In this document: piece after piece, positions 1 to 64,000 of the stretch
Position numbering within the stretch: position 1 is the first letter of the stretch
How the letters are laid out: each line of letters opens with the position of its first letter
Source of the DNA: an uncultured Neisseria sp.
GTDB lineage: Bacteria > Pseudomonadota > Gammaproteobacteria > Burkholderiales > Neisseriaceae
Assembly: GCA_963552075.1 (NCBI GenBank)
Contig: CAUVJL010000001.1
Coordinates: forward strand, 394-64,393
DNA: 64,000 nucleotides
Direction of reading: 5' to 3'
Program-made: the position numbers and the translations under genes
The notes under the pieces: model-generated
What the model was told of the DNA's origin: nothing
Databases searched by the model: none
Seen by the model: only the letters and a program-made list of their open reading frames with translations

Positions 1-996
1 TTTTGGCAGCAATCCCTACAAGCCGTCGAACTCGTTGACGAACGGGTTAAAAAACACCAAATCGCTTGCGACTGGCAGCGCGGCTACGCCACCGTTGCCA
101 TCCGCCCGCAGCATTGGGAAGAATTGCAACAATGGCATGAACACGCCCGACAACATTACGGCGCTACCCATTACCAACTCTGGGATAAAGCCACGCTCAA
201 GCAACAACTTGCCAGCGATATGTACTTGGGCGCACAGTTCGATCCTCATTCCGGCCACCTCCATCCGCTCAACTACACCCTGGGCATCGCCCGCGCCGCC
301 ACCGAAGCAGGCGCGCAGATTTTCGAACAGTCCCCGATGACCCGTATCGAACCCTATCAAGGCGGCTGGCTCGTCCATACCCCGGACGGCAGCATCGAAT
401 GCCAAAACCTCATGTATGCCGTCAACACCTACGCCGGTTTGCATCAAAAATTCAAGCCGTTGGAAAAAAAAGCCATCGCCGTCAGCACCTTCATCATCGC
501 CACCGAACCGCTGGGCGAACGCGCCAAAGAACTCATCCGCAACAACATGGCTGTCTGCGACAACCGCCACGTCCTCGACTACTACCGCCTCAGCGCCGAC
601 GGCCGCCTGCTCTTCGGCGGTAAAGACAACGAGTTCATCGACGATCCCAACCGCATGACCGAGCTTGTCCGCCAAGACATGCTCAAAGTCTTCCCCCAGC
701 TTGCCGATGTCAAAATCGAACATTCATGGGGCGGCGAATGCGACATCACCGCCAACCTCGCCCCCCACTTCGGAAGACTCGCGCCCAATGTTTACTATGC
801 CCAAGGCTACTCGGGACACGGCATGGCGATTACCGGCATAGCAGGCCTTGCCATCGCCGAAGCCATCATGGGCGACGATGGTCGTCTGAAACCGTTTGAA
901 AAACTCAAACACCCCAGCATCATTACCCAACCTTTCCTGCGCAAACTCGGCTCCTTCCTCGGTTCGAAATATTACCAATGGAAAGACAGCCGTTAA
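1..996 (+). CDS. FAD-dependent oxidoreductase (DAO family, PuuB/OrdL-like); 5' end outside window
   Basis: Frame 1 is open from base 1 (FWQQSLQAVELVDERV...) into listed ORF 124..996. The C-terminal half looks DAO-like (YAQGYSGHGMAITG). A DUS-pair hairpin follows the stop. Confidence 0.8.
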   Translation, partial: FWQQSLQAVELVDERVKKHQIACDWQRGYATVAIRPQHWEELQQWHEHARQHYGATHYQLWDKATLKQQLASDMYLGAQFDPHSGHLHPLNYTLGIARAATEAGAQIFEQSPMTRIEPYQGGWLVHTPDGSIECQNLMYAVNTYAGLHQKFKPLEKKAIAVSTFIIATEPLGERAKELIRNNMAVCDNRHVLDYYRLSADGRLLFGGKDNEFIDDPNRMTELVRQDMLKVFPQLADVKIEHSWGGECDITANLAPHFGRLAPNVYYAQGYSGHGMAITGIAGLAIAEAIMGDDGRLKPFEKLKHPSIITQPFLRKLGSFLGSKYYQWKDSR

Positions 997-1025
997 GCAT
1001 TTGGTTAAGCTCGAACACATCAACA

Positions 1026-1068
1026 AAAGGTCGTCTGAAACCCGATTCAGGTTTCAGACGACCTTTTC
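1026..1068. terminator. DUS-pair hairpin terminator
   Basis: AGGTCGTCTGAA at 1028-1039 and its reverse complement at 1053-1064, followed by a T-run. Confidence 0.7.
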
Positions 1069-1172
1069 GATATTGAATTGAAGACTTCCAATCAAACTGC
1101 TATCGCATCAAATGTTCAACGAACGCCCGATGCATTTAGATTCCTACCCTCTCCATTTGTGCTCCAAACCCA

Positions 1173-2009
1173 TTACATCAAATGAATCCCGCTTGCCGGA
1201 TTGGAAACATTTTCATATACGGTAATCGAAACGATTTTTCCACTTTCGTCAAACACAATTTCCAGATAGGGCTTATCAGGGCTGCGGTCGTGGTTGAAAA
1301 GGCGGAATACCCTTTGCGCCTCAAAAATCTTTCCGTGTGCTTTCAAATATTCGGGCAACTGGCTGATGTTTTGAAAACTACCGCCAAACCCGCCGCCATG
1401 TTTCTTAAGATATTCCGGCGTTCCTTCTATGTCGAAATTGTGCGTTACCCTCAGCGGCTGATTCGAGCCTTGGCTTGTCTGTTTGCCTGTTGATAAAACC
1501 AAAGTATCCCGACGCCTGAGTGCCTCCATTTCTTGTACCACCGGTTCTATCGCCTGCTGATTATAGCTCCGCTCCCCTTTTACCATCTGATCAATAGCCT
1601 CTATCACTTTATCAACGTTTTTAGGATCATTCGGATCAATATCAGGGAACAGTGCCTGCTCCAGCGGATCGTCTCCGCCGGGAATGCCCCAAATCGCCGC
1701 CAATTCTTTAGGGCTGCGTTCAAACAAACAACTGGAATCGATATTCTCGGCAACCTGACGGACAAAATCATCAATGCCGCCAATCTGATGCAGGTTGGTG
1801 CAATTTGAAGAAGGTGTGCTTTCTACTTGCTTGACGCTATTAGAGTTGGACGCGATTGGATTCAAATCGGATTGGGAAGAAGCTGATGACGCGGAGGATG
1901 GAACAGCGGATGCGCCGACTTCTTTTGTTTTATCTTCTTTACTTGGAGAACACGCAGTCAGCATGATTGCGGTAAGCCATAAGAGAAGTGATGACGTTTC
2001 GTTTTTCAT
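1173..2009 (-). CDS. hypothetical lipoprotein
   Basis: ORF 1173..2057. The first ATG lies inside the DUS hairpin, so the start is more likely M17 at 2009 (MKNETSSLLLWLTAIMLTAC, lipobox LTAC). I recognise no family. Confidence 0.6.
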   Translation of the reverse strand: MKNETSSLLLWLTAIMLTACSPSKEDKTKEVGASAVPSSASSASSQSDLNPIASNSNSVKQVESTPSSNCTNLHQIGGIDDFVRQVAENIDSSCLFERSPKELAAIWGIPGGDDPLEQALFPDIDPNDPKNVDKVIEAIDQMVKGERSYNQQAIEPVVQEMEALRRRDTLVLSTGKQTSQGSNQPLRVTHNFDIEGTPEYLKKHGGGFGGSFQNISQLPEYLKAHGKIFEAQRVFRLFNHDRSPDKPYLEIVFDESGKIVSITVYENVSNPASGIHLM

Positions 2010-2028
2010 TATTTTGTTTTCAACATAA

Positions 2029-2073
2029 AGAGGTCGTCTGAAAATCTGCCACTTCATTTTTCAGACGACCTCC
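2029..2073. terminator. DUS-pair hairpin terminator (after metW)
   Basis: AGGTCGTCTGAA at 2031-2042 and TTCAGACGACCT at 2060-2071. Confidence 0.65.
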
Positions 2074-2125
2074 TGTTAGTACAACTCAAGAACCTTGTTA
2101 TTGCCAGCAAGGTGCTCAATCCATC

Positions 2126-2716
2126 TTACCCGACGCGATAAAACGCCAAACTGCCCAAAAGGTTGGGGAAATGTTTGACCTGTTTGTTGCCCGTCATGAC
2201 CGCGCGCTCGAGGACGCGGATTTTATTTTTGGCGCACAATAGATCAAAGTCTTTGAGCGTACACCAATGGATGTTTGGCGTGTCGTACCAATGGTAGGGC
2301 ATGCGTTCGGAAACCGGCATATGCCCGCCGATGGCGATTTGGAAGCGGTTGCGCCAGTACCCAAAATTCGGGAAGCTGACAATCGCCTGTTTCGCCACGC
2401 GCATAAGGCAGCGCAGGATTTTTTCGGTGTTTTGCATGGCTTGGATGGTTTGGCTCAAGACGATAACGTCAAACGTCTGATCGCCAAATTCAGCCAAACC
2501 CTGCTCCAAATCGGCTTGAATGACGTTCACGCCGCGTGACATGGCGGCGATGACGCTGTCGGTGTCGATTTCGATGCCGTAGCCGCTGCATTTTTTGTGT
2601 TCCACCAAAGCCGCCAGCAATTCGCCGTCGCCGCAGCCCAAGTCCAAGACGCGGCTGCCTTCGGGAATCCAGTCGTAAATCAACTGCAAATCGTCGCGCA
2701 AATTCATGATCGGCAA
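2126..2716 (-). CDS. metW: methionine biosynthesis protein MetW
   Basis: 196 aa. SAM-methyltransferase-like [12 protein letters not shown] motif. Overlaps the stop of the upstream metX, which is the classic metXW arrangement. Confidence 0.9.
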
Positions 2717-3843
2717 TCCTTGTCAACATTGTTCATATAAACCGCTACGGCGCGCATATAGGCTTCGTCTTCCATCAAAAAGGCGTCATGACCGTGGTTG
2801 GATTTGACTTCGATATACTGCACCGGCTTGTGCGCGGCAATCAGCGCTTTGACCAGCTCTTTGGAACGCGCAGGCGAGAAACGCCAGTCGGTACTGAAGC
2901 TGGCGACAAAAAATTTCGCTTTCACATTTTGCAGGGCGCGGGTCAGGCTGTCGCCGAAATCCGCCGCCGGATCGAAATAGTCCAGTGCCTTGGTCATCAG
3001 CAGATAAGTGTTGGCATCAAACCGCCCGACGAATTTGTCGCCCTGATAGCGCAGATAGGATTCCACTTCAAATTCAACGCCGTAGCCGTATTGATAGCCG
3101 TTTGAACGCAAATCGCGTCCGAATTTTTTGCCCAAACCGTCTTCGGCAAGATACGTAATGTGCCCCATCATACGGGCAATCCGTAAGCCCCTTGCGGGAA
3201 CGGTATTGCGGCTGCGGTAATGTCCTTCGTTGAAATCAGGGTCGGTCAAAATCGCCTGACGTGCTACATCATTAAACGCGATATTTTGCGTGGACAGTTT
3301 CGGCGCAGATGCAATCACTAAGGCATGGCGCACGCGCTCGGGATAGGAAATCGTCCATTGCAAAGCCTGCATACCGCCTAAGCTGCCGCCGACAATCGCC
3401 GCCCATTGTTCGATGCCGAGATAGTCGGCAAGCGCGGCTTGGGATTTTACCCAGTCCTTCACCGTAACCACCGGAAAATCCGCGCCGTATTCCCTGCCCG
3501 TTTCAGGATTGATCGACAAAGGCCCGCTGCTGCCGTCGCAGCCGCCCAGATTGTTCAAACCGACCACAAAAAAACGTTCCGTATCAATCGGTTTGCCGGG
3601 TCCAACCATATTGTCCCACCAGCCCGCATATTTATCCTCTGCCGAGTGCCTGCCCGCAACATGATGGTTGCCCGACAGCGCATGGCAGATTAAAACCGCA
3701 TTGTTTTTTTCGGCATTCAGCTCGCCGTAGGTTTCAATCATCAGATCGAAACGCGGCAAAGTTTTACCGTTTTCCAAAACCAGCGGCATCTCAAACGGAA
3801 TTTTTTGGGGCGTTACAATGCCCACCGAGGCACTTTGACTCAT
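2704..3843 (-). CDS. metX: homoserine O-acetyltransferase MetX
   Basis: Alpha/beta hydrolase with [12 protein letters not shown] nucleophile elbow. Start chosen at [14 protein letters not shown] (ATG at 3843) within ORF 2704..3858. Confidence 0.92.
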
Positions 3844-4000
3844 ATCCTGTTCCAACAAATGCGGCGAAAAGCGTTATTATATAGCAAACGGCATGACTTT
3901 TTGACACGGTCGGACAAGCAGCCTGACACGCTGAAACATCCGTTCCCATGCCGCCGCACCCAAACCATACTTTTTCAGACGACCTCCCCCGCTTCCCGAT

Positions 4001-4201
4001 ATGATAGGCAGACTTTTCCGTATTTTTTTCTTTTTCGCACTTGCCGCGCTGATTATCAACCGCCTCTTCAGCCGCAAGCAAAAACGCGCCCTGCGCGATG
4101 TCGCCAAAATCAGCGCATGGGTGCTGCTCGGTGCAGCCGCAGCGACGCTGTTTTGGTATCTGGTCATGCTGTATTTCAAACACATTCCGGATTCTTATTG
4201 A
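4001..4201 (+). CDS. small hypothetical membrane protein (66 aa)
   Basis: Two hydrophobic segments (FFFFALAALIINRLF; WVLLGAAAATLFWYLVMLYF). A DUS-pair terminator follows. No family recognised. Confidence 0.35.
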   Translation: MIGRLFRIFFFFALAALIINRLFSRKQKRALRDVAKISAWVLLGAAAATLFWYLVMLYFKHIPDSY

Positions 4202-4226
4202 CCAAGGTTTGATAACTAAACAAATA

Positions 4227-4272
4227 AAAGGTCGTCTGAAAACGCAAATTCAGGTTTTCAGACGACCTTTTC
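4227..4272. terminator. DUS-pair hairpin terminator
   Basis: AGGTCGTCTGAA at 4229-4240 and TTCAGACGACCT at 4257-4268. This is the last host-dialect DUS before position 12014. Confidence 0.7.
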
Positions 4273-4325
4273 CCGTATATTAAAAACACGGGGGATGACG
4301 ACATTGCCAAAGCGGCTGTCTCAGC

Positions 4326-4970
4326 TCAACGTTTAAAATTCGACTTCTCCTTAAATTCCGTTCCGACAAACGTCCGTTTCGGATTGCCGCGCTCCACCTG
4401 ATAAAGCTGGCTGTGCTGTGCGCGGGCGTAATCGTCGGTCTGTCCGGCATGATGTTCCGCCAGCTTTTGCGCCAGCAGGGTCAAAGCCAATTTTTTGTTG
4501 GCATGCTGACTGCGTTCGCTTTCGACCCGTACGGAAATACCGCTTGCCTTATGAGTGGCACGGACGGCACTTTCAGTTTTATTGACGTGCTGCCCGCCTT
4601 TGCCGCCCGAACGGCAGGCTTGAAACTCAATTTCGCTTCCAGACGGCATTTCAGGCATATCGGGCATGCGGAAAACGCCGATATACCAGTTTTTGCGCGG
4701 ATGTTTCGGACGGACGGTGCTGGCGCACACCCATTGGAGCGAACCTTGCCAACGCCGTGCCAGAGTTTCGGCATGCTTGCCGTCCAATTTAAGCACCGCC
4801 GACATAATGCCGTGCTTATCGGCGGTTTCGGAGATGATTTCCACCCCGACACCTTCCGCCTTCGCCTCGGCAAGCAGCCTGCCCAATACGAAACGGGCAA
4901 AGATGCGGCATTCGGCAGGCCCTTGAGCGGTGGAAATTTGCAGATAAATTGTTCGCATATTTTGCTTCAT
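4326..4970 (-). CDS. prfH: peptide chain release factor H (PrfH)
   Basis: RF-like protein with GGQ motif (SGGKGGQHVNKTESAV). Start chosen at MKQNMRTIYLQ, with GGAG 7 nt upstream. Lies directly downstream of the rtcB-family ORF. Confidence 0.8.
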   Translation of the reverse strand: MKQNMRTIYLQISTAQGPAECRIFARFVLGRLLAEAKAEGVGVEIISETADKHGIMSAVLKLDGKHAETLARRWQGSLQWVCASTVRPKHPRKNWYIGVFRMPDMPEMPSGSEIEFQACRSGGKGGQHVNKTESAVRATHKASGISVRVESERSQHANKKLALTLLAQKLAEHHAGQTDDYARAQHSQLYQVERGNPKRTFVGTEFKEKSNFKR

Positions 4971-4972
4971 AT

Positions 4973-5737
4973 TTATTCTCCACATCCGCCGCTGGTTTTG
5001 TAAGTCAAAACGGGTTTGAAGCGGGCGACCAATTCAATCAAACCGGCGTTTTTCATGGCTGAAATGACGCTGTCTATGCTTTTATAAGCCTGGGGAGCTT
5101 CTTCAAAAATCAGAGTCTTATCCTGACAAACGACCACACTGCCGAATGCGGTTTGGCGTAAGCTGTCGGCGGAATATTTGTGCGACAGCCTGCCTTTGCA
5201 TTCGCCGCGTTGCCACTTCCGTCCTGCGCCGTGTGCCAATGTATTCAGCGAAATTTGGCAATCTTGGTTCGGCAGAACCAGATAGCTGTAATCGCCGCGC
5301 GAGCCGGGTATCATCACCAGACCTTTATCGGCGGGCGTTGCGCCTTTTCGGTGCAGCCAGCCGGTTTGTCCCGCGATTTCGGTTTGTTCGAGGAAATTGT
5401 GATGCACGTCGAGCAGGCATTCGCCTTCCGTGCGCCAGCGGTCGAGCATTCTGGCGGCAATCAGACGGCGGTTTAAACGGGCGAACTCAAGGGCTGCCTG
5501 ATGTTCGGCAAGATAGTCCGCCGCAGCCACGCTGCCTTCCGCCAAACCTCGATGGCCGTAGGCTTCGATGTGGCGTTGCAAAATCTGCTGACCCAGTCCG
5601 CGCGAACCGCTGTGTACCAACAATTGCAAACGGTTTGAATCAAAGGCAGCGGGAAGCAAATCGTCGCGGTAAACGGTTTCAACGGTTTGCAATCGCGATG
5701 CCGTCAACCGCGCCCTTGCCGCGCGGGACAACGACAT
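4973..5737 (-). pseudogene. rtcB: RtcB-family RNA ligase, 5'-truncated remnant
   Basis: The ORF starts only about 40 codons before the HSGSRGLG motif. It keeps the C-terminal AHGAGRKW region but lacks roughly the first third, including the GGGNHF-type motif that normally precedes HSGSRG. Confidence 0.65.
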
Positions 5738-5912
5738 GCTGGTGCATTACGAACGGCTGGGGGAAGCCGCCGCGCTCTCCGTGCCGTCGCCCGAACACTA
5801 CCTGCCGCTGCTCTACACCGCCGCGCTGCGCGAACCGCAGGACGATATGGAAATATTCAATGACGAACTCGCCTTTGGCTCAATCAGCATGACTTCCGTT
5901 TTGATAGGGTAA
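5673..5912 (+). pseudogene. C-terminal fragment of a YgiD-type 4,5-DOPA dioxygenase extradiol
   Basis: Frame 0 reads ...ARDNDMLVHYERLGEAAALSVPSPEHYLPLLYTAALREPQDDMEIFNDELAFGSISMTSVLIG*. This matches only the last 60-75 residues of the YgiD family, and no N-terminal part is present. Confidence 0.5.
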
Positions 5913-5930
5913 GAGACCATGACAAAATAA

Positions 5931-6134
5931 CGCGGGTCGGAACCCCTACGCGCCTGCCCAAAAGCCCGCTACGAAGACGGCTTGGACACGGCAAAATTGG
6001 ACGTGTTGGCCGACGTATTGCGACAAATCGGCTGCACGCAGGCAGCAGAAATTCTGACCGAACCCGCCGCCGAAGCGCAAGCCAAGCAGCGCATTGCCGA
6101 AGGCACAGATTGCTTCGGACAGTTTGGGCACTAA
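5931..6134 (+). pseudogene. fragment of a DsbA/HCCA-isomerase-like thioredoxin-fold protein
   Basis: Reads ...ARYEDGLDTAKLDVLADVLRQIGCTQAAEILTEPAAEAQAKQRIAEGTDCFGQFGH*. This resembles the internal to C-terminal part of DsbA/FrnE/HCCA isomerase proteins. It has no start codon and stops prematurely. Confidence 0.35.
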
Positions 6135-6213
6135 CCGCCATTGTGCTGATGGTTTCCAGCAACCGATCCGCCGAAGGAAAAGGACTAGGGCGAAAGCAGT
6201 ATCGCCCAAACGC

Positions 6214-6255
6214 AAAAGCAGCCTGCACTTTGAAATTGAAGTGCAGGCTGCTTTT
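6214..6255. terminator. hairpin built from AAGCAGCCTGCA (king3-type DUS) pair
   Basis: AAGCAGCCTGCA at 6216-6227 and its reverse complement at 6242-6253, loop CTTTGAAATTGAAG, flanked by A and T runs. Sits immediately after the LysR stop. Confidence 0.7.
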
Positions 6256-7122
6256 TCATATTGCCGACAAGTGTTCCAATGCCTCCGCGAAGTAATCCGC
6301 CACCGCCCTGACGCTGGGGCTACGGCGTACGTCTTCGTGCATCACCAGAAAGAGTTCTGCTGCGAATTCAGGTAGCGGGGCATCTGGATTGAGTGAGACG
6401 GGATGCAGCCTGTCGGCAGGGAAAACAGCGAAATCAGGCAGAATACCGATGCCGATTTGTTCGCACACGGCTTGTTTGACAGCGGCGAAGTCGTTGCTGG
6501 CGAAGGAAATGTCGGCATCTTCGCCGATTTGTTCGGCAAACCAGCGGGAAAAACGGGTGTTTACGGCAATTTGTACAAAACGCCAGTTTTCGCGGCGGAT
6601 GGTTTTCAGGTAGCCTTCATGGCCGTAGATGCGGTAGGAGAAATGGGCGATACGGCGCACGGCAAGGTCGTTTTGGGTGGGACGGACGAGGCGCAGAGCG
6701 ATGTCGGCTTGGCGACCGTGCAGGTCGGCGAGTGCGGCATCGCTTTGAATAATAAGGCGTATATCGTTGTGTTTGCGGTAGAAATCGGCAATGTGGGGCA
6801 TCAGCAGGAGTCGGGCGACGAATGGCGGTGCGGAAATGACGACGCTGTGCCGCAGCTCGGCCTGTTCGCGCGCGGTACGCTGCAACATGCTCATATCTTT
6901 GCAGATTTCGCAGGCATGGCGGTAAAGCCGTTCGCCTTCGGGGGTGAGCAGGTAGCGTTTGCCGATGCGGTCAAACAGGCGCAGGCCGAGTGCGTTTTCC
7001 AGCTGGGCGATTTGCCGCGAAACGGTGCTGTGCTGCACGTCTAGGTGTTCGGCAGCGGCGGTAAGGGTTTGTTTTTCCACAAGGGTGGTGAAGTGGCGGA
7101 TGCCGTTCCAGTCCCAATCCAT
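6256..7122 (-). CDS. LysR family transcriptional regulator
   Basis: N-terminal HTH (IRHFTTLVEKQTLTAAAEHLDVQHSTVSRQIAQLE) plus a LysR substrate domain. Start chosen at MDWDWNG (7122) within ORF 6256..7161. Confidence 0.85.
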   Translation of the reverse strand: MDWDWNGIRHFTTLVEKQTLTAAAEHLDVQHSTVSRQIAQLENALGLRLFDRIGKRYLLTPEGERLYRHACEICKDMSMLQRTAREQAELRHSVVISAPPFVARLLLMPHIADFYRKHNDIRLIIQSDAALADLHGRQADIALRLVRPTQNDLAVRRIAHFSYRIYGHEGYLKTIRRENWRFVQIAVNTRFSRWFAEQIGEDADISFASNDFAAVKQAVCEQIGIGILPDFAVFPADRLHPVSLNPDAPLPEFAAELFLVMHEDVRRSPSVRAVADYFAEALEHLSAI

Positions 7123-7181
7123 TATTGCTTCCTTTGTGCATTTTTTGGCTGTGTTTGCCAATTTATCTTATTTTCGTGTTT

Positions 7182-7196
7182 TTATAAACGGTATAA
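7182..7196. promoter_or_regulatory. candidate LysR box (T-N11-A palindrome)
   Basis: TTATAAACGGTATAA in the divergent LysR/DUF2798 intergenic region. Confidence 0.25.
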
Positions 7197-7229
7197 ACTG
7201 CACGATATGGATTTTTTGAGGGGAGCGAG

Positions 7230-7460
7230 ATGAAAAAATTGCCGAAAAAATACGCGGGCGTACTGTTTTCTTTTTACGCTTCGACGGTGATGGTGCTGAT
7301 TGTGAGCGCGGTGCTGGTGGCGCTGAATACCGATATCGACGCGGGCTACCTGCAGCGCTTGTTGAAATCATATTTGATTACTTGGCCGGTGGCATTCGCC
7401 AGCCTGCTCGGCGTGCGGCCGTTGGTGGTGAAATGGGTGGCGGCTTCGGTGGCGGATTGA
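7230..7460 (+). CDS. DUF2798 domain-containing small membrane protein
   Basis: 76 aa, two TM segments. The sequence pattern (KKYAGVLFSFYASTVMVLIVS...ITWPVAF) is typical of DUF2798. Divergent from LysR. Confidence 0.65.
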   Translation: MKKLPKKYAGVLFSFYASTVMVLIVSAVLVALNTDIDAGYLQRLLKSYLITWPVAFASLLGVRPLVVKWVAASVAD

Positions 7461-7471
7461 GGCTACCTGAA
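7460..7471 (+). repeat. AGGCTACCTGAA (eik-type DUS dialect)
   Basis: Exact 12-mer overlapping the DUF2798 stop codon. Confidence 0.6.
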
Positions 7472-7510
7472 AACATGAATAAAGCAGTGACAACCCTAAT
7501 TGCATCAAAG

Positions 7511-7522
7511 TGCAGGCTGCTT
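7511..7522 (-). repeat. AAGCAGCCTGCA (king3-type DUS), single copy
   Basis: TGCAGGCTGCTT on the + strand. Confidence 0.6.
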
Positions 7523-7652
7523 TCAGTTTCACAAAAGCTCCGCTTTTCATAGACAAACTAATATTGTTTTTAAATTTCAGACGGCTGAATACAGCCAAAA
7601 GCTCCTCTGAAAACCAGCCTTTATTTACCAACCTTGCAGACAGGAGACACAC

Positions 7653-8333
7653 ATGTCCGACAAACCCATTCTCTACGTTGTAACCAGCAATGCCGTTAAA
7701 GGTGCAAGCGGCCAGCCCACCGGCTTTTGGTTGTCCGAACTCACGCACCCCATGCACGAAACCGAAGCCGCCGGGCACCGAAGCGAAATCGCCACCATCC
7801 GAGCCGGAGTCGCCCCCGTTGATGCCGACAGCCTGAATATGGATGACCCCGTGAACGCCCATTACTGGCAGCAAACTGACCTGCAACAACGTTTGCAAGC
7901 TGCGCCCGGGCTGGGCGGTCTGAACGGCGCGGACTATTCCGCCATTCTGTTTACCGGCGGCTACGGTACGATGTGGGATTTCCGCGAAAGCCTTGACGCG
8001 CAACGCCTTATCCGCGAAGTGTACGAAAACGGCGGTATCGTTGCCGCCGTCTGCCACGGCCCTGCCGCGCTGGTGGACGCGAAACTTTCTAATGGCGAAT
8101 ATCTGGTCAGCGGCAAAAACGTTGCCGCTTTCACCAACGCCGAAGAAGAAGCAACGGGCGGAGCTAAAATCGTCCCCTTCCTGCTGGAAACCGCGCTCGT
8201 TGAACACGGCGCAAAACACCATGCCGCGCCGAACTGGGCGGAAAACGTGGTGGTGGACGGCCGTCTGATTACCGGTCAAAATCCGGCATCCGCCAAAGGC
8301 GTAGGGGTGGCGTTGGCAAAGGCATTGGGTTGA
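7653..8333 (+). CDS. DJ-1/PfpI family type 1 glutamine amidotransferase-like protein
   Basis: 226 aa. Has the AAVCHGPAAL nucleophile-elbow cysteine motif typical of DJ-1/PfpI/HchA-like proteins. Confidence 0.85.
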   Translation: MSDKPILYVVTSNAVKGASGQPTGFWLSELTHPMHETEAAGHRSEIATIRAGVAPVDADSLNMDDPVNAHYWQQTDLQQRLQAAPGLGGLNGADYSAILFTGGYGTMWDFRESLDAQRLIREVYENGGIVAAVCHGPAALVDAKLSNGEYLVSGKNVAAFTNAEEEATGGAKIVPFLLETALVEHGAKHHAAPNWAENVVVDGRLITGQNPASAKGVGVALAKALG

Positions 8334-8342
8334 TGAAGTGAA

Positions 8343-8385
8343 AAAAGCAGCCTGCACTTTGGAAATTGAAGTGCAGGCTGCTTTT
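8343..8385. terminator. hairpin built from AAGCAGCCTGCA pair (bidirectional)
   Basis: 12-mers at 8345-8356 and 8372-8383. Nearly identical to the 6214-6255 element, including the loop. Lies between the convergent DJ-1 and MarR genes. Confidence 0.7.
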
Positions 8386-8417
8386 TATTGTGCCGACTTT
8401 ATGTTTTCAGACGGCCT

Positions 8418-8915
8418 TCACGTTTCCAAAGCCCCCAACCACGCCGCCAATCCTTGTTCGAGTTGCGTGCGGGTGTCCGCATCCAGCTTTTCCAGCAGCC
8501 GCTTTTCGTTTTCCACATGCGGGAACACGGCTTTTTCAATCAATTCTTCACCTTTATCTGTCAGGCGGACCAGCAGGCTGCGGGCATCGTCCGGGTTGGG
8601 CAGGCGGTCGATTAAGCCTTGGTTTTCCAGATTTTTCAGGCGCGTGGTCATGGTGCCGGACGTTACCATCAGCGATGAGAACAACTCGGTCGGGGTCAGC
8701 GTATAAGGCGCGCCGCTGCGGCGCAGGGTGGCAAGCACGTCGAACGAGCCTTCGGTTAAACCGTATTCTCCGTAAACTTTTTCCAATTCGCGCGCGATGA
8801 CGGCAGCGGCGCGTTTCAGACGGCCGATTAACAGCATATTTTCGGCGGCCAATTCAGGCAGCTCCTGCTTCCATTGGGCAACGGCGTGGGCGGCTGCATC
8901 AAGGTGTTCGGTCAT
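8418..8915 (-). CDS. MarR family transcriptional regulator
   Basis: 165 aa with a winged-HTH region (SFDVLATLRRSGAPYTLTPTELFSSLMVTSGTMTTRLKNLENQGLI). Confidence 0.85.
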   Translation of the reverse strand: MTEHLDAAAHAVAQWKQELPELAAENMLLIGRLKRAAAVIARELEKVYGEYGLTEGSFDVLATLRRSGAPYTLTPTELFSSLMVTSGTMTTRLKNLENQGLIDRLPNPDDARSLLVRLTDKGEELIEKAVFPHVENEKRLLEKLDADTRTQLEQGLAAWLGALET

Positions 8916-8952
8916 AGAATGCTCCGTTCGGTTTAAATGGCGATTATTTTAT

Positions 8953-8997
8953 CTTGACCTCAAGCTAATCTCCATTTATATTTAACTTGAATTCAAG
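8953..8997. promoter_or_regulatory. two CTTGA-NN-TCAAG palindromes (candidate MarR operators)
   Basis: CTTGACCTCAAG at 8953-8964 and CTTGAATTCAAG at 8986-8997, 33 bp apart, in the MarR/nitroreductase divergent promoter region. Confidence 0.45.
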
Positions 8998-9018
8998 ATA
9001 ATTTTGCTGGAGAAAACC

Positions 9019-9684
9019 ATGTTTGCCGATAAGCAAGCCGTTTTAAACGCCTTCCGTTTCCGCCACGCCTGCAAAAGTTATGACGCGGCGAAGAAAATCC
9101 CTGCCGATGATTTCGCCTATATTCTGGAAACCGCACGCCTGTCACCCAGCTCGTTCGGGCTGGAACCTTGGCGGTTTTTGGTGGTGCAGAACCGTACTCT
9201 GCGCCAAGAGTTGCGCGGCATTGCATGGGGCGCGGCGGAAAAAATCATGGATTGCAGCCATTTTGTGATTTTGTTGGCGCGCACGCAGGCTGCCATGCAG
9301 GCGGATTATGAAGAAAAAATCTGGGGCGGCGTGCATGGAATGCCGTCTGAAACCGTTGGAATGATGCAAAAATTTTTCAAACAGTTTGCCGAAACCGATT
9401 TTGCCATTGCCGATAATCCGCGCTCGTTTAACGACTGGGCAGCCAAGCAAACCTATATCGCGTTGGCAAACATGATGACTGCTGCCGCTTTGATTGGTGT
9501 GGATTCCAAGCCGATTGAGGGCTTTCAAAAGGAAAATGTGGAAAAGTTGCTGTCCGGCAAAGGCTTCATCAATCTTGACGAATACCGCGTCAGCGTCATG
9601 GCGGCGTTTGGCTATCGCGCAGGTGAACCCAAGCGCGCCAAAACGCGGCAGGCAGTAGAAGATGTGGTTGATTGGATTGAATAA
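9019..9684 (+). CDS. NAD(P)H-dependent nitroreductase family oxidoreductase
   Basis: Nitroreductase-fold signature (RHACKSYD...LETARLSPSSFGLEPWRF). Start chosen at MFADKQ, with GGAG upstream. Confidence 0.85.
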   Translation: MFADKQAVLNAFRFRHACKSYDAAKKIPADDFAYILETARLSPSSFGLEPWRFLVVQNRTLRQELRGIAWGAAEKIMDCSHFVILLARTQAAMQADYEEKIWGGVHGMPSETVGMMQKFFKQFAETDFAIADNPRSFNDWAAKQTYIALANMMTAAALIGVDSKPIEGFQKENVEKLLSGKGFINLDEYRVSVMAAFGYRAGEPKRAKTRQAVEDVVDWIE

Positions 9685-9825
9685 ACGCCTGAAAATCAGC
9701 AACACAGACATTCACCAGTTGGCAAAATCAAGAGTTTTTACCGATGACAGCCTGCGCTTGAATGAAGAAGAAGGTTTCCGTCGGGGCAAATTTTCCACCC
9801 GCTTATTCATTTATTTGGAGGACTT

Positions 9826-10290
9826 ATGCGCTTACACTATTCCCAATATGCCCTTGAAAGCTATAAGGCACTGCTGGCTTTGGAAGCCAGCCTCACGCTG
9901 GATAGTACCCTGAAAGATTTGGTGAAACTGCGTGTTTCGCAAATCAACGGCTGCGTTTTTTGTGTCGATATGCACGTTAAAGAGGCCAAGCTGCACGGCG
10001 AGCGCGAACTGCGCCTGCACCATTTGGCCGTTTGGCACGAATCAACCCTGTTTACCGAAAAAGAACGGGCCGCGCTGCAATGGGCGGAAAGCCTGACCCG
10101 CATCTCCGAACAAGGTATCCGCGATGCGGACTACGCAGCGGTACGCGCCCATTTTGATGAAGAAGAACTGGTGGCGTTGACCCACGTCATCAACACCATC
10201 AACGTTTGGAACCGCCTGAACGTGGCTTTTGCCACCCCGGCAGGCAGCATGGACGGTCTGATGGGATTGGAGAAGGCAGGGCTGGTTTAG
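9826..10290 (+). CDS. carboxymuconolactone decarboxylase (AhpD-like) family protein
   Basis: 154 aa. CxxC-type motif NGCVFCVDMH typical of AhpD-like/CMD proteins. GGAGG RBS. Confidence 0.85.
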   Translation: MRLHYSQYALESYKALLALEASLTLDSTLKDLVKLRVSQINGCVFCVDMHVKEAKLHGERELRLHHLAVWHESTLFTEKERAALQWAESLTRISEQGIRDADYAAVRAHFDEEELVALTHVINTINVWNRLNVAFATPAGSMDGLMGLEKAGLV

Positions 10291-10316
10291 CCTGGCCTAC
10301 AAGCCGAACGTGCAAA

Positions 10317-10361
10317 AAAAGCAGCCTGCACTTTGCAAAACCCAAGTGCAGGCTGCCTGAA
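10317..10361. terminator. hairpin from AAGCAGCCTGCA / TGCAGGCTGC, the second arm reading through as AGGCTGCCTGAA
   Basis: 12-mer at 10319-10330. The inverted arm at 10347-10356 runs into AGGCTGCCTGAA (10350-10361, sim-type dialect). Lies between the convergent CMD and SnoaL-like genes. Confidence 0.65.
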
Positions 10362-10378
10362 ACCCATCGGGCTTCGCT

Positions 10379-10741
10379 TTATGCGGCGTTGTTGTTCATC
10401 GTCCAGCAGTCGGTGATTTTGCCGTCTTTGACTTTCAGGAAATCTGTGCCGACTTTGACGGCGGTTTTGTCGCCGAGCGTGGCGGTAACGCGCCAATAGG
10501 CGGAAATCATGTCGCCGTCGCAAAACGGGCCGAGCACGAGTTCGTAATGCAAATCGGCTTTGGCGCGGATGGTGGCAATCCAAGCCTTCGCGCTGGCAAT
10601 GTCGGTAACGGGTGCGGGCGGCGGGGTGGAGTCGGCGGTCAGGTGCGCTTTGAAATGGGGCGACAACAATTCGTCGGCAATATCAAGATGGCCGTTCCAC
10701 ATCTGCGTCCATGCGGTGTAGATTTTGTGTGCGTCGGTCAT
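10379..10741 (-). CDS. SnoaL-like / NTF2-fold protein
   Basis: 120 aa with the size and pattern (IYTAWTQMWNG...DCWTM) of SnoaL-like ester cyclase/NTF2 proteins. Confidence 0.55.
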   Translation of the reverse strand: MTDAHKIYTAWTQMWNGHLDIADELLSPHFKAHLTADSTPPPAPVTDIASAKAWIATIRAKADLHYELVLGPFCDGDMISAYWRVTATLGDKTAVKVGTDFLKVKDGKITDCWTMNNNAA

Positions 10742-10851
10742 GTTTTATCTCCTAATGTATTGGATTACAATGAATATCGCTGCCTGGCGGCTGTGCCATA
10801 ATGCGGTGAAACGAAGCTGCCGTCAAGGCGGGGCGGCGAAGCAATAAGGCT

Positions 10852-10920
10852 TTCAGACGGCCTTCGGACAGATATTCAGGCCGTCTGAAAGGCTACCTGA
10901 AACTTTAAAAGCAGCCTGCA
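10852..10920. repeat. stack of three DUS dialects
   Basis: TTCAGACGGCCT at 10852-10863 and AGGCCGTCTGAA at 10878-10889 form a hairpin. AGGCTACCTGAA follows directly at 10890-10901, and AAGCAGCCTGCA at 10909-10920. Confidence 0.7.
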
Positions 10921-10943
10921 CCCAAAATCGCAGTAAACCCCAA

Positions 10944-10985
10944 AAGCCCTCTCCCCAGCCCTCCCCCACAGGGGAGGGAGCAGGT
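10944..10985. repeat. GC-rich REP-like palindromic element
   Basis: CCCTCCCC-CACA-GGGGAGGG hairpin at 10959-10978. It translates as the ...SPVGEGWGEG... pseudo-peptide that is common for such intergenic repeats. Confidence 0.4.
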
Positions 10986-11109
10986 TGGTACAGCCCCACC
11001 GTCTGCCGCACAAAACCCAAGTGCAGGCTGCCATCGGTCTGATTTTTTGATTCAGCCAACCGATGTGCGTGCCTGCGATGCTGCCTTTGCCCCATCACAC
11101 ATCCTGTTT

Positions 11110-11135
11110 TTCAGACGGCCTTCAGGCTACCTGAA
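11110..11135. repeat. TTCAGACGGCCT followed by AGGCTACCTGAA
   Basis: 12-mers at 11110-11121 and 11124-11135, just upstream of the EamA start. Confidence 0.6.
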
Positions 11136-11163
11136 AAACGCCACACACAAAAGAAAAACCGCC

Positions 11164-12024
11164 ATGCCCAACCGCACCGCTGCCATTTTCACCACCGCGA
11201 TTGCCCCGCTGATTTGGGGCAGCACCTATCTGGTTACCACCGAATTTCTGCCGCCGGACCGACCGTTTACCGCCGCGCTTATCCGTGTTTTACCCGCCGG
11301 GCTTTTGCTGTTGGCGTGGACGCGGCGGATACCTAAACGCAGCGAATGGCCGACGGTTGTTTTGCTCGGTTTTTTAAACATCGGCTTTTTCCAGGCCATG
11401 CTGTTTGTGGCGGCGTATCGCTTACCGGGCGGACTGGCGGCGGTATTGAGTTCGACGCAGACGCTGATGGTGCTGGTGTTCACTTGGTTAATCGGCAAAA
11501 CCATGCCGCCCAAAGCGGCTTGGGCTTGGTCGGCGGCAGGGGTTTTGGGGATTGCGCTTTTGGTTTTGTCGCCGCAGGCGCGCTATGACGGGACGGGTAT
11601 TTTGGCGGCATTGGCGGGCGCGGCGGCGATGGCATTAGGCGTGTATTTGTCGAAACACCGCCGCACTTCGCTGCCCGTGTTGGCGTTTACCGGCTGGCAG
11701 CTTTTCATCGGCGGATTGTTTTTACTGCCCGTCGCCCTGCTTGCCGAGCCGCCGCTCGAATCTTTAAGCCCCGCCAATATCGGCGGCTATCTGTATTTGA
11801 GCCTGTTTGGTGCCGTATTGGCTTATGTGTTGTTTTTCAGAGGAATTGCTAAACTTTCACCTGCTGCGGTTTCGTCGCTGGGATTGCTCAGCCCTGTCTC
11901 GGCATTTATCTTGGGCTGGCTGTTTTTAGGGCAAGGGATGGATGCGAAGTCGCTGGCGGGATTTGCGTTGGTGTTGGTATCGATATTCGGGGTGCAGCGG
12001 GCAGTCATGAAAAAGGTCGTCTGA
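11164..12024 (+). CDS. EamA/DMT family transporter
   Basis: About 10 TM segments with two EamA-like halves. Start chosen at MPNRTAAIF (11164) within ORF 11047..12024. The stop codon lies inside a host-type DUS. Confidence 0.85.
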   Translation: MPNRTAAIFTTAIAPLIWGSTYLVTTEFLPPDRPFTAALIRVLPAGLLLLAWTRRIPKRSEWPTVVLLGFLNIGFFQAMLFVAAYRLPGGLAAVLSSTQTLMVLVFTWLIGKTMPPKAAWAWSAAGVLGIALLVLSPQARYDGTGILAALAGAAAMALGVYLSKHRRTSLPVLAFTGWQLFIGGLFLLPVALLAEPPLESLSPANIGGYLYLSLFGAVLAYVLFFRGIAKLSPAAVSSLGLLSPVSAFILGWLFLGQGMDAKSLAGFALVLVSIFGVQRAVMKKVV

Positions 12025-12068
12025 AAACAGCCTTGAAGCCTTCAAGCTGCGTTTTCAGACGACCTTTT
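12012..12068. terminator. DUS-pair hairpin terminator (bidirectional)
   Basis: AGGTCGTCTGAA at 12014-12025 and TTCAGACGACCT at 12054-12065. Confidence 0.7.
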
Positions 12069-12080
12069 GCGCCGGTCGGT

Positions 12081-12896
12081 TTATTTCTTCAAGAATGCCC
12101 GTTTCAGAATAATCAGCCAATCTTTTTTATCCAAAACAGGACGTTGCGTAAATACATCGTATTTGCAGCCGTCCAGTTTCTGCAAAATCAGTTGTCCGCC
12201 GACAATAATCATCCGCAATTCAAATCCCAAGCGGCCTTTCAGCGTTTTACCCAAGGGCGAGCCGCCCTTGAGCATTTGGAACGCGCGGTTGCACTCATAC
12301 GCCATCAGTCTTTGGAACGCAAAATCCGCTTTGCCTTCGGCAATTTGCGTTTCGCTGACGTTAAATTTTTGCAAGTCGTCCTGCGGGATATAGACGCGGC
12401 CTTTCTGCCAATCGACGGCAACGTCCTGCCAAAAGTTGATGAGTTGCAACGCGGTGCAGATACCGTCGCTTTGGGCAATGCTGACTTCGTCGGTTTGTCC
12501 GTACAGATGCAGCATAATGCGCCCGACTGGATTGGCGGAACGGCGGCAGTAGTCAATCAGGTCGCCAAAATCCTGATAACGGGTTTTGACAACATCCTGA
12601 CTGAATACGGACAAAAGATCGTAAAACGGCTGCAGCGGCAGCTTGAAAGGCGCGATGGCTTCACGTTGCAAACGTTGCATTAGCGGAGTCAACGGCGTTT
12701 CGCCACGCTGTATGCGGTCGAGTTCGGATTTGAGTTCATCCAAAGCGCGCAAGCGTTCATCGGCTTCGGCATTGCCTTCATCAGCGAGGTCATCCGCAGT
12801 GCGCGTAAAAGCGTAAACGGCATGAGTAGGTTTGCGCAGGCGGCGCGGCATGACAAGCGAGCCGACGGGGAAATTTTCGTAATGGTTGACGGACAT
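12081..12896 (-). CDS. squalene/phytoene synthase family protein (HpnC-like)
   Basis: MSVNHYENFPVGS...AVYAFTRTADDLADEG is the characteristic HpnC/CrtB N-terminus with the first Asp-rich motif. Start chosen at 12896 within ORF 12081..13016. Confidence 0.8.
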   Translation of the reverse strand: MSVNHYENFPVGSLVMPRRLRKPTHAVYAFTRTADDLADEGNAEADERLRALDELKSELDRIQRGETPLTPLMQRLQREAIAPFKLPLQPFYDLLSVFSQDVVKTRYQDFGDLIDYCRRSANPVGRIMLHLYGQTDEVSIAQSDGICTALQLINFWQDVAVDWQKGRVYIPQDDLQKFNVSETQIAEGKADFAFQRLMAYECNRAFQMLKGGSPLGKTLKGRLGFELRMIIVGGQLILQKLDGCKYDVFTQRPVLDKKDWLIILKRAFLKK

Positions 12897-13069
12897 AGAT
12901 ATTGGAAATTCGGTATTTGGGGTCGTCTGAAAGTATGAGCCGCGTTGCTCAAATGGCTTGCCGACGGCACGGAGTACTTCCAAACCTGTATTAACAACTC
13001 GGCAAGATTCTAACACAACGCATTATCTTATTAATGATTTAACTGTACACGCGCATAGAAATCCAAACT

Positions 13070-13226
13070 TATAGTGGATTAAATTTAAATTAGGACAAGG
13101 CGACGAAGCCGCAGACAGTACAGATAGTACGGAACCGATTCACTTGGTGCTTCAGCACCTTAGAGAATCGTTCTCTTTGAGCTAAGGCGAGGCAACGCCG
13201 TACTGGTTTAAAGTTAATCCACTATA
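13070..13226. mobile_element. Correia repeat-enclosed element, full length (157 bp)
   Basis: TATAGTGGATTAAATTTAAAT...TTTAAAGTTAATCCACTATA terminal inverted repeats with the canonical Correia core. Confidence 0.9.
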
Positions 13227-13445
13227 AAACCACAAAATTACCCTGTTTTCCCAATTCAGACGACCCTTTCCACACAACGGATTTTAGCTACGGCAAAAAC
13301 TATATTGAGATAACAAACCGCCATCCGGAAATAGGCTGTCCCATCCAAACTTGTCCCGAAACCCATGCCGTCCTCGTTCTTTAATATATCCGTAAACACT
13401 TGATTCGCTTATAATCCCCATACTTCCAAGTCAGCGGAGACTACG

Positions 13446-13706
13446 ATGGACATGATGGCTTTCACGAATATTTTCTTAATCGTGCTATGTATTTTCACCA
13501 TGCTGCTGGTGTGGTCGCGAAATTGGAAGCGCAAGCAGGCGTATTTTGAAAAAATCAAAAGCAATCCGGACAATCTGAAATGGCTCAAACAAAATCTGAC
13601 TGGAAAAGAAACAGCAGACCTCAAAAACATCAACGAGCATTTCGGGCTGCCTTTGCTGCAAGCGAAACAATTACTTGAATACTACAAGCAGCAGTCGGAA
13701 AAATAA
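13446..13706 (+). CDS. hypothetical small membrane-anchored protein (86 aa)
   Basis: Single N-terminal TM (FTNIFLIVLCIFTMLLVW) and a charged C-terminus. Lower-GC region. No family recognised. Confidence 0.35.
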   Translation: MDMMAFTNIFLIVLCIFTMLLVWSRNWKRKQAYFEKIKSNPDNLKWLKQNLTGKETADLKNINEHFGLPLLQAKQLLEYYKQQSEK

Positions 13707-13784
13707 TCTATCGTAAAAAATAATCTATGGTTTAAAACAGGTGGGCTGAATTCAGTCCGCCTTTTTTACCCGTTTCAAAAAAAT

Positions 13785-13814
13785 CTTTTATTTCTGTATT
13801 GACAGAAATAAAAG
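13785..13814. promoter_or_regulatory. 12-bp perfect inverted repeat overlapping a TTGACA -35 box
   Basis: CTTTTATTTCTG-TATTGA-CAGAAATAAAAG, with TTGACA at 13799-13804. Lies 23 bp upstream of the GbsR-type gene. Confidence 0.5.
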
Positions 13815-13836
13815 ACAAAAATAAAATACCCTCACT

Positions 13837-14355
13837 ATGAAACTGAATCCAACTACTGAAAAATTTATCCTCCACTGGGGCGAAATGGGCACCAAATGGG
13901 GCGTCAACCGTACCGTTGCGCAAATCCACGCCCTACTCTATATCTTAGGCAGACCGATGAATGCCGAAGAAATTACCGAAACGCTCGGCGTAGCGCGCTC
14001 CAATGTCAGCAACAGCATCAAAGAGCTGCAAAATCTGAGGCTGGTGCATACCGTGCATATCTTGGGCGACAGACGCGATCATTTTGAAACTTCAGACGAC
14101 GTCTGGACTTTGTTCCGCACCATCGCAGAAATGCGCATGCAGCGCGAAATCGAACCGACGCGGCAATTTTTGCAAAGCCTGATCGATAGTCCTGAATTTA
14201 GTCAGGAAAATGAAACCGCCAAACAGCGAATCCGGCAAACCCATGATTTCATCAATACGCTGACCATATGGGCAAATGAAATGCTGAAGCTTTCCACCTC
14301 AACCATGGTGAAAATTTTAAAAATAGGCGCCGGAATACAGAAATTTTTCCGATGA
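13837..14355 (+). CDS. GbsR/MarR family transcriptional regulator
   Basis: FILHWGEMGTKWGVNRTVAQIHALLYILGRPMNAEEITETLGVARSNVSNSIKELQ is a typical GbsR-type winged HTH. Confidence 0.75.
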   Translation: MKLNPTTEKFILHWGEMGTKWGVNRTVAQIHALLYILGRPMNAEEITETLGVARSNVSNSIKELQNLRLVHTVHILGDRRDHFETSDDVWTLFRTIAEMRMQREIEPTRQFLQSLIDSPEFSQENETAKQRIRQTHDFINTLTIWANEMLKLSTSTMVKILKIGAGIQKFFR

Positions 14356-14418
14356 TGCCTCCCCAATTGATTTACAAGACACAACCCCCGGTTTCTCTTA
14401 CTCAATCATAGGTGTGTT

Positions 14419-14778
14419 ATGACGCATTCAACAGAAGATTATTTCGACTATCCGAGAGGCAGAGTCATCATCGTTTATACTGCACCTACGGTATTTTTTG
14501 CATTTAGTATCGGCTACTATGCTTTATTCTTTACCGTACCTGCCCTAATTTGCGGTTTGATCTTAAGCTTGACGTCTACATACAGGGACTTACGCGGCCT
14601 TATCCGGGCAATCATAACCGGATCATTATGCGGTTGCCTATATCTTTTATTGTTTGGTGCAGATTTTGTCAGCAGTCTCCAGGCAGGCGTGGTAATAGGC
14701 GGTACTTATTCTTTGATTGTCGGTCTTTTGAGCCTGCCCAATCCTCCTGGGGAAGACGATATTCGGGAACCTGCCTAA
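14419..14778 (+). CDS. hypothetical membrane protein (119 aa, about 4 TM)
   Basis: Hydrophobic ORF between the regulator and the DoxX-like gene. No family recognised. Confidence 0.4.
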   Translation: MTHSTEDYFDYPRGRVIIVYTAPTVFFAFSIGYYALFFTVPALICGLILSLTSTYRDLRGLIRAIITGSLCGCLYLLLFGADFVSSLQAGVVIGGTYSLIVGLLSLPNPPGEDDIREPA

Positions 14779-14790
14779 TTTTTTTACCTC

Positions 14791-14813
14791 TATATTTCTC
14801 TTTTGACAGAAAT
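14791..14813. promoter_or_regulatory. second copy of the TATTTCT-N3-TTGACAGAAAT motif
   Basis: TATTTCTCTTTTGACAGAAATTT here against TATTTCTGTATTGACAGAAATAA at 13789-13811, about 19 of 21 core positions identical. Upstream of the DoxX-like gene. Confidence 0.45.
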
Positions 14814-14869
14814 TTTAGAAATTACAGGCTAAATATATAAACAAACCGAAATGAAATTAGGAAACCAAT

Positions 14870-15259
14870 ATGTCCGACAACACTACGCACACTCTCCCTG
14901 CCTACCTGTCTTACTCGATGGGGCTGCTATGGCTGTGGAGCGGTACCCAACCTCTGTTTTTCATGCCCGAAATGTCATTGGATTTGCTGCATTCGGTCGG
15001 TATTCCCAATCCGTTGCAATGGCCGACATTAATCGCCGCTTCACTATTGGACATCGGTTTTGCCTTTTTATGCTTCAGCCGCTTTCGTGCCCGTTCCGCA
15101 ATATGGCTGCTGCAATTGATAACCGTCACGACATACAGCCTGATTATTGCCTTCAGGCTGCCCGAAATGTGGGCGCATCCGTTTGCGCCTTTGGTAAAAA
15201 ACCTGCCGATTATGGCTACTTTATTTTTCCTGTATCAATCCGTAGGAGATAAAAAATGA
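14870..15259 (+). CDS. DoxX-like family membrane protein
   Basis: 129 aa, 4 TM (GLLWLWSG...LLDIGFAFLCF). Usual partner of DUF2269 and NAD(P)H-binding SDR genes. Confidence 0.6.
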   Translation: MSDNTTHTLPAYLSYSMGLLWLWSGTQPLFFMPEMSLDLLHSVGIPNPLQWPTLIAASLLDIGFAFLCFSRFRARSAIWLLQLITVTTYSLIIAFRLPEMWAHPFAPLVKNLPIMATLFFLYQSVGDKK

Positions 15260-15738
15260 ACACTTATTTAATCGTTAAAACCTTACACATCATCTCGGCT
15301 ACCTTAATGGTCGGCACCGGTTTTGGTACAGCGTTTTACCTCTTTTGGGCAAACCGCAGCGGTTCGGTCGCCGCGCAGTCGGTCGTATCGCATTGGGTTA
15401 TCAAAGCAGATTGGTGGTTTACGACCCCCGCCGTCATTTTCCAACCCTTGTCCGGTTTATGGATGCTTTACGAACGCGGCTATACCGTGTCCACCATGCT
15501 GGAACAAAATTGGGTATGGATGACGCTCGGTTTATACATCCTTGCAGGCATTTGCTGGCTGCCCGTTGTCTGGCTGCAAATCCGTATGGCAAAAATTGCC
15601 GAAAAAGCGCATAAAGAAAACGCAGACACCATTCCGGAACCCTATTGGCGTTATGCCAGACGCTGGGAATTGCTGGGCTATCCCGCCTTTTGCGCCACTA
15701 TCGTGATTTACTTCCTGATGGTAATGAAACCGATTTAA
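15256..15738 (+). CDS. DUF2269 family membrane protein
   Basis: 160 aa. MNTYLIVKTLHIISATLMVGTGFGTAFYLF is typical of DUF2269. The ATGA start/stop overlap with the upstream gene suggests translational coupling. Confidence 0.65.
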   Translation: MNTYLIVKTLHIISATLMVGTGFGTAFYLFWANRSGSVAAQSVVSHWVIKADWWFTTPAVIFQPLSGLWMLYERGYTVSTMLEQNWVWMTLGLYILAGICWLPVVWLQIRMAKIAEKAHKENADTIPEPYWRYARRWELLGYPAFCATIVIYFLMVMKPI

Positions 15739-15778
15739 AGATTTTCAGACGACCTCAGCAACACCATAAAGAAAAACC

Positions 15779-16618
15779 ATGAACATCATCATTTTCGGAG
15801 GCAGCGGCTTCATCGGCAGCCGTACCGCCCAAATCTTAAAAGAACAAGGTCACCAAGTTTGGACGCCCGACCGCCGCGCCTTCGATTTTCTTCATCCCGA
15901 TGAAACGGCCGCACGCCGTTTGTTAGAGGGGCAAGACGTCCTCATCAACTGCATCGGCATCATGAGCCGTCATGCCGAAATACTCGAAACCGTACACCAC
16001 CGCACGCCCAAACAACTCGCCGCATGGGCAAAAACAGCAGGCATAAAACACTGGGTGCAACTATCCGCACTGGGTGCCGACCCATCTCAACCCATCAACT
16101 TTGTCGGCAGTAAAGGACGTGGAGATGATGCCGTCGCCCAAAGCGGCATACCGATTGCCATAGCCAGACCATCCGTCGTTTACGGGCGTGGGGGAACCAG
16201 CTGCGAACTGTTCATCAAATTAGCCCGCCTCCCTTTGCTTCCCCTACCGGAAGGCGGCCGCTTTTACTTGCAGCCCGTCCATCTAGCCGATGTTGCCGAA
16301 GGTTTGGCAAAACTTGCCGTCCAAACCGATATCAACCATAGCATCATCAATATGACCGGCAGCCAAACGCTGACCTTGGCGGAATACCTGACCACGCTCC
16401 GCCAAACCCTGCATCACAAACCCCCGCAACGTATCCTGCCCATCCCCCTGCGCCTGCTTGACCCTGCGCTGCCGTTGGCAAACCTCCTCAGCAACGGCAT
16501 CATCAGCCGCAACAGTTTTGACCTGCTCAAACAAGGTTCATGCGCCGATTATTCTGATTTTGCAGCTTTATTGGGGAGAGCGCCATTAGCTGCGGAAAAC
16601 TTTTCCCGTCAAGGCTGA
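15779..16618 (+). CDS. NAD(P)H-binding SDR family protein (NDUFA9/NmrA-like)
   Basis: N-terminal Rossmann motif IIIFGGSGFIGS. 279 aa. Confidence 0.8.
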   Translation: MNIIIFGGSGFIGSRTAQILKEQGHQVWTPDRRAFDFLHPDETAARRLLEGQDVLINCIGIMSRHAEILETVHHRTPKQLAAWAKTAGIKHWVQLSALGADPSQPINFVGSKGRGDDAVAQSGIPIAIARPSVVYGRGGTSCELFIKLARLPLLPLPEGGRFYLQPVHLADVAEGLAKLAVQTDINHSIINMTGSQTLTLAEYLTTLRQTLHHKPPQRILPIPLRLLDPALPLANLLSNGIISRNSFDLLKQGSCADYSDFAALLGRAPLAAENFSRQG

Positions 16619-16635
16619 ATCAGCCATACACACAA

Positions 16636-16684
16636 AAAGGTCGTCTGAAACCGCCCCGCCTAAAGCCGGTTTCAGACGACCTTT
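16636..16684. terminator. DUS-pair hairpin terminator
   Basis: AGGTCGTCTGAA at 16638-16649 and TTCAGACGACCT at 16671-16682. Confidence 0.7.
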
Positions 16685-16813
16685 CGCCCTAATACAAGAG
16701 ACCGCTGATACAATAAAGCGCCCGTATGAAAAATATTTTGCTACAATATGTAATTGTATGTTACATAAGCAGTATATCATCAATAAAATAATATTTTCAT
16801 CACGGCTCATATC

Positions 16814-17545
16814 ATGGCTCAGATTAAATTTAAAACACATCTTAAATGCATCCTACTTGCTTCCATCTTGCTCTCCGGCTGTCAAACCGCCTTTGAAGAA
16901 GATCAAACCCGGCGCAGCAAAATTACCCAATTCGCCCTCAATCATCCCGTAGCGGCGCAAGCCATCGGCATGGAAGACACAGGCTCCTTCAATATCAGCA
17001 GCAATGCCACACGCTTTGCCTACCGCAGCGGCTTAGACGATACTGCCAACGGAGATGGCAAAGGCACACAGGTCAATGCCGTGCGCCAAGCCCTGTGGCA
17101 AGCCGCCATTACCTCCCAATTCGACAACGTAATCGCCGAAGAAGCAGGTAATGCCTACCTTGCCGACATCAAAATCCGCGAAGGGAAAATCAACTATTTC
17201 AGCCGTTATCTCGCGGATCAGGCAGTTGACCAACGCAACAACCGTATCGGCCGCAGCATCGGCAGCGGCAGACCCAATACCGACATGAAGGCCCTTGCCG
17301 AAAGTGTTTTGCTCTATTACCACAAAATCGGCTTGTGGACCGCATCGGAAACGCGTACCAACGGCCGCAAAGTATGGCGCATCACGCAAGAAAAACTCAG
17401 TCCTACCGCCTACCGCGAAGCCATGAAAAATATCGAACCGTTGGATGCCGAAGGCTTGCGCGAGGAAGAGCGCAATATGCCCAAACCCGACAAAATCGAC
17501 TCGATTTCCAAAACGGTTAAAGCCATCAGAAAAGTAAAAGACTGA
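16814..17545 (+). CDS. hypothetical lipoprotein
   Basis: Signal peptide with lipobox (LLASILLSGCQ). 243 aa. No family recognised. Confidence 0.6.
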   Translation: MAQIKFKTHLKCILLASILLSGCQTAFEEDQTRRSKITQFALNHPVAAQAIGMEDTGSFNISSNATRFAYRSGLDDTANGDGKGTQVNAVRQALWQAAITSQFDNVIAEEAGNAYLADIKIREGKINYFSRYLADQAVDQRNNRIGRSIGSGRPNTDMKALAESVLLYYHKIGLWTASETRTNGRKVWRITQEKLSPTAYREAMKNIEPLDAEGLREEERNMPKPDKIDSISKTVKAIRKVKD

Positions 17546-17594
17546 TTTTTCGACACTCTGTGCAAGTTTTGAGTAATTCATCAAAACAGCGTAA

Positions 17595-18698
<1,104 letters not shown>

Positions 18699-18853
18699 AA
18701 CGACAGCAAAATGCCGCCGGTTTGCACAGAATGCCCGGCGGCATTCACATTAAGGCATTTGCCCGACAAAATTTATTACAACGGAATGAATAATCAGGTA
18801 ATTTCTGGTAAAATACCGCAACTCTCAAACAAACACTTACAGCGTCCGTTTTA

Positions 18854-18960
18854 TATAGTGGATTAAATTTAAATCAGGACAAGGCGACGAAGCCGCAGAC
18901 AGTACAGATAGTACGGCAAGGCGAGGCAACGCCGTACTGGTTTAAAGTTAATCCGCTATA
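18854..18960. mobile_element. Correia element, short form (107 bp)
   Basis: Both Correia terminal inverted repeats are present and the internal ~50 bp segment is absent. Ends 24 bp before the Sel1-repeat gene start. Confidence 0.85.
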
Positions 18961-18983
18961 AAATTCAAAACATATACAATAAA

Positions 18984-20396
18984 ATGAATACAACAACCGC
19001 CGATACACTATTCCGGGAAGCTCACTCATTCATGACCCAAAATCCGCCCGATTTTGCCGCCGCAGTCCCACTATTGCAAAAAGCGGCAGACGAAGGGCAT
19101 ACGGAAGCAGAATTCCATCTTGCAGGCTGCCTGTTGCAAGGACAAGGCATACCTGCCAACCGTGAAGCTGGCATACGCCTGATGCAGCAAGCGGCGCGTG
19201 ACGGTCATCCCTACGCCAGCTACAACCTTCTTCAAATCCAAGAAGCACAAGGTATGCCGCTCAATACCCTGCTTCCCTCCTATTGGGAATTGGCAGAGGC
19301 AGGCATTATCGAAGCGCAGCTCAAGCTGATGCGCGCTTATCATGACGCAGGTCAACACGAAGAAGCCGTCGATTGGGCCGTACTCGCCGCGCGTCAGCAA
19401 AATCCCCAAGCCCTATATTTCTTAGGCCAGCATTGCCAATACACCTCGCCGCCCGATTATCCCCAATCACACCAGCTCTACCAACTTGCCGCCAAACAAG
19501 GATTTACGCCTGCCAATTGGCAGCTCGGATTGCAATACAAGCTCGGTCAAGGCGTGGCACCGGACCTTGAACAAGCCGCCCAACACCTGTACATCGCGGC
19601 AAGTGACAACATCGCGCCTGCACAAGTTGCCCTTGCGGAAATTCTGCTCCCGACCCACCCCGATAAAGCCATCCAATGGCTGGAAACCGCCACCAGACAA
19701 AACAGCAGCGATGCTTACGCCAAGCTCGCAGAAATCCATCTGCTGGGCAAAGACATCCCGAAAGACACGGATAAAGCACGCCGCTACGCCAAAGCAGCCG
19801 CCCGCCGCAATCATCCCGAAGCGCTGCGTTTGCTCGGCGATATCTACCGCTACGGACTGGGCATCCTTCCCGAACCCTCCAAAGCGCGCCATTACTATCA
19901 GCTTGCCGCTGATTTGGGCAATCTTGCCGCACACCAAAAACTACTCGCGGACATTGCCCTGAACAATAAGCAAAACTACCCTCAAGCCAAAGAACACGCG
20001 CTGCAACGCCAACAGGCGGAGCAATTCTATCAGCTGGCTTTTGCTGCCCATTACGGTCTGAACCGCGCTCCCGACCATGCCGAAGCGCTGACGCTCTATC
20101 AGCAGGCGGCAGATTTGGGGCACAGCAAAGCGCAAACCAATCTCGGCATGATGTACTACAACGGTCATGGAACAGAGACCGACTATACCCAAGCCGCCAA
20201 ATGGTTCGCGCAGGCAGCTCAGCAAAAAGACACAATGGCGCAATACAACCTCGCCTGCCTCTATTTCCACGGAACAGGCGTCCGCCGCAACACAGCCTTA
20301 GCCTGCCGTTGGCTTGAAACTGCCATCAATGATGGTCACGAGCAGTCTGAAATCCTCAAGCAACTGCTGGCGCATTGGAAACAGCAACTTCCATAA
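18984..20396 (+). CDS. Sel1-like repeat (SLR/TPR) protein
   Basis: 470 aa of reiterated ~36-aa units (A..W...AA.QG...AQ..LG..Y..G.G). No signal peptide is evident. Confidence 0.85.
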   Translation: MNTTTADTLFREAHSFMTQNPPDFAAAVPLLQKAADEGHTEAEFHLAGCLLQGQGIPANREAGIRLMQQAARDGHPYASYNLLQIQEAQGMPLNTLLPSYWELAEAGIIEAQLKLMRAYHDAGQHEEAVDWAVLAARQQNPQALYFLGQHCQYTSPPDYPQSHQLYQLAAKQGFTPANWQLGLQYKLGQGVAPDLEQAAQHLYIAASDNIAPAQVALAEILLPTHPDKAIQWLETATRQNSSDAYAKLAEIHLLGKDIPKDTDKARRYAKAAARRNHPEALRLLGDIYRYGLGILPEPSKARHYYQLAADLGNLAAHQKLLADIALNNKQNYPQAKEHALQRQQAEQFYQLAFAAHYGLNRAPDHAEALTLYQQAADLGHSKAQTNLGMMYYNGHGTETDYTQAAKWFAQAAQQKDTMAQYNLACLYFHGTGVRRNTALACRWLETAINDGHEQSEILKQLLAHWKQQLP

Positions 20397-20535
20397 CATT
20401 GCCCGCGTGGCAACATTTCTCCGAAGAAGCTGCCAACGTTTGGGAATCCCTCTAAACCATTATCTCTGCGTTGTGATTAATGGGGTTTAGTTTGACGATA
20501 AGCCGTATCACTTGCCCCATTCAAACAACAATATA

Positions 20536-20580
20536 AAAGGTCGTCTGAAAACCCTAATTAGGGATTTTCAGACGACCTTT
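20536..20580. terminator. DUS-pair hairpin terminator (bidirectional)
   Basis: AGGTCGTCTGAA at 20538-20549 and TTCAGACGACCT at 20567-20578. Confidence 0.7.
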
Positions 20581-20607
20581 GTCTTTACCGGTTGACCTGT
20601 TCGGATA

Positions 20608-22809
20608 TTAGAAATCCAATTCCGCTTTCAGCCAATAAGTACGCGGCATGCCGACGACGGCGAAGCTGCGATCGTATTGGCCGCGCTGTACCTGCCAGTA
20701 GTTTTTGTTGAACAGATTTTCCACCGAACTGCTGACGGTCAGGGTATTTTTACCCAGCTTGGTTTTGTAGCGCGCGCCTACGTCAACCAAGGTATAGGAC
20801 GGCAGTTTATATTGGCGTTCAGTATCTTGGAAAGACTTACCGTAGTATTGGATATTGCTTTTCAAAGTCAGACCTTCAACAAATGGCGTATCCCATTCGA
20901 TACCTGCTTTGGCAATAACACGCGGGCTAGCAACCTGATTACCATTTGTTAAAGTATTATTGTAACGCGGATAATCCTTCAACTGAGCTTTCAGATACAT
21001 AATGCCAAAGCTCGGACGAAGGGTTTTATTCATCAGGTTGGCATACGTATTAAACTCAACACCACGGTTGATTTCTTTACCATGCTGCTCTTGCGTGTTG
21101 CGCCAATAACCCGGACGGACGATTTGGAAAGCGTTCAGGCTGGTTACAACATCACCCCAGTTTTTTCGTACACCCATTTCAATCTGTTTGCTGACACGAG
21201 GTTTGGACATTTCTCCAGTATCCTCGTTAGTCGCACCCGGTTCCAAATCTTGCATATAGTTTCCATACACTACCATACCAGTATTAGGCACCCAAGCCGC
21301 TGCAAACATCGGGCTGAACCGTTTTTTGCTGAACTTCACAGTAGAAGAGCGGCGGTTTGCATCAGTTTTTGCATTGCCTGTCAAATTTGGATGAGCAGTT
21401 TGTTTTACCCATTGATAACGTCCGCCCAAGGTTAAACGGATAGTATTATCCGCGAAACCCAAAGTATCGGATATTGCAAGGCTGGGAGTCTCATAAGTCG
21501 TATGCTCTGTGCCTTGTATATTGGCAGGATTGTTGCGGTGGGTAACAGGGAAAACAGGGTTGTAGATGTTGGTATCCAAGGCATCGCCGTTGCGCGTTCC
21601 CTGATCGTGGTCGCGGTGTCGTTTAATATAATCGAATGAGGTAGCCCAATTGTGAACAACCGGACCGGTTTCAAATTCACCACGCGCTTTCAAATTACCG
21701 CTTGTTGTGCGTGAAAGGAATTCAAACGGTTGTGCGGCCTGCGCCGTGTAATTACCTAAATTACCGCCTTTTGCACGGTTTTTCATGAGCAGTTGTGTAA
21801 ACGAACCTTTATACACAGACTCCATATAACCTAAACCACCACTAATCTGCATATTGTAGTCAGTATCGTATTCGAAAGTCAGTGCATTCGTCATGGTCTT
21901 AGTAGTTTGCTCCTGCCAAGACGGGACAAGCAGGGTTTTGCCGCTCGGTGCAGCAGGCATGGCAAAGTTAAGATCCTGCATTTCATGAATACGCGCACGA
22001 CCTCCCTCTGTATTACGGTGGTTATACATCGAATCGAAAGACAGACGTAATTTCTCACCACGATAATCAGTATTTAATGCAAATTCCTGATTATCTTCCT
22101 TATAACCTTTACGGGCGGTTTCACCTTTGCGGTATTTACCATTGAAACGGATGCCAAACTGTTTGTTTTCACCAAAACGCTGACCGATATCGATTGCGCC
22201 TTCGGTACGATTTTTACTGAAAACCGCTAAACCGATTTTTCGGTTGCCTTCATCGGATGCTTTTTTGGTTTCGATGTTGACAGAAGAACCTGCTGCACCT
22301 TCAGGGTCCATACCGACAGTGGAACTTGAAGCACCTTTAATCAACTGTGCAGAAGAAACGCCGGCAGTCGGGGTGTGGTAATAAGAATAAAGACCTGCCA
22401 AGCCATTGATACTAAACTGGCGGGCATCAAGTTGCAAACCACGGACATAGACGCCTTGAATGGTGTTGCTTTCACCGCCGAACTGCATGGTAGAGGCATC
22501 GTTCTTGGCGATTGTATCGACTAATGTACGGGATGCGTTGTTTTCCAATACTTTTTCATCGTAATTGACAACCGTAATCGGCGCTGTGAAAGCATTGGCT
22601 TTACCAAGTAGTCCCAAGTTCACGCGGTCGCGCAAGTCTCCGTCGCTGGCAATGGAGTAAGAACGGGCGGCCTTGACGCGTTTGGCATCGGCGCGGACAT
22701 GGACTTCCTGCAACTGCTGTTGCACGGGGGCTTCGGGTGTCGCTTCATCGGCGGCATAAGAAAACGCGCTCATAATCAAAAGCGGCATCAGGGCTAATTT
22801 GCTGTTCAT
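20608..22809 (-). CDS. TonB-dependent siderophore-type outer membrane receptor
   Basis: Signal peptide MNSKLALMPLLIMSAFSYA, plug and 22-strand barrel patterns, and a terminal ...YWLKAELDF aromatic residue. Start chosen at 22809 (AGGAA RBS). Confidence 0.9.
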   Translation of the reverse strand: MNSKLALMPLLIMSAFSYAADEATPEAPVQQQLQEVHVRADAKRVKAARSYSIASDGDLRDRVNLGLLGKANAFTAPITVVNYDEKVLENNASRTLVDTIAKNDASTMQFGGESNTIQGVYVRGLQLDARQFSINGLAGLYSYYHTPTAGVSSAQLIKGASSSTVGMDPEGAAGSSVNIETKKASDEGNRKIGLAVFSKNRTEGAIDIGQRFGENKQFGIRFNGKYRKGETARKGYKEDNQEFALNTDYRGEKLRLSFDSMYNHRNTEGGRARIHEMQDLNFAMPAAPSGKTLLVPSWQEQTTKTMTNALTFEYDTDYNMQISGGLGYMESVYKGSFTQLLMKNRAKGGNLGNYTAQAAQPFEFLSRTTSGNLKARGEFETGPVVHNWATSFDYIKRHRDHDQGTRNGDALDTNIYNPVFPVTHRNNPANIQGTEHTTYETPSLAISDTLGFADNTIRLTLGGRYQWVKQTAHPNLTGNAKTDANRRSSTVKFSKKRFSPMFAAAWVPNTGMVVYGNYMQDLEPGATNEDTGEMSKPRVSKQIEMGVRKNWGDVVTSLNAFQIVRPGYWRNTQEQHGKEINRGVEFNTYANLMNKTLRPSFGIMYLKAQLKDYPRYNNTLTNGNQVASPRVIAKAGIEWDTPFVEGLTLKSNIQYYGKSFQDTERQYKLPSYTLVDVGARYKTKLGKNTLTVSSSVENLFNKNYWQVQRGQYDRSFAVVGMPRTYWLKAELDF

Positions 22810-22883
22810 AGATTCCTTCTGTCTCTGAGGTGGGTTATTTTTATTGCAATAAACGTTAAAAATCACAAAGTAATTTTGCTGCG

Positions 22884-22939
22884 GAATTATATTTGATAAC
22901 ATTCTGCTTTTCTATAAAAAGTGATGATAACCATTTGTA
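22884..22939. promoter_or_regulatory. AT-rich divergent promoter region with Fur-box-like sequences
   Basis: GTGATGATAACCATTTGT (about 12/19 to GATAATGATAATCATTATC) and TTTGATAACATT. Manual match only. Confidence 0.3.
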
Positions 22940-23059
22940 AAAACAAAAATACAACATAAATCAAAACTTTTTCCATAGTAATTATAAATTATTTTATTAA
23001 GCAGAGAATCCGGGTTTCAGACGACCCCTGCCCGCTGCCTGCCTCAAGAGACAACGCAC

Positions 23060-24829
23060 ATGCAAAAATGGCAAACCGAGCTTTATTCCACGCCGTCTTG
23101 GCTGTTACAGACCTTATTGATGGTCGCCGCCGCCTCGGCGGTGATTCTGTTTTTGGCACGCGAAACGCGCTTCGGGCGTGAGTTTGCCTATATCCTGCGG
23201 CTGTGCCTAACGCCGAAAAGCGCGGTCAAAGTCTTGCTGCTGATTACGGCGATGATTGCGCTGTTGCTGACCGAAGTGCGGCTGAATGTGTTGAGTACCT
23301 TCATGTCCAAAGGGCTTTACGACTCGATGCAGGATTTGAACGCCTCCGCGTTTTGGATGTTTGCAGCGATGAACGCGGGCGTGGTGCTGGTACGGGCGTT
23401 TAACAACGTCGTCAACGACTTTCTCGATCAAGGCTTGGCGATTAAATGGTCGGAGCGGCTGAATGAAGTACTGACAACGTGCTGGCTTGCCGACAAAAAC
23501 TACTACCGCCTGCAAATGCGCCGTCATGCGCCGGACAATATCGACCAGCGTATCCAACAGGACGCGCAGGAATTCATCGCTTCGACCATCGAATTTGTGC
23601 GCGGCATGGTCAATTCGGTCGTTACCTCGCTGGAATTTGCCGTTGTTTTGTGGGGTTTGGCGGGCATCCTGACCGTGTTCGGCATCGACATTCCGCACGG
23701 CATCGTTTGGTTTGTCTATATGTTTGTGATTTTGGCGACCTTTATCGCCATGTGGATAGGCAACCCTTTGATTCGTTTTAATTATGAAAACGAAAAACTC
23801 AACGGCGACTACCGTTATTCCCTTGTCCGCGTGCGCGACCATGCCGAAAGCGTTGCGTTTTACAATGGCGAAAAACACGAACACGACCAGCTTGCCGACC
23901 GCTTCAAAGCCATCATCCGCAACCGTTGGCGCATTGCGCGGCAAAGCGTCTGCCTGAGCGGCTTTAACGATATGTTTACCAACGGCATCAAGCTCTTCCC
24001 CATTATTTTGCAAGCCCCGCGCCTGTTTGCCGGACAAATCAAAATCGGCGACATTCAGCAGACCGTCCAAGCCTTCTCCCGTTTGCAAAGTGCGCTGTCT
24101 TTCTTCCGTATGTTCTACAACAAGTTCACCGCCTACCGCGCCCGATTGGAGCGTCTGTACGGATTCTTGCTGAGTACGGAAGAACAACACGCCGCACAAC
24201 AACCCGAGCTTACCGAAGTTTCAGACGGCCTGATCTTAGAAAACGTTGCCCTATACCGCCACAACGGCGAAGTTTTATTAGACGGTATCAATATTAACCT
24301 CAAAAACGGCAACTCCCTGCTGATACGCGGTCCGAGCGGTTGCGGCAAAACTTCGTTGCTGCGCGCGCTGGCAGGGCTTTGGCCTTTCGGCAGCAGCGGT
24401 AAAGTCAGCCATCCGCCGCATCAAGACATCCTCTTCCTGCCGCAACGTCCGTACACGGCACAAGGCAGCCTGCGCGATGCGATTTGTTACCCCGACATCG
24501 ACAAACAGCATCCCGAACTAATCGACGCCATGAATACCTGCCGATTAGGTTATCTGGTTGATAAATTAGATAAAACCGATGACTGGCAACATAAACTCTC
24601 CCCGGGCGAACTGCAACGCGTCGCCTTCGTCCGCGCCCTGCTCTCGCAGCCCAAAGTCATCCTGCTCGACGAAGCCACCGCCGCCTTGGACGAACCGACC
24701 GAAGCCCTGCTCTACCGCGCTTTGAAACGCAAACTGCCGCAGAGCATCATCATCAGCATCGGCCACCGCAGCACGCTCAACGAGTTTCACGATTTCAGTC
24801 TTGATGTCGGCAACGTAGCTTGCGATTGA
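23060..24829 (+). CDS. ABC transporter, fused permease/ATPase of the SbmA-BacA/YddA type
   Basis: 589 aa. N-terminal 6-TM domain, then Walker A (GPSGCGKTS), signature (LSPGELQR) and Walker B (ILLDEAT). Confidence 0.85.
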   Translation: MQKWQTELYSTPSWLLQTLLMVAAASAVILFLARETRFGREFAYILRLCLTPKSAVKVLLLITAMIALLLTEVRLNVLSTFMSKGLYDSMQDLNASAFWMFAAMNAGVVLVRAFNNVVNDFLDQGLAIKWSERLNEVLTTCWLADKNYYRLQMRRHAPDNIDQRIQQDAQEFIASTIEFVRGMVNSVVTSLEFAVVLWGLAGILTVFGIDIPHGIVWFVYMFVILATFIAMWIGNPLIRFNYENEKLNGDYRYSLVRVRDHAESVAFYNGEKHEHDQLADRFKAIIRNRWRIARQSVCLSGFNDMFTNGIKLFPIILQAPRLFAGQIKIGDIQQTVQAFSRLQSALSFFRMFYNKFTAYRARLERLYGFLLSTEEQHAAQQPELTEVSDGLILENVALYRHNGEVLLDGININLKNGNSLLIRGPSGCGKTSLLRALAGLWPFGSSGKVSHPPHQDILFLPQRPYTAQGSLRDAICYPDIDKQHPELIDAMNTCRLGYLVDKLDKTDDWQHKLSPGELQRVAFVRALLSQPKVILLDEATAALDEPTEALLYRALKRKLPQSIIISIGHRSTLNEFHDFSLDVGNVACD

Positions 24830-24842
24830 ATTTGAAGCGACG

Positions 24843-24917
24843 AGGTCGTCTGAAAACCCGTAAGGGTTTCGCCAGAACGAGCGTAGCGAGTTTCGCTAAA
24901 ACTTTTTCAGACGACCT
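24843..24917. terminator. DUS pair enclosing nested hairpins
   Basis: AGGTCGTCTGAA at 24843-24854 and TTCAGACGACCT at 24906-24917, with the internal hairpin TAGCGA-GTT-TCGCTA. Confidence 0.6.
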
Positions 24918-24959
24918 TTCTGCTAAAATGACACGCTTCAAATACAAGGGAAACCCGCC

Positions 24960-26270
24960 ATGCACGAAATCAAATGCCCGCACTGCCACACCGCGTTTAC
25001 CGTCAACGAAGCCAGTTACGCCGACATCCTGAACCAAGTCCGCACCCAAGAATTTCAAACCGAAATCCACGAGCGCCTGCAACAGGCGCAGATGCAGTTT
25101 CAAAGCGATATGCAGCTTGCCCAAGCGCAGGCGCAAAATCAGTTCGACAAAATCCTAGCCGACAAAAACCACGAAATCGCCGCCCTGTCCAACCAAATCA
25201 ACGCCTACGAAAAAGACAGCAAACTCGCCGCCGCCGAAATCGAAGGTCGTCTGAAAGCGCAAATCGCCGAACAAGATAAATTGATTGCCGAACTGAAAGC
25301 GCAGGCAAAATCGCTGGAAACAGCGAAAAACATAGAAAAAGAGTTGGAAATCACCAAAGCCGTTGCCGAAAAAGAGCGCGAATTGGGCAATTTGAACACG
25401 CAGCTCATGCTGCAATCCAAAGAAAACCAGTTGGAAAAACAAAGCCTGCGCGAAAAATACGAAGCCGAACTCAAACAAAAAGACGAAACCATCGCCTTCT
25501 ACAAAGACTTCAAAGCCAGACAGTCCACCAAAATGATAGGCGAAAGCCTCGAGCAGCACTGCGAAACTGAATTCAACCGCATTCGCACCACCGCCTTTCC
25601 CCAAGCCGTATTCGGCAAGGACAACGACGCCAAAACCGGCAGCAAAGGCGACTACATCTACCGCGAAACCGACGAAGAAGGCAACGAAATCATCTCCATC
25701 ATGTTCGAGATGAAAAACGAAAACGACGAAACCGCCACCAAAAAGAAAAACGAACAATTTTTCAAAGAGTTGGACAAAGACCGCAGAGAAAAAAACTGCG
25801 AATACGCCGTCCTCGTCTCACTCTTGGAAGCCGACAGCGACCTCTACAACAACGGCATCGTCGACGTGTCCTACGCCTACCCGAAAATGTACGTCGTGCG
25901 CCCGCAGTTTTTCATCCCCATCGTCTCCCTGCTGCGCAATGCTGCACTCAATTCATTGAAATACAAACAAGAATTAGCACAAATGCGCGCGCAAAACATC
26001 GACATCACACACTTTGAAGAAGACTTGGACAAGTTCAAAACCGATTTCGCCCGCAATTACGAACTCGCCAGCCGCAAGTTCCAAACCGCCATCGACGAAA
26101 TCGACAAAACCATCAGCCATCTGCAAAAAACCAAAGAAGCCCTGCTTTCTTCGGAAAACAACCTGCGCCTTGCCAACAACAAAGCGACCGACCTGACTGT
26201 CAAAAAATTAGTGCGCAAAAACCCGACCATGAAGGCCGCCTTTGCCGCGTTGGAGAAAAAAGAGGATTGA
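24960..26270 (+). CDS. DUF2130 domain-containing protein
   Basis: N-terminal zinc-ribbon-like CPHCHTAF, a long coiled coil, and a C-terminal block GDYIYRE...IMFEMKNE. Typical DUF2130 architecture. Confidence 0.8.
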
Positions 26271-26495
26271 GATTTGCTTCGAGAATGAAAATAGAAACGC
26301 CAGCCGGCCGTTAAGCCCGCGCAAGCAGGAGTGACGGAGAACAGGTGTCTCGTTTTCTATCAGTTCGTGAACAAACTCATTTATCCACATCTACCAAAAG
26401 GTCGTCTGAAAAATGAACCGCTACAAATCTTAGACGCACAAAAGACTATCCAGATACTCGGTGCAAGCCAGGTTCTACATCAGGAGGAGCAAGAA

Positions 26496-26963
26496 ATGAA
26501 GGGAAACAAGTTACATTCAAGCCATATGACTCTTAAAATCATTTTGCTAGGTATATTTTTGTTATCTTGCAACCACTCCTACGGCAAGGAGAGACGCATG
26601 CAATCTGATGCCAATACGTCATTAAATGACAACGTGTATATTTCTAAAACCGAGCTGGAAAAGTTAAAAATCGATGCCTCTTCCGGTAATGGTCAAGCAG
26701 CATCAAAATTAGCTCATTATTTTGCTTTTTATGAGTTTAACCAAGATAAATTTATATTTTGGTTAGTTCGTGCCGCTGAGTCGGGCAATACTCAAGCACA
26801 ACATGATCTTGCCTATATATTCTTTGATCATTACCAAGACAGTAAAGATAAAAACAAATTATATGAAGCAGAAAAATGGGCTCTGCATGCTCAAAAAAAT
26901 GGAATGCCTATTACTGGCTTACTAACTGAAATACAAACTGAAAAACAGAATTTGACAAGATAA
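26496..26963 (+). CDS. small Sel1-like repeat lipoprotein
   Basis: AGGAGG RBS before ATG 26496. Lipobox-like LLSC. Two SLR-type units (GNGQAASKLAHYF, GNTQAQHDLAYIF). Low GC. Confidence 0.6.
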   Translation: MKGNKLHSSHMTLKIILLGIFLLSCNHSYGKERRMQSDANTSLNDNVYISKTELEKLKIDASSGNGQAASKLAHYFAFYEFNQDKFIFWLVRAAESGNTQAQHDLAYIFFDHYQDSKDKNKLYEAEKWALHAQKNGMPITGLLTEIQTEKQNLTR

Positions 26964-27153
26964 ACATATCAGCAAACGGTCAAGTCAAAATCGGACAAAG
27001 TGCGGGCACCTGAAACTGCTTACCCCGATAGTCCGTGTCTTTATCCGAGCAGGCGCATTCAACGGTATAAGCAGTCAAGGACACATAAGAACTTGAAAGG
27101 TAATACGCCTTTTGAGGTCTTACAGAATTATTTTTCTCAACCCGTTGTGTAAA

Positions 27154-27310
27154 TATAGTGGATTAAATTTAAACCAGTACGGCGTTGCCTCGCCTTAGCT
27201 CAAAGAGAACGATTCTCTAAGGTGCTGAAGCACCAAGTGAATCGGTTCCGTACTATCTGTACTGTCTGCGGCTTCGTCGCCTTGTCCTGATTTAAATTTA
27301 ATCCACTATA
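27154..27310. mobile_element. Correia element, full length (157 bp), inverted relative to 13070-13226
   Basis: Canonical terminal inverted repeats and core. Confidence 0.9.
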
Positions 27311-27550
27311 ACACGGTGTCTTCTTATATCCCCAACATCTCATCGCAATAAACCAGTTATCCTCATTATTTCACCCATTAAGATGATTTGGAATGCATCT
27401 TTTTACAGTTTAAGTGGAATAGAAATAGGCAAAGCAGTCAGCCCTCATCCCAAACCAACCTTCGATAAATCAATCTTTCAGACGACCTAACCCGAAAAAA
27501 TATTTCTTAGTTAACAATACTTTTCAAATTTAATTTGCAAAAACTGTATT

Positions 27551-27582
27551 GATACTCTAATTTTTGTCCACATTTAGAGTAT
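27551..27582. promoter_or_regulatory. inverted repeat GATACTCTAA-N12-TTAGAGTAT overlapping a TATAAT box
   Basis: Arms at 27551-27560 and 27574-27582. TATAAT at 27580-27585. Lies about 150 bp upstream of the NMO gene. Confidence 0.3.
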
Positions 27583-27734
27583 AATTACTAAAACCTAAGA
27601 TACAAGCAGCCCAATATCATCAGGTTCAGTAAAAAACCAAACCTTACCCATTGATTAAAAATAAATTTTCAAAAATCCAGCAAAGCCGGTCTGCCAATAT
27701 CAGTCCGCTCCCGCAACCATCAAGGAACCCATAC

Positions 27735-28904
27735 ATGCAAAACAACTTCGACCCATTGCACATCCGAGGCAAATCATTGATTCCCGTCGTCCAAGGCGGA
27801 ATGGGCGTGGGCGTTTCCGCATCGAAACTCTCCAGCGCGGTCGCCCGCGAAAACGGTGTCGGCACGATTGCCAGCGTCGATTTGCGCCACCTTCATGACG
27901 ACCTGCTCGCCGAATCCAAAATCAATCCGAGCGAAGAAAAATACACCCGACTCAACTGTACCGCGCTTGACCGCGAAATCCAAAAAGCCAAAGCCGACGC
28001 AAACGGCAAAGGCATGATTGCCGTCAACGTCATGAAAGCCGTCAAAGACCACGCCGCCTACGTCCGCCAGGCCTGCGAATCGGGTGCGGATGCGATTGTG
28101 ATGGGTGCGGGATTGCCGCTGGATTTGCCCGAAATGACCGAGGGTTATCACAAAGATGTCGCCCTGTTCCCGATTTTGTCCGAATCGCGCGGTATCGGTA
28201 TCGTATTGAAACGCTGGATGAAAAAAGGTGTTTTGCCCGATGCCATCGTTATCGAACATCCCGCGCACGCTGCCGGACACTTGGGCGCGGCAAGCGTGGC
28301 AGGTGTGAACGATGCCAAGTTTGAATTCAAACGCGTCATCGAAGAAACTTTCGAAGTATTCAAGAACTTAGGTCTTGAAAGCGAAAAAATCCCGCTCATT
28401 CTCGCCGGCGGCATGGCGAACTTTGAAAAAGTCAAAACCGCGCTGAAAAACTGGGGCGCATCCGCCGTCCAAATCGGCACGGCGTTTGCGGTTACCGAAG
28501 AAGGCGATGCCCACATCAACTTCAAAAAAACGCTGGCAGGTGCGGAAACCGAGCATGTTGTCGAATTTATGTCCGTCGCCGGACTGCCCGCACGCGGTGT
28601 GCGCACCAAATTCCTAGACAGCTACATCAAGCGCGAATCCAAGCTGCAAGCCAATGCCAAAGCCGACCCGCGCCGCTGTACGCAAGGCTTGAACTGTCTG
28701 ACCAGCTGCGGCCTGCGCGACGGTTTGGCAAAAGCCGGACAATTCTGCATTGACATCCAACTCTCCGCCGCTTTCCGTGGAGAAGTCGATAAAGGCTTGT
28801 TTTTCCGAGGTAAAGACCCGCTGCCGTTTGGCAACGCCATCCGCACGGTGCAAGAAACCATCCAATATCTGCTCAACGGCGCTCTTCCCGCCGCAGCCAA
28901 ATAA
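27735..28904 (+). CDS. nitronate monooxygenase (NMO / 2-nitropropane dioxygenase) family protein
   Basis: TIM-barrel FMN protein pattern (PVVQGGMGVGVS...IVMGAGLP...GGMA). Start chosen at MQNNFDPL (27735). Confidence 0.85.
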   Translation: MQNNFDPLHIRGKSLIPVVQGGMGVGVSASKLSSAVARENGVGTIASVDLRHLHDDLLAESKINPSEEKYTRLNCTALDREIQKAKADANGKGMIAVNVMKAVKDHAAYVRQACESGADAIVMGAGLPLDLPEMTEGYHKDVALFPILSESRGIGIVLKRWMKKGVLPDAIVIEHPAHAAGHLGAASVAGVNDAKFEFKRVIEETFEVFKNLGLESEKIPLILAGGMANFEKVKTALKNWGASAVQIGTAFAVTEEGDAHINFKKTLAGAETEHVVEFMSVAGLPARGVRTKFLDSYIKRESKLQANAKADPRRCTQGLNCLTSCGLRDGLAKAGQFCIDIQLSAAFRGEVDKGLFFRGKDPLPFGNAIRTVQETIQYLLNGALPAAAK

Positions 28905-28957
28905 TTCATACCCGCAGATGAACGCTAAAAAAGGGCATATTTCAATGTGCCCTTTTT

Positions 28958-29025
28958 TAGTGGATTAAATTTAAATCAGGATAAGGCGAGGCAACGCCGT
29001 ACTGGTTTAAAGTTAATCCACTATA
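28958..29025. mobile_element. mini-Correia element (68 bp; the two terminal repeats only)
   Basis: TAGTGGATTAAATTTAAATCAGGATAAGGCGAGGCAACGCCGTACTGGTTTAAAGTTAATCCACTATA. Confidence 0.75.
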
Positions 29026-29054
29026 TTTTGCCTGTAAATCGCGTGATGCTCAAA

Positions 29055-29090
29055 AAAGGTCGTCTGAAACCGATTTTCAGACGACCTTTT
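29055..29090. terminator. DUS-pair hairpin
   Basis: AGGTCGTCTGAA at 29057-29068 and TTCAGACGACCT at 29076-29087. Confidence 0.65.
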
Positions 29091-29183
29091 CCCAACGCGT
29101 CTTCCCTTTTCCTGCACACATTGTCAACAAAATCCGCATAAAAAATGCTAAGATGACCGTCTCGATAGACATTTGGAACACCC

Positions 29184-30371
29184 ATGAACTCACTACTCAA
29201 CCAGCTCCAACCCTATCCATTCGCCCGCCTGCGCGAAGCCATGCAGGGCGTTAACCCTCCCGAAGGCGTCACCCCCGTCCACCTTCACATCGGCGAGCCG
29301 AAACACCCTACCCCCGAAGTCATCACCAATGCGCTGACCGCCTCGCTGCACGAACTGGAAAAATACCCCCTGACCGCAGGTCTGCCCGAGCTGCGTCAAG
29401 CCTGTGCCGACTGGATGCGCCGCCGTTATGACGGACTGACCGTCAACCCCGATACAGAAGTCCTACCCGTACTCGGCAGCCGCGAAGCCTTGTTTTCCTT
29501 CGTTCAAACCGTCTTAAACCCCGTTTCAGACGACCTCAAACCCGTCGTCCTCAGCCCCAACCCGTTCTACCAAATCTACGAAGGCGCAGCCATCCTCGGC
29601 GGCGGCGAAATCCGTTTTGCCAACTGCCCTGCCCCGTCCTTCAAGCCCGATTGGAAAAGCATCACCGAAGAAGTATGGCAACGCACCAAAGTCATGTTCG
29701 TCTGCTCGCCCAACAACCCCAGCGGCAGCGTCCTGCAACTGGAAGACTGGAAAGAAATCTTTGATCTGCAAGACAAATACGGTTTCATCATCGCTTCCGA
29801 CGAATGCTATTCCGAAATCTATTTCGACGGCAACAAACCCATAGGCGGCTTACAGGCGGCAGCGCAATTAGGGCGCGGCAACCGCAATATCGTCATGTTC
29901 ACCAGCCTCTCCAAACGCTCCAACGTCCCCGGACTGCGCTCCGGCTTTGTCGCAGGCGATGCCGAATTGCTTAAAAACTTCCTGCTCTACCGCACCTACC
30001 ACGGTAGCGCGATGAGCATCCCCGTCCAACGCGCCAGCATCGCCGCATGGAACGACGAGGAACACGTCATCGCCAACCGCCGCCTGTATCAGGAAAAATT
30101 TGACTGCGTCATCCCCATTTTGCAGCAGGCATTCGATGTCAAACTGCCCGACGCATCATTCTACATCTGGCTGAAAGTCCCCGATGGCGATGACTTGGCA
30201 TTTGCCAAAAACCTCTGGCAAAAAGCCGCCATCCAAGTCCTCCCCGGCCGCTTCCTTGCCCGCGATACCGAATGGGGCAATCCAGGCGAAGGCTACGTCC
30301 GCATCGCCTTGGTCGCCGATATCGATAGCTGCGTCAAAGCCGCCGAAACCATCGTTTCCCTGTATCGCTGA
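29184..30371 (+). CDS. dapC: succinyldiaminopimelate transaminase
   Basis: Class I aminotransferase with the DapC-type N-terminus (LQPYPFARLREA...IGEPKHPTP) and the SLSKRSN PLP-lysine motif. Confidence 0.85.
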   Translation: MNSLLNQLQPYPFARLREAMQGVNPPEGVTPVHLHIGEPKHPTPEVITNALTASLHELEKYPLTAGLPELRQACADWMRRRYDGLTVNPDTEVLPVLGSREALFSFVQTVLNPVSDDLKPVVLSPNPFYQIYEGAAILGGGEIRFANCPAPSFKPDWKSITEEVWQRTKVMFVCSPNNPSGSVLQLEDWKEIFDLQDKYGFIIASDECYSEIYFDGNKPIGGLQAAAQLGRGNRNIVMFTSLSKRSNVPGLRSGFVAGDAELLKNFLLYRTYHGSAMSIPVQRASIAAWNDEEHVIANRRLYQEKFDCVIPILQQAFDVKLPDASFYIWLKVPDGDDLAFAKNLWQKAAIQVLPGRFLARDTEWGNPGEGYVRIALVADIDSCVKAAETIVSLYR

Positions 30372-30390
30372 ATAAAGTAGTGATTCAATA

Positions 30391-30436
30391 AAAGGTCGTC
30401 TGAAAACCTCAAATCCGAGTTTTCAGACGACCTTTT
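30391..30436. terminator. DUS-pair hairpin terminator
   Basis: AGGTCGTCTGAA at 30393-30404 and TTCAGACGACCT at 30422-30433. Confidence 0.7.
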
Positions 30437-30548
30437 TGATTTCATTCAAACAGCCTTTGCTATAACGGTATTTACTTCACTTATCAAACTTGCCCATAAA
30501 ACATTTTAAACCTACAATGCCGCTGTTTATCACATCTCCGAGTCCATC

Positions 30549-31328
30549 ATGTTCTTCGTCCTTTCCCCCGCCAAAAACCTCAATGAAAAAGACCCTGCGC
30601 CCGTCAAAGAATTCACCCAACCCGACCTCTTGGCTGAAGCCGAAATCCTGATGCGCCAACTGCGTGAACTTGCTCCGCAGCAAATCGCCGAGCTGATGCA
30701 CGTTTCCGACAAAATCGCCCTCTTAAACGCCGAGCGCAACGCCGAATGGCATACGCCGTTTACCCCTGAAAACGCCAAACAGGCAGTCTTTATGTTCAAC
30801 GGCGACGTTTACGAAGGTATCGCCGCAGACACCCTCAAGCCCGAACAAATCCAATATCTGCAACAACACGTCCGCCTGCTTTCCGGCCTCTACGGCGTCC
30901 TGCGCCCGCTGGATTTGATGCAGCCCTACCGCTTGGAAATGGGAACGGCGTTTGCCAACACACGCGGTAAGAACCTGTATGAATTTTGGGGCGACATCAT
31001 CACCAACCTGCTGAACGACACCCTTGCCCAAGCAGGCAGCGACATATTGGTTAACCTCGCTTCGCAAGAATATTTCAAATCCGTCAACACTAAAAAACTC
31101 AAAGCCCGCCTGATTACCCCCGTTTTTAAAGATGAAAAAAACGGCAAATACAAAATCATCAGCTTCTACGCCAAACGCGCGCGCGGACTGATGGTACGCT
31201 ACGCGGCGGAACACAATATTACCGACCCTGAAATGCTGAAAAATTTCGATTACGAAGGCTACGCATTTAGCGCAGCAGCGTCCAATGAGTCCGAATGGGT
31301 GTTCATGCGTAAAGAACAAACCAAGTAA
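30549..31328 (+). CDS. yaaA: peroxide stress protein YaaA (UPF0246)
   Basis: [11 protein letters not shown]... N-terminus and conserved blocks ([31 protein letters not shown]). Confidence 0.9.
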
Positions 31329-31408
31329 AAACAAAAAACTAAATATTCGCCTGCAAATTTCGCTTGGCAAACCCGACAAATTTCATTATTATTTCGGCTT
31401 CAAGAAAC

Positions 31409-31499
<91 letters not shown>

Positions 31500-31580
31500 T
31501 TTCTTGAAAATAGAAAAACCAAATAAAAATGAAGTGAAGCCCAGCCATCAACATTTTTATTTGGTTTTACTTTATTCTAC

Positions 31581-31670
31581 GGAAACGTGGCAGAGAGGCT
31601 GAATGCAGCGGACTCGAAATCCGCTGAGGGTGCAAATCCTCCGTGGGTTCGAATCCCACCGTTTCCGCCA
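31581..31670 (+). tRNA. tRNA-Ser (anticodon CGA)
   Basis: Acceptor GGAAACG/CGTTTCC, anticodon loop CTCGAAA, long variable arm, T-loop GTTCGAATC, encoded CCA. Confidence 0.9.
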
Positions 31671-31748
31671 AACCGGACAAAAGCTGCCCTTTCCATAGCA
31701 GTTTTTTTTGAATTTGCCTCCCAAGTATTGGCTATGTATAGTGAACGG

Positions 31749-31866
31749 GCTCAACTTCAAGGGGCATTCAGTTTTCAGACGACTTTGGATTCGGATTTCA
31801 AGTGCATCAGTGGTTGGAACAGATTCAAGAATAAAACACTTGGCGTTTCGTAACCAAGTGTTTTTC
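31749..31866 (+). ncRNA. candidate small non-coding transcript (promoter plus terminator, no ORF)
   Basis: TTGCCT-N17-TATAGT at 31714-31742. Hairpin AACACTTGG/CCAAGTGTT at 31834-31861 followed by TTTTT. No credible ORF in between. Confidence 0.2.
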
Positions 31867-31902
31867 TTGGGCGGATAAGGATGTTAATGTGTTGCATTGC
31901 AG

Positions 31903-31937
31903 GAAAGGCCGGTATGCTACCGCATACCGGCCTTTTT
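31903..31937 (+). terminator. strong orphan rho-independent terminator
   Basis: AAAGGCCGGTATGC-TACC-GCATACCGGCCTTTTT, an 11-bp GC-rich stem plus T5. No upstream + strand gene. Confidence 0.6.
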
Positions 31938-32031
31938 CTGTTATGGAAAGTTGCACTTCAAATCCGAATCCGCCGTCGTCTGAAAAGCATCAATTACTTT
32001 TTCAGACGACCTTTGCGTATTTGCCGGATAG

Positions 32032-32712
32032 TTACTGCTCTTCCAAGCGTCCGTCGTGCATCAGCATAACCCGCTCAAAGCGGACTGCCAACTCGTCATC
32101 ATGCGTGACCACAATCAGGCTGGTATTCAACTCGGATTTCAGATCCAGCATCATATCCAGTACATTTTGCGCATTTTTACGGTCAAGATTGCCTGTAGGC
32201 TCGTCAGCAAGCAAACATTTGGGACGTGTTACCAGCGCGCGCGCAATGGCGGCACGTTGGCGTTCGCCACCGGAAAGCTCGCTGGGGCGGTGTTGTATGC
32301 GCTTTTTCAAACCCGCTTTTTCCAACATTTCAACCGCACGCTGTTCTGCTTCGGCTTTTTTCATCTTGCCGATTAAAAGCGGCATCATGACGTTTTCCAA
32401 AGCGGAAAATTCAGGCAGTAAATGGTGGAACTGGTACACGAAACCCAAATACTGATTGCGCAGCAGACCCAGTTGTTTCTGTCCCAACTGACTCAAATCC
32501 TGTCCCATCAGTACCACGCTGCCGGAAGTCGGCTTATCCAAACCGCCCAAAATGTGCATCAAGGTCGATTTGCCGCTACCGGACGAACCGATAATGCTGA
32601 CGCTTTGACCTTCGAGCACTTCTAGCCTCAACTGATTCAAAACGTTGACATTCAATTGACCGTCTTTGTAGCTTTTGCTGACATTATCGCATTTCAAAAC
32701 TACTTTATTCAT
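32032..32712 (-). CDS. lolD: lipoprotein-releasing ABC transporter ATP-binding protein LolD
   Basis: Walker [10 protein letters not shown], signature LSGGERQR, Walker [12 protein letters not shown]. Start chosen at MNKVVLKC, overlapping the lolC stop. Confidence 0.9.
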
Positions 32713-33955
32713 AGCGCAAAGCCTCCGCCGGTTGGGTTCTTGCAGCACGCCAGCTTGGATAGAGCGTAGCGATAAACGACAAAATCAGGGAAATGCAGGC
32801 AATCAGCACAACATCATGAACACTGACATCACTCGGGATATAATCAATGAAATAAACTTGTGATTTGATGAATTGGAAACCAAACCAACTCTCTAACTGT
32901 TTGACAATACTGCCCACGTTCAAAGCCAACGTGACACCGGTAATCACACCGGTTAAGGTGCCGAAAAAGCCGGCAAATACGCCCTGCACCATAAAAATTT
33001 TCATAATGCTGCCCGGGGAGACACCCAAAGTCCTCAAAATGGCAATATCGGCTTGTTTTTCCGTAACCGCCATGACCAAAGAAGAAACCAAGTTAAAGGT
33101 GGCTACGGCAACAATCAGCAGCAGAATGATGAACATCACCCTTTTCTCCATTTCTACGGCCTCGAAATAACTGCGGTTGGTGTATGTCCAATCGCGCAAC
33201 CATACTTCTTCTTGCAGATTTTTCGGCAGCAGTGTTTCGGTGAACGACGGCGCGTTGATCGGATCGGCAAGTTTCAATCTCAAGCCTGCCGCATTTTCAT
33301 CTAGGCGGTACAAGACTTGGGCATCTTTCATGTGTGTCAATGCCAGAGAATTGTTCAATTCATGGATTTTGGTTTTGACTAAACCGACAACTTTAAATTG
33401 TTTCAGACGAGGTACGACACCGGCAGGCGTCACGTTGCCTTCAGGTGTAACGACAGTGATTTTTTCACCAACCTTTACATCCAAAGTCTCAGCCAAATCC
33501 TGTCCCAAAATAATATCGAATTCGCCTGGTTTCAAATCATCAAAACTGCCTACAGGCATTTCTTTACTGTATTCAACGATCTTTTTTTCTTCATCAGGCA
33601 AAATCCCGCGGATTTGAACGCCTTGGACCTCACCCGCATTTGCCAGCAATGCCTGCCCCGAAACATAAGGTGCCGACTGAAGCACCTCTTTGCGTCCTTT
33701 AATAATCTCGCGCAGGCTCTCCCAGCTTTTACCGTTGCCGTTATCGTAATAACCCATTTCGGCATGAGGAGCCACTTTCAAAAGCTGCCCCCGTATGTCT
33801 CTCTGAAAGCCCGCCATGACAGACAATACGACAATCAAAGCCATTACACCGAGTGCAATACCTACAATAGAAATGACGGTGATAAACGACATGAAGCCAT
33901 TGCGTTTTTTTGCCCGCAAATAGCGCAGTCCTATCCAAGTCTCTAAAGAAGCCAT
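32705..33955 (-). CDS. lolC: lipoprotein-releasing system permease (LolC/E family)
   Basis: 416 aa with MacB-like topology and FtsX domain. The typical N-terminus is [22 protein letters not shown]. Confidence 0.9.
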
Positions 33956-34179
33956 TTATATGCCTCATCCGTTTGTCAAAAAACGCCTATTGTACCGTAA
34001 AACCGACAGGTCGTCTGAATACGCCGAAACGACCAAGAATAGAGACATCGCAATTTGTAAACCAAAGTCTTCTTATTCAGGGCTACCGTAAAATCGGCCG
34101 AAAAACTTGCACAATCATCTATTCGGCCTTATTCTGAAATCGCGGTAAAGTTTACCGCCATCAAAAAGGAAAACCATTA

Positions 34180-34467
34180 ATGAACATCACAAAATTCTTA
34201 GCATTATCCGTTGCCGCTGCCGGATTGGCATTTAGTGCAAATGCGTATGCGGCTAAGGAGATTAAAATCAGTTCAAACAATACGTCCTATTCCGCTGCCG
34301 ACGTGCAAAAACTTGCCGCAACCGCAGTCGGCATGGGTGTTAAGGAACCGGTCAGCCTGACCGCAGGCAGCGGTGTCGTTACCGTGTCCGGCAGCAGCGC
34401 CACCAAATGTGCCTTTAAAGTAGGCAGCGGCGACACTCCGCAAATTCAAGGCGTAAGCTGCAAATAA
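34180..34467 (+). CDS. small secreted hypothetical protein (95 aa)
   Basis: Sec signal peptide (LALSVAAAGLAFSANAYA) and two Cys in the mature part. AAGGAAA RBS. Confidence 0.5.
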   Translation: MNITKFLALSVAAAGLAFSANAYAAKEIKISSNNTSYSAADVQKLAATAVGMGVKEPVSLTAGSGVVTVSGSSATKCAFKVGSGDTPQIQGVSCK

Positions 34468-34484
34468 ACCGGCTTTGTTTGAAA

Positions 34485-34519
34485 TAAGGTCGTCTGAAAC
34501 GCGTTTTCAGACGACCTTA
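34485..34519. terminator. DUS-pair hairpin terminator (bidirectional)
   Basis: AGGTCGTCTGAA at 34487-34498 and TTCAGACGACCT at 34506-34517. Confidence 0.7.
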
Positions 34520-34523
34520 TTGT

Positions 34524-35129
34524 TTATTCCTTGATTGCGCGCCTTTCATAAACGGCCTGCGCCAAAGTCCCTGCATCGACATATTCCAGCTCCCCACCCA
34601 AAGGGATGCCTCTGGCAAGACGGCTGACTTTGTATGGAAGGTTTTTAAACAATTCTGCCAACACATACGCCGTCGCATCTCCTTCGGCAGTAAAGTTTGT
34701 TGCAATGATGATTTCTTCGACATCGGCGTTCTGCAACCTTGCCACCAGTTTGTCCAATGCGATGGCGCTCACATCCATCCCTTGCGCGGGACTGATTTGC
34801 CCCATCAGCACAAAATACAAACCGTCATGGCAATTGGCTGTTTCCATATTGGAGACATCTGCTGGCATATGGACGATCATCAGGCGGTGTTTGTCGCGCA
34901 ATTCGTCAGAACAGATATCACACAAACTCCCTTCGCAAAATGTGTTGCACATCCTGCAATGCTGGACTTGCTTTAATGCGTATTGCAAAGCATCAACCAA
35001 CTCCTGCGCCTGCTCCCGCTTGCTTTGCAGCAATTGATGCGCCATGCGCTGCGCGGATTTCGGACCGACATTGGGTAAAATTTTCAAGGCATTAATCAGC
35101 CGCGTAAAAGCATCGGGAGCTTTGCTCAT
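34524..35129 (-). CDS. recR: recombination protein RecR
   Basis: HhH N-terminus (LINALKILPNVGPKSAQRMA), C4 zinc finger (CRMCNTFCEGSLCDIC) and Toprim domain. Confidence 0.95.
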   Translation of the reverse strand: MSKAPDAFTRLINALKILPNVGPKSAQRMAHQLLQSKREQAQELVDALQYALKQVQHCRMCNTFCEGSLCDICSDELRDKHRLMIVHMPADVSNMETANCHDGLYFVLMGQISPAQGMDVSAIALDKLVARLQNADVEEIIIATNFTAEGDATAYVLAELFKNLPYKVSRLARGIPLGGELEYVDAGTLAQAVYERRAIKE

Positions 35130-35197
35130 GGTATTCAGACGACCTCTAACCGAAAAACAAGGAAAATTGGGATGTGTATAGTAGTGAAATCACTATA

Positions 35198-35352
35198 TAT
35201 AGTGGATTAACTAAATCAGGACAAGGCGACGAAGCCGCAGACAGTACAGATAGTACGGAACCGATTCACTTGGTGCTTCAGCACCTTAGAGAATCGTTCT
35301 CTTTGAGCTAAGGCGAGGCAACGCCGTACTGGTTTAAAGTTAATCCACTATA
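35198..35352. mobile_element. Correia element, full length (155 bp)
   Basis: Canonical terminal inverted repeats. The left one is slightly deleted (TAACTAAATCAGG). Canonical core. Confidence 0.9.
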
Positions 35353-35387
35353 TATTGATGGGGCAAGAAAGGCTGATTATATAATGA

Positions 35388-35414
35388 AAACGGTCGGATT
35401 TTCTCCGACCGTTT
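35388..35414. terminator. hairpin AAACGGTCGGA-TTTTC-TCCGACCGTTT
   Basis: Perfect 11-bp stem flanked by A and T runs. Downstream of ppiD on the - strand. Confidence 0.6.
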
Positions 35415-35480
35415 GATTCTGTTTAAGGCAGACGGGCAATCATGTTTGCCATCATTGCCGCCTACCTGTTCATCACCAGC

Positions 35481-37331
35481 TTACTCTGCTGAATTATCAA
35501 CTTTTTGCGCACCTTGCTCGCGCTTGATTTCCTTGCTGAAATAACGCAGCAATGCATCAAAAATGTTGGCAGACTGCTGTTGCGCCAGCATTTGTTTGGC
35601 AGCAGGCACTTGGGAAGCGATATTTTCCGGCGCGGCAATATTTTGTACTTCAACAATTACAGGAGCCGGCATGCCTTCCAGCAGCATGGCGTATGCAGGT
35701 TTGCCATTTTGCGGACGGGCTTTAATCAGTTCGTTATACGCTTCGGGTGCCATGGTTCGGCGTGCATCTTGCGCACTCAATTTCGATACTTCCGACCATT
35801 TCAAGTCAACTGCCTTGCCTGCCTTCAAAGCCTCGATGGCTTCTTTGGCTTTTTTATCGGCCAGTTTTGCGGCTTCACTGCGCAGATAAGCCAAACGCAC
35901 TTCTTCTTGAACGTCAGCGAAAGGTGCGGTTTTTTCTTCCCTGACTTCCTTGACACGAATAACCCAAACCGTATCTTTGTCCATGGAAATCAAATCGGAA
36001 TTGTGTTTTTTCTTCAACACATCTTCACTGAACGCAGCATTAATCAATGCATCGGGCAAACCTGCTGCTTTACCGTTGGCTTGAGTCAACCAATCTTGAT
36101 CCAGGCTTTCCAGTTTCAGATTTATTTTTTTAGCGACATCCGCTAGGGAAGTCGGCGTATTAAATGCTTCTTCAGAAAGCTTTTCTTTGGCCGAATTAAA
36201 TTCGGAAGCAGCTTTTTTCAGCTTCAAATCGGCTTCGATACGGGCTTTTTCATGTTCTAAAGATACTTTGTCTTCGATATTCAAAACTTGGACGATATCG
36301 TAGCCGACCGGCGTTTGAACCACATCGCTGATTCCGCCTTTAGGCAGCGAGAACGCCACGTTTTCCAAATCCGTACCCAAGCCGCCGTCTTTAGACAGAT
36401 AGCCCAAGTTGCCGCCTTTGGAAGCAGATGCGGTGTCTTTTGAATATTTCTTCGCCAGATCAGCAAAATCGGCCGGTTTGGCTTTCAGCTCTGCCGCAAC
36501 TTTGTCTGCTTCGGCTTTGATTGCCGCGCGTACCGTTTCATCGGCATCTTGAGGCACCGGGAAGAAGATGTGGGCAATTTCACGGCGGGGCGAAAGATGG
36601 GGCGCCTGCTCGTCAAATGCTTTTTTCACTTCGTCTTCGCTGACGGTCTGTTTGTCCGCCAAATCTTTGGCACTCAGGGCGATGTATTCCAATTTCACGC
36701 CTTGCGGAATCAGATAATCTTTTTTGTGCGCCTCATAATATGCCTTCAATGCGGCATCATCAACTTTTACTTGAGAAACAAAGGATTCAGGATTGAATGT
36801 TACCGAACGGATATCGCGGGTCGCCTGAGTCAGCTTAATCAGCTGCTCTGCTTGCGCATCGCTGATAATCGCACCGTTTTGCACCAAATTGATCAAACTT
36901 TGCAACGCATACCGTTCGCGGATGTCGGCGACAAACTGGTCTTCCGTCATATGGCGTTGGCTCAGGAAGTTTGAAAAAATCTGTTGGCTGAATTTACCGT
37001 TTTGATCGTGAAAGTTAGGATCATCCACGATCAGTTGTTTAAGCTGCTCTTGGGAAACTTCCACACCCATCAACTTGGCACCTTCCTTCAGATAGGCGCG
37101 TTGAACCAAAGATTGGAATACGGCTCCCCGCGACGGGCTTTGACCTTGAAGCTGCTCACCTTGCAACTCATTATTCAAAGAATACTCACTGATTTTTTCA
37201 TCCCCTATTTTGACGATAAAATCAGAGCCGGGCGCAGCAACCGTACTGACACCGAAGCCGACGAAGGTCAGCGCGATCAGACCCAACAAAATCTGGGCCG
37301 GAGTTTTATATTTTTCAACGGTATGGAACAT
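35481..37331 (-). CDS. ppiD: periplasmic chaperone / peptidyl-prolyl isomerase PpiD-like (SurA N-terminal domain protein)
   Basis: 616 aa. N-terminal TM anchor, SurA_N-like domain, degenerate parvulin region. Same size and layout as PpiD. Confidence 0.8.
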   Translation of the reverse strand: MFHTVEKYKTPAQILLGLIALTFVGFGVSTVAAPGSDFIVKIGDEKISEYSLNNELQGEQLQGQSPSRGAVFQSLVQRAYLKEGAKLMGVEVSQEQLKQLIVDDPNFHDQNGKFSQQIFSNFLSQRHMTEDQFVADIRERYALQSLINLVQNGAIISDAQAEQLIKLTQATRDIRSVTFNPESFVSQVKVDDAALKAYYEAHKKDYLIPQGVKLEYIALSAKDLADKQTVSEDEVKKAFDEQAPHLSPRREIAHIFFPVPQDADETVRAAIKAEADKVAAELKAKPADFADLAKKYSKDTASASKGGNLGYLSKDGGLGTDLENVAFSLPKGGISDVVQTPVGYDIVQVLNIEDKVSLEHEKARIEADLKLKKAASEFNSAKEKLSEEAFNTPTSLADVAKKINLKLESLDQDWLTQANGKAAGLPDALINAAFSEDVLKKKHNSDLISMDKDTVWVIRVKEVREEKTAPFADVQEEVRLAYLRSEAAKLADKKAKEAIEALKAGKAVDLKWSEVSKLSAQDARRTMAPEAYNELIKARPQNGKPAYAMLLEGMPAPVIVEVQNIAAPENIASQVPAAKQMLAQQQSANIFDALLRYFSKEIKREQGAQKVDNSAE

Positions 37332-37456
37332 ATTATCTGAAGACGTAATGGTTAAAATAGCAAACGCGCATTGTAGCGCGTTTTGCCCTGTTATGCACTC
37401 TTGGCAGAACGCTGGTCCGACTTATTTTTCAGACGACCCCATTCCGCCGTATCGTG

Positions 37457-37807
37457 TTATTTTGAAAAAATTTCTTGATAGTTTTCTTCGGAAAAGCCGA
37501 CGAAAAACTGCCCTTCCTTTTCCAAAACCGGACGCTTGATGATGCTGGGCTGTTCCGCCATCAATCGAACCGCGCCATCGGCAGTAGCCGCAGCGGCTTG
37601 GGCTTGCCCATCCAGCTTGCGCCACGTCGTACCGCGTTTGTTCAATAAAACCTCCAGCGGTATCTGCTCCAACCATTTGCTTATCGTGTCAACTTGCGGC
37701 GGGCTCTTTTTAAAATCCACAAATTGAAAATCAACACCATGTTCTTCCAACCATTTGCGGGCTTTTTTCACCGTATCGCAATTGGGAATGCCGTATAACT
37801 GAATCAT
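37457..37807 (-). CDS. ArsC/Spx/MgsR family protein (YffB-like)
   Basis: MIQLYGIPNCDTVKKARKWLEEHG... is a typical ArsC-family N-terminus. 116 aa. Confidence 0.8.
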   Translation of the reverse strand: MIQLYGIPNCDTVKKARKWLEEHGVDFQFVDFKKSPPQVDTISKWLEQIPLEVLLNKRGTTWRKLDGQAQAAAATADGAVRLMAEQPSIIKRPVLEKEGQFFVGFSEENYQEIFSK

Positions 37808-38003
37808 CTTGAAATCACTCTCTATCCTAAAGAAAAAGCGCCGTCATTTTAGCCGATTTTCCTTTTAATCAGAACAAAATGGGTCGTCTGAAACCTTTTC
37901 AGACGACCTCTGTACGCTTTTCCTATACTCAACGGCTTTTTTCATCAAGCGTTTGTTCTTATAATATCGAACTATTCCATTGCTACCCGACAAAGGATTC
38001 CAC

Positions 38004-38858
38004 ATGCAAACCCGCCTGCCATTTTTTGGTGTCGTCCGAGTCAGCGGGGAGGACAGAGCCTCCTTTCTTCACGGCCAATTATCCAACGACATCAACCATC
38101 TGAACGAAAATACCGCATGTTATGCCACTTACAACACCCCGAAAGGGCGCGTGTTGGCAAATATGATCGTCCTCAATCGAGGAGAAGACTTGCTGCTGAT
38201 TATGGCGCAGGATCTGACCGAAGCCATTGTCAAACGGTTGCGTATGTTTGTCCTGAGAGCCAAAGTCATCTTTGAACCGCTGCCCGATTTTGCCGTCGCA
38301 GGCGAGCTGGACGAAACTGCCTCCCCCTCTCCCGCAGCCGAACCTGCCCTATCCTTTCCTGCCCAAGCAGACAACGGGGTATACACCATTACCCTGCCCC
38401 ATTCAGGTCGTCTGAAAATCGGCGAGGCCGGGCTTCTGCCCGAATATGACGCGGCAGCCGAAAACGCTTGGAACCTGCACGAAATCCGCAGCGGCTACGC
38501 TTGGATTTCGACGGCAACCAAAGAAACTGCCGTTGCCCAAATGCTCAACCAACACATCATCGGCGGCGTACATTTCAAAAAAGGCTGCTATCCTGGACAG
38601 GAAATCATCGCCCGCGCCCAATATCGCGGACAAGTCAAACGCGGGCTGGCGGTTTTGCGGGGCGATTCGTTGGAAGCCGCAGGCGTTACCGTTCAAAACG
38701 GAGGCGAAGAAGCCGGACAAATCATCAATACCGCGCTAACCGATACCGGCAGCCTGAGTCTTGCGGTTATCAAATTTTCCGCAGCACACGCCGATTTGAC
38801 CGATGCCGACGGCAATGCTTTAAAACAAGAAACCTTGTTCTTTACAGTGGATGCTTGA
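38004..38858 (+). CDS. ygfZ: folate-binding protein YgfZ
   Basis: Diagnostic KGCYPGQE motif. Start chosen at MQTRLPFFG (38004). Confidence 0.85.
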   Translation: MQTRLPFFGVVRVSGEDRASFLHGQLSNDINHLNENTACYATYNTPKGRVLANMIVLNRGEDLLLIMAQDLTEAIVKRLRMFVLRAKVIFEPLPDFAVAGELDETASPSPAAEPALSFPAQADNGVYTITLPHSGRLKIGEAGLLPEYDAAAENAWNLHEIRSGYAWISTATKETAVAQMLNQHIIGGVHFKKGCYPGQEIIARAQYRGQVKRGLAVLRGDSLEAAGVTVQNGGEEAGQIINTALTDTGSLSLAVIKFSAAHADLTDADGNALKQETLFFTVDA

Positions 38859-38916
38859 CGCGCAGCGATAGCGTAATAAGTGTTAAGTCAGTCCGCTATC
38901 TCTCTGCACACGATAA

Positions 38917-38970
38917 AAAGGTCGTCTGAAAACGCAACATAGACAATCCCGGCGTTTTCAGACGACCTTT
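38917..38970. terminator. DUS-pair hairpin terminator (bidirectional)
   Basis: AGGTCGTCTGAA at 38919-38930 and TTCAGACGACCT at 38957-38968. Confidence 0.7.
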
Positions 38971-38982
38971 TTCAATCCATCC

Positions 38983-40326
38983 TTATTTCTGCCAATACGT
39001 TTTCACGTTCACAAATTCATACAACCCGAATTCAGACAATTCCCGTCCGTAACCGGAAGCCTTGACGCCGCCAAAGGGAAGGCGCAGGTCGCTGCTGGTG
39101 TGGCGGTTGATAAACACCGAGCCTGCTTGGATTTTTTCGGCAAATGCCCAAGCGCGGCGGGTATCGGCGGTATAAATGCTGGCGCCCAATCCGTAGGGCG
39201 TATCGTTGGCAAGGGCGACGGCGTGTTCCTCGTCCTTCGCCCGCAAAATCATGGCAACCGGCCCGAAAACCTCTTCATTCCAAACGCGGCAGTCAGGATT
39301 CACTTTGTCCAATACGGTGGCGGGGTAAAACCAGCCCTTTCCTTCGGGAATGAAACCGCCCGTCAGAACCTGCGCACCGTGTGCGACTGCGTCCTGTACC
39401 TGAGCGTGTACGTTTGCGCGCAAGTCTTCGCGGTGCAGCGGGGCGAGTGTGGTCGCAGGGTCTTTGGGATCGCCTGTTTGCAATTTGGCGCATTCGGCAA
39501 GGAACAGGGGAATAAAGCGGTCGGCAACGGCTTCGGTTACGACGATTCGTTTGGCTGCGTTGCAAGACTGACCCGCGTCGCGGAAACGCGAATAACAAGC
39601 TTCGACGGCGGCACGTTCGAGATCCGCATCGGGCATGACGATGAAGGGGTTGCTGCCGCCGAGTTCGAGGACGTTTTTTTTGAGGTGCATTCCCGCATGG
39701 GCGGCGAGCAGGCGGCCGGTACGCGTCGAGCCGGTAAACGCCATCGCATCGGTGTCTTCAATGGCTTTCAACGTATCGTCGTTGTCCAACCATGCGCCAA
39801 TCAACGGGAGGTCGTCTGAAACCAGTTCCAGCAGCGCAGCACTGACCCGCGCCACGCTAGGCGCAGGTTTGACGGCACAAGCATTTCCCGCACACAGGGC
39901 AGGAACGGCAAAACGCAAAACCTGCCAGACAGGATAGTTCCACGGCATGACGGCAAGCACAACGCCCAACGGCTCAAAACGCACCTGACTGAGGCTTGCC
40001 TGCGTGGCAATGGTCTTATGCGCCAACAACTCGGGGGCAAGGCGGACGTAATATCGGATGAGTTCGACGGATTTATCCAGTTCAGCACGGCATTCATGCA
40101 GGCAGCGTCCGACTTCTTCGCAAACCATTTCCGCAAGCCGCTCCTTGTTTTGCGCCAAACGCTCGGCAAAGGCTTGCAGCAAAGCAGTCCTCCCGGTAAC
40201 GCCCAACCGCGCAAACGCCTGCTGGCGCAACTTCAACGCTGCCAATTCTTGTGCAAACTCTGTATAACCCTGCGCAGGACGGCGGCAAAGCGTTTCGCCG
40301 GTATAGGCGTTGATGCTGTGAAACAT
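38983..40326 (-). CDS. NAD(P)-dependent aldehyde dehydrogenase (succinate-semialdehyde dehydrogenase-like)
   Basis: 447 aa. ALDH motifs (FTGSTRTG, LELGGSNP, catalytic Cys context GQSCNAAKR). Confidence 0.85.
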   Translation of the reverse strand: MFHSINAYTGETLCRRPAQGYTEFAQELAALKLRQQAFARLGVTGRTALLQAFAERLAQNKERLAEMVCEEVGRCLHECRAELDKSVELIRYYVRLAPELLAHKTIATQASLSQVRFEPLGVVLAVMPWNYPVWQVLRFAVPALCAGNACAVKPAPSVARVSAALLELVSDDLPLIGAWLDNDDTLKAIEDTDAMAFTGSTRTGRLLAAHAGMHLKKNVLELGGSNPFIVMPDADLERAAVEACYSRFRDAGQSCNAAKRIVVTEAVADRFIPLFLAECAKLQTGDPKDPATTLAPLHREDLRANVHAQVQDAVAHGAQVLTGGFIPEGKGWFYPATVLDKVNPDCRVWNEEVFGPVAMILRAKDEEHAVALANDTPYGLGASIYTADTRRAWAFAEKIQAGSVFINRHTSSDLRLPFGGVKASGYGRELSEFGLYEFVNVKTYWQK

Positions 40327-40524
40327 GGTTCGGCTCCTTTGTATGTCGGTTTTATTTTAGGTCGTCTGAAAATAAAGATGTTCTTTCAGACGATGTTTGT
40401 TCATCAAAGATGGCGCGATTATATAGCAAACTCAGATAGAACATCTCTACACAGTTCTTTTCCTTTTAACTCAGCCTGTTGTTATCTATTTAAAATAATC
40501 ATAAGTTAGAATCCTAAAATAAAA

Positions 40525-41412
40525 TTACTTGATAAAACTTTTAATTAATTTCTCTATTTTTAGATGATATTCAATCAACTCTTGTTGAGAAGGTTGCTTA
40601 GAAAAATTTCCATATTCATGTGCACTGATACTAGGATAATAATCTACTGACAAACCATTTATGCATGAGTCAACTGCGATTGAAAAATGTGGTTCATTAA
40701 GTTTTTTTCCATTTTTTCTACCATCATCCCTTACTTGTATTCTTACTGGATTTTCATCATCTCTAATATAATTAAATTCATGATAGAACGGTTCTTCATT
40801 AAACCTTTCATATGCTTTATAGTCTTTAGAATAAGAAGTTATTTCTTTTGAACCGTACCTGAACATCATTTTCGTAACATACTTGGGATCTAAAAGGCAT
40901 TCAGAATTTTTCTGAATCGAAATAGTGTCTATCATCGGTAGATCATCCTTCAATGCCTTAACAAATTTATCTTTATTCTCCCGATTAAAAGGCTCTAAAA
41001 TCCAAGAATCTCCCTTGCGTTTGGCATGGACGTAAATATCAAACCTACCGCCCTTATAGATTTTTTCCTCGTCCGACATCCATCTTGTTGCCGAATCTCG
41101 GGACGAACCTGCCAAATAACCGTAAGGCACGCTCATCAACGTTCCATTCAAATCAATTTTAATATTTCTTTCAAAACCCGTTATGGGTATCTCATTATCC
41201 ATTTTTACTTCCTCCTTATTTTCTGAAGATGGATAACAAGCTACCAAAGCGAATGACCCCAAAACTGCTATTAGAGCTGATAGCTTCTTCAATACCCTAT
41301 CTTTTCCACATTCCACTTTTACTCTTCCTGTAACAGATTTCTGATTAATCAGACCAGCTGAAATACAATCCATTATCAATTTCTGATTCCTGTAGAAATA
41401 CCATATTCTCAT
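40525..41412 (-). CDS. hypothetical lipoprotein, low-GC orphan
   Basis: Maximal ORF given. The likely real start is internal (TTG at 41292), giving (M)KKLSALIAVLGSFALVAC, a classic lipobox. Very AT-rich. No family recognised. Confidence 0.5.
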   Translation of the reverse strand: MRIWYFYRNQKLIMDCISAGLINQKSVTGRVKVECGKDRVLKKLSALIAVLGSFALVACYPSSENKEEVKMDNEIPITGFERNIKIDLNGTLMSVPYGYLAGSSRDSATRWMSDEEKIYKGGRFDIYVHAKRKGDSWILEPFNRENKDKFVKALKDDLPMIDTISIQKNSECLLDPKYVTKMMFRYGSKEITSYSKDYKAYERFNEEPFYHEFNYIRDDENPVRIQVRDDGRKNGKKLNEPHFSIAVDSCINGLSVDYYPSISAHEYGNFSKQPSQQELIEYHLKIEKLIKSFIK

Positions 41413-41554
41413 AAACCAGCAATTTATTTCAGATAAACGGTATTTAACTTAAGCAAACGTATCATTACAACTGAAAATACAACAAAAGGTCGTCTGAAAA
41501 TATTTAGACGACCTTTTGTTGTATTTTCAAAAACCCTGATGTAAGGACCGAGAA

Positions 41555-42478
41555 CTACTCAATTCGTCTGAAACTGAAGTTCTGCGTCGCAAGCCAGCAC
41601 ACGCCTGAGCCGATGCAGACCATAATCGCGCCCTGCCAAAACTGTACAGACAGGGGCGCATTGAGCAGGACGGAGGAAATGAGAGCAGAAAAAATGGGAA
41701 TGAAATAGGAAGCGCCCGCTAAGACGGTCATATTGCCGCATGAAATGCCGATGTTCCAAACTGCGTAACCCAAACCCATGCAGGCTGCTGCGGAGACGGC
41801 ATAAAGTATGGAATCGGTATCAAAATGAAGGCTGCCGTAGCCGCCTGCGAAATATTTTGCCCACAGGATGCAGGAGACGAGAAGAAAGAAAAAACCGACG
41901 GCGTTGCCCTGCGCTTTCGTTCTGGCGGTCAGGGTGCAGTATGCCGCCCAAAACAGCGCGTCCAACAATGCCATGATGTAACTGAGCGGATTGGTTCGGA
42001 CGTTGCCGATAATTTCGGGCAGAGAAAATCCGCCGTCACCGCCTAAAACGGTGGCAATACCTATAAACGACAGGACAAAGCCTATGCCTATCCACCATTT
42101 TGCCGGCTGTTTGTTAAACCAAACCGAGCCGATGATGGTAAACGTCGGCCAGAGATAGTTGACCATGCCTACTTCGACCGCTTGGCGCGCGTTGTCGGCA
42201 AAACCGATGGAAAGAGACAGGCACAATTCGCAGCCGACGAAAAAAATGCTTGCCCAAAAAAGGTAGCTGCGGCTGAACTGCCGAAGATTCGGCAATCCGA
42301 AAATAGCCAAGAGCAACAAAGTGGAAAGGCTGTACATCACCGCCGCACCGCCGACCGCCCCCATGTGCAGGCTCAAGGCGCGTATCAATCCGACTACGGA
42401 ACTCCAAAAGGCTACGGCAAGCAGACCTATGGATGTGGCTTGATTGGGGGTAAATGCGTGTTGGAGCAGACGGTTCAT
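41555..42478 (-). CDS. DMT superfamily transporter (YddG-like aromatic amino acid exporter)
   Basis: 307 aa, 10 TM, YddG-like N-terminus (ATSIGLLAVAFWSSVVGLIR). Confidence 0.75.
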   Translation of the reverse strand: MNRLLQHAFTPNQATSIGLLAVAFWSSVVGLIRALSLHMGAVGGAAVMYSLSTLLLLAIFGLPNLRQFSRSYLFWASIFFVGCELCLSLSIGFADNARQAVEVGMVNYLWPTFTIIGSVWFNKQPAKWWIGIGFVLSFIGIATVLGGDGGFSLPEIIGNVRTNPLSYIMALLDALFWAAYCTLTARTKAQGNAVGFFFLLVSCILWAKYFAGGYGSLHFDTDSILYAVSAAACMGLGYAVWNIGISCGNMTVLAGASYFIPIFSALISSVLLNAPLSVQFWQGAIMVCIGSGVCWLATQNFSFRRIE

Positions 42479-42769
42479 GATGTGTTGTGTTGGAATTTGT
42501 TTTATTGTGTAATTTTTTGATATTTTACGCCTCCTGTTTGCATAATCAAGAGTAAGGGTCGTCTGAAAACCGATATCAACCCTCTCCCCCTCCCCAATCC
42601 AGAATATAACGAAATCGCATTAAATTAAAACCAAGCATTCTTTCCGTTTTTCAGACGACCTGTTTACAGTATCGCCACTGTTTTCAGAAAAATTCACCAT
42701 TCAACCAAACAATTAAAGCCGCGCAGGCAACGATCTGCCTCAAGCAGCCGTCCGCACAAAGGAACCGAC

Positions 42770-44545
42770 ATGACCCCAGCCAACCCGCTTCCCACCGAAC
42801 TTTCCGCACAACTCGCCGCTCTCTCGCCTACACAGCTCGCTTGGCTTTCCGGCTACTGCTGGGCGCAAAGTCAAGGGGTGGCGGGCGGTTTGAGTGTTTC
42901 CGCCGCTCCCGCCGTTGCCGCCCCCGTGCGACGCGTGTTGGTCTTATCCGCCTCGCAAACGGGCAATGCGCGCGGCGTTGCCGAATCTTTACACGCCAAA
43001 CTCAAAAACGCCGGCGTAGAAGCCGTATTGAGCAGCGCGGGGGACTTCAAAAGCAAAACCCTGCCCGATGAAGACATCGTGTTATTGGTAACATCCACGC
43101 AAGGCGAGGGCGAGCCGCCCGAAGAAGCCCTGCCGCTGTATAAATTCGTCTTCGGCAAAAAAGCCCCCGATTTGGGCAAACTCACTTTTGCCGTCTTAGG
43201 TTTGGGCGATTCTTCCTATCCCAATTTCTGCCAAGCGGGCAAAGACTTTGACGCCAAATTTGCCGAACTGGGCGCACGTCGTCTGAACGACTTGGGCATC
43301 TGCGATTTAGAGTTCCAAAGTGCCGCCGACGCGTGGATAGAAGCCGTCGTCCCCCTAGTTGCCGAGTTTGCCGCGCAAACCGCCGCAGCATCCGTTGCAA
43401 CACCTGCCGCCCTTCAAACCGCAGGTACTGTCTATACCAAAGACAAACCCTACACCGCCACCCTGTCCGTCCGCCAAAAAATCACGTCCCGCTCCGCCGA
43501 AAGAGACGTGGAGCACATCGAAATCGACCTGTCCGGCTCCGGACTGCACTATCAGGCAGGCGACGCATTGGGCGTACTCCCGCTCAACGCTCCCGCTTTG
43601 GTTCAAGAAATTCTCGATTTGCATCAATTAAGCGGCGAAGAAAAAATCCGCCTTTCAGACGACCTCGAAACCGACATCCGCACCGCCCTGACCGAGTCCG
43701 CCGACATCACGCAAAACACGCCGGCACTCGTGCAGCAATACGCCGAGTTGTCCGGCAGCGAAGAACTCAAAACCACAGCCGCCGACAAAGCCCGATTGGA
43801 CGCCTACCTCGCCGCCACCCCGCCCGTCGGCGTCTTCGCCGCCTACCCCCATCTGCTGGACGCGCAAACCCTGTTCCAACTGTTCCGCCCCCAAACCCCG
43901 CGCCTTTACTCCATCGCCTCCGCGCAAGACGAAGTCGGCGAAGAAGTTCACCTGACCGTCGGCGTCGTCCGCTTCGAACACCACGGCAACACCTACACCG
44001 GCGCAGCCTCAGGCTATCTGGGCGAACGTCTTGAAGAAGGCGGCGAAGTACGCGTCTTCGTCGAACCCAACCCCAATTTCCGCCTGCCCGCCAACGGCGA
44101 CACCCCCGTCATCATGATAGGCGCAGGCACAGGCATCGCCCCCTTCCGCGCCTTCATGCAGCAACGCGCCGCCAACGGCGATAACGGCAAAAACTGGCTC
44201 ATCTTCGGCAACCAACGCCTCGCCGACGACTTCCTCTACCAGCTTGAATGGAGCGATTACCGCAAAGACGGCATCCTTACCCGTGCCGACTTGGCATGGA
44301 GCAGACAAGGCGAACACAAAGTCTATGTCCAACACAAAATCGCCGAACACGCCGCCGAAGTCTGGAACTGGCTGCAACAAGGCGCACACCTCTACGTCTG
44401 CGGCGACGCCACCCGCATGGCACGCGACGTAGAAACCGCCCTGCTCGACGTCATCGAAACCCAAGGCAAACTCAGCCGCGACGATGCCGAAGACTATCTC
44501 AACGAAATGCGCGAAGACAAACGCTACCAACGCGACGTCTATTGA
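42770..44545 (+). CDS. cysJ: assimilatory sulfite reductase (NADPH) flavoprotein alpha-component
   Basis: CysJ-type N-terminus (LSPTQLAWLSGYCW), flavodoxin domain, FAD/NADPH ferredoxin-reductase domain, C-terminal ...RYQRDVY. Confidence 0.88.
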   Translation: MTPANPLPTELSAQLAALSPTQLAWLSGYCWAQSQGVAGGLSVSAAPAVAAPVRRVLVLSASQTGNARGVAESLHAKLKNAGVEAVLSSAGDFKSKTLPDEDIVLLVTSTQGEGEPPEEALPLYKFVFGKKAPDLGKLTFAVLGLGDSSYPNFCQAGKDFDAKFAELGARRLNDLGICDLEFQSAADAWIEAVVPLVAEFAAQTAAASVATPAALQTAGTVYTKDKPYTATLSVRQKITSRSAERDVEHIEIDLSGSGLHYQAGDALGVLPLNAPALVQEILDLHQLSGEEKIRLSDDLETDIRTALTESADITQNTPALVQQYAELSGSEELKTTAADKARLDAYLAATPPVGVFAAYPHLLDAQTLFQLFRPQTPRLYSIASAQDEVGEEVHLTVGVVRFEHHGNTYTGAASGYLGERLEEGGEVRVFVEPNPNFRLPANGDTPVIMIGAGTGIAPFRAFMQQRAANGDNGKNWLIFGNQRLADDFLYQLEWSDYRKDGILTRADLAWSRQGEHKVYVQHKIAEHAAEVWNWLQQGAHLYVCGDATRMARDVETALLDVIETQGKLSRDDAEDYLNEMREDKRYQRDVY

Positions 44546-44620
44546 TACCGCCCCAAACAAAAGGTCGTCTGAAAAGCCCAAATCGGGTTTTAAGACGACC
44601 TTTCGCATCATCAAGCCATT

Positions 44621-44688
44621 TATAGTGGATTAACTTTAAATCAGGACAAGGCGAGGTAACGCCGTCCTGGTTTAAAGTTACCACTATA
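44621..44688. mobile_element. mini-Correia element (68 bp)
   Basis: TATAGTGGATTAACTTTAAATCAGGACAAGGCGAGGTAACGCCGTCCTGGTTTAAAGTTACCACTATA. Same architecture as 28958-29025. Confidence 0.7.
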
Positions 44689-44877
44689 TCTCGCTAAACA
44701 AAGCAAACCATTCAGACACACCTTCCACCGCTTATCCCATTTTCTTTACCCATTATCTCAACCCAGCTAACATACAAAATTCATTGTCATTTCCACCCAA
44801 CATAAAACCCGATTTATTTGTTACAAACCGCATCAGGAGATGATGAACATCGAAAAGTACAAAGAAGGTTATCAATA

Positions 44878-45645
44878 ATGAAGACATTCAATAGAAAGCT
44901 GATAGTATTGGCGGGTTTGCTGGTTATGGCGGCATGTAACAATCAGCCGAACTTGACGCAAGATAGAATGCAAGATGCAGAAGCCGTTAAAACTGCAGCT
45001 ACCCCGCATTTTGAATGTCATCCTTCCGAATATAAATTCAATACCCTTGGAGAGCTGCCTCAACCTCCATCTGCAGCAACAGTGTTGAGCATATCAGCTG
45101 TACAGGAGTTTGATGCGCCTTTTAGAAATGTTCATCGCCTCCCCATACCTATGAACAAAACACTGATTGTTCCTAAATTACAGGAGTTGGGTTTTCGAGA
45201 AGATGATAATGATGAAGTAAAAACAGAAAAAGGGAAAAATTTATATACCTATGAAGTTTTAGGTCATGAAGATTCTGCTTTATATATATCATTGAAAGAC
45301 TTTATCGAACCTTATTGCGCATATCGAACAGAAGTTCATTTAAATGAATCAGGTCATACCATCAATGGCGTAGAAATATTGATTGGAAACGATGGATTCA
45401 TCTTAAAAGACACCACCATTCCCGATTTCGTTATCTCTACCATTAATCATAAACACAAGCCTGAAAACCTGTTTAAAAACCTGTTGGACAAACATATCCA
45501 AAACATCGAAGCCTTTAAACAGAAACAGCCGCTTAATGGAGAGCTGATCAGTACGCGTACTGTATACGATGGCATTACCTATGAAATCAACTCATTTGGT
45601 GGAGGTAGGAGAACAATACTACAAATCTATCGATATAAAACCTGA
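44878..45645 (+). CDS. hypothetical lipoprotein, tandem paralog A
   Basis: MKTFNRKLIVLAGLLVMAAC lipobox. Low GC. About 60% identical to the next gene, with blocks of 100% nucleotide identity. Confidence 0.6.
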   Translation: MKTFNRKLIVLAGLLVMAACNNQPNLTQDRMQDAEAVKTAATPHFECHPSEYKFNTLGELPQPPSAATVLSISAVQEFDAPFRNVHRLPIPMNKTLIVPKLQELGFREDDNDEVKTEKGKNLYTYEVLGHEDSALYISLKDFIEPYCAYRTEVHLNESGHTINGVEILIGNDGFILKDTTIPDFVISTINHKHKPENLFKNLLDKHIQNIEAFKQKQPLNGELISTRTVYDGITYEINSFGGGRRTILQIYRYKT

Positions 45646-45696
45646 AAGAAAGCCCATAACTGATTACAACAAAAACCAAATAAAGAAAGTGAAATC

Positions 45697-46467
45697 ATGG
45701 AGATAGTCAATAAAAGGCTGATGGTATTGGCGGGTTTGCTGATTATGGCGGCATGTAGCAATCAGCCGAATTTGACGCAAGATAGAATGCAAGATGCAGA
45801 AGCCGTTAAAACTGCAGCTACCCCGAATTTTGAATGTCATCCTTCCGAGTATAAGTTTAATACGCCTCCTCGGCTCCCGCCTGCAGACCCTGCGGCATAC
45901 CCGCGATATGAACCTACTCATTTCGAGGCAGTTAAACGCCTGCCTATCCCCATGAATAAAGAACTGATTGTTCCCAAATTGCAAGAGTTAGGCTTTATAG
46001 AAAACAGCAATAACGAAATCTTTAAAAGAAATTTCGGGAAGAAAAACATGTATAGCGCCGCTGACTACCTTGCCAATCTTTTTTCTATAACAATAATTTT
46101 AAAAGACTTTGCCAATCCGGAATGTCCGTACGGTGTCGATATATATCATGTCAATAACAAGGTAGACGGTGTGGATGCTGTGATTGGGTATAACGGCCTG
46201 ATCTTTCAAGACACCACCATCCCTGATTTAATCATTTCCACCATGGACCATAAAAATAAACCGGACCACCTGTTTAAAAACCTGTTGGACAAACATATCC
46301 AAAACATCGAAGCCTTTAAACAGAAACAGCCGCTGAATGAAGAGCTGATCAGTACACGCGCCGTGTATGATGGCATTACCTATGAAATCAATTCTTTCAA
46401 GGGCGGCAGGTCAACCAATCTGCAAATCTATCGATATAAAGACAAGTCAAACAAAAAATCTCATTAA
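45697..46467 (+). CDS. hypothetical lipoprotein, tandem paralog B
   Basis: MEIVNKRLMVLAGLLIMAAC lipobox. Paralog of 44878..45645. Confidence 0.6.
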   Translation: MEIVNKRLMVLAGLLIMAACSNQPNLTQDRMQDAEAVKTAATPNFECHPSEYKFNTPPRLPPADPAAYPRYEPTHFEAVKRLPIPMNKELIVPKLQELGFIENSNNEIFKRNFGKKNMYSAADYLANLFSITIILKDFANPECPYGVDIYHVNNKVDGVDAVIGYNGLIFQDTTIPDLIISTMDHKNKPDHLFKNLLDKHIQNIEAFKQKQPLNEELISTRAVYDGITYEINSFKGGRSTNLQIYRYKDKSNKKSH

Positions 46468-46641
46468 AACACAGGAGTCAACCGCTCATAACACAGGTCG
46501 TCTGAAAACCTCAAACCGACAATATTGCAAACACGGCAATCGGTTTCGCAATGCCAAACCTGTGTTTTCAGACGACCCGTCCATATGCCGCAGCCTCTCA
46601 AAATCGGGTATGATTCCCCCTTTCAAATCAGGAGCCTGACT

Positions 46642-47433
46642 ATGCAGACGCAAGCCGTTATCCGCCATATTGCCGACTGGCTGAAAAACTATGCCGCCGC
46701 CGCACACGCCAAAGGGTTTGTTGTCGGCGTTTCCGGCGGTATCGATTCCGCAGTCGTTTCCGCCATCGCAGCACGGACGGGGCTGAAGGTTCTGCTGCTT
46801 GAAATGCCCATCCGCCAAAAAGCCGACCAAGTCAGTCGCGCGCAGGAGCACATCCGCCGGTTGGAGCAGGCGTTTCCCAACATCAGCGGGATGCGCGTGG
46901 ATTTGACGCCGACTTTCGATACCTTTGCCGCCGATGTCGAAGTCGATGAAACCGAGTTCCCCGCCAAACAGCTTGCGCTTGCCAACGCCCGCAGCCGCCT
47001 GCGGATGCTGACGCTTTATTATTACGGTCAGCTAAACGGTTTGCTGGTTACCGGTACGGGCAACAAAATCGAAGATTTCGGCGTGGGCTTTTTCACCAAA
47101 TACGGCGACGGCGGCGTGGACATCAGCCCGATTGCCGATTTGACCAAAACGCAGATTTATCAAATTGCCGCCGAACTGGACATTGCCGAGTCCATCCAAA
47201 AAGCCGTGCCGACCGACGGGCTTTGGGATACCGAGCGCACGGACGAAGAACAGATGGGCGCAAGCTATCCCGAACTCGAATGGGCGATGAGCGTTTACGG
47301 TACGCACCGTCCTGAAGATTTTGAAGGCAGGCAGCGCGAAGTCTTGGAAATCTACACCCGCCTGCACAAAGCCATGCAACACAAAGTCAATCCGATTCCC
47401 GTCTGCAAAATTCCCGAAGAGTTGCTGAAATAA
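46642..47433 (+). CDS. nadE: ammonia-dependent NAD(+) synthetase
   Basis: PP-loop SGGIDS, plus the FFTKYGDGG and GASYPELE blocks. AGGAG RBS before ATG 46642. Confidence 0.92.
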   Translation: MQTQAVIRHIADWLKNYAAAAHAKGFVVGVSGGIDSAVVSAIAARTGLKVLLLEMPIRQKADQVSRAQEHIRRLEQAFPNISGMRVDLTPTFDTFAADVEVDETEFPAKQLALANARSRLRMLTLYYYGQLNGLLVTGTGNKIEDFGVGFFTKYGDGGVDISPIADLTKTQIYQIAAELDIAESIQKAVPTDGLWDTERTDEEQMGASYPELEWAMSVYGTHRPEDFEGRQREVLEIYTRLHKAMQHKVNPIPVCKIPEELLK

Positions 47434-47436
47434 ACA

Positions 47437-47471
47437 AGGGGTCGTCTGAAACTGGTTTTCAGACGACCTTT
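47437..47471. terminator. DUS-pair hairpin terminator
   Basis: GGGTCGTCTGAA at 47439-47450 and TTCAGACGACCT at 47458-47469. Confidence 0.7.
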
Positions 47472-47589
47472 TCAAAACAAAGAGGGTTGAAATCGTCAAA
47501 CATTGCTCCAAAATATCGAATGTGCTTACAACAGGTTGCATAAATTACCCGAACTTATCAAACCCGCCGTTTTGTGTAAAAATACCGCA

Positions 47590-49599
47590 ATGGAAAAAAT
47601 TACTCACCAAAATCTACATCCCTTACTTTCCAAAAGCCTGACCGACACCGATTTCGTCCTTATCCTCAACGCCTTAATCAAATTCCTGCGGCGCGGCGGC
47701 AAAAAACAGGCGGCAGAACGCTTCGACCTGATTATCTCCACGCTCAAACAAGACGAAGAACTCGGAAAAAACTTCAGTGGCCGCTTCTACCACTGGCTTT
47801 CGCAAGTCCACATCTATCCCGCGCTGATCAAACTCGGCATCTTCTCGCGCCACAGCTTTACCCGCGAGATGGGCATACGCATATACGAACGCTTCAGCCC
47901 GTCCTACAAAGACTTTGCCAACCTGCGCGAAGTGTTCCTCTACCTTTTCCACTCCGAAAACGACGACAAATGGCTGCAAACCCTCAGCATCCGCCAATGG
48001 TTGAGCCTGTACGACCTGATCCGCACCAGCGCCGATCCCGCCTTGCTGCAAAACGCCTGCCGCCAGTTGGTTGACGCTCGTCTGCGCGCCATCGAAATGC
48101 TGGCCATTTGGATTGCCTCCGAAGCCATCGAACCCGACCTCATCCGCATCGCCCCGCGCCTGCTCGAAGCCGATTCGCCCTTCGTCGCCCTCCAGCGCGA
48201 AACCGCCAAACTGGTCGAACACTACCGCAACGACACCACCCCTTACGACACCGCCCACCTTGAAGTCATGTTCGACCAATGTTGCAGTCAGATCGACTAT
48301 CTGCGCCGAAAAGGGACGGGCGCAGGTTCAGGCTCGTCCGTCAAAGTCGCCCACCTGCTCGAACGGCTCCAGCAGACCGTAGATCGCCTGAAATTGCTCA
48401 CCGACATCCAAACCGATGCCGGCAACCGCAACCGCCTGACCATTACCCTGATGAACTCCCTCATCTACGCCGCGGTCGAGCAATACAGTACCCGCCACCT
48501 GCGCCGCAGCAGCATACGCATGCTCGCCCGCAGCATTACCGAAAACAAAAGCCACCACGGCGAGCATTACATCACCCGCAACCGCAAAGAATATTTCAAA
48601 ATGTTCTATTCCGCGGCGGGTGGCGGCGTCATCATCGCCCTGATGGCACTGCACAAAATCCATATCGGCACACTCGGCTTCAGCCCCTTCGTTACCTCCT
48701 TGCTGTCAGGGCTCAACTACGGCATAGGCTTCATGCTCATCCATATGCTGCACTGCACCGTCGCCACCAAACAGCCCGCCATGACCGCCGCCAGCTTCGC
48801 CGAACAGGTCGATCTCAACGAAGGCGGCAAAGCGGTGGACAACAAGCTCGCCAAGCTCCTTATCGACGTATGCCGCTCCCAAAGCGTCGCTGTCTTCGGC
48901 AACGTTTCCATCGCCATCCTTTTGGCGTGTGCCATATCGTTCGGCTATGCCCATCTGCATCAACAGCCCATACTCGATGCCCACACCACCGCCTACCAGT
49001 TCAAATCCATAGACATCATCAATCATCCGACCCTATGGTATGCCGCTATTGCAGGCTTGTGGCTGTTCTGTTCTGGTATCATCGCAGGTTTCTTCGACAA
49101 CCGCGCCGACTACCTCAACCTGCGCCAACGCCTGCCCTTCAACCCCTTGTTGCGCAAAATCATGCGCCCCAAACCCCGCCGCATCCTCGCCGCCTACATC
49201 CACAAACACTACGGCTCGCTGGTCGGCAACTTCATCTTCGGTATGCTCTTGGGCATGACCGGCTACTTCGGACACCTCCTCGGCCTACCGCTGGACATCC
49301 GCCATGTCGCCTTCTCCTCCGCCAACCTCGGCTATGCCGCCGTCAGCGGCAACGTCGGCTTTGGTACATTCATGCTCGGCATTTGCAGCGTCCTCGCCAT
49401 CGGTTTGGTCAACCTCATCGTCAGCTTCACCCTCGCCCTCTTCGTCGCCCTGCGCTCGCGCGGCACGAAAATCGGCAGCGTCGGCAATTTGTGCAAAAGC
49501 TTCTGGCAGCAGATTAAGGCCAACCCGCTGATCTTGTTTTTCCCGGTTACGCCGGTTCAGACCAAAGAGCCGGTCAAAGAGCAGGGAGAAAAGCATTAA
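47590..49599 (+). CDS. Gcr-type 'site-specific recombinase' family polytopic membrane protein
   Basis: About 670 aa. Soluble N-terminal half followed by multiple TM segments. Resembles the neisserial Gcr (SpecificRecomb) family as far as I can judge by eye. Confidence 0.7.
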   Translation: MEKITHQNLHPLLSKSLTDTDFVLILNALIKFLRRGGKKQAAERFDLIISTLKQDEELGKNFSGRFYHWLSQVHIYPALIKLGIFSRHSFTREMGIRIYERFSPSYKDFANLREVFLYLFHSENDDKWLQTLSIRQWLSLYDLIRTSADPALLQNACRQLVDARLRAIEMLAIWIASEAIEPDLIRIAPRLLEADSPFVALQRETAKLVEHYRNDTTPYDTAHLEVMFDQCCSQIDYLRRKGTGAGSGSSVKVAHLLERLQQTVDRLKLLTDIQTDAGNRNRLTITLMNSLIYAAVEQYSTRHLRRSSIRMLARSITENKSHHGEHYITRNRKEYFKMFYSAAGGGVIIALMALHKIHIGTLGFSPFVTSLLSGLNYGIGFMLIHMLHCTVATKQPAMTAASFAEQVDLNEGGKAVDNKLAKLLIDVCRSQSVAVFGNVSIAILLACAISFGYAHLHQQPILDAHTTAYQFKSIDIINHPTLWYAAIAGLWLFCSGIIAGFFDNRADYLNLRQRLPFNPLLRKIMRPKPRRILAAYIHKHYGSLVGNFIFGMLLGMTGYFGHLLGLPLDIRHVAFSSANLGYAAVSGNVGFGTFMLGICSVLAIGLVNLIVSFTLALFVALRSRGTKIGSVGNLCKSFWQQIKANPLILFFPVTPVQTKEPVKEQGEKH

Positions 49600-49654
49600 G
49601 GCAAGCCGACAGACAGCGCTTCAGTAATCAACCTCTTTTTCAGACGACCCCGCT

Positions 49655-51271
49655 ATGCCCATCCTCGCTTGGAACACCCCGCCCGCCCCCGCCGAACTTG
49701 CCCGCGTGATCGAAACTCATCCCGCGCCGCTGTATCTGGTTGCCTGTCTGACCGAAAACCGCATTCCCGATTTTCCTTTGTCCGATGCCCCGACCGAGTT
49801 GGAAGGTCGTCTGAAAACCCGCCTCGACCAAGCCGTGAAATGCCTTCAGTTCAACAGCGTCAACTTTCTGGAAAACCTGCTGCCCGACATACATATCTGG
49901 TTTGTCCCGCCGCACCGCGCCGACAGCCTGCACGAACATTTCGACCGTATCGAATGGCAGACCGAAGCCGTACCGCAAGCCGCGCCCAAGCCCGTCAAAC
50001 CTTGGTTTAGACGACCTCAATCCACCACTCCGCCCGAACACGCGCTGATTATCGGCGCGGGCATAGCCGGCGCCGCGACCGCGCGCAAGCTGGCGGAACA
50101 CGGCGTGCGCGTTACCGTTTTGGAAACGGGCAAAGCGGCGCAAGGCGGCAGCGGCAACCGCCAAGGGCTGCTCTACGCCAAAATCTCGCCGCACGACACC
50201 GAGCAGACCGAACTGCTGCTGGCAGGCTACGGCTACACCCGCCGCCTGCTGCAAGACCTATTGCCCGATTCCGACGCATGGGGCGGCGACGGCGTGTTGC
50301 ATCTTAATTTTGACGAATCCGAACGCAAACGCAATCAGGCATTGGGTTTGCAGCAACATCACGCCCACCTTTACCGCAGCGTGTCCGCCGACGAAGCCGC
50401 GCAAATCGCGGGCATAGACGTCTTTTCAGACGGCCTCTACTGGCCGCAGGGCGTATGGCTGAACCCGCCCGCCGTCGTCCGCGCCTTGCTGAATCATCCG
50501 CTGATTGCGTTGCACGAAAACACGCCCTTATCCTCCGCCGAATACGACGGCGCAAACTGGACGGTACACACGCCGTGCGGCAGTTTCAGCGCAACCCACA
50601 TCATCTACTGCATGGGCGCGCACAGCCCGAACGCCGCCGATGCCAACGTCTCCGCTCTGCCGTTCCGCCAAATCCGCGGGCAAACCGGCGTAGCGGCGGC
50701 AAGCGGTTTTTCCACACGCCTGCGCTGCGCCCTATCCGGCGAAAGCTACATCAGCCCGAGCTGGCAAGGGCAACACTGTTACGGCGCAACCTTCGTCCTC
50801 AACAGCAACGACGACGCTTGGCACCCGCACGAAGAAACCGCCAACCGCGCCGCCTTGCAACAACTCAACCCGCCATTGGCGCAATCATTATTTGAACAAA
50901 ACCCGCTTCGTTCGGTTTCAGACGACCTCTCTGACCCGCCGCAAGGACACGCCGCCCTGCGCTGCGACAGCCCTGACCACCTGCCCGTCGTCGGCGCACT
51001 CGGTGACATCGCCGCCATGCAGACCGCCTACGCCAAACTCGCGTTGGACAAAAACTACCGCCTCGACAACATCCCCTGTCCCTACCTGCCGAACGCCTAC
51101 ATCAACACCGCACACGGCACCCGCGGACTCGCCACCGCCCCCGTCTGCGCCGCCGCCATTACCGCCGACATCCTCGGCCTGCCCCAGCCGCTGTCCCAAC
51201 GCCTGCGCACCGCCCTGCATCCAAACCGCGCCGTCATCCGCGCCATCGTGCGGCAGCAGCCTTTGCTTTGA
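49655..51271 (+). CDS. mnmC: FAD-dependent cmnm5s2U34 oxidoreductase (MnmC oxidase domain protein)
   Basis: DAO-type GxGxxG (IIGAGIAGAATARKL) at about residue 133. The MnmC-like C-terminal domain is present. The N-terminal region is only about 130 aa. An in-frame stop at 49625 prevents upstream extension. Confidence 0.75.
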   Translation: MPILAWNTPPAPAELARVIETHPAPLYLVACLTENRIPDFPLSDAPTELEGRLKTRLDQAVKCLQFNSVNFLENLLPDIHIWFVPPHRADSLHEHFDRIEWQTEAVPQAAPKPVKPWFRRPQSTTPPEHALIIGAGIAGAATARKLAEHGVRVTVLETGKAAQGGSGNRQGLLYAKISPHDTEQTELLLAGYGYTRRLLQDLLPDSDAWGGDGVLHLNFDESERKRNQALGLQQHHAHLYRSVSADEAAQIAGIDVFSDGLYWPQGVWLNPPAVVRALLNHPLIALHENTPLSSAEYDGANWTVHTPCGSFSATHIIYCMGAHSPNAADANVSALPFRQIRGQTGVAAASGFSTRLRCALSGESYISPSWQGQHCYGATFVLNSNDDAWHPHEETANRAALQQLNPPLAQSLFEQNPLRSVSDDLSDPPQGHAALRCDSPDHLPVVGALGDIAAMQTAYAKLALDKNYRLDNIPCPYLPNAYINTAHGTRGLATAPVCAAAITADILGLPQPLSQRLRTALHPNRAVIRAIVRQQPLL

Positions 51272-51428
51272 TGCGCAGGAGGTCGTCTGAAAAGCTGCCT
51301 GAGCACGCTGTCAATCGACCTCCGTTTCCACTATAATGTTGCATCCCATGACCATACGGAACAGGCCGTCTGTTTTCAGACGACCTGTTTCTTTATTTCC
51401 GCTTTTTTTTAAAATCCTACAAACACTT

Positions 51429-52808
51429 ATGCTGCTCGACCTCAACCGCTTTTCCTTTTCCGTCTTCCTGAAAGAAGTCCGCCTGCTGACCGCCCTTGCC
51501 CTGCCCATGCTGCTGGCGCAGGTCGCGCAGGTGGGCATCGGTTTCGTCGATACCGTGATGGCGGGCGATGCGAGTACGGAGGACTTGGCGGCGGTGGCGT
51601 TGGGCAGCGGCGCGTTTGCCACGGTTTATATTACGTTTATGGGCATTATGGCGGCGCTGAACTCGCTGATTGCCCAGCTTTACGGCGCGGGTAAAACCGA
51701 CGAAGTAGGCGAAACGGGGCGGCAGGGGATTTGGTTCGGGCTGTTTTTGGGGATTTTCGGCATGGTATTGATGTGGACGGCGATTACGCCGTTCCGCAAC
51801 TGGCTGACCTTGAGCGATTATGTGGAAGGCACGATGGCGCAGTATATGTTGTTCACCAGTCTGGCGATGCCGGCGGCAATGGTGCACCGCGCCTTACACG
51901 CCTACGCTTCCAGCCTGAACCGCCCGCGCCTGATTATGTTGGTCAGCTTCGCGGCGTTTGTGTTGAACGTACCGCTGAACTATATTTTCGTTTACGGCAA
52001 ATTCGGTATGCCCGCTTTGGGCGGCGCTGGCTGCGGATTGGCAACGATGGCGGTGTTTTGGTTCAGCGCGCTGGCGTTGTGGATTTATATCGCCAAGGAA
52101 AAATTCTTCCGCCCGTTCGGACTGACGGCGAAATTCGGCAAACCGGATTGGGCGGTGTTCAAACAGATTTGGAAAATCGGCGCGCCCATCGGGCTGTCTT
52201 ATTTTTTGGAAGCCAGCGCGTTTTCGTTTATCGTATTTTTGATTGCGCCTTTCGGCGAGGCTTATGTGGCGGCGCAGCAGGTCGGCATCAGTTTGTCGGG
52301 GATTCTCTATATGATTCCGCAAAGCGTCGGCTCGGCAGGGACGGTGCGCATCGGTTTTTCTCTGGGGCGGCGCGAATTTTCGCGGGCGCGTTATATTTCG
52401 GGCGTATCGCTGGTGTCGGGCTGGGCGCTCGCCGTGATTACCGTGCTTTCCTTGGTATTATTCCGTTCCTCGCTGGCAAGCATGTACAACAAGGATCCGG
52501 CGGTTTTAAGCATCGCCGCCACCGTCCTGCTGTTCGCCGGCTTGTTCCAACCGGCAGACTTCACCCAATGCATCGCGTCCTACGCCCTGCGCGGCTACAA
52601 AGTCACCAAGGTGCCGATGTTCATCCACGCCGCCGCCTTCTGGGGCTGCGGCCTGCTGCCGGGCTATCTGCTTGCCTACCGTTTCGATATGGGCATTTAC
52701 GGCTTCTGGACGGCATTGATTGCCTCGCTCACCATCGCAGCCGTCGCCTTGGTGTGGTGCTTGGAATTGTGCAGCAGGGAGATGGTCAGATCGCATAAGG
52801 TCGTCTGA
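51429..52808 (+). CDS. norM: MATE family multidrug efflux transporter NorM
   Basis: MLLDLNRFSFSVFLKEVRLLTALALPMLLAQVAQVGIGFVDTVMAG matches the neisserial NorM N-terminus. 12 TM. Confidence 0.92.
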   Translation: MLLDLNRFSFSVFLKEVRLLTALALPMLLAQVAQVGIGFVDTVMAGDASTEDLAAVALGSGAFATVYITFMGIMAALNSLIAQLYGAGKTDEVGETGRQGIWFGLFLGIFGMVLMWTAITPFRNWLTLSDYVEGTMAQYMLFTSLAMPAAMVHRALHAYASSLNRPRLIMLVSFAAFVLNVPLNYIFVYGKFGMPALGGAGCGLATMAVFWFSALALWIYIAKEKFFRPFGLTAKFGKPDWAVFKQIWKIGAPIGLSYFLEASAFSFIVFLIAPFGEAYVAAQQVGISLSGILYMIPQSVGSAGTVRIGFSLGRREFSRARYISGVSLVSGWALAVITVLSLVLFRSSLASMYNKDPAVLSIAATVLLFAGLFQPADFTQCIASYALRGYKVTKVPMFIHAAAFWGCGLLPGYLLAYRFDMGIYGFWTALIASLTIAAVALVWCLELCSREMVRSHKVV

Positions 52809-52827
52809 AATTTCTTTCAGACGACCT
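52798..52827. terminator. DUS-pair hairpin terminator
   Basis: AGGTCGTCTGAA at 52798-52809, which contains the norM stop codon, and TTCAGACGACCT at 52816-52827. Confidence 0.7.
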
Positions 52828-52872
52828 CCATTAATATTTCATTTACGGCTTATTCACTTTTAAGGGGAAAAA

Positions 52873-53646
52873 ATGTTTTCAACTTCCATTATAGAAAAAC
52901 TTGCTTACTATGTTTATTGCTTGATTGACCCTAGAGACGGCAATATTTTCTATGTAGGTAAAGGCGTGGGCAATCGCGTTTTCCATCATGCCTTAGGTTC
53001 ATTACAAGAAACAGAAACGCCAAGTGATAAAATTGCCTTGATTAGGGAAATACATAAAAGCGGACACCAGCCCGTGTATTACATTCTGCGGCACAACATC
53101 CAAACAGACAAACAGGCTTTTGAATATGAAGCGATGGCAATAGACCTACTCTCCCTAGTCAAGCCGAGCCAGCAGCCGCTGACTAATATTCAAGGAGGCA
53201 CGCATTCTGCTGAAGTAGGATTAATGAGTTTGTCGGAATTAAAACGAAAGTATGATGCTCAAGAATTAAAAACTGATAAACCCATTGTTTTAATTACGAT
53301 TAATAACGAATACGAGAAACTGAAAAAAGACATTAGATCCGGAAATATTCCTGAAGCCAATAGGGATAAGGAAATTTATGAACGCACACGGAAATATTGG
53401 AAAATCGGAAGCCGACGTGAAAAAGCAAAATATGCAGTTGCAGTCTATCGCGGCTGGACATTGGCAGTATATGAAATCGAAAGATGGATTTCTGCCGATG
53501 ATATTATTCAAGGCCGTTGGATGTTTGAAGGCAAGCCGTTACCAAAAGAGTCCAATATTTATCAAGAAATCGTGGATAAGCTGACCTATTCTTCCCAAGA
53601 AAACTATAAAGCGCCCCAAAACCCCATTACCTATCGTAATTGTTAA
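52873..53646 (+). CDS. GIY-YIG nuclease domain protein with uncharacterised C-terminal domain
   Basis: YYVYCLIDPRDGNIFYVGKGVGNRVFHH is a GIY-YIG motif. 257 aa. Low GC. AAGGGG RBS. Confidence 0.7.
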   Translation: MFSTSIIEKLAYYVYCLIDPRDGNIFYVGKGVGNRVFHHALGSLQETETPSDKIALIREIHKSGHQPVYYILRHNIQTDKQAFEYEAMAIDLLSLVKPSQQPLTNIQGGTHSAEVGLMSLSELKRKYDAQELKTDKPIVLITINNEYEKLKKDIRSGNIPEANRDKEIYERTRKYWKIGSRREKAKYAVAVYRGWTLAVYEIERWISADDIIQGRWMFEGKPLPKESNIYQEIVDKLTYSSQENYKAPQNPITYRNC

Positions 53647-53695
53647 ATAGTTAGTTTTCAGACGATCTGAATCCTCCATAAAATCACAAATCATC

Positions 53696-54736
53696 ATGCA
53701 ACCCATCCAATACCAAACCGACCTCACCCCCTACAACACCTTCGGCCTTCGCGCCCAAGCCCAAGCCTTTATCGCGCTTGAACACGCCGACGATTTGCGC
53801 GACATCGTCCGACTGCCCGAGTTCGACCGCGATACTGTTTTATGGCTCGGCGGCGGCAGCAACATCCTTTTGATGCAGGATTACGCCGGACTGGTCGTAC
53901 ATATGGAAAACAAAGGCATACGCGAGATTGCGCGTTCAGACGGCCTCGTTTACATCGAAGCGCAGGCGGGCGAAATCTGGCACGATTTTGTCCTGCACAC
54001 CGTCGCGCTGGGCTTGAACGGTCTGGAAAACCTGAGCCTGATTCCGGGTACGGTCGGCGCGTCGCCCGTGCAGAACATCGGTGCATACGGTGTGGAAGCT
54101 AAAGACGTGATTCACAGCGTACGCTGTTTCGATTTGGATACGGAAACCTTTGTCGAGCTTGCCAATGCCGATTGCCGCTTCGCCTACCGCGAAAGCCTGT
54201 TCAAGCAGGAAGGCAAAGGGCGTTATGTGATTGTTTCGGTCGTATTCGCCCTGAAAGAGCGTTTCGAGCCGAATTTGGGTTACGGCGATTTGGCGGCCGC
54301 CGTTGCCGAACTTAGCGCGGGCAGAATGCCGACGGCGAAAGACGTTTCCGATGCAGTGTGTGCAATCCGCAACAGTAAACTGCCTAATCCTAACGTACTT
54401 GGTAATGTCGGCAGTTTCTTTAAAAACCCCGTCGTCAGCGCGGAAAAAGCTGCCGCCCTGTTGCAGCAGCATCCGGATATGCCGCGCTATCCGCAGCCCG
54501 ACGGTTCGGTCAAACTCGCCGCCGGCTGGCTGATCGACCAATGTCGTCTGAAAGGCTTCCAATTCGGCGGCGCGGCGGTACACGACAGGCAGGCTTTGGT
54601 TTTAGTGAACAAAAACAATGCCTCTTCAGACGACGTTCGGAAATTGGCACAACATGTCTGCGATACAGTATTTACTCGATTTCAGGTAGAATTACACGCC
54701 GAACCCAATTGGCTGCCCGCTTCGTTCAGCCTATAA
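53696..54736 (+). CDS. murB: UDP-N-acetylenolpyruvoylglucosamine reductase
   Basis: FAD-binding PCMH domain (LGGGSNIL, PGTVGASPVQNIGAYG) and MurB C-terminal domain (GSFFKNP). Confidence 0.95.
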   Translation: MQPIQYQTDLTPYNTFGLRAQAQAFIALEHADDLRDIVRLPEFDRDTVLWLGGGSNILLMQDYAGLVVHMENKGIREIARSDGLVYIEAQAGEIWHDFVLHTVALGLNGLENLSLIPGTVGASPVQNIGAYGVEAKDVIHSVRCFDLDTETFVELANADCRFAYRESLFKQEGKGRYVIVSVVFALKERFEPNLGYGDLAAAVAELSAGRMPTAKDVSDAVCAIRNSKLPNPNVLGNVGSFFKNPVVSAEKAAALLQQHPDMPRYPQPDGSVKLAAGWLIDQCRLKGFQFGGAAVHDRQALVLVNKNNASSDDVRKLAQHVCDTVFTRFQVELHAEPNWLPASFSL

Positions 54737-54747
54737 ATCCAAGGAGT

Positions 54748-55398
54748 ATGCCCGTGACCCGCATTGCAAAAACCAATACTTACACCCGCATCATCGACGC
54801 CAGCCTGACGCTCTTCAACGAGGAAGGCGAGCGCAACATCAGCACCAACCATATTGCGGCGCATTTGGGCATCAGTCCGGGCAATCTCTATTACCACTTC
54901 CGCAACAAAGACGAAATCATCGTCCAACTGTTCAAACGTTACAGCGAAGCCCTGCTGGCATACCTGAATGAAGCCGTGTTGCCGTCCGATGTGGAAGACT
55001 CCATCAACTATATGGCGGGCATTTACGACGTCATGTGGGAATACCGCTTCCTCTTCAGCGACGTGAACACCCTGCTTGCGCGCAGTGCCGAACTTTTAGG
55101 CGAACACAATACCTTCACCCAAGCCAAAGTCTCTCCGCTCTTGGTCAACCTGCTCACCCAGCTCAACGGTCTGAACATCATCCAAGCCGACCAAACCGCC
55201 ATGAACGACCTTGCCGTCAATATGTGGATGGTTACGAAATACTGGTTCGACTTCGACAGCTCCTTACGCGGGCGTACCAAGCTGACCGAAGACTCCAAAG
55301 CACGCGGCATCCGCCGTACCTTAAGCCTCCTGCGTCCCTACCTCTTGCCGGAACACCGCGAGGAATACGACCGGAAAATAGGCGGTGCGCAGTCATAA
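54748..55398 (+). CDS. TetR/AcrR family transcriptional regulator
   Basis: HTH (IIDASLTLFNEEGERNISTNHIAAHLGISPGNLYYHFRNKDEI). Start at ATG 54748 with AAGGAG RBS. Confidence 0.85.
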   Translation: MPVTRIAKTNTYTRIIDASLTLFNEEGERNISTNHIAAHLGISPGNLYYHFRNKDEIIVQLFKRYSEALLAYLNEAVLPSDVEDSINYMAGIYDVMWEYRFLFSDVNTLLARSAELLGEHNTFTQAKVSPLLVNLLTQLNGLNIIQADQTAMNDLAVNMWMVTKYWFDFDSSLRGRTKLTEDSKARGIRRTLSLLRPYLLPEHREEYDRKIGGAQS

Positions 55399-55445
55399 TT
55401 TCCATGCCGTCTGAGCCTATTTCCAGACGGCATTCATCTATAAAC

Positions 55446-56255
55446 ATGATACATACCCCTCCTTCCGCCTCCCCCGACGCATCTATCTTAGGCCTAGGCT
55501 ACCTCGGCCGTCCTTTGGCGCAGAAACTCTACGAACACGGCAGCAGTGTCGCCGCAGTCAAGCGCAGCCTGACTTCGGACGATATTAATCTGCCCATACA
55601 CCTCGACACCCTCGACCTCAATCAAGACAGCGTGTTTCAAAGCGCGAACCTTGCCCGCGATACAAGCTTTTGGCGGCACCACGCCGACAAACCCGTTTGG
55701 TTCTGCCTCTTGCCGCCATCCTCGCTGACGCATTACGCCGATACCGTCAAACAATGGGCAGAACTTGCCCGAGCGTGTAACGTGCAACATCTGATTTTTA
55801 CGAGCAGCACCAGTGTTTACGGCGATAAAGCGCGCGAATGCGACGAAACTTCCGCACCCGATCCGCAAACCGAGTCCGCCCGCCAAATCCTCGCCGCCGA
55901 GCAATACCTGCTCGACAGCGGCGTGCCGAACATCGACATCCTGCGGCTGGGCGGGCTTTATTGCACCGAACGCCACCCCGTCAGCCGCCTCGTTCAAAAA
56001 CAAAACATCTCGGGTGGCAACCGGCCCGTCAATATCGTCCACCGCGACATTGCCGTCGAAACCCTGTTTCAGACGACCCTCCATCCAAACGGCAGGCGCA
56101 TCCGCAACATCGTCGAACCGCGCCACCCGACCCGCCGCGATTTCTACACCGCCGAAGCCGCCAAACTCGGCCTCCCGCCGCCCGATTTCGCGCCCGACGG
56201 CACCGGCGGCGGCAAAATTGTAAATACCGTTTCCGCCGACGGATTAAGCCTGTAA
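55446..56255 (+). CDS. NAD(P)-binding Rossmann-fold (SDR/epimerase-like) protein
   Basis: ILGLGYLG glycine-rich motif near the N-terminus and TSSTSVYG. Start chosen at MIHTPPS (55446). The upstream part of ORF 55035.. overlaps the TetR gene in another frame. Confidence 0.65.
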   Translation: MIHTPPSASPDASILGLGYLGRPLAQKLYEHGSSVAAVKRSLTSDDINLPIHLDTLDLNQDSVFQSANLARDTSFWRHHADKPVWFCLLPPSSLTHYADTVKQWAELARACNVQHLIFTSSTSVYGDKARECDETSAPDPQTESARQILAAEQYLLDSGVPNIDILRLGGLYCTERHPVSRLVQKQNISGGNRPVNIVHRDIAVETLFQTTLHPNGRRIRNIVEPRHPTRRDFYTAEAAKLGLPPPDFAPDGTGGGKIVNTVSADGLSL

Positions 56256-56334
56256 AATTGGCGCTCCGCAACCGTTTCAGACGACCTTTCGGCAGCGGCA
56301 AAACCAAAACCAAAAAACACAGTCTTACTTAACG

Positions 56335-56398
56335 TAGTGAGTCGACAAAATCAGGATAAGGCGAAACATCGCCGCACAAATCAAGTTCACCCACTATA
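56335..56398. repeat. degenerate mini-Correia remnant
   Basis: TAGTGAGTCGACAAAATCAGGATAAGGCGA...CACCCACTATA keeps parts of both Correia termini. Confidence 0.35.
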
Positions 56399-56431
56399 CA
56401 ACCCCAAGCCCGAAAGTATCGAGAACACCCT

Positions 56432-57004
56432 ATGTCCGCCCTATTTCCCGTTATCAACCACCTGATACAGCAAAATCCGGAACATCAACAAGACCTGTCC
56501 CGCCTGTCAGGCAAAACCCTGAGCCTCAACCTCGCCGGATTCGGACTGACCGGACGCATCAATCACGACGGCTTCCTCGAAACCGCCGACCAACCCGCCG
56601 ACACCCTCATCACCTTCCACCAAAGCGCCATCCGCAAAATCCTCACCGGACAAGAACCCGGCGTCGGCGACATCAGCCTCGAAGGCGACCTCATGCTCGG
56701 CATGACCGTCCTGCCCATACTCGGCAGCCTGCGCTACTACGCTTCAGACGACCTCGCCCGCATCTTCGGCGACTCACTCGCAGGCAGCATCAGCGAACGC
56801 GCCGCAAACATCGGGCAAACCGTCAAAAAAATCGGACAAAGCATAGCCGAGCAAATCAGCGATTTTTCCCGCGAACCCGAATCCCCCGTTATCGACGCCG
56901 CCACCCTGTCCGCCTGGATGGAAGAAGTGGACAAACTGCGCGACGACGTTGCCCGCCTCAACGAACGCCTCGACCGGCTCGAACGCGACATCTGGATAGA
57001 CTAA
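56432..57004 (+). CDS. ubiJ: SCP2 domain protein, ubiquinone biosynthesis accessory factor UbiJ-like
   Basis: 190 aa. N-terminal SCP2-like region and C-terminal coiled coil (VDKLRDDVARLNERLDRLE), as in UbiJ/YigP. Confidence 0.65.
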   Translation: MSALFPVINHLIQQNPEHQQDLSRLSGKTLSLNLAGFGLTGRINHDGFLETADQPADTLITFHQSAIRKILTGQEPGVGDISLEGDLMLGMTVLPILGSLRYYASDDLARIFGDSLAGSISERAANIGQTVKKIGQSIAEQISDFSREPESPVIDAATLSAWMEEVDKLRDDVARLNERLDRLERDIWID

Positions 57005-57025
57005 TTTTCAGACGACCCCATGCCT

Positions 57026-57916
57026 ATGAACAGCCCGTTTCACAACATCGGTATCGTAACCCGCCCCAATACCCCCGAAATCCAAAACACCGCCCACACC
57101 CTCATCCACTTCCTGCAGGGACACGGCCTCACCGTCTATCTGGACGATATCGGAATAGAAGAACGCTGCATCTATGTTCAAGATACCGTCGGCTGCCACA
57201 TCGTCAGCAAATCCGACTTGGGCAAACACTGCGACCTCGTCATCGTCCTCGGCGGCGACGGCACATTCCTCTCCGTCGCCCGCGAAATCGCTCCCCGCGC
57301 CGTACCCGTTATCGGCATCAACCAAGGGCATTTAGGCTTCCTCACCCAAATCCCCCGCGAAAACATGACCGAAGAGCTGCTGCCCGTCCTCGAAGGCAAA
57401 TACCTGCCCGAAGAGCGCATCCTCATCGAAGCCGCCCTCGTCCGCGACGGACAAACCTTCCACCGCGCCCTCGCCCTCAACGACGCCGTCCTCTCGCGCG
57501 GCGGTGCCGGACAAATGATAGAGTTCGAAGTCTTCATCAACCAAGAATTCGTCTATACCCAGCGCTCCGACGGCCTCATCGTCTCCACCCCCACCGGCTC
57601 CACCGCCTACTCCCTTGCCGCCGGCGGCCCCATCATGCAGGCAGGATTGCACGCCTTCACGCTCGTGCCCATCTGCCCCCAATCCATGACCAACCGCCCC
57701 ATCGCCATCCCCGACACCTCCGAAATCGAAATCCTCGTTACCCAAAGCGGCGATGCCCGCGTCCATTTCGACGGACAATCCTTCATCGACGTACAAAACC
57801 TCGACCGCATCATCATCCGCCGCTACCACAACCCCCTGCGCATCCTCCATCCCACCGACTACCAATACTTCCGAACCCTGCGCCAAAAACTCCACTGGGG
57901 CGAACAGCTCGTATAA
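57026..57916 (+). CDS. nadK: NAD(+) kinase
   Basis: GGDGT motif (VLGGDGTFLS) and the NDAV and TPTGSTAYSLAAGGPI blocks. Start chosen at MNSPFHNIGIV. Confidence 0.92.
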   Translation: MNSPFHNIGIVTRPNTPEIQNTAHTLIHFLQGHGLTVYLDDIGIEERCIYVQDTVGCHIVSKSDLGKHCDLVIVLGGDGTFLSVAREIAPRAVPVIGINQGHLGFLTQIPRENMTEELLPVLEGKYLPEERILIEAALVRDGQTFHRALALNDAVLSRGGAGQMIEFEVFINQEFVYTQRSDGLIVSTPTGSTAYSLAAGGPIMQAGLHAFTLVPICPQSMTNRPIAIPDTSEIEILVTQSGDARVHFDGQSFIDVQNLDRIIIRRYHNPLRILHPTDYQYFRTLRQKLHWGEQLV

Positions 57917-57921
57917 ACGCA

Positions 57922-57965
57922 AAAGGTCGTCTGAAACCCAATTGCCCAGTTTTCAGACGACCTCA
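57922..57965. terminator. DUS-pair hairpin terminator
   Basis: AGGTCGTCTGAA at 57924-57935 and TTCAGACGACCT at 57952-57963. Confidence 0.7.
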
Positions 57966-58072
57966 TCAACCCACAAACCCTTCCCCCATTCCCAAACCAA
58001 CGCCATCCCTATCTAACAACAAACAGACAACCTAAACCACGCATCCGCCCTTTATCACAAACGTCCCCAATC

Positions 58073-58303
58073 ATGAACCGACAAAAAACCTACCTCCTGC
58101 TGACCGCCCTTTTCACCCTGATTTTCATCGCACTCATCATGCTCGGCGGCTACCTGCTTTCCATCCAAAGCAAACAATTCGCCGTCGCCGCCTTCCTGTT
58201 CGCCTTCGGCGCCGTCTTCGCCCAAATCGGCAGCCTCGCCCTCTACATCCGCCATAAGGCCCGCGCCCAAATTATGCGCGAGCAACAAACCGAATCCCGT
58301 TAA
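58073..58303 (+). CDS. small hypothetical membrane protein (76 aa, 2 TM)
   Basis: Hydrophobic ORF ending 10 nt before the rdgB start. No family recognised. Confidence 0.4.
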   Translation: MNRQKTYLLLTALFTLIFIALIMLGGYLLSIQSKQFAVAAFLFAFGAVFAQIGSLALYIRHKARAQIMREQQTESR

Positions 58304-58312
58304 GGAAAACCC

Positions 58313-58906
58313 ATGTTCGACAAAATCGTCCTCGCCAGCGGCAATGCAGGCAAACTCAAAGAATTTTCCCGCCTCTTCGCCGGTTTGAACATCGAAGTCC
58401 TGCCGCAATCCCAGTTCGACACACCCGAATGCCCCGAGCCGTACCACACCTTCGTCGAAAACGCGCTCGCCAAAGCCCGCCACGCCGCACGCCACAGCGG
58501 TCTACCAGCGCTCGCCGATGACTCCGGCATCTGCGCCGCCGCATTAAACGGCGCACCCGGCGTCCTCTCCGCCCGCTATGCCGGAGCAAATCCCAAATCC
58601 GATGCCGCCAACAACAAACGCCTTTCAGACGACCTCGCCGACCAAGCCGACAAAAGCTGCCACTACGTCTGCGTCCTCGTCCTCGTCCGCCACGAAAACG
58701 ACCCGCAGCCCATCATCGCCGAAGGCATCTGGCGCGGACAATGGCAGGCAGAAGCCGCAGGGGCCAACGGCTTCGGCTACGACCCGCATTTCTACCTGCC
58801 CGAACACAACTGCACCGCCGCCGAGCTTGACCCCGAAATCAAAAACGCCGAAAGCCACAGGGGGCAGGCGTTGCGGGAATTGTTGAAAAAAATCGAAGCC
58901 CTCTGA
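58313..58906 (+). CDS. rdgB: XTP/dITP diphosphatase (non-canonical purine NTP pyrophosphatase RdgB)
   Basis: VLASGNAGKLKEF, LADDSG, FGYDP and ESHRGQA blocks of the Ham1/RdgB family. Confidence 0.92.
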   Translation: MFDKIVLASGNAGKLKEFSRLFAGLNIEVLPQSQFDTPECPEPYHTFVENALAKARHAARHSGLPALADDSGICAAALNGAPGVLSARYAGANPKSDAANNKRLSDDLADQADKSCHYVCVLVLVRHENDPQPIIAEGIWRGQWQAEAAGANGFGYDPHFYLPEHNCTAAELDPEIKNAESHRGQALRELLKKIEAL

Positions 58907-58915
58907 ACAACAAAA

Positions 58916-58955
58916 ACGTCGTCTGAAAACCCGCCACGCCGTTTTCAGACGACGT
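58916..58955. terminator. DUS-like pair hairpin (ACGTCGTCTGAA / TTCAGACGACGT)
   Basis: Inverted 12-mers at 58916-58927 and 58944-58955. Confidence 0.65.
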
Positions 58956-59172
58956 TTTCCATCCCGTTTATCCGTAAAACGCACCACCAAAGGAACAAAA
59001 CTTATAAAATTTTTTCAAAAACTTATAATATCCAAAAAACAGCAAATATCCTTACTCAAAAATCCCCATCATAAAAACATAAAACACATTCTACAAACCA
59101 CTCCTTGAAGTATTGATTACCGTCCTCACCCGATGGAGCGCCTGTTATAAAGACAATACAAGGAGTCATCAC

Positions 59173-62100
59173 ATGAGAAACTACCCCTTCAAAACCATCG
59201 TCGCCTGCCTCAGTATTTTGTGGCACAGCCCGCACCTGTGGGCAGCAGATGCGGTTGCACCCGACACCGCCGTCCTCGACACTATCGAAGTCCGCGGCAA
59301 ACGCCTGACCCAAGACCAGAAAGGCGAAGCGCAGCAATACAGCAAAAACGTCTCCAACGCCTATCTCGGCAAAGAATACCTCGAACGCTACCGCCCCGAC
59401 GCCGCCGGCGACATCCTCAAGGGGCTCAACGGCGTGTACAACATGAATACGCGCAATGCGGGCAGCGCGATTACGCCCAGTATCCGCGGCATCGCCGGAA
59501 AAGGCCGTATCCCCGTAACGATTGATGGAACGGAACAGACCGTCGACGTATGGATGAACAATTACGGCGTTGCCGACAGAAACTATGTCGATCCCGCCCT
59601 GTTCCGCAGTATTGCGGTAGAAAAAGGGCCGTCGATGACTCGAGGTATCAAATCGGGCGTAGGCGGTTCGGTCGCCATTCAAACCATCGAGCCGGAAGAC
59701 ATTGTTCCAGAAGGGAAAAAATGGGGTATTCAGATAAAAGGCAGTTTTTCGGGCAATACAGCCAAGCCCCGCGTTGATAATTTGCAATACCTCGGTGTGG
59801 AAGACTACCGCACCATTCCGGGCAGGCCGACGGCAGACGGGGCGGCGGGCGCGGTTGCCGGAACGTTGGAGCCTTATCAGGCACTCGATTTCCAAGAGAA
59901 AAACCCGCCGCGCAGCCGCAGCAGCAAAATCGGCAATTTCAAAGACGACCGCTCAGGCATGGTTTCGGCGGCGTTTAAAACCGATATTTCAGACGGCCTG
60001 ATTGCTTACAGCGACCGCAAAAAAGGCAATTACTTCAGCGGCAAACGCGGGGCGGGCGGTTATCTGAACAATCCGGAATACGACCCCGACAATGCGGATT
60101 TCGGCAATACGGGCGCGACCATGATACCGAACATGGCGAAGCTCTACCGCCCCGGCGAAGAAGTGTTCAACAGCAACGTGGCGAGCAAAAGCCTGCTGCT
60201 GAAAAACAACTGGTATCTGCCCAACAATCAGAAAATCAGCCTCGGCCATATGCGCACCCGCGTCCGTTTCGGCGAAAACAACCCCTTTTACAACGCCATA
60301 CTGCTGGGTTTCAGCAACGAGTTCAACTTCACCGGCAGGCCGCCGCTGGTCATACCTGCGCAAACGCTCAATTCCACCATTGACACCAAAAGCCATAAAA
60401 TCGGCTACGAATGGAAGCCCGAAGGCAGCCGCTGGATAGACTTGCAAGCGAATATCTGGCGCACCCAAACCACCGGTTCCCGCCATCAAAGCGGCGGGCC
60501 GGATTTGGCCGTTACCTACGGCGATCAGGAATACGACAAGTGGGCCAACTGCTTTGTCCACAATAAAATTCCCAACGAATTCATCGGCAGGCACATCAGC
60601 GAAGGCATAGGCTGCCGCGAGCTGGTTGCCGAAGGTTTGGTTCCTGCCGAAGAGCCGAAAGATCCGCCTCCTGTACCCGGTGCATACCGCGTCAAATCAG
60701 GCGTGGAACAGCGTACCCGCGCCACCCGTACCGGCGCCGACATCAGCAACCGCATGCGCCTGAGCGACAAGCTCGCCATGACCCTCTCCGCCAACGTCCA
60801 ATATGAAAAACTGGACGAATCCAACCGAATCACCAACAACGACAAAGATATCTTCGACATCATCGGTGCCGCCACAGCCGCCACAGCCGTTGCCGGCCCG
60901 AGGGCGGGACGCCGCCACGAATGGGGGGCGGGAGTCGCTTTTGACTGGCAGGCGACCGACCGCCTGAACATTCAGGCAGGCATACGCTACGACAAATTCT
61001 GGGCTTACGACGATGCCTTGGCGAAAGCAAGGCGGGCGAGAAAAGATCCGTTTTATTCCGTCGATTTGCAAGGAGGGAAAAGCTCGGACGGCTACATACT
61101 CGGCAGCTATATCCCCTATTACGAACTGATTGCCAATAAAGAAGAAGCGGACGATGTGCGGAAAATCCTGAGAACCGAAGATGTTGACGAGTCAAATCGT
61201 CTGATAAACGAATTCCGCCACAAATACGGTTATGACTATAACGATAAAGGATATTCGATTAACGGAGAAAGGCAGACCGGCGAAGTCATCTATGCCAACG
61301 CAAACGGCGACAACCCACAGGTAGATAACCCGTCCTTCAACCACGACGAAGCCGTTTACCGGCAAAAAGAAATCTATACACCCTATATCGACGGCAAATA
61401 TCAAGGGCCGGTTTTCGCGCAAGGGCAATTTGACGAAAAAGTAAACAATCCGCAGGGATTGCAAGGCAGCTATTTCAAATATTTAACCAATGCGGCAATA
61501 GATGATGTTAAAACACCCTATCTGCAAAAAAAAGAGCGGGCGACTACGATGGGCAGTACCGGCGGTCACCGCCTCTATAAAAAACCCGCCAACGAAGACG
61601 AAGTATGGCCCATGCCCAAACACCTGAAAGCCAGCGCATGGTCGCCTGTCATCGCCGTCAGCTACGATTTGACCGACAACAGCCGCCTGTTCGCCCGCTT
61701 CGCGCAGGCGACCCGTTTCCCCAGCATTTACGAAGCAACCACCACCAACGTCAACCTGCTGGAAGCCTACAATACCGAATTCAACCTGAAGCCCGAACGC
61801 AGCACCAACTGGGAAGCAGGCTATTCCTTCAATTTCGCGCCCTATTGGCAGCGGCTGAAACACGGCAACATCCGCCTAACCTACTACAGCAACACCATCA
61901 AAAACGCCATTGACATTACCGAAAACAAAAACCTGACCCAATACGACAAGAAACAAACCAGCGGCATCGAGTTGCAAAGCCGTATCGACAGCGGCAAATG
62001 GTTTGCCTCGTTCGGCGCAAACTACCGCTTAAAGCAGCGTACCTGCGACAAATCGACCGCCTTCAACTACGACGTCTATAACAACCGCATTCCCGAATGT

Positions 62101-62484
62101 ATCGACGGCGGCTTCGGTGCCACCCGTTTCTATCAAACCATGCAGCCGAAATACTCGCTCAACCTCGATGTTGGCACCCGCCGCTTCAACAACAGGCTGG
62201 AACTGGGCATGCGCGGCATCTACCACAGCACCGTCGATACCGACCAACAGGACGAACTGGCGCGTCAGGGCTTGGCGCGGATTATGCAGGCATCGGGCCG
62301 CCCCTACCACTGGCGTTCCGCCTTGGTATTGGACGCTTACGGACGCTACAACTTCGGCAAAAACCTGAGCATGAACTTCAGCGTCAGCAACCTCACCAAC
62401 CGCTACTACCTCGACCCGATGTCCAACGTCCCCATCCCCGCACCGGGACGGGCGGTTACCGTCGGGTTTACAGGCAAATTCTGA
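59173..62484 (+). CDS. TonB-dependent outer membrane receptor, unusually large (1103 aa)
   Basis: AGGAG RBS. Signal peptide ending HLWAADA. Plug (IEVRGKR...IRGIAGKGRIPVTIDGTEQ). C-terminal barrel ending ...RAVTVGFTGKF. Confidence 0.88.
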   Translation: MRNYPFKTIVACLSILWHSPHLWAADAVAPDTAVLDTIEVRGKRLTQDQKGEAQQYSKNVSNAYLGKEYLERYRPDAAGDILKGLNGVYNMNTRNAGSAITPSIRGIAGKGRIPVTIDGTEQTVDVWMNNYGVADRNYVDPALFRSIAVEKGPSMTRGIKSGVGGSVAIQTIEPEDIVPEGKKWGIQIKGSFSGNTAKPRVDNLQYLGVEDYRTIPGRPTADGAAGAVAGTLEPYQALDFQEKNPPRSRSSKIGNFKDDRSGMVSAAFKTDISDGLIAYSDRKKGNYFSGKRGAGGYLNNPEYDPDNADFGNTGATMIPNMAKLYRPGEEVFNSNVASKSLLLKNNWYLPNNQKISLGHMRTRVRFGENNPFYNAILLGFSNEFNFTGRPPLVIPAQTLNSTIDTKSHKIGYEWKPEGSRWIDLQANIWRTQTTGSRHQSGGPDLAVTYGDQEYDKWANCFVHNKIPNEFIGRHISEGIGCRELVAEGLVPAEEPKDPPPVPGAYRVKSGVEQRTRATRTGADISNRMRLSDKLAMTLSANVQYEKLDESNRITNNDKDIFDIIGAATAATAVAGPRAGRRHEWGAGVAFDWQATDRLNIQAGIRYDKFWAYDDALAKARRARKDPFYSVDLQGGKSSDGYILGSYIPYYELIANKEEADDVRKILRTEDVDESNRLINEFRHKYGYDYNDKGYSINGERQTGEVIYANANGDNPQVDNPSFNHDEAVYRQKEIYTPYIDGKYQGPVFAQGQFDEKVNNPQGLQGSYFKYLTNAAIDDVKTPYLQKKERATTMGSTGGHRLYKKPANEDEVWPMPKHLKASAWSPVIAVSYDLTDNSRLFARFAQATRFPSIYEATTTNVNLLEAYNTEFNLKPERSTNWEAGYSFNFAPYWQRLKHGNIRLTYYSNTIKNAIDITENKNLTQYDKKQTSGIELQSRIDSGKWFASFGANYRLKQRTCDKSTAFNYDVYNNRIPECIDGGFGATRFYQTMQPKYSLNLDVGTRRFNNRLELGMRGIYHSTVDTDQQDELARQGLARIMQASGRPYHWRSALVLDAYGRYNFGKNLSMNFSVSNLTNRYYLDPMSNVPIPAPGRAVTVGFTGKF

Positions 62485-62500
62485 CGGGGCAATGCTTGAA

Positions 62501-62527
62501 AGGTCGTCTGAAAATTTCAGACGACCT
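62501..62527. terminator. DUS-pair hairpin terminator
   Basis: AGGTCGTCTGAA at 62501-62512 and TTCAGACGACCT at 62516-62527. Confidence 0.7.
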
Positions 62528-62530
62528 CTC

Positions 62531-62654
62531 CAACAAAAGCTGTTATGATGCCTGCGTTTCTGCCTGCCACGAAAACGACCCGCAACCCATGATTCCCAAA
62601 AGCCTCAGGGGGGCAGGAGTTACGGGAATTGATGAAAAAATCAAAGCCTTATAA
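62531..62654 (+). pseudogene. rdgB: decayed duplicate of the rdgB 3' end
   Basis: Reads ...KSCYDACVSACHENDPQPMIPKSLRGAGVTGIDEKIKAL*, against intact rdgB ...KSCHYVCVLVLVRHENDPQPIIAEG...SHRGQALRELLKKIEAL*. Nucleotide similarity is visible, and about 135 bp is deleted internally. Confidence 0.65.
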
Positions 62655-62663
62655 ATCGATGAT

Positions 62664-62701
62664 AGGTCGTCTGAAAACCCGAAATGCTTTTTCAGACGAC
62701 C
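62664..62701. terminator. DUS-pair hairpin
   Basis: AGGTCGTCTGAA at 62664-62675 and TTCAGACGACC at 62691-62701. Confidence 0.65.
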
Positions 62702-62729
62702 CAAACCCACCACATCACGAAAGAAACTC

Positions 62730-63239
62730 ATGTCGCCTAAGCAAATCCTGATTGCCGCCATCCGTTTGATCGTTTTAATCGGTATTGTACAAACGCTCAG
62801 CAGCATCGTTACCATATTTGCCCAGTCTGGAAGCGAATATAACAGCGCACAACTCCTGTTGCCGCTATCCATCTACGGCTTTTATTTGGCCGCATGGCTG
62901 CTTGTATGGTGTTTCCCTGCCACCATTGCCAACCGCCTGCTGCCCCAACATCTGCAAACCGCACAGGAGCCTCCCAAACACCCTGCGCCATGGATGATGA
63001 CCGGTATTGTTTTGATCGGCATATACACTCTTTCCCAAGCCATACCCGAACTGATTTACTTGTTCTCTATTTATCGTTTTACACAATCTATCTCTACCGA
63101 CACGCAGACATCCATTTGGGCGAATCTCGGCACGCAAAACCAAGCCGGTATATTCGCCAGCACCGCCCAATTCCTTATCGGGATTTTCCTACTGTTCGGC
63201 GCGCCCAAACTCTCTTCTTGGATTCGCAAAAGACTTTAA
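62730..63239 (+). CDS. hypothetical membrane protein (169 aa, about 4-5 TM)
   Basis: Hydrophobic ORF bounded by DUS hairpins. No family recognised. Confidence 0.5.
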   Translation: MSPKQILIAAIRLIVLIGIVQTLSSIVTIFAQSGSEYNSAQLLLPLSIYGFYLAAWLLVWCFPATIANRLLPQHLQTAQEPPKHPAPWMMTGIVLIGIYTLSQAIPELIYLFSIYRFTQSISTDTQTSIWANLGTQNQAGIFASTAQFLIGIFLLFGAPKLSSWIRKRL

Positions 63240-63254
63240 CGACATAAAGGCAAA

Positions 63255-63283
63255 AGGTCGTCTGAAAAAATTTCAGACGACCT
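63255..63283. terminator. DUS-pair hairpin terminator
   Basis: AGGTCGTCTGAA at 63255-63266 and TTCAGACGACCT at 63272-63283. Confidence 0.7.
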
Positions 63284-63317
63284 GAGATTGTCCTTGTGCC
63301 GAAAGAAAACTGAATTT

Positions 63318-64000
63318 ATGGCCCATTCCCGTCATCAACCTTTGAAACTGCTCTTGCTGCCCTTTATTCCGCTGATGAAAACCATCCGTTTGATATTGTC
63401 GTCTATAGTAGCTTTATCATTAATCCTGTTACTGTTTATTTCTAAAACTTTGTTGTTTGTCTCAAAGCCTTTTCTGCCCGTCATTGTCGTTTTGTGGCGT
63501 TTATTGATGTGGCTGATGTTCCCTTTATTTTTTATCTGTTTGTTTATTTACACAATGTTCCGCCCATTAAAAAATCATGAAACACTTTTCCGGCATTGGA
63601 TGGATGTCATTTACCGCGACCGCCCGGAAGCCGTTGGCATCATTATCGAAAATATCTATCAAGACTTAAGAGAAGAAGATGAAGACGGGGAAAATAATAC
63701 GCAGGAAGAAAATAACGAAACCGCCGTATTTAAAAATCTCTTAACAGAAGGCTTCATCCTACACAATAACCTCGAAGACTACGCACATCTGTTTTCCGTT
63801 GATTGGAAAGACGGGGAAGGTTTTATTGACTGCATCGCAGAAATGGCGCAACGTTTTAATGTCGTCCTGAATTGGACCGAACAGCAGCTTGAAGAAGATC
63901 TGCCCGATGAGCTGGCAAGGGCTGTATATCCCTTATTTGAAGCCGCCGAGGCGGTACTTTATAGTGCAGACACGGGAAGCGACTACTACACCTTTATCAT
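63318..64000 (+). CDS. hypothetical membrane protein with acidic cytoplasmic domain; 3' end outside window
   Basis: Not in the ORF track because it has no stop in the window. My translation is MAHSRHQPLKLLLLPFIPLMKTIRLILSSIVALSLILLLF...FSVDWKDGEGFIDCIAEMAQRFNVVLNW...DTGSDYYTFI. Open to base 64000. Confidence 0.5.
   Translation, partial: MAHSRHQPLKLLLLPFIPLMKTIRLILSSIVALSLILLLFISKTLLFVSKPFLPVIVVLWRLLMWLMFPLFFICLFIYTMFRPLKNHETLFRHWMDVIYRDRPEAVGIIIENIYQDLREEDEDGENNTQEENNETAVFKNLLTEGFILHNNLEDYAHLFSVDWKDGEGFIDCIAEMAQRFNVVLNWTEQQLEEDLPDELARAVYPLFEAAEAVLYSADTGSDYYTFI

Follow-up and report, generated by a model that had tools for sequence, protein, structure and literature searches.

Several described processes and elements resemble the locus reported here. 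Homology-facilitated illegitimate recombination during natural transformation has been described in Acinetobacter and Streptococcus pneumoniae. The minimal mobile elements of Saunders and Snyder are reportedly cassettes located between conserved flanking genes and exchanged by transformation and homologous recombination. The term minimal mobile element is in use in the literature (PMC3082526, PMC1538595). Hughes-Games et al. (2020, PMC7371117) have spotted islands by a gap in the primary uptake signal (DUS) combined with enrichment of anomalous dialects. In the folP region of N. subflava ATCC 19243, mucDUS are found inside an AG-DUS host (Frye et al. 2013, PMC3630211), and the dialect names used here agree with the same work.

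The window analysed is a stretch of 64,000 nucleotides from an uncultured oral Neisseria, in which a tract of about 5.5 kb (5693 to ~11230) is probably a patchwork of cassettes from a Kingella-type locus that has retained the donor uptake signals. The original prediction held that the host dialect was absent from this segment and present in more than 40 copies elsewhere. An exact count on both strands gave 58 copies of the host-dialect AG-mucDUS AGGTCGTCTGAA, with none from 4269 to 12013. The 7757-bp gap separates the copies at 4257(-) and 12014(+), and its borders are the host-dialect hairpins at 4229-4268 (fold -27.1 kcal/mol) and 12014-12065. No gap in the window is longer: it has 1.8 times the length of the runner-up, and the latter, of 4.3 kb, corresponds to the span of two long ORFs. 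Under uniform placement within this window only, a gap of this length has a chance probability of P = 0.03 if the 58 sites are independent and of 0.17 if they are treated as 42 clusters, and taken alone it is only marginally unusual. What carries the evidential weight is the set of foreign 12-mers together with the homology, not the gap.

The king3DUS AAGCAGCCTGCA occurs seven times in the window, always within 6216-10920 (6216+, 6242-, 7511-, 8345+, 8372-, 10319+ and 10909+), and the eikDUS AGGCTACCTGAA four times (6605-, 7460+, 10890+ and 11124+). The copies first reported for these two dialects were all recovered, those at 10909 and 6605 having been overlooked, and the single simDUS AGGCTGCCTGAA at 10350, the single AT-DUS ATGCCGTCTGAA at 9340 and an imperfect king3 copy at 11022 were found as described. 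The AG-DUS AGGCCGTCTGAA is present in eight copies, four in the segment (8406-, 10852-, 10878+ and 11110-) and four dispersed across the other 56 kb. All king3, eik, sim and AT 12-mers of the window, together with half of the AG copies, are thus confined to the host-DUS gap, between 6216 and 11135, which is the over-representation of anomalous dialects used by Hughes-Games et al. (2020). In dinucleotide-shuffled sequence the expected number of king3 and eik 12-mers is 0, and other mucDUS loci contain 0-1 king3DUS per 20 kb.

To the left of the tract lies prfH (release factor H; 4326-4985, minus strand; NCBIfam TIGR03072, 234 bits), a native, DUS-free gene that is 92-98% identical to its counterparts in mucDUS relatives. 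It is followed by a native rtcB (4973-5692, minus strand) that lacks about 140 N-terminal codons (positions 160-425 of 426 of the Pfam RtcB profile), whereas the gene is intact in relatives; its homology to four related loci ends at 5692-5693. The truncated form was present in 20 of 20 contigs read with the same PrfH allele and sufficient reach. The tract begins with the 3' end (73 codons) of a gene for a LigB-type extradiol dioxygenase (5694-5912, plus strand), colinear with intact 257-aa LigB (PF02900) genes in the loci L006 and L031 and in K. denitrificans, although the fragment searched alone gave no Pfam match. The junction at 5692/5693 cuts inside both genes, leaving both truncated, with a microhomology of 0-2 nt, and is an illegitimate join. 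An unannotated remnant spacer follows (5925-6213, plus strand), which is common to K. denitrificans and to Neisseria copies of the island (98-100% identity to K. denitrificans L036 and to L006) and has no credible Pfam match. The same arrangement is found at 99.3-100% identity in at least nine independently assembled metagenome contigs; it is real and no assembly artefact.

The next unit is delimited by two king3DUS hairpins, one acting as predicted terminator of a LysR gene (6214-6255) and the other of a DJ-1 gene (8343-8385), which have folding energies of -30.5 and -31.2 kcal/mol (z about -7) and, as had been noticed, are near-identical 42-bp elements, one inserted G apart. The first is the left edge of the cassette in several hosts (the match begins at 6214 for N. 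sp. GT4A_CT1 and at 6218 for K. pumchi), and the second is its right edge in every context, homology stopping at 8384-8390 in five of the compared loci. Between them are encoded a LysR-family regulator (6256-7122, minus strand; Pfam HTH_1 and LysR_substrate) with an internal eik-type 12-mer (6605-6616), a DUF2798 membrane protein (7230-7460, plus strand; Pfam) whose stop codon overlaps a second one (7460-7471) and whose gene is followed 3' by a single king3DUS (7511-7522), and a DJ-1/PfpI protein (7653-8333, plus strand; Pfam) of the Hsp31/YDR533c (glyoxalase III) type. The NCBIfam HchA match of the latter is weak; its structure matches are PDB 4p5p (1.8e-48), YDR533c (9e-26) and glyoxalase III (4lru), and the exact protein is present in 433 collection blocks.

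The proposal that DNA crossed a genus boundary is supported by the identities of this region, which reach 97-98% in anomalous-dialect genomes; host-dialect relatives do not have this DNA at the site. Positions 5694-8339 are 98.1% identical to K. denitrificans ATCC 33394, 6168-8384 are 97.3% identical to the chromosome of another oral, king3DUS Kingella, and 6282-8384 are 98.3% identical to Eikenella halliae. In the king3DUS chromosomes, which contain 29-32 king3DUS per 20 kb, the cassette is flanked by DUF2339 and a YadA gene, close to dnaN/dnaA. The E. halliae copy keeps the king3DUS hairpins, which suggests that Eikenella is also a recipient. Whatever the host genus, the eik-type 12-mer at 6605 is unchanged in 12 of the 13 other aligned copies and that at 7460 in all 13, and in a tree of the cassette the Neisseria, Kingella and Eikenella copies are intermixed at 97-99.8% identity, a pattern indicating that it has moved between genera repeatedly. 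The left part has its nearest copy (L006, 97.7-98.7%) in a mucDUS Neisseria, so the final transfer may have taken place between two Neisseria.

The central module has a different standing. It comprises an AG-DUS (8406-8417, minus strand) abutting the stop codon of a MarR-family regulator (8418-8915, minus strand; Pfam), an NAD(P)H nitro/flavin reductase (9019-9684, plus strand; Pfam; PDB 7jh4, 1e-65) with the AT-DUS inside its gene, and a CMD/AhpD-like protein with a CxxC motif (9826-10290, plus strand; Pfam CMD; TIGR00778; PDB 2gmy, PA0269). The whole module (8403-10296) is syntenic at the same site in at least nine mucDUS Neisseria, with 91-94% identity, and the site of its AG-DUS is a mucDUS in most native Neisseria copies; these three genes were therefore rejected as foreign cargo. 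Seven redox-related families had been read as one coherent island: LysR, DUF2798, DJ-1/PfpI, MarR, nitroreductase, CMD/AhpD-like and SnoaL-like. Pfam recovered every family, but with the module syntenic in native Neisseria the single island is not supported. Against K. denitrificans ATCC 33394 the identity is 94.8% over 8342-9722 and 95.8% over 9724-10926, and in 9500-10296 the window resembles native Neisseria alleles more closely than Kingella; acquisition of the left tract and the SnoaL tract in two separate events would therefore be as likely as in one. Decayed king3-like hairpins on both sides of the module in native relatives point to an older history of exchange at the locus, leaving the direction of transfer of the module uncertain.

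Further right, a third hairpin (10319-10361), the predicted terminator of the SnoaL unit, has one king3DUS arm and one king/king3 hybrid arm that reads as simDUS on the plus strand. It is followed by a gene for a SnoaL-like (NTF2-fold) protein (10379-10741, minus strand; Pfam SnoaL_2), the exact protein being found in 955 blocks and in many contexts. This unit of about 440 bp (10317-10756) is 97-98% identical in hosts of four dialect groups, most copies keeping the sim-type 12-mer at 10350. An AG-DUS hairpin, an eik-type 12-mer and a king3DUS then form a cluster (10852-10920) that is identical in K. denitrificans (L036, 15945-16013). Between the king3DUS at 10909 and its imperfect partner at 11022 extends an intergenic repeat (10921-11090) that matches repeats in Kingella loci and is contiguous only in the Kingella MAG L033 and in L061, L066 and L068. 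It precedes an imperfect hairpin (11110-11135), one arm of which is an AG-DUS and the other an eik-type 12-mer; this site is mucDUS in native relatives. The right end falls in the EamA transporter gene (11164-12024, plus strand; Pfam). Over 11150-11249 the 50-bp identity profile gives 98% then 94% to L033, against 71% then 90% to native alleles, and from 11250 onward the window is 92-100% native-like; the profile shows a crossover by sequence similarity inside EamA, at about 11200-11250.

Comparison with relatives and composition both speak for an imported segment. Nine related loci with flanks 92-98% identical lack 5694-8384 and 10297-11086, and the boundaries could be set against four of these island-free loci and others, except for 8403-10296, which is present there; the expectation that the segment would be missing from relatives thus held for the two outer parts and failed for the module. 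The DUS-masked host-versus-Kingella Markov log-ratio was -4 to -14 over 6001-8001 and -1 to -7 over 10001-11001 (Kingella-like), compared with a mean of +28 (sd 14) outside the segment (host-like), a contrast inflated by training the host model on the window's own flanks. In the king3DUS-rich contig L066 the genes form a single colinear block, LigB-LysR-DJ-1-MarR-NTR-GST-CMD-SnoaL-EamA, differing by the extra GST gene; no DUF2798 ORF was called in that contig. In K. denitrificans ATCC 33394, three additional genes separate DJ-1 from MarR and another three precede EamA, and none of the sequences compared is the exact donor.

Among other explanations, delivery by a mobile element, either an IS-flanked composite transposon or a tmRNA-integrating island, is unlikely. 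Copies of one IS5-family transposase bracket the same gene set only in Neisseria sp. CP9, L006 and L056, where the set adjoins a tmRNA gene and a phage-type integrase, and CP9 has two extra copies elsewhere. However, no integrase, transposase, IS or tRNA/tmRNA was found at 4-12 kb of the window (its tRNAs lie only at 31.4-31.7 kb), nor any terminal repeat at the junctions, which are located inside rtcB/ligB and, as a graded crossover, inside EamA. Integrase, relaxase and type IV secretion genes of an integrative conjugative element or integrase island were absent among Pfam-searched ORFs of 4000-12300, and no transposase ORF or flanking IS of a composite transposon was seen in the window. The L006 IS interrupts the AG-DUS at 10878 and would therefore have arrived later. 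The units are not integron gene cassettes either: no integrase is present, and the hairpins, inverted DUS repeats accompanied by T-runs, are ordinary terminators.

Somewhat less probable still is that the locus is ancestral in Neisseria, with Kingella as recipient and the window keeping an old polymorphic allele. The synteny of the MarR module in many mucDUS Neisseria, the AG and AT DUS (Neisseria dialects) in K. denitrificans copies and a wider neighbourhood (EamA, MarR_2, DUF2269, HPP-TetR) that appears syntenic between genera speak for it. Against it, LysR-DUF2798-DJ-1 contains king3 and eik 12-mers only, without mucDUS, has a Kingella-like composition, lies in conserved surroundings on the chromosome of a Kingella species, and exists in 93-97% identical form in K. 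pumchi and at 68-75% in a Cardiobacteriaceae MAG; moreover, the window copy truncates an rtcB that relatives keep intact. Separate direct imports from Kingella, Eikenella and Simonsiella, each tagged by its own dialect as first proposed, are very improbable and already contradicted. All three 12-mers are present, their assignment to genera agrees with Frye et al., and the DJ-1 and SnoaL units do occur in E. halliae and in another host with eikDUS. However, Kingella copies have the eik-type 12-mers (6605 and 7460), the AG/eik/king3 cluster and the sim-type arm at the same positions, the sim 12-mer is an artefact that arises by overlap from the king-type arm, and the king3DUS hairpins in E. halliae mark it as another recipient. 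As the eik, sim, AG and AT 12-mers (except the pair at 11110-11135) share these positions, they would have arrived as one block, the dialect mix having apparently been put together before arrival.

The preferred reading is thus import from a Kingella-type locus. The host is a Neisseria of the mucosa/sicca/macacae (AG-mucDUS) group with a variable locus between prfH-rtcB and EamA, the content of which differs among relatives. About 5.5 kb (5693 to ~11230) would have been swapped for DNA of the equivalent locus in a Kingella denitrificans-like organism or, alternatively, in a Neisseria that already held such DNA. The incoming piece would have been a pre-assembled mosaic of the ligB remnant, divergent LysR and DUF2798-DJ-1, divergent MarR and nitroreductase followed by CMD, and SnoaL, each unit ending in DUS-hairpin terminators. 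Its right end was joined by sequence similarity in EamA and its left end illegitimately, with loss of the 5' parts of rtcB and ligB. A resident MarR-nitroreductase-CMD would have been partly overwritten and partly retained. From the junction anatomy and the absence of mobility genes we infer delivery by natural transformation, as in homology-facilitated illegitimate recombination. The near-cognate DUS of the fragment (four AG-DUS and one AT-DUS, one and two bases off the host DUS, respectively) may have served for its uptake, and because the tract holds these the import need not have breached the dialect barrier. The foreign DUS would be passengers, donor terminators and uptake tags not yet substituted by host-dialect copies. 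Judged from family membership only, the cargo plausibly consists of regulators and small detoxification enzymes, with reactive electrophiles, nitro/quinone compounds and peroxides as their targets.

Flagging islands by DUS dialect has already been published, and the tract belongs to a known kind. The islands of Hughes-Games et al. (PMC7371117) have exactly the same diagnostic signature, include a Kingella donor group for one element family and count a mucosa-group host among their cases; they are, however, integrative conjugative elements of 30-36 kb that have defined attachment sites and, for the most part, a single foreign dialect, whereas the present tract is 5.5 kb long, has no conjugation or integration genes, contains several dialects and would have been inserted by recombination. 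With minimal mobile elements it shares conserved flanks (metX...prfH-rtcB and EamA) and the lack of mobility genes, the locus being empty in some strains and species and occupied in others by Sel1-HPP-TetR, a defence island or the Kingella cassette; it differs in that a homologous flank was used only at the right end, the left end being illegitimate with partial deletion of rtcB, and in that the partner belongs to another genus. As in homology-facilitated illegitimate recombination, a single homologous anchor (EamA, ~90% identity) is paired with an illegitimate junction, and the recipient DNA between the two has been lost; this process, which we infer here, usually involves a microhomology of 3-10 nt rather than 0-2 nt. 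The folP segment is likewise a chromosomal stretch of a few kb whose dialect betrays an origin in another dialect group, but that exchange took place within Neisseria between dialects one base apart, whereas here the exchange would be cross-genus and the dialects differ at 5 of 12 positions. The tract is an unusually clear example of an already known kind of island.

Eight published DUS dialects were counted directly over the 64-kb window. The host dialect AGGTCGTCTGAA (AG-mucDUS) occurs 58 times in the 64 kb and not once between 4257 and 12014, and within this gap lie all seven window copies of AAGCAGCCTGCA (AA-king3DUS), all four of AGGCTACCTGAA (AG-eikDUS), the sole copies of AGGCTGCCTGAA (AG-simDUS) and ATGCCGTCTGAA (AT-DUS), and four of the eight copies of AGGCCGTCTGAA (AG-DUS). 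King3 and eik 12-mers have an expected count of zero in shuffled sequence, while the host-DUS gap taken alone (P = 0.03-0.17) is weak evidence by itself. The second largest host-DUS gap (20567-24843, 4.3 kb) spans two long ORFs (764 and 589 aa), holds no foreign dialect and probably reflects an absence of gene ends. The 12-mers listed in the original prediction were accurate except that a king3DUS at 10909 and an eikDUS at 6605 on the minus strand had been missed, and the dialect names and host assignments agree with Frye et al. 2013 (PMC3630211). The two near-identical hairpins that it described were recovered by comparison and folding as very stable structures at 6214-6255 and 8343-8385, their sequences differing by a single base; folding took the place of the terminator scan, which, with its loop limit of 8 nt, overlooked the hairpins made of DUS. 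The gene annotations proposed for the segment were likewise confirmed by profile and structure matches.

The segment is flanked on the left by metW, metX, a 66-codon ORF and prfH-rtcB, and on the right by EamA and a squalene/phytoene-synthase gene, and these flanks are 92-98% identical to mucDUS-rich loci of N. sicca VK64, Neisseria sp. GT4A_CT1, HMSC065D04, CP9 and GCA_000220865.1. The stretch that follows prfH-rtcB in the window is a hot spot whose contents differ between genomes. One fetched comparison locus, L012, carries Sel1-HPP-TetR there, while at least nine species-level genomes (loci L030, L039, L041, L042 and L044-L048) carry (Sel1)-MarR-nitroreductase-CMD followed directly by EamA. 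At this site CP020452.2 (L017, 13058-20201) has a defence-island-like block of DUF499, DUF3780, DarT, Macro and DUF1156 genes. The MarR-nitroreductase-CMD genes of the window (8403-10296) are 91-94% identical to those of the at least nine Neisseria genomes and, being present at this site in so many mucDUS species, are its usual resident. Just past the MarR stop codon the window has an AG-DUS where most native genomes have a mucDUS, a single transition that is polymorphic among Neisseria. A record labelled N. meningitidis 1273_NMEN (L046, JVVZ01000498.1) holds 13 mucDUS, one AT-DUS and the mucosa-group version of the locus, and is probably mislabelled or contaminated.

Compared with native relatives, which have the same flanks, homology ends at 5692 and restarts at about 11087, with an additional break at 10296 in those relatives that hold MarR-nitroreductase-CMD. 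The left junction is resolved to the base: rtcB, about 140 codons short at its N-terminal end, runs to 5692, and from 5694 the sequence is the final 73 codons of a gene for a LigB-type dioxygenase, a gene that is whole in other genomes. This junction, with a microhomology of at most 2 nt, is an illegitimate join that inactivates rtcB. The ligB fragment alone has no Pfam match, its identity resting on colinearity with whole LigB genes. The stretch 5946-6130, considered as a DsbA-like remnant, likewise had no Pfam match and is now left as an unannotated remnant. The right junction is a crossover within EamA sequence of about 90% identity. That the arrangement is an assembly chimera is rejected, the junctions being spanned by at least nine independent contigs; at least nine metagenome contigs are 99.3-100% identical across it, and the truncated rtcB is found in every contig read with the window's PrfH allele that extends far enough. 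The arrangement is real and clonal.

An identity map in 250-bp steps against 24 loci, with a 50-bp map at the right end, resolved the segment into a mosaic. Positions 5694-6250 match K. denitrificans ATCC 33394 at 98% identity and an island copy in Neisseria (L006) at 99-100%, and 6250-8384, encoding LysR, DUF2798 and DJ-1, is 95-100% identical to all Kingella, Eikenella and Neisseria copies. From 8403 to about 9500 the nearest sequences are the 'island' alleles, whereas from about 9500 to 10296 they are native Neisseria alleles (96-100%, versus 92-97% for K. denitrificans). The SnoaL part (10297-10926) is 98-100% identical to K. denitrificans, the stretch from 10926 to about 11230 is found in Kingella contigs only (92-98% to L033), and native EamA follows from about 11250. 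The imported DNA therefore extends from 5693 to about 11230. The single island with boundaries at 6214 and 11140 that had been proposed is thus replaced by foreign DNA that begins upstream and ends inside EamA, and the idea of a foreign cargo holds for the LysR-DUF2798-DJ-1 and SnoaL parts but not for MarR-nitroreductase-CMD, which is of resident type in at least nine relatives. Judged from the identity pattern, the import would have been either one tract with an internal resident patch or two tracts. A composition test with DUS masked agrees: by a host model partly trained on the window itself, no kilobases of the window are more Kingella-like than those of the LysR-DJ-1 and SnoaL parts; GC content is uninformative (0.39-0.63 over the window, 0.50-0.57 in the island), and the GC3 values of the genes overlap. 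An imperfect hairpin of one AG-DUS arm and one eik-type arm (11100-11140, -16.3 kcal/mol) occurs, among the fetched loci, in the window's own lineage only, its relatives holding mucDUS there.

The exact DJ-1 protein is present in 433 collection blocks. In most of the long contigs with it, LysR-DUF2798-DJ-1 is bordered by a DUF2339 gene and a YadA-type adhesin close to dnaN/dnaA, the surrounding DNA having 29-32 king3DUS per 20 kb and no Neisseria dialect, and these copies carry the king3 hairpins and both eik-type 12-mers at exactly the window positions. When one genome per species was scanned with DJ-1 and the nitroreductase as query, the carriers were K. denitrificans ATCC 33394, an uncultured Kingella species, K. 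pumchi (93-97%), Eikenella halliae (98.3%, in an eikDUS background), Neisseria sp. GT4A_CT1, Neisseria sp. CP9 (two island copies plus the native locus) and a Cardiobacteriaceae MAG (68-75%). Nearly the whole tract occurs in the same order in K. denitrificans ATCC 33394, with three additional genes between DJ-1 and MarR and three before EamA, and a king3DUS-rich metagenome contig (L066) carries LigB through EamA as a single block, plus a GST gene; the exact donor was not found among the 84 fetched loci. The cassette tree is discordant with host taxonomy, the CP9 copies falling beside a Kingella MAG (99.2%) and the window beside L006 at 98.7% and E. halliae at 98.5%, which implies several independent transfers. 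The SnoaL protein is more widespread than DJ-1 (955 blocks), and its unit, from ribosome-binding site (10756) to terminator (10317), is kept at 97-98% identity in hosts of the king3, king/sim and eik dialects, where its neighbourhoods are unrelated.

The original prediction associated each dialect with a separate donor genus, but the eik- and sim-type 12-mers sit at the same positions in Kingella copies. The eik-type 12-mer at 6605, within the LysR coding sequence, is invariant in 12 of 13 other aligned copies and that at 7460, overlapping the DUF2798 stop codon, in all 13, a conservation that holds in every host genus, with K. pumchi (both sites) and L066 (6605) as exceptions. K. denitrificans has an identical copy of the window cluster at 10852-10920, which is made up of an AG hairpin, an eik-type 12-mer and a king3DUS. 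The SnoaL terminator has the sim 12-mer (10350) as its second arm, which reads on the other strand as AGGCAGCCTGCA, a king/king3 hybrid, and is kept in most copies. This terminator (10319-10361) is a true kingDUS hairpin in king/sim hosts (L060, L062 and L063, at 9381-9413) and king3-type elsewhere, the DUS keeping a fixed position and changing to the local dialect through one or two substitutions. On such positional conservation an Eikenella origin of the eikDUS and a Simonsiella origin of the simDUS are rejected, and it follows that the dialect mix pre-existed in the donor locus and was imported as a block. Earlier passages through other dialect groups may still be recorded in the mix, but not imports into the window host. 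A 2025 bioRxiv DUS survey contains nothing on mixed dialects in K. denitrificans.

The hairpins may also act as seams. Two 42-bp hairpin copies (L038, 8563-8604 and 10696-10735), the left of resident type and the right of donor type, bracket the LysR-DUF2798-DJ-1 cassette of Neisseria sp. GT4A_CT1, which occupies the exact spot of one decayed king3-type hairpin lying between rtcB and Sel1/MarR in five native loci (L012 at 12964, L041 at 7481, L042 at 9339, L045 at 2846 and L047 at 7551); the single hairpin resembles a solo footprint or else an anchor for recombination. Where K. denitrificans has the order DJ-1-hairpin-[AlkB-AraC]-hairpin-[SDR]-hairpin-MarR, the window has DJ-1-hairpin-MarR, its hairpin being followed by the sequence that lies downstream of the last one in K. 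denitrificans, so that the two differ by a hairpin-to-hairpin deletion. The SnoaL unit spans exactly ribosome-binding site to hairpin in four dialect backgrounds, the DUS at the same terminator position being re-spelled into the local dialect, and multi-dialect clusters (AG, eik and king3) are located at unit edges. In the native CMD-EamA spacer (L042, about 11300-11370; also L030, L038 and L044) a decayed eik-like GGGCTACCTAAA precedes a decayed king3-like hairpin; the layout is that of window 10890-11033 and points to an exchange at the locus that is much older. No more than about 30 bp separates most homology breakpoints from a DUS, in an uncontrolled comparison where both are intergenic. 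A pool of very small gene units common to at least four dialect groups of oral Neisseriaceae (muc, king3, king/sim and eik), gained and lost at DUS-hairpin terminators, is a rather unlikely generalization of these data. Repeats of another kind also occur in these loci: a Correia-type repeat of about 157 bp lies at 13070-13229 (TATAGTGGATTAAATTTAAA ... TTAATCCACTATA), with copies at other positions in Neisseria loci L016, L022, L044 and L048, and in K. denitrificans ATCC 33394 (L036, about 10690-10795) a Correia-like element with TAGTGGATTAAA / TTTAATCCACTATA ends is inserted after the stop codon of DJ-1 and before the hairpin that serves as its terminator.

Neisseriaceae are known for competence, and the tract would have entered by natural transformation with one homologous anchor. 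Neither integrase, transposase, tRNA nor terminal repeat was found in 4-12 kb of the window. Integron-like cassettes were dismissed, an integrase being absent and the hairpins being DUS terminators. In Neisseria sp. CP9, L006 and L056 these genes lie between IS5 copies, next to a tmRNA gene and an integrase; a mobile element may have helped their spread within Neisseria, but it did not make the window junctions. The native locus coexists with one or two extra island copies in single genomes (L031, L034 and L039 of Neisseria sp. CP9; L012 and L056, both on contig GL985621.1), the extra copies being IS5-flanked and adjoining a tmRNA gene or CRISPR-associated genes, so that the gene set moves within Neisseria genomes as well. 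As for the DNA uptake barrier, AG, AT and muc forms partially cross-function in N. meningitidis, in contrast to the king and eik forms (PMC3630211 Table 1; PMC3868556). Import despite the dialect barrier is not demonstrated, because the tract holds four AG-DUS and one AT-DUS and the uptake data come from N. meningitidis and not from mucDUS hosts.

DUS dialects are thought to restrict exchange between Neisseriaceae genera; nevertheless, kilobase-sized pieces with genes of predicted function pass among Kingella, Eikenella and Neisseria of the human mouth, in a movement that is both recent (97-100% identity) and repeated (cassette tree versus host taxonomy). With both recipient junctions known to the base or to about 50 bp, and the donor arrangement known, the fragment, which combines non-cognate (king3, eik) and near-cognate (AG, AT) DUS, is a practical template for a cross-genus uptake experiment in the little-studied mucDUS group, and a natural series for the decay of imported DUS or their conversion to the host dialect. 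If the hairpins were portable recombination sites and the multi-dialect clusters multi-genus uptake tags, this would be a transformation-based cassette exchange partly bypassing the dialect barrier, and wider interest would rise if that reading proved general.

Hughes-Games et al. 2020 found islands through primary-DUS gaps and enrichment of anomalous dialects, among them conjugative elements of Kingella origin in pathogenic Neisseria and, in N. mucosa, an element with a foreign dialect (PMC7371117), and Frye et al. described a mucDUS-bearing folP segment inside an AG-DUS host (PMC3630211). The window tract fits this published category of foreign-dialect islands and resembles a neisserial minimal mobile element site; it is, however, a small tract with no mobility genes, and one of its ends is illegitimate. 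It is no new kind of element, and the diagnostic idea is already published, but it is a clean and well-resolved example.

Follow-up and report, generated by a model that had tools for sequence, protein, structure and literature searches.

Three dialects of the DNA uptake signal (DUS), the short word by which members of the Neisseria family select DNA for uptake, lie stacked within 69 bp of an intergenic spacer in the 64,000-nt stretch of an uncultured Neisseria sp. analyzed here (the window), and this stack was inherited as a block rather than built in the host. The segment that carries it was imported, its left end being illegitimate and its right end homologous, and the modules that make up the stack recur elsewhere. 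The local stack is inherited baggage of imported mosaic DNA and no device built or used by the host. We consider it likely to be a lasting scar left by successive transfers from one dialect group to another.

The stack consists of an AG-DUS inverted pair, an abutting eikDUS and a nearby king3DUS, and a second doublet lies further downstream (Table 1). Exact-match scans confirmed all 12-mers of the stack and of the second doublet where the first-pass annotation had placed them, and its assignment to recognized dialects also stood: on exact comparison, the AG, eik and king3 12-mers all equaled published words, which we derived by applying the position-by-position descriptions of Frye 2013 to the AG-kingDUS, AG-simDUS and AG-mucDUS sequences of Hughes-Games 2020. 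Exact matches in the whole window numbered 8 for AG, 4 for eik and 7 for king3, against 0.00–0.01 expected from shuffles. Frye 2013 (PMC3630211) assigns the eik dialect to Eikenella, king3 to K. kingae and K. denitrificans, and AG-mucDUS as the main word to N. mucosa ATCC 25996, N. sicca and N. macacae; it is also our single source for AG-DUS as the primary word of a lineage. The words found here are the same, and the published host groups agree with the copy numbers counted in genomes of the family, where the eik word has 1300–3149 copies in all ten g6 genomes and 1390 in G003, and the king3 word has 2731 copies in G028.

Table 1 Coordinates of the features discussed (positions in the window).
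Feature	Position	Strand	Description
Last mucDUS inverted pair before the muc gap	4229..4268		muc 4229(+), 4257(-); next muc at 12014
Left junction	5685..5700		Non-homologous (illegitimate) join inside the RtcB gene
Imported segment	5693..~11450		~5.8 kb; right end approximate
SnoaL-like gene	10379..10741	(-)	120 aa; Pfam SnoaL_2, E = 2.8e-8; adjoins the stack
Promoter-like site of the SnoaL-like gene	10798..10826	(-)	TTGACG, 17 nt, CATTAT; 9/12 consensus positions, match only
AG-DUS inverted pair	10852-10889	(-) and (+)	Hairpin with 14-nt loop; (-) arm 10852-10863, reading TTCAGACGGCCT; (+) arm 10878-10889, AGGCCGTCTGAA
eikDUS	10890-10901	(+)	AGGCTACCTGAA; zero gap to the AG(+) arm
king3DUS	10909-10920	(+)	AAGCAGCCTGCA; 7 nt beyond the eikDUS
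125-bp element	10909..11033		Left bound king3DUS; right bound inverted near-copy 11022-11033
42-bp motif of a dispersed repeat family	10946..10987		Core of the 125-bp element
Dispersed-element tail	11020..11135		Ends in the AG-DUS(-)/TC/eikDUS(+) hybrid inverted pair
Second doublet	11110-11135	(-) and (+)	AG-DUS (-) 11110-11121, spacer TC, eikDUS (+) 11124-11135; exact match
EamA-family transporter	11164..12024	(+)	Pfam EamA, E = 7e-39; contains the right, homologous junction
First mucDUS inverted pair after the import	12014..12065		muc 12014(+), 12054(-)

The host genome (2.64 Mb in 190 contigs, 51% G+C) contains 2806 copies of AG-mucDUS (muc), together with 197 AG, 35 AT, 27 king3, 13 sim, 13 king and 12 eik copies. 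AG, eik and king3 are thus all foreign to this AG-mucDUS speaker, a point absent from the first-pass annotation. The mucDUS are spaced regularly in the window except between 4268 and 12014, a stretch with 17 DUS of other dialects (7 king3, 4 eik, 4 AG, 1 AT and 1 sim) and none of muc. At 7757 bp, the gap ranks seventh by size among 2618 within-contig muc gaps (median 580, 99th percentile 4831), and it holds 7 of the 27 king3 and 4 of the 12 eik copies of the host genome. The other king3, eik, king and sim copies are clustered in a few short stretches on other contigs, and further mixed stacks were found at C55:1290-1358 (king, muc, king, eik) and C9:22495-22554 (king3 inside a muc pair).

The boundaries of the import were located by comparison with G082, the closest relative found, which is itself a muc speaker (2906 muc copies). 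G082 is collinear with the window at 95.6% up to 5692, after which ~10 kb of other content precedes its EamA gene. The window tracks G082 as far as ...GGTTTGCAA and then turns G028-like, with no homology shared at this left junction. G028, a member of another genus, is collinear with the window from 5694 to 10926 at 94.8–98.1%. The RtcB ORF (4973-5737, minus strand) matches only positions 160–425 of the 426 of its Pfam profile because the left junction lies inside RtcB. The right junction falls within EamA, whose 5' ~290 bp is imported and whose remainder is native, as judged from sliding identity to G082: identity was 67–92% in 60-nt windows starting at 11163–11400 and 93–100% in those covering 11430–12029, with the rise at about 11430–11470, and collinearity resumed at ~11450. 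The imported 5' end of EamA was at best about 90–95% like G034, and the exact donor of the import was absent from the genome collection compared.

By Pfam, the import encodes a LysR regulator, DJ-1/PfpI, MarR, a nitroreductase, a CMD/AhpD-like protein and a SnoaL-like protein, and it also spans the DUS-rich spacer and the beginning of EamA. The muc-free stretch additionally holds a PrfH-like RF-1 gene, the truncated RtcB gene and the EamA transporter gene. No mobility genes were recognized by Pfam among the scanned ORFs of the import. Homology-facilitated illegitimate recombination is a pattern of natural transformation described for Acinetobacter and pneumococcus, and the import is alike in having one homologous anchor (EamA), one non-homologous join (RtcB) and foreign DNA between them. 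Natural transformation by this route would leave such junctions, and we infer the process here from its end product.

The stack itself was found in an identical AG(-)/AG(+)/eik(+)/king3(+) form in G028 (2731 king3, 62 eik and 46 AG copies), within a 5.2-kb collinear match, which rules out assembly in situ in the host genome. The first-pass annotation had offered successive recombination end-points, each leaving the terminal DUS of a donor behind, as one account of the array. That account was right in kind and wrong for the host genome: the stack is identical in G028 and arrived inside ~5.8 kb imported en bloc, and the layering was therefore earlier, in other lineages. The G028 match stops at 10926, 6 nt past the king3DUS, giving one similarity break at a DUS. 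The king3DUS at 10909–10920 doubles as the own dialect word of the source, which is G028-like, and as the left boundary of the 125-bp element. With 2600 king copies, G034 is a king speaker; it has the same layout, and its whole spacer and EamA match at 91–93%. One base of the eik copy in its stack is altered, and its second doublet is degraded. In the muc speakers G069 and G091, an insertion sequence interrupts the AG(+) arm at 10883. The SnoaL-like gene beside the stack is 93–98% identical in nine genomes (G028, G069, G091, G114, G033, G008, G039, G109 and G034), and the copies of G115 and G116, which have mucDUS in their loci, are 82% identical. The primary dialects of the carriers of this cassette are muc (G000, which is the host, and G069, G091 and G109), king3 (G028), king (G033, G034 and G039) and eik (G008).

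Each part of the stack recurs at other sites. The zero-gap AG+eik 24-mer (10878-10901) gave 26 matches in 13 of 176 family genomes with a reversed-pattern control of about 0. The genomes were six of the ten g6 genomes, five other g1 genomes, G028 and the host, and were mostly eik speakers. The matches fall into about 9–11 separable flank contexts, and a hairpin forms in nearly all of them, with the doublet on its right side and an eik(-) or AG(-) arm on its left. The left arm is eik(-) at five g6 loci (L015, L016, L017, L019 and L021) and AG(-) at two (L018 and L020). In five g6 genomes, each with 40–79 AG-DUS, the gap from AG(+) to eik(+) was 0 in 15 matches, 1 in two, 2 in three and 22–30 in five, with none at 3–21; the 15 zero-gap matches represent three orthologous sites across five related genomes, and independent events are few. 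Spacers of 1–2 nt between AG(+) and eik(+) were all A. A mirror form, AG(-), 2–5 nt, eik(+), AG(+), was present at five of the eight eik+AG loci fetched from g1 genomes.

Hybrid inverted pairs of AG(-) and eik(+) numbered 40 in the same five g6 genomes, 24 of them with a 2–3 nt loop. G008, an eik speaker, has the exact 26-mer of the second doublet (11110-35) at L031, where the left flank is homologous too, and the second doublet is therefore the end of a dispersed element. The copy of this element on contig C110 of the host has a single mucDUS in place of the hybrid pair, and G011 has muc(-)/eik(+) in place of AG(-)/eik(+).

Pairs of eik(+) followed by king3(+) within 20 nt were matched 84 times across 32 of 176 genomes, and the spacer measured 6–8 nt in 63 of these pairs, against a reversed-pattern control of about 0; 11 pairs had a gap of 1 (a single A), as tallied by matched length. 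The g6 genomes carry 32–133 king3DUS each. The layout X(+)eik(+)-7 nt-king3(+) was also seen in G008 (L019) and, with X = muc, in G074 (L051), and in G011 a degenerate eik-N7-king3 copy adjoins the 125-bp element. We considered a single conserved mobile unit as the origin of eik-N7-king3 and rejected it: the spacers differ between loci, so these are not copies of a single repeat. In the 125-bp element, the right-hand near-copy deviates from king3DUS at its first two bases. In its fold (-47.4 kcal/mol, z = -3.7), an 11-bp stem on the outside encloses a CCCTCCCC/GGGGAGGG hairpin; G034 shares the element, and a degenerate copy (84% identity) follows EamA in G011. Its 42-bp core has many short matches across the family, with arrays ~280 bp apart in G129, G074 and G047 and host-genome copies on contigs C52, C55, C63, C65, C110 and C125.

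We compared the frequency of mixed-dialect neighbors with that expected under several placement models. Under uniform placement, the host genome would contain 13.2 +/- 3.4 mixed pairs within 20 nt and 3.0 +/- 1.6 mixed pairs differing at three or more bases, and 29 and 14 were observed, respectively. Pairs within 20 nt that lack a muc partner and differ at three or more bases numbered 8, against an estimate of roughly 0.1 for free placement; a simulation restricted to spacers gave a mean of 3.1, which is inflated because a crude ORF mask fixed 3 of the 8 observed pairs, and which we use qualitatively. Permuting the labels over the 297 non-muc DUS of the host yielded 6.6 +/- 2.2 such pairs against the 8 observed (P = 0.33). 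Locally, when the 15 spacer DUS of four dialects were placed at random 5000 times in the 1568 bp of spacers of the muc-free stretch, three dialects came within 69 bp in 16% of placements and at least three mixed pairs with a gap of 8 nt or less arose in 4.8%; the stack is only weakly improbable once the foreign-DUS density of such spacers is granted. The permutation and local placement results show that the excess comes from foreign DUS clustered in short spacers of imported DNA. The enrichment over chance for which the first-pass annotation had suggested a test thus holds genome-wide in the host against free placement (8 vs ~0.1), but does not extend to additional mixing of dialects and is weak locally.

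Packing into spacers leaves a mixed-dialect bias across the family, and its sharp spacings, unaccounted for. A degenerate scan for zero-gap direct doublets of DUS-like 12-mers returned 221 in 82 of 176 genomes, against five matches, all in one genome, for the reversed-pattern control; counts across the family, here and for the modules above, take in orthologous sites of related species, and independent events are fewer than matches. Identical 12-mers were joined in only 10 of the 150 doublets listed among the 221 (7 AG+AG, 2 muc+muc and 1 sim+sim). By hand tally, ~74 of those 150 join two different published dialects and the rest include a one- or two-base variant; a doublet of the form 'sim+X' is just as well interpreted as a hybrid inverted pair, king(-)/X(+), whose loop is GAA. 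By our own arithmetic, ~3000 copies of a primary word placed uniformly would produce same-word doublets once or twice in each genome, and the observed mixed bias is therefore the reverse of what copy numbers predict. The host genome shows eight direct muc-muc pairs within 40 nt against 702 convergent inverted pairs, and uniform placement would predict ~60 direct pairs, again by our own arithmetic. We also considered whether the loops of native (-,+) muc pairs (modal 11–12 nt) are decayed foreign DUS and rejected this, as the 81 loops were heterogeneous and not DUS-like.

We distinguish three modules in the proposed history of the stack: the AG hairpin with its abutting eik; the eik(+)-~7 nt-king3(+) junction; and the dispersed element that would run from the king3DUS to the AG(-)/eik(+) pair. 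The AG hairpin and the eik arm were probably joined in an eik speaker, where this module is commonest; the AG-eik unit would then have come beside king3DUS in a king3 speaker, and the block would have entered a muc speaker, perhaps aided by four AG-DUS that are one base off mucDUS. The AG-mucDUS host imported ~5.8 kb of stress and detoxification genes with the stack already aboard. The order AG, eik, king3, muc is drawn from where each module is commonest and not from a rooted tree. With DUS at the ends of genes and elements, each exchange between dialect groups would set a foreign DUS unit beside a resident one. Direct neighbors of the same dialect, which have a 12-bp repeat in common, would be rare by recombining out or never forming, and mixed-dialect neighbors, which share little homology, would persist. 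The bias toward mixed pairs would most simply reflect such survivorship, with the loss of same-dialect neighbors presumed. A passive scar does not predict the preferred spacings (0 nt; 6–8 nt) in detail.

An alternative to which we give limited credence is that DUS hairpins serve as end-points of transformation tracts, for example where incoming single strands fold or are cut. Under this dedicated junction mechanism, foreign and resident arms would be joined at fixed registers in the order native(-), loop, foreign(+), native(+). The placement of the AG+eik doublet behind an eik(-) or AG(-) arm at the seven loci of five g6 genomes, the mirror form in g1 genomes, the all-A spacers of 1–2 nt and the short loops of 24 of the 40 hybrid AG(-)/eik(+) pairs are all as such joining would have it. 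We know of no enzyme or cut site at DUS, which counts against this account. Part of the doublets are, moreover, ordinary inverted pairs ('sim+X' as king(-)/X(+)), and survivorship of non-homologous neighbors could produce the same bias. A precedent for a nuclease acting on hairpins is the single-strand nuclease Ssn, which acts on a hairpin repeat during transformation, the repeat being NTS and not DUS (PMC11893778).

It is rather unlikely, in our judgment, that the stack is a selected 'multilingual passport', in which several dialects permit uptake by more species and hence preferential spread, so that the stack is maintained by promoting its own transfer. The adjoining SnoaL cassette is 93–98% identical across four primary dialects, and the exact 12-mers are intact in the host and G028, neither of them an AG nor an eik speaker; the sharp preferred spacings likewise hint at constraint. 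The stack lacks a mucDUS, yet resides in a muc speaker, and both eik copies have decayed in G034, as expected without selection. Since uptake typically involves DNA of kilobase length, one fragment can be served by DUS that do not abut. Uptake by recipients of different dialects, which the first-pass annotation had proposed for the stack, is compatible with the data and a possible side effect, a by-product rather than a demonstrated function. A matching DUS would matter to a recipient, as transformation peaks with the recipient's own dialect and is near zero with distant ones (Frye 2013, PMC3630211). The same study gives the efficiency of AG-mucDUS as 36% of that of AT-DUS in N. meningitidis and 4% in N. 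elongata, and reports that the two muc-speaker strains tried were not transformable; the data in its Table 1 are for dialects singly (Frye 2013, PMC3630211).

A regulatory or structural role, in which the hairpins would serve as transcriptional insulators or terminators upstream of the promoter of SnoaL and be DUS only incidentally, appears improbable. The AG pair does form a strong hairpin (10845-10925; -29.8 kcal/mol, z = -3.9 on the plus strand), the minus strand of the region folds at -33.8 kcal/mol with a second eik/king3 stem, and the stack starts 26 nt upstream of the promoter-like site of the SnoaL-like gene. The AG(-)/eik(+) pair (11100-11145), a two-dialect hybrid with three mismatched stem positions, folds at -16.4 kcal/mol (z = -4.3). 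A recent preprint places most inverted-repeat DUS in predicted terminators (bioRxiv 10.1101/2025.10.24.684340), and both pairs here likewise fold as hairpins. Unlike those terminators, the pairs here lie between divergent starts and are without a T-run: of the stable hairpin, the T-run and the position at the 3' end of a gene, only the first was found. No T-run follows the AG pair on either strand, and the terminator-like matches of our scan fall elsewhere than both inverted pairs. The spacer with the stack separates two divergent gene starts and no gene ends there. We accordingly rejected the stack as a terminator of a flanking gene, since the two neighbors have divergent starts at this spacer and a T-run is lacking. 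That independent DUS simply fell together in the spacer is scarcely credible, even with three dialects meeting within 69 bp in 16% of the random placements, given that the AG(+)eik(+) 24-mer, the eik-7 nt-king3 layout and the AG(-)TC eik(+) 26-mer are found again at further loci and in other genera, that gap distributions are far from flat and that controls with the pattern reversed yield about 0.

Serial transfer between dialect groups thus remains our preferred reading of the stack, and it bears on how dialects are viewed. DUS dialects are thought to act as a barrier and so to confine transformation to a species group. Here, a small gene cassette has crossed at least four dialect groups at 93–98% identity with several uptake words side by side. 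Abutting DUS pairs, of which there are hundreds family-wide, overwhelmingly mixed and with preferred spacings, offer a cheap read-out, from sequence only, of the route and order of transfer. They also raise the question of whether DUS hairpins are preferred end-points of recombination tracts. As a speculative extension, mixed-dialect junctions could be a regular product of a tract-ending and joining process at DUS hairpins, with these bilingual tags then helping accessory cassettes to cross the dialect barrier among oral Neisseriaceae. If this were true, DUS would be recombination landmarks besides uptake signals, and the junctions would form a readable log of inter-dialect transfer. The forms with a fixed register that it predicts are zero-gap foreign(+) native(+) behind native(-), hybrid pairs with 2–3 nt, and eik-to-king3 spacings of 6–8 nt.

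Mixed-dialect DUS that abut, nest or form hybrids were not described in the accessible text of Frye 2013, Hughes-Games 2020 (PMC7371117) and the 2025 preprint on DUS distribution (bioRxiv 10.1101/2025.10.24.684340), nor did a full-text literature search covering main texts outside subscription journals return a description. Frye 2013 (PMC3630211) uses neither 'adjacent' nor 'more than one dialect', and the preprint contains none of 'hybrid', 'tandem', 'co-occur' and 'multiple dialects'. The impression of the first-pass annotation that multi-dialect arrays were undescribed agrees with this search for the abutting form, of which no account was found; the broader idea that islands of ancillary dialects mark imports and their donors is already published (PMC7371117). 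The mixed-dialect junction architecture across the family is in this sense modestly new, and islands rich in foreign dialects were already known. Frye 2013 (PMC3630211) treats dialects as properties of genomes and low counts of other dialects as traces of transfer.

Among known systems, the stack and its import touch on two further ones. The minimal mobile elements of Neisseria are variable cassettes between conserved flanking genes. The import resembles them in that the content between RtcB and EamA differs between the host and G082, the one relative compared, and in that no mobility genes were recognized. It is unlike them in that homologous exchange is found in the right flank only, and the illegitimate join on the left truncates RtcB.

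The other parallel is with the islands of Hughes-Games 2020 (PMC7371117), in which ancillary-dialect DUS and gaps in the primary DUS reveal imported DNA and its donors. The import is alike in its lack of the primary DUS, with an outlier gap, in its enrichment for other dialects, in its absence from the relative G082, in its definable boundaries and in a dialect content that points toward a donor group. It differs in its ~5.8-kb size, in having no mobility genes among the ORFs scanned and in that no single dialect names that donor: the nearest source, G028, speaks king3, yet carries the same eik, AG and AT copies. Hughes-Games 2020 (PMC7371117) stresses islands of a single dialect, whereas the import described here contains five, with its DUS stacked and hybrid.

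Low-level foreign dialects are nearly universal in the family, since at least one exact eikDUS was present in 151 of the 176 Neisseriaceae genomes compared, against a reversed-word control that gave 0 or 1 match per strand in each genome. For the degenerate doublet pattern, the reversed control matched (4 + 1) in a single genome, G149, which probably holds a simple repeat. Two further mixed-dialect stacks were located in the host genome and are tabulated below with the other features.

The surroundings of EamA were compared with those in speakers of other dialects. In the eik speaker G011 (L053, G011:C12, positions 983–2108), a muc(-)/eik(+) hybrid pair stands before an EamA homologue with 81% identity. 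Downstream of this homologue lies a degenerate version of the block formed by eik, 7 nt, and the king3 element, 84% identical to window 10889–10987, which puts these modules on the opposite side of the gene from that in the window. In the king speaker G034 (L013), the SnoaL gene, the spacer, and EamA constitute one block with 91% identity to window 9748–12005. In the initial ~90 bp of EamA, G034 was 92–95% identical to the window, whereas the closest relative, the muc-speaking G082, was 67–88% identical; beyond this point, the two were similarly close to the window until about 11430. The greater proximity of G034 over the start of EamA suggests that it shared an unsampled donor with the host, or that the already joined block was re-exported into a third dialect group.

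The AG-DUS(+) arm was interrupted by an insertion sequence in two muc-speaking relatives (L004 of G069 and L005 of G091), at the position equivalent to window 10883, with the end GAGACCTTTGCAAAA followed by a transposase-like ORF. At the left end of the import, the junction at 5692/5693 cut off the RtcB gene, leaving only profile positions 160–425 of 426, a truncation that has probably broken the RtcB/PrfH pair in the host strain.

Coordinates of the mixed stacks, repeated elements, and PrfH-like gene
Feature	Location	Strand	Description
PrfH-like RF-1-domain gene	window 4326-4985	-	adjoins truncated RtcB; gene pair spans 4326-5737 (-)
42-bp motif, CCCTCTCCCC...GGGGAGGGAGC	window 10946-10987		dispersed family member
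~157-bp element	window 13070-13226		site in G082 without it
Mixed stack, 69 bp	own genome C55:1290-1358		king(-), 3 nt, muc(+), 8 nt, king(-), 10 nt, eik(+)
Mixed stack	own genome C9:22495-22554		king3(-) in loop of native muc(+)/muc(-) pair

Two of the tabulated elements recur beyond the window. Copies of the 42-bp motif were found on six contigs of the own genome (C52, C55, C63, C65, C110, and C125), spaced roughly 0.4–1.9 kb apart on C63 and C65, and were arrayed ~280 bp apart in G129, G074, and G047. The ~157-bp element is present in many copies with 97–99% identity in the host and its relatives, and resembles a Correia-type miniature element.
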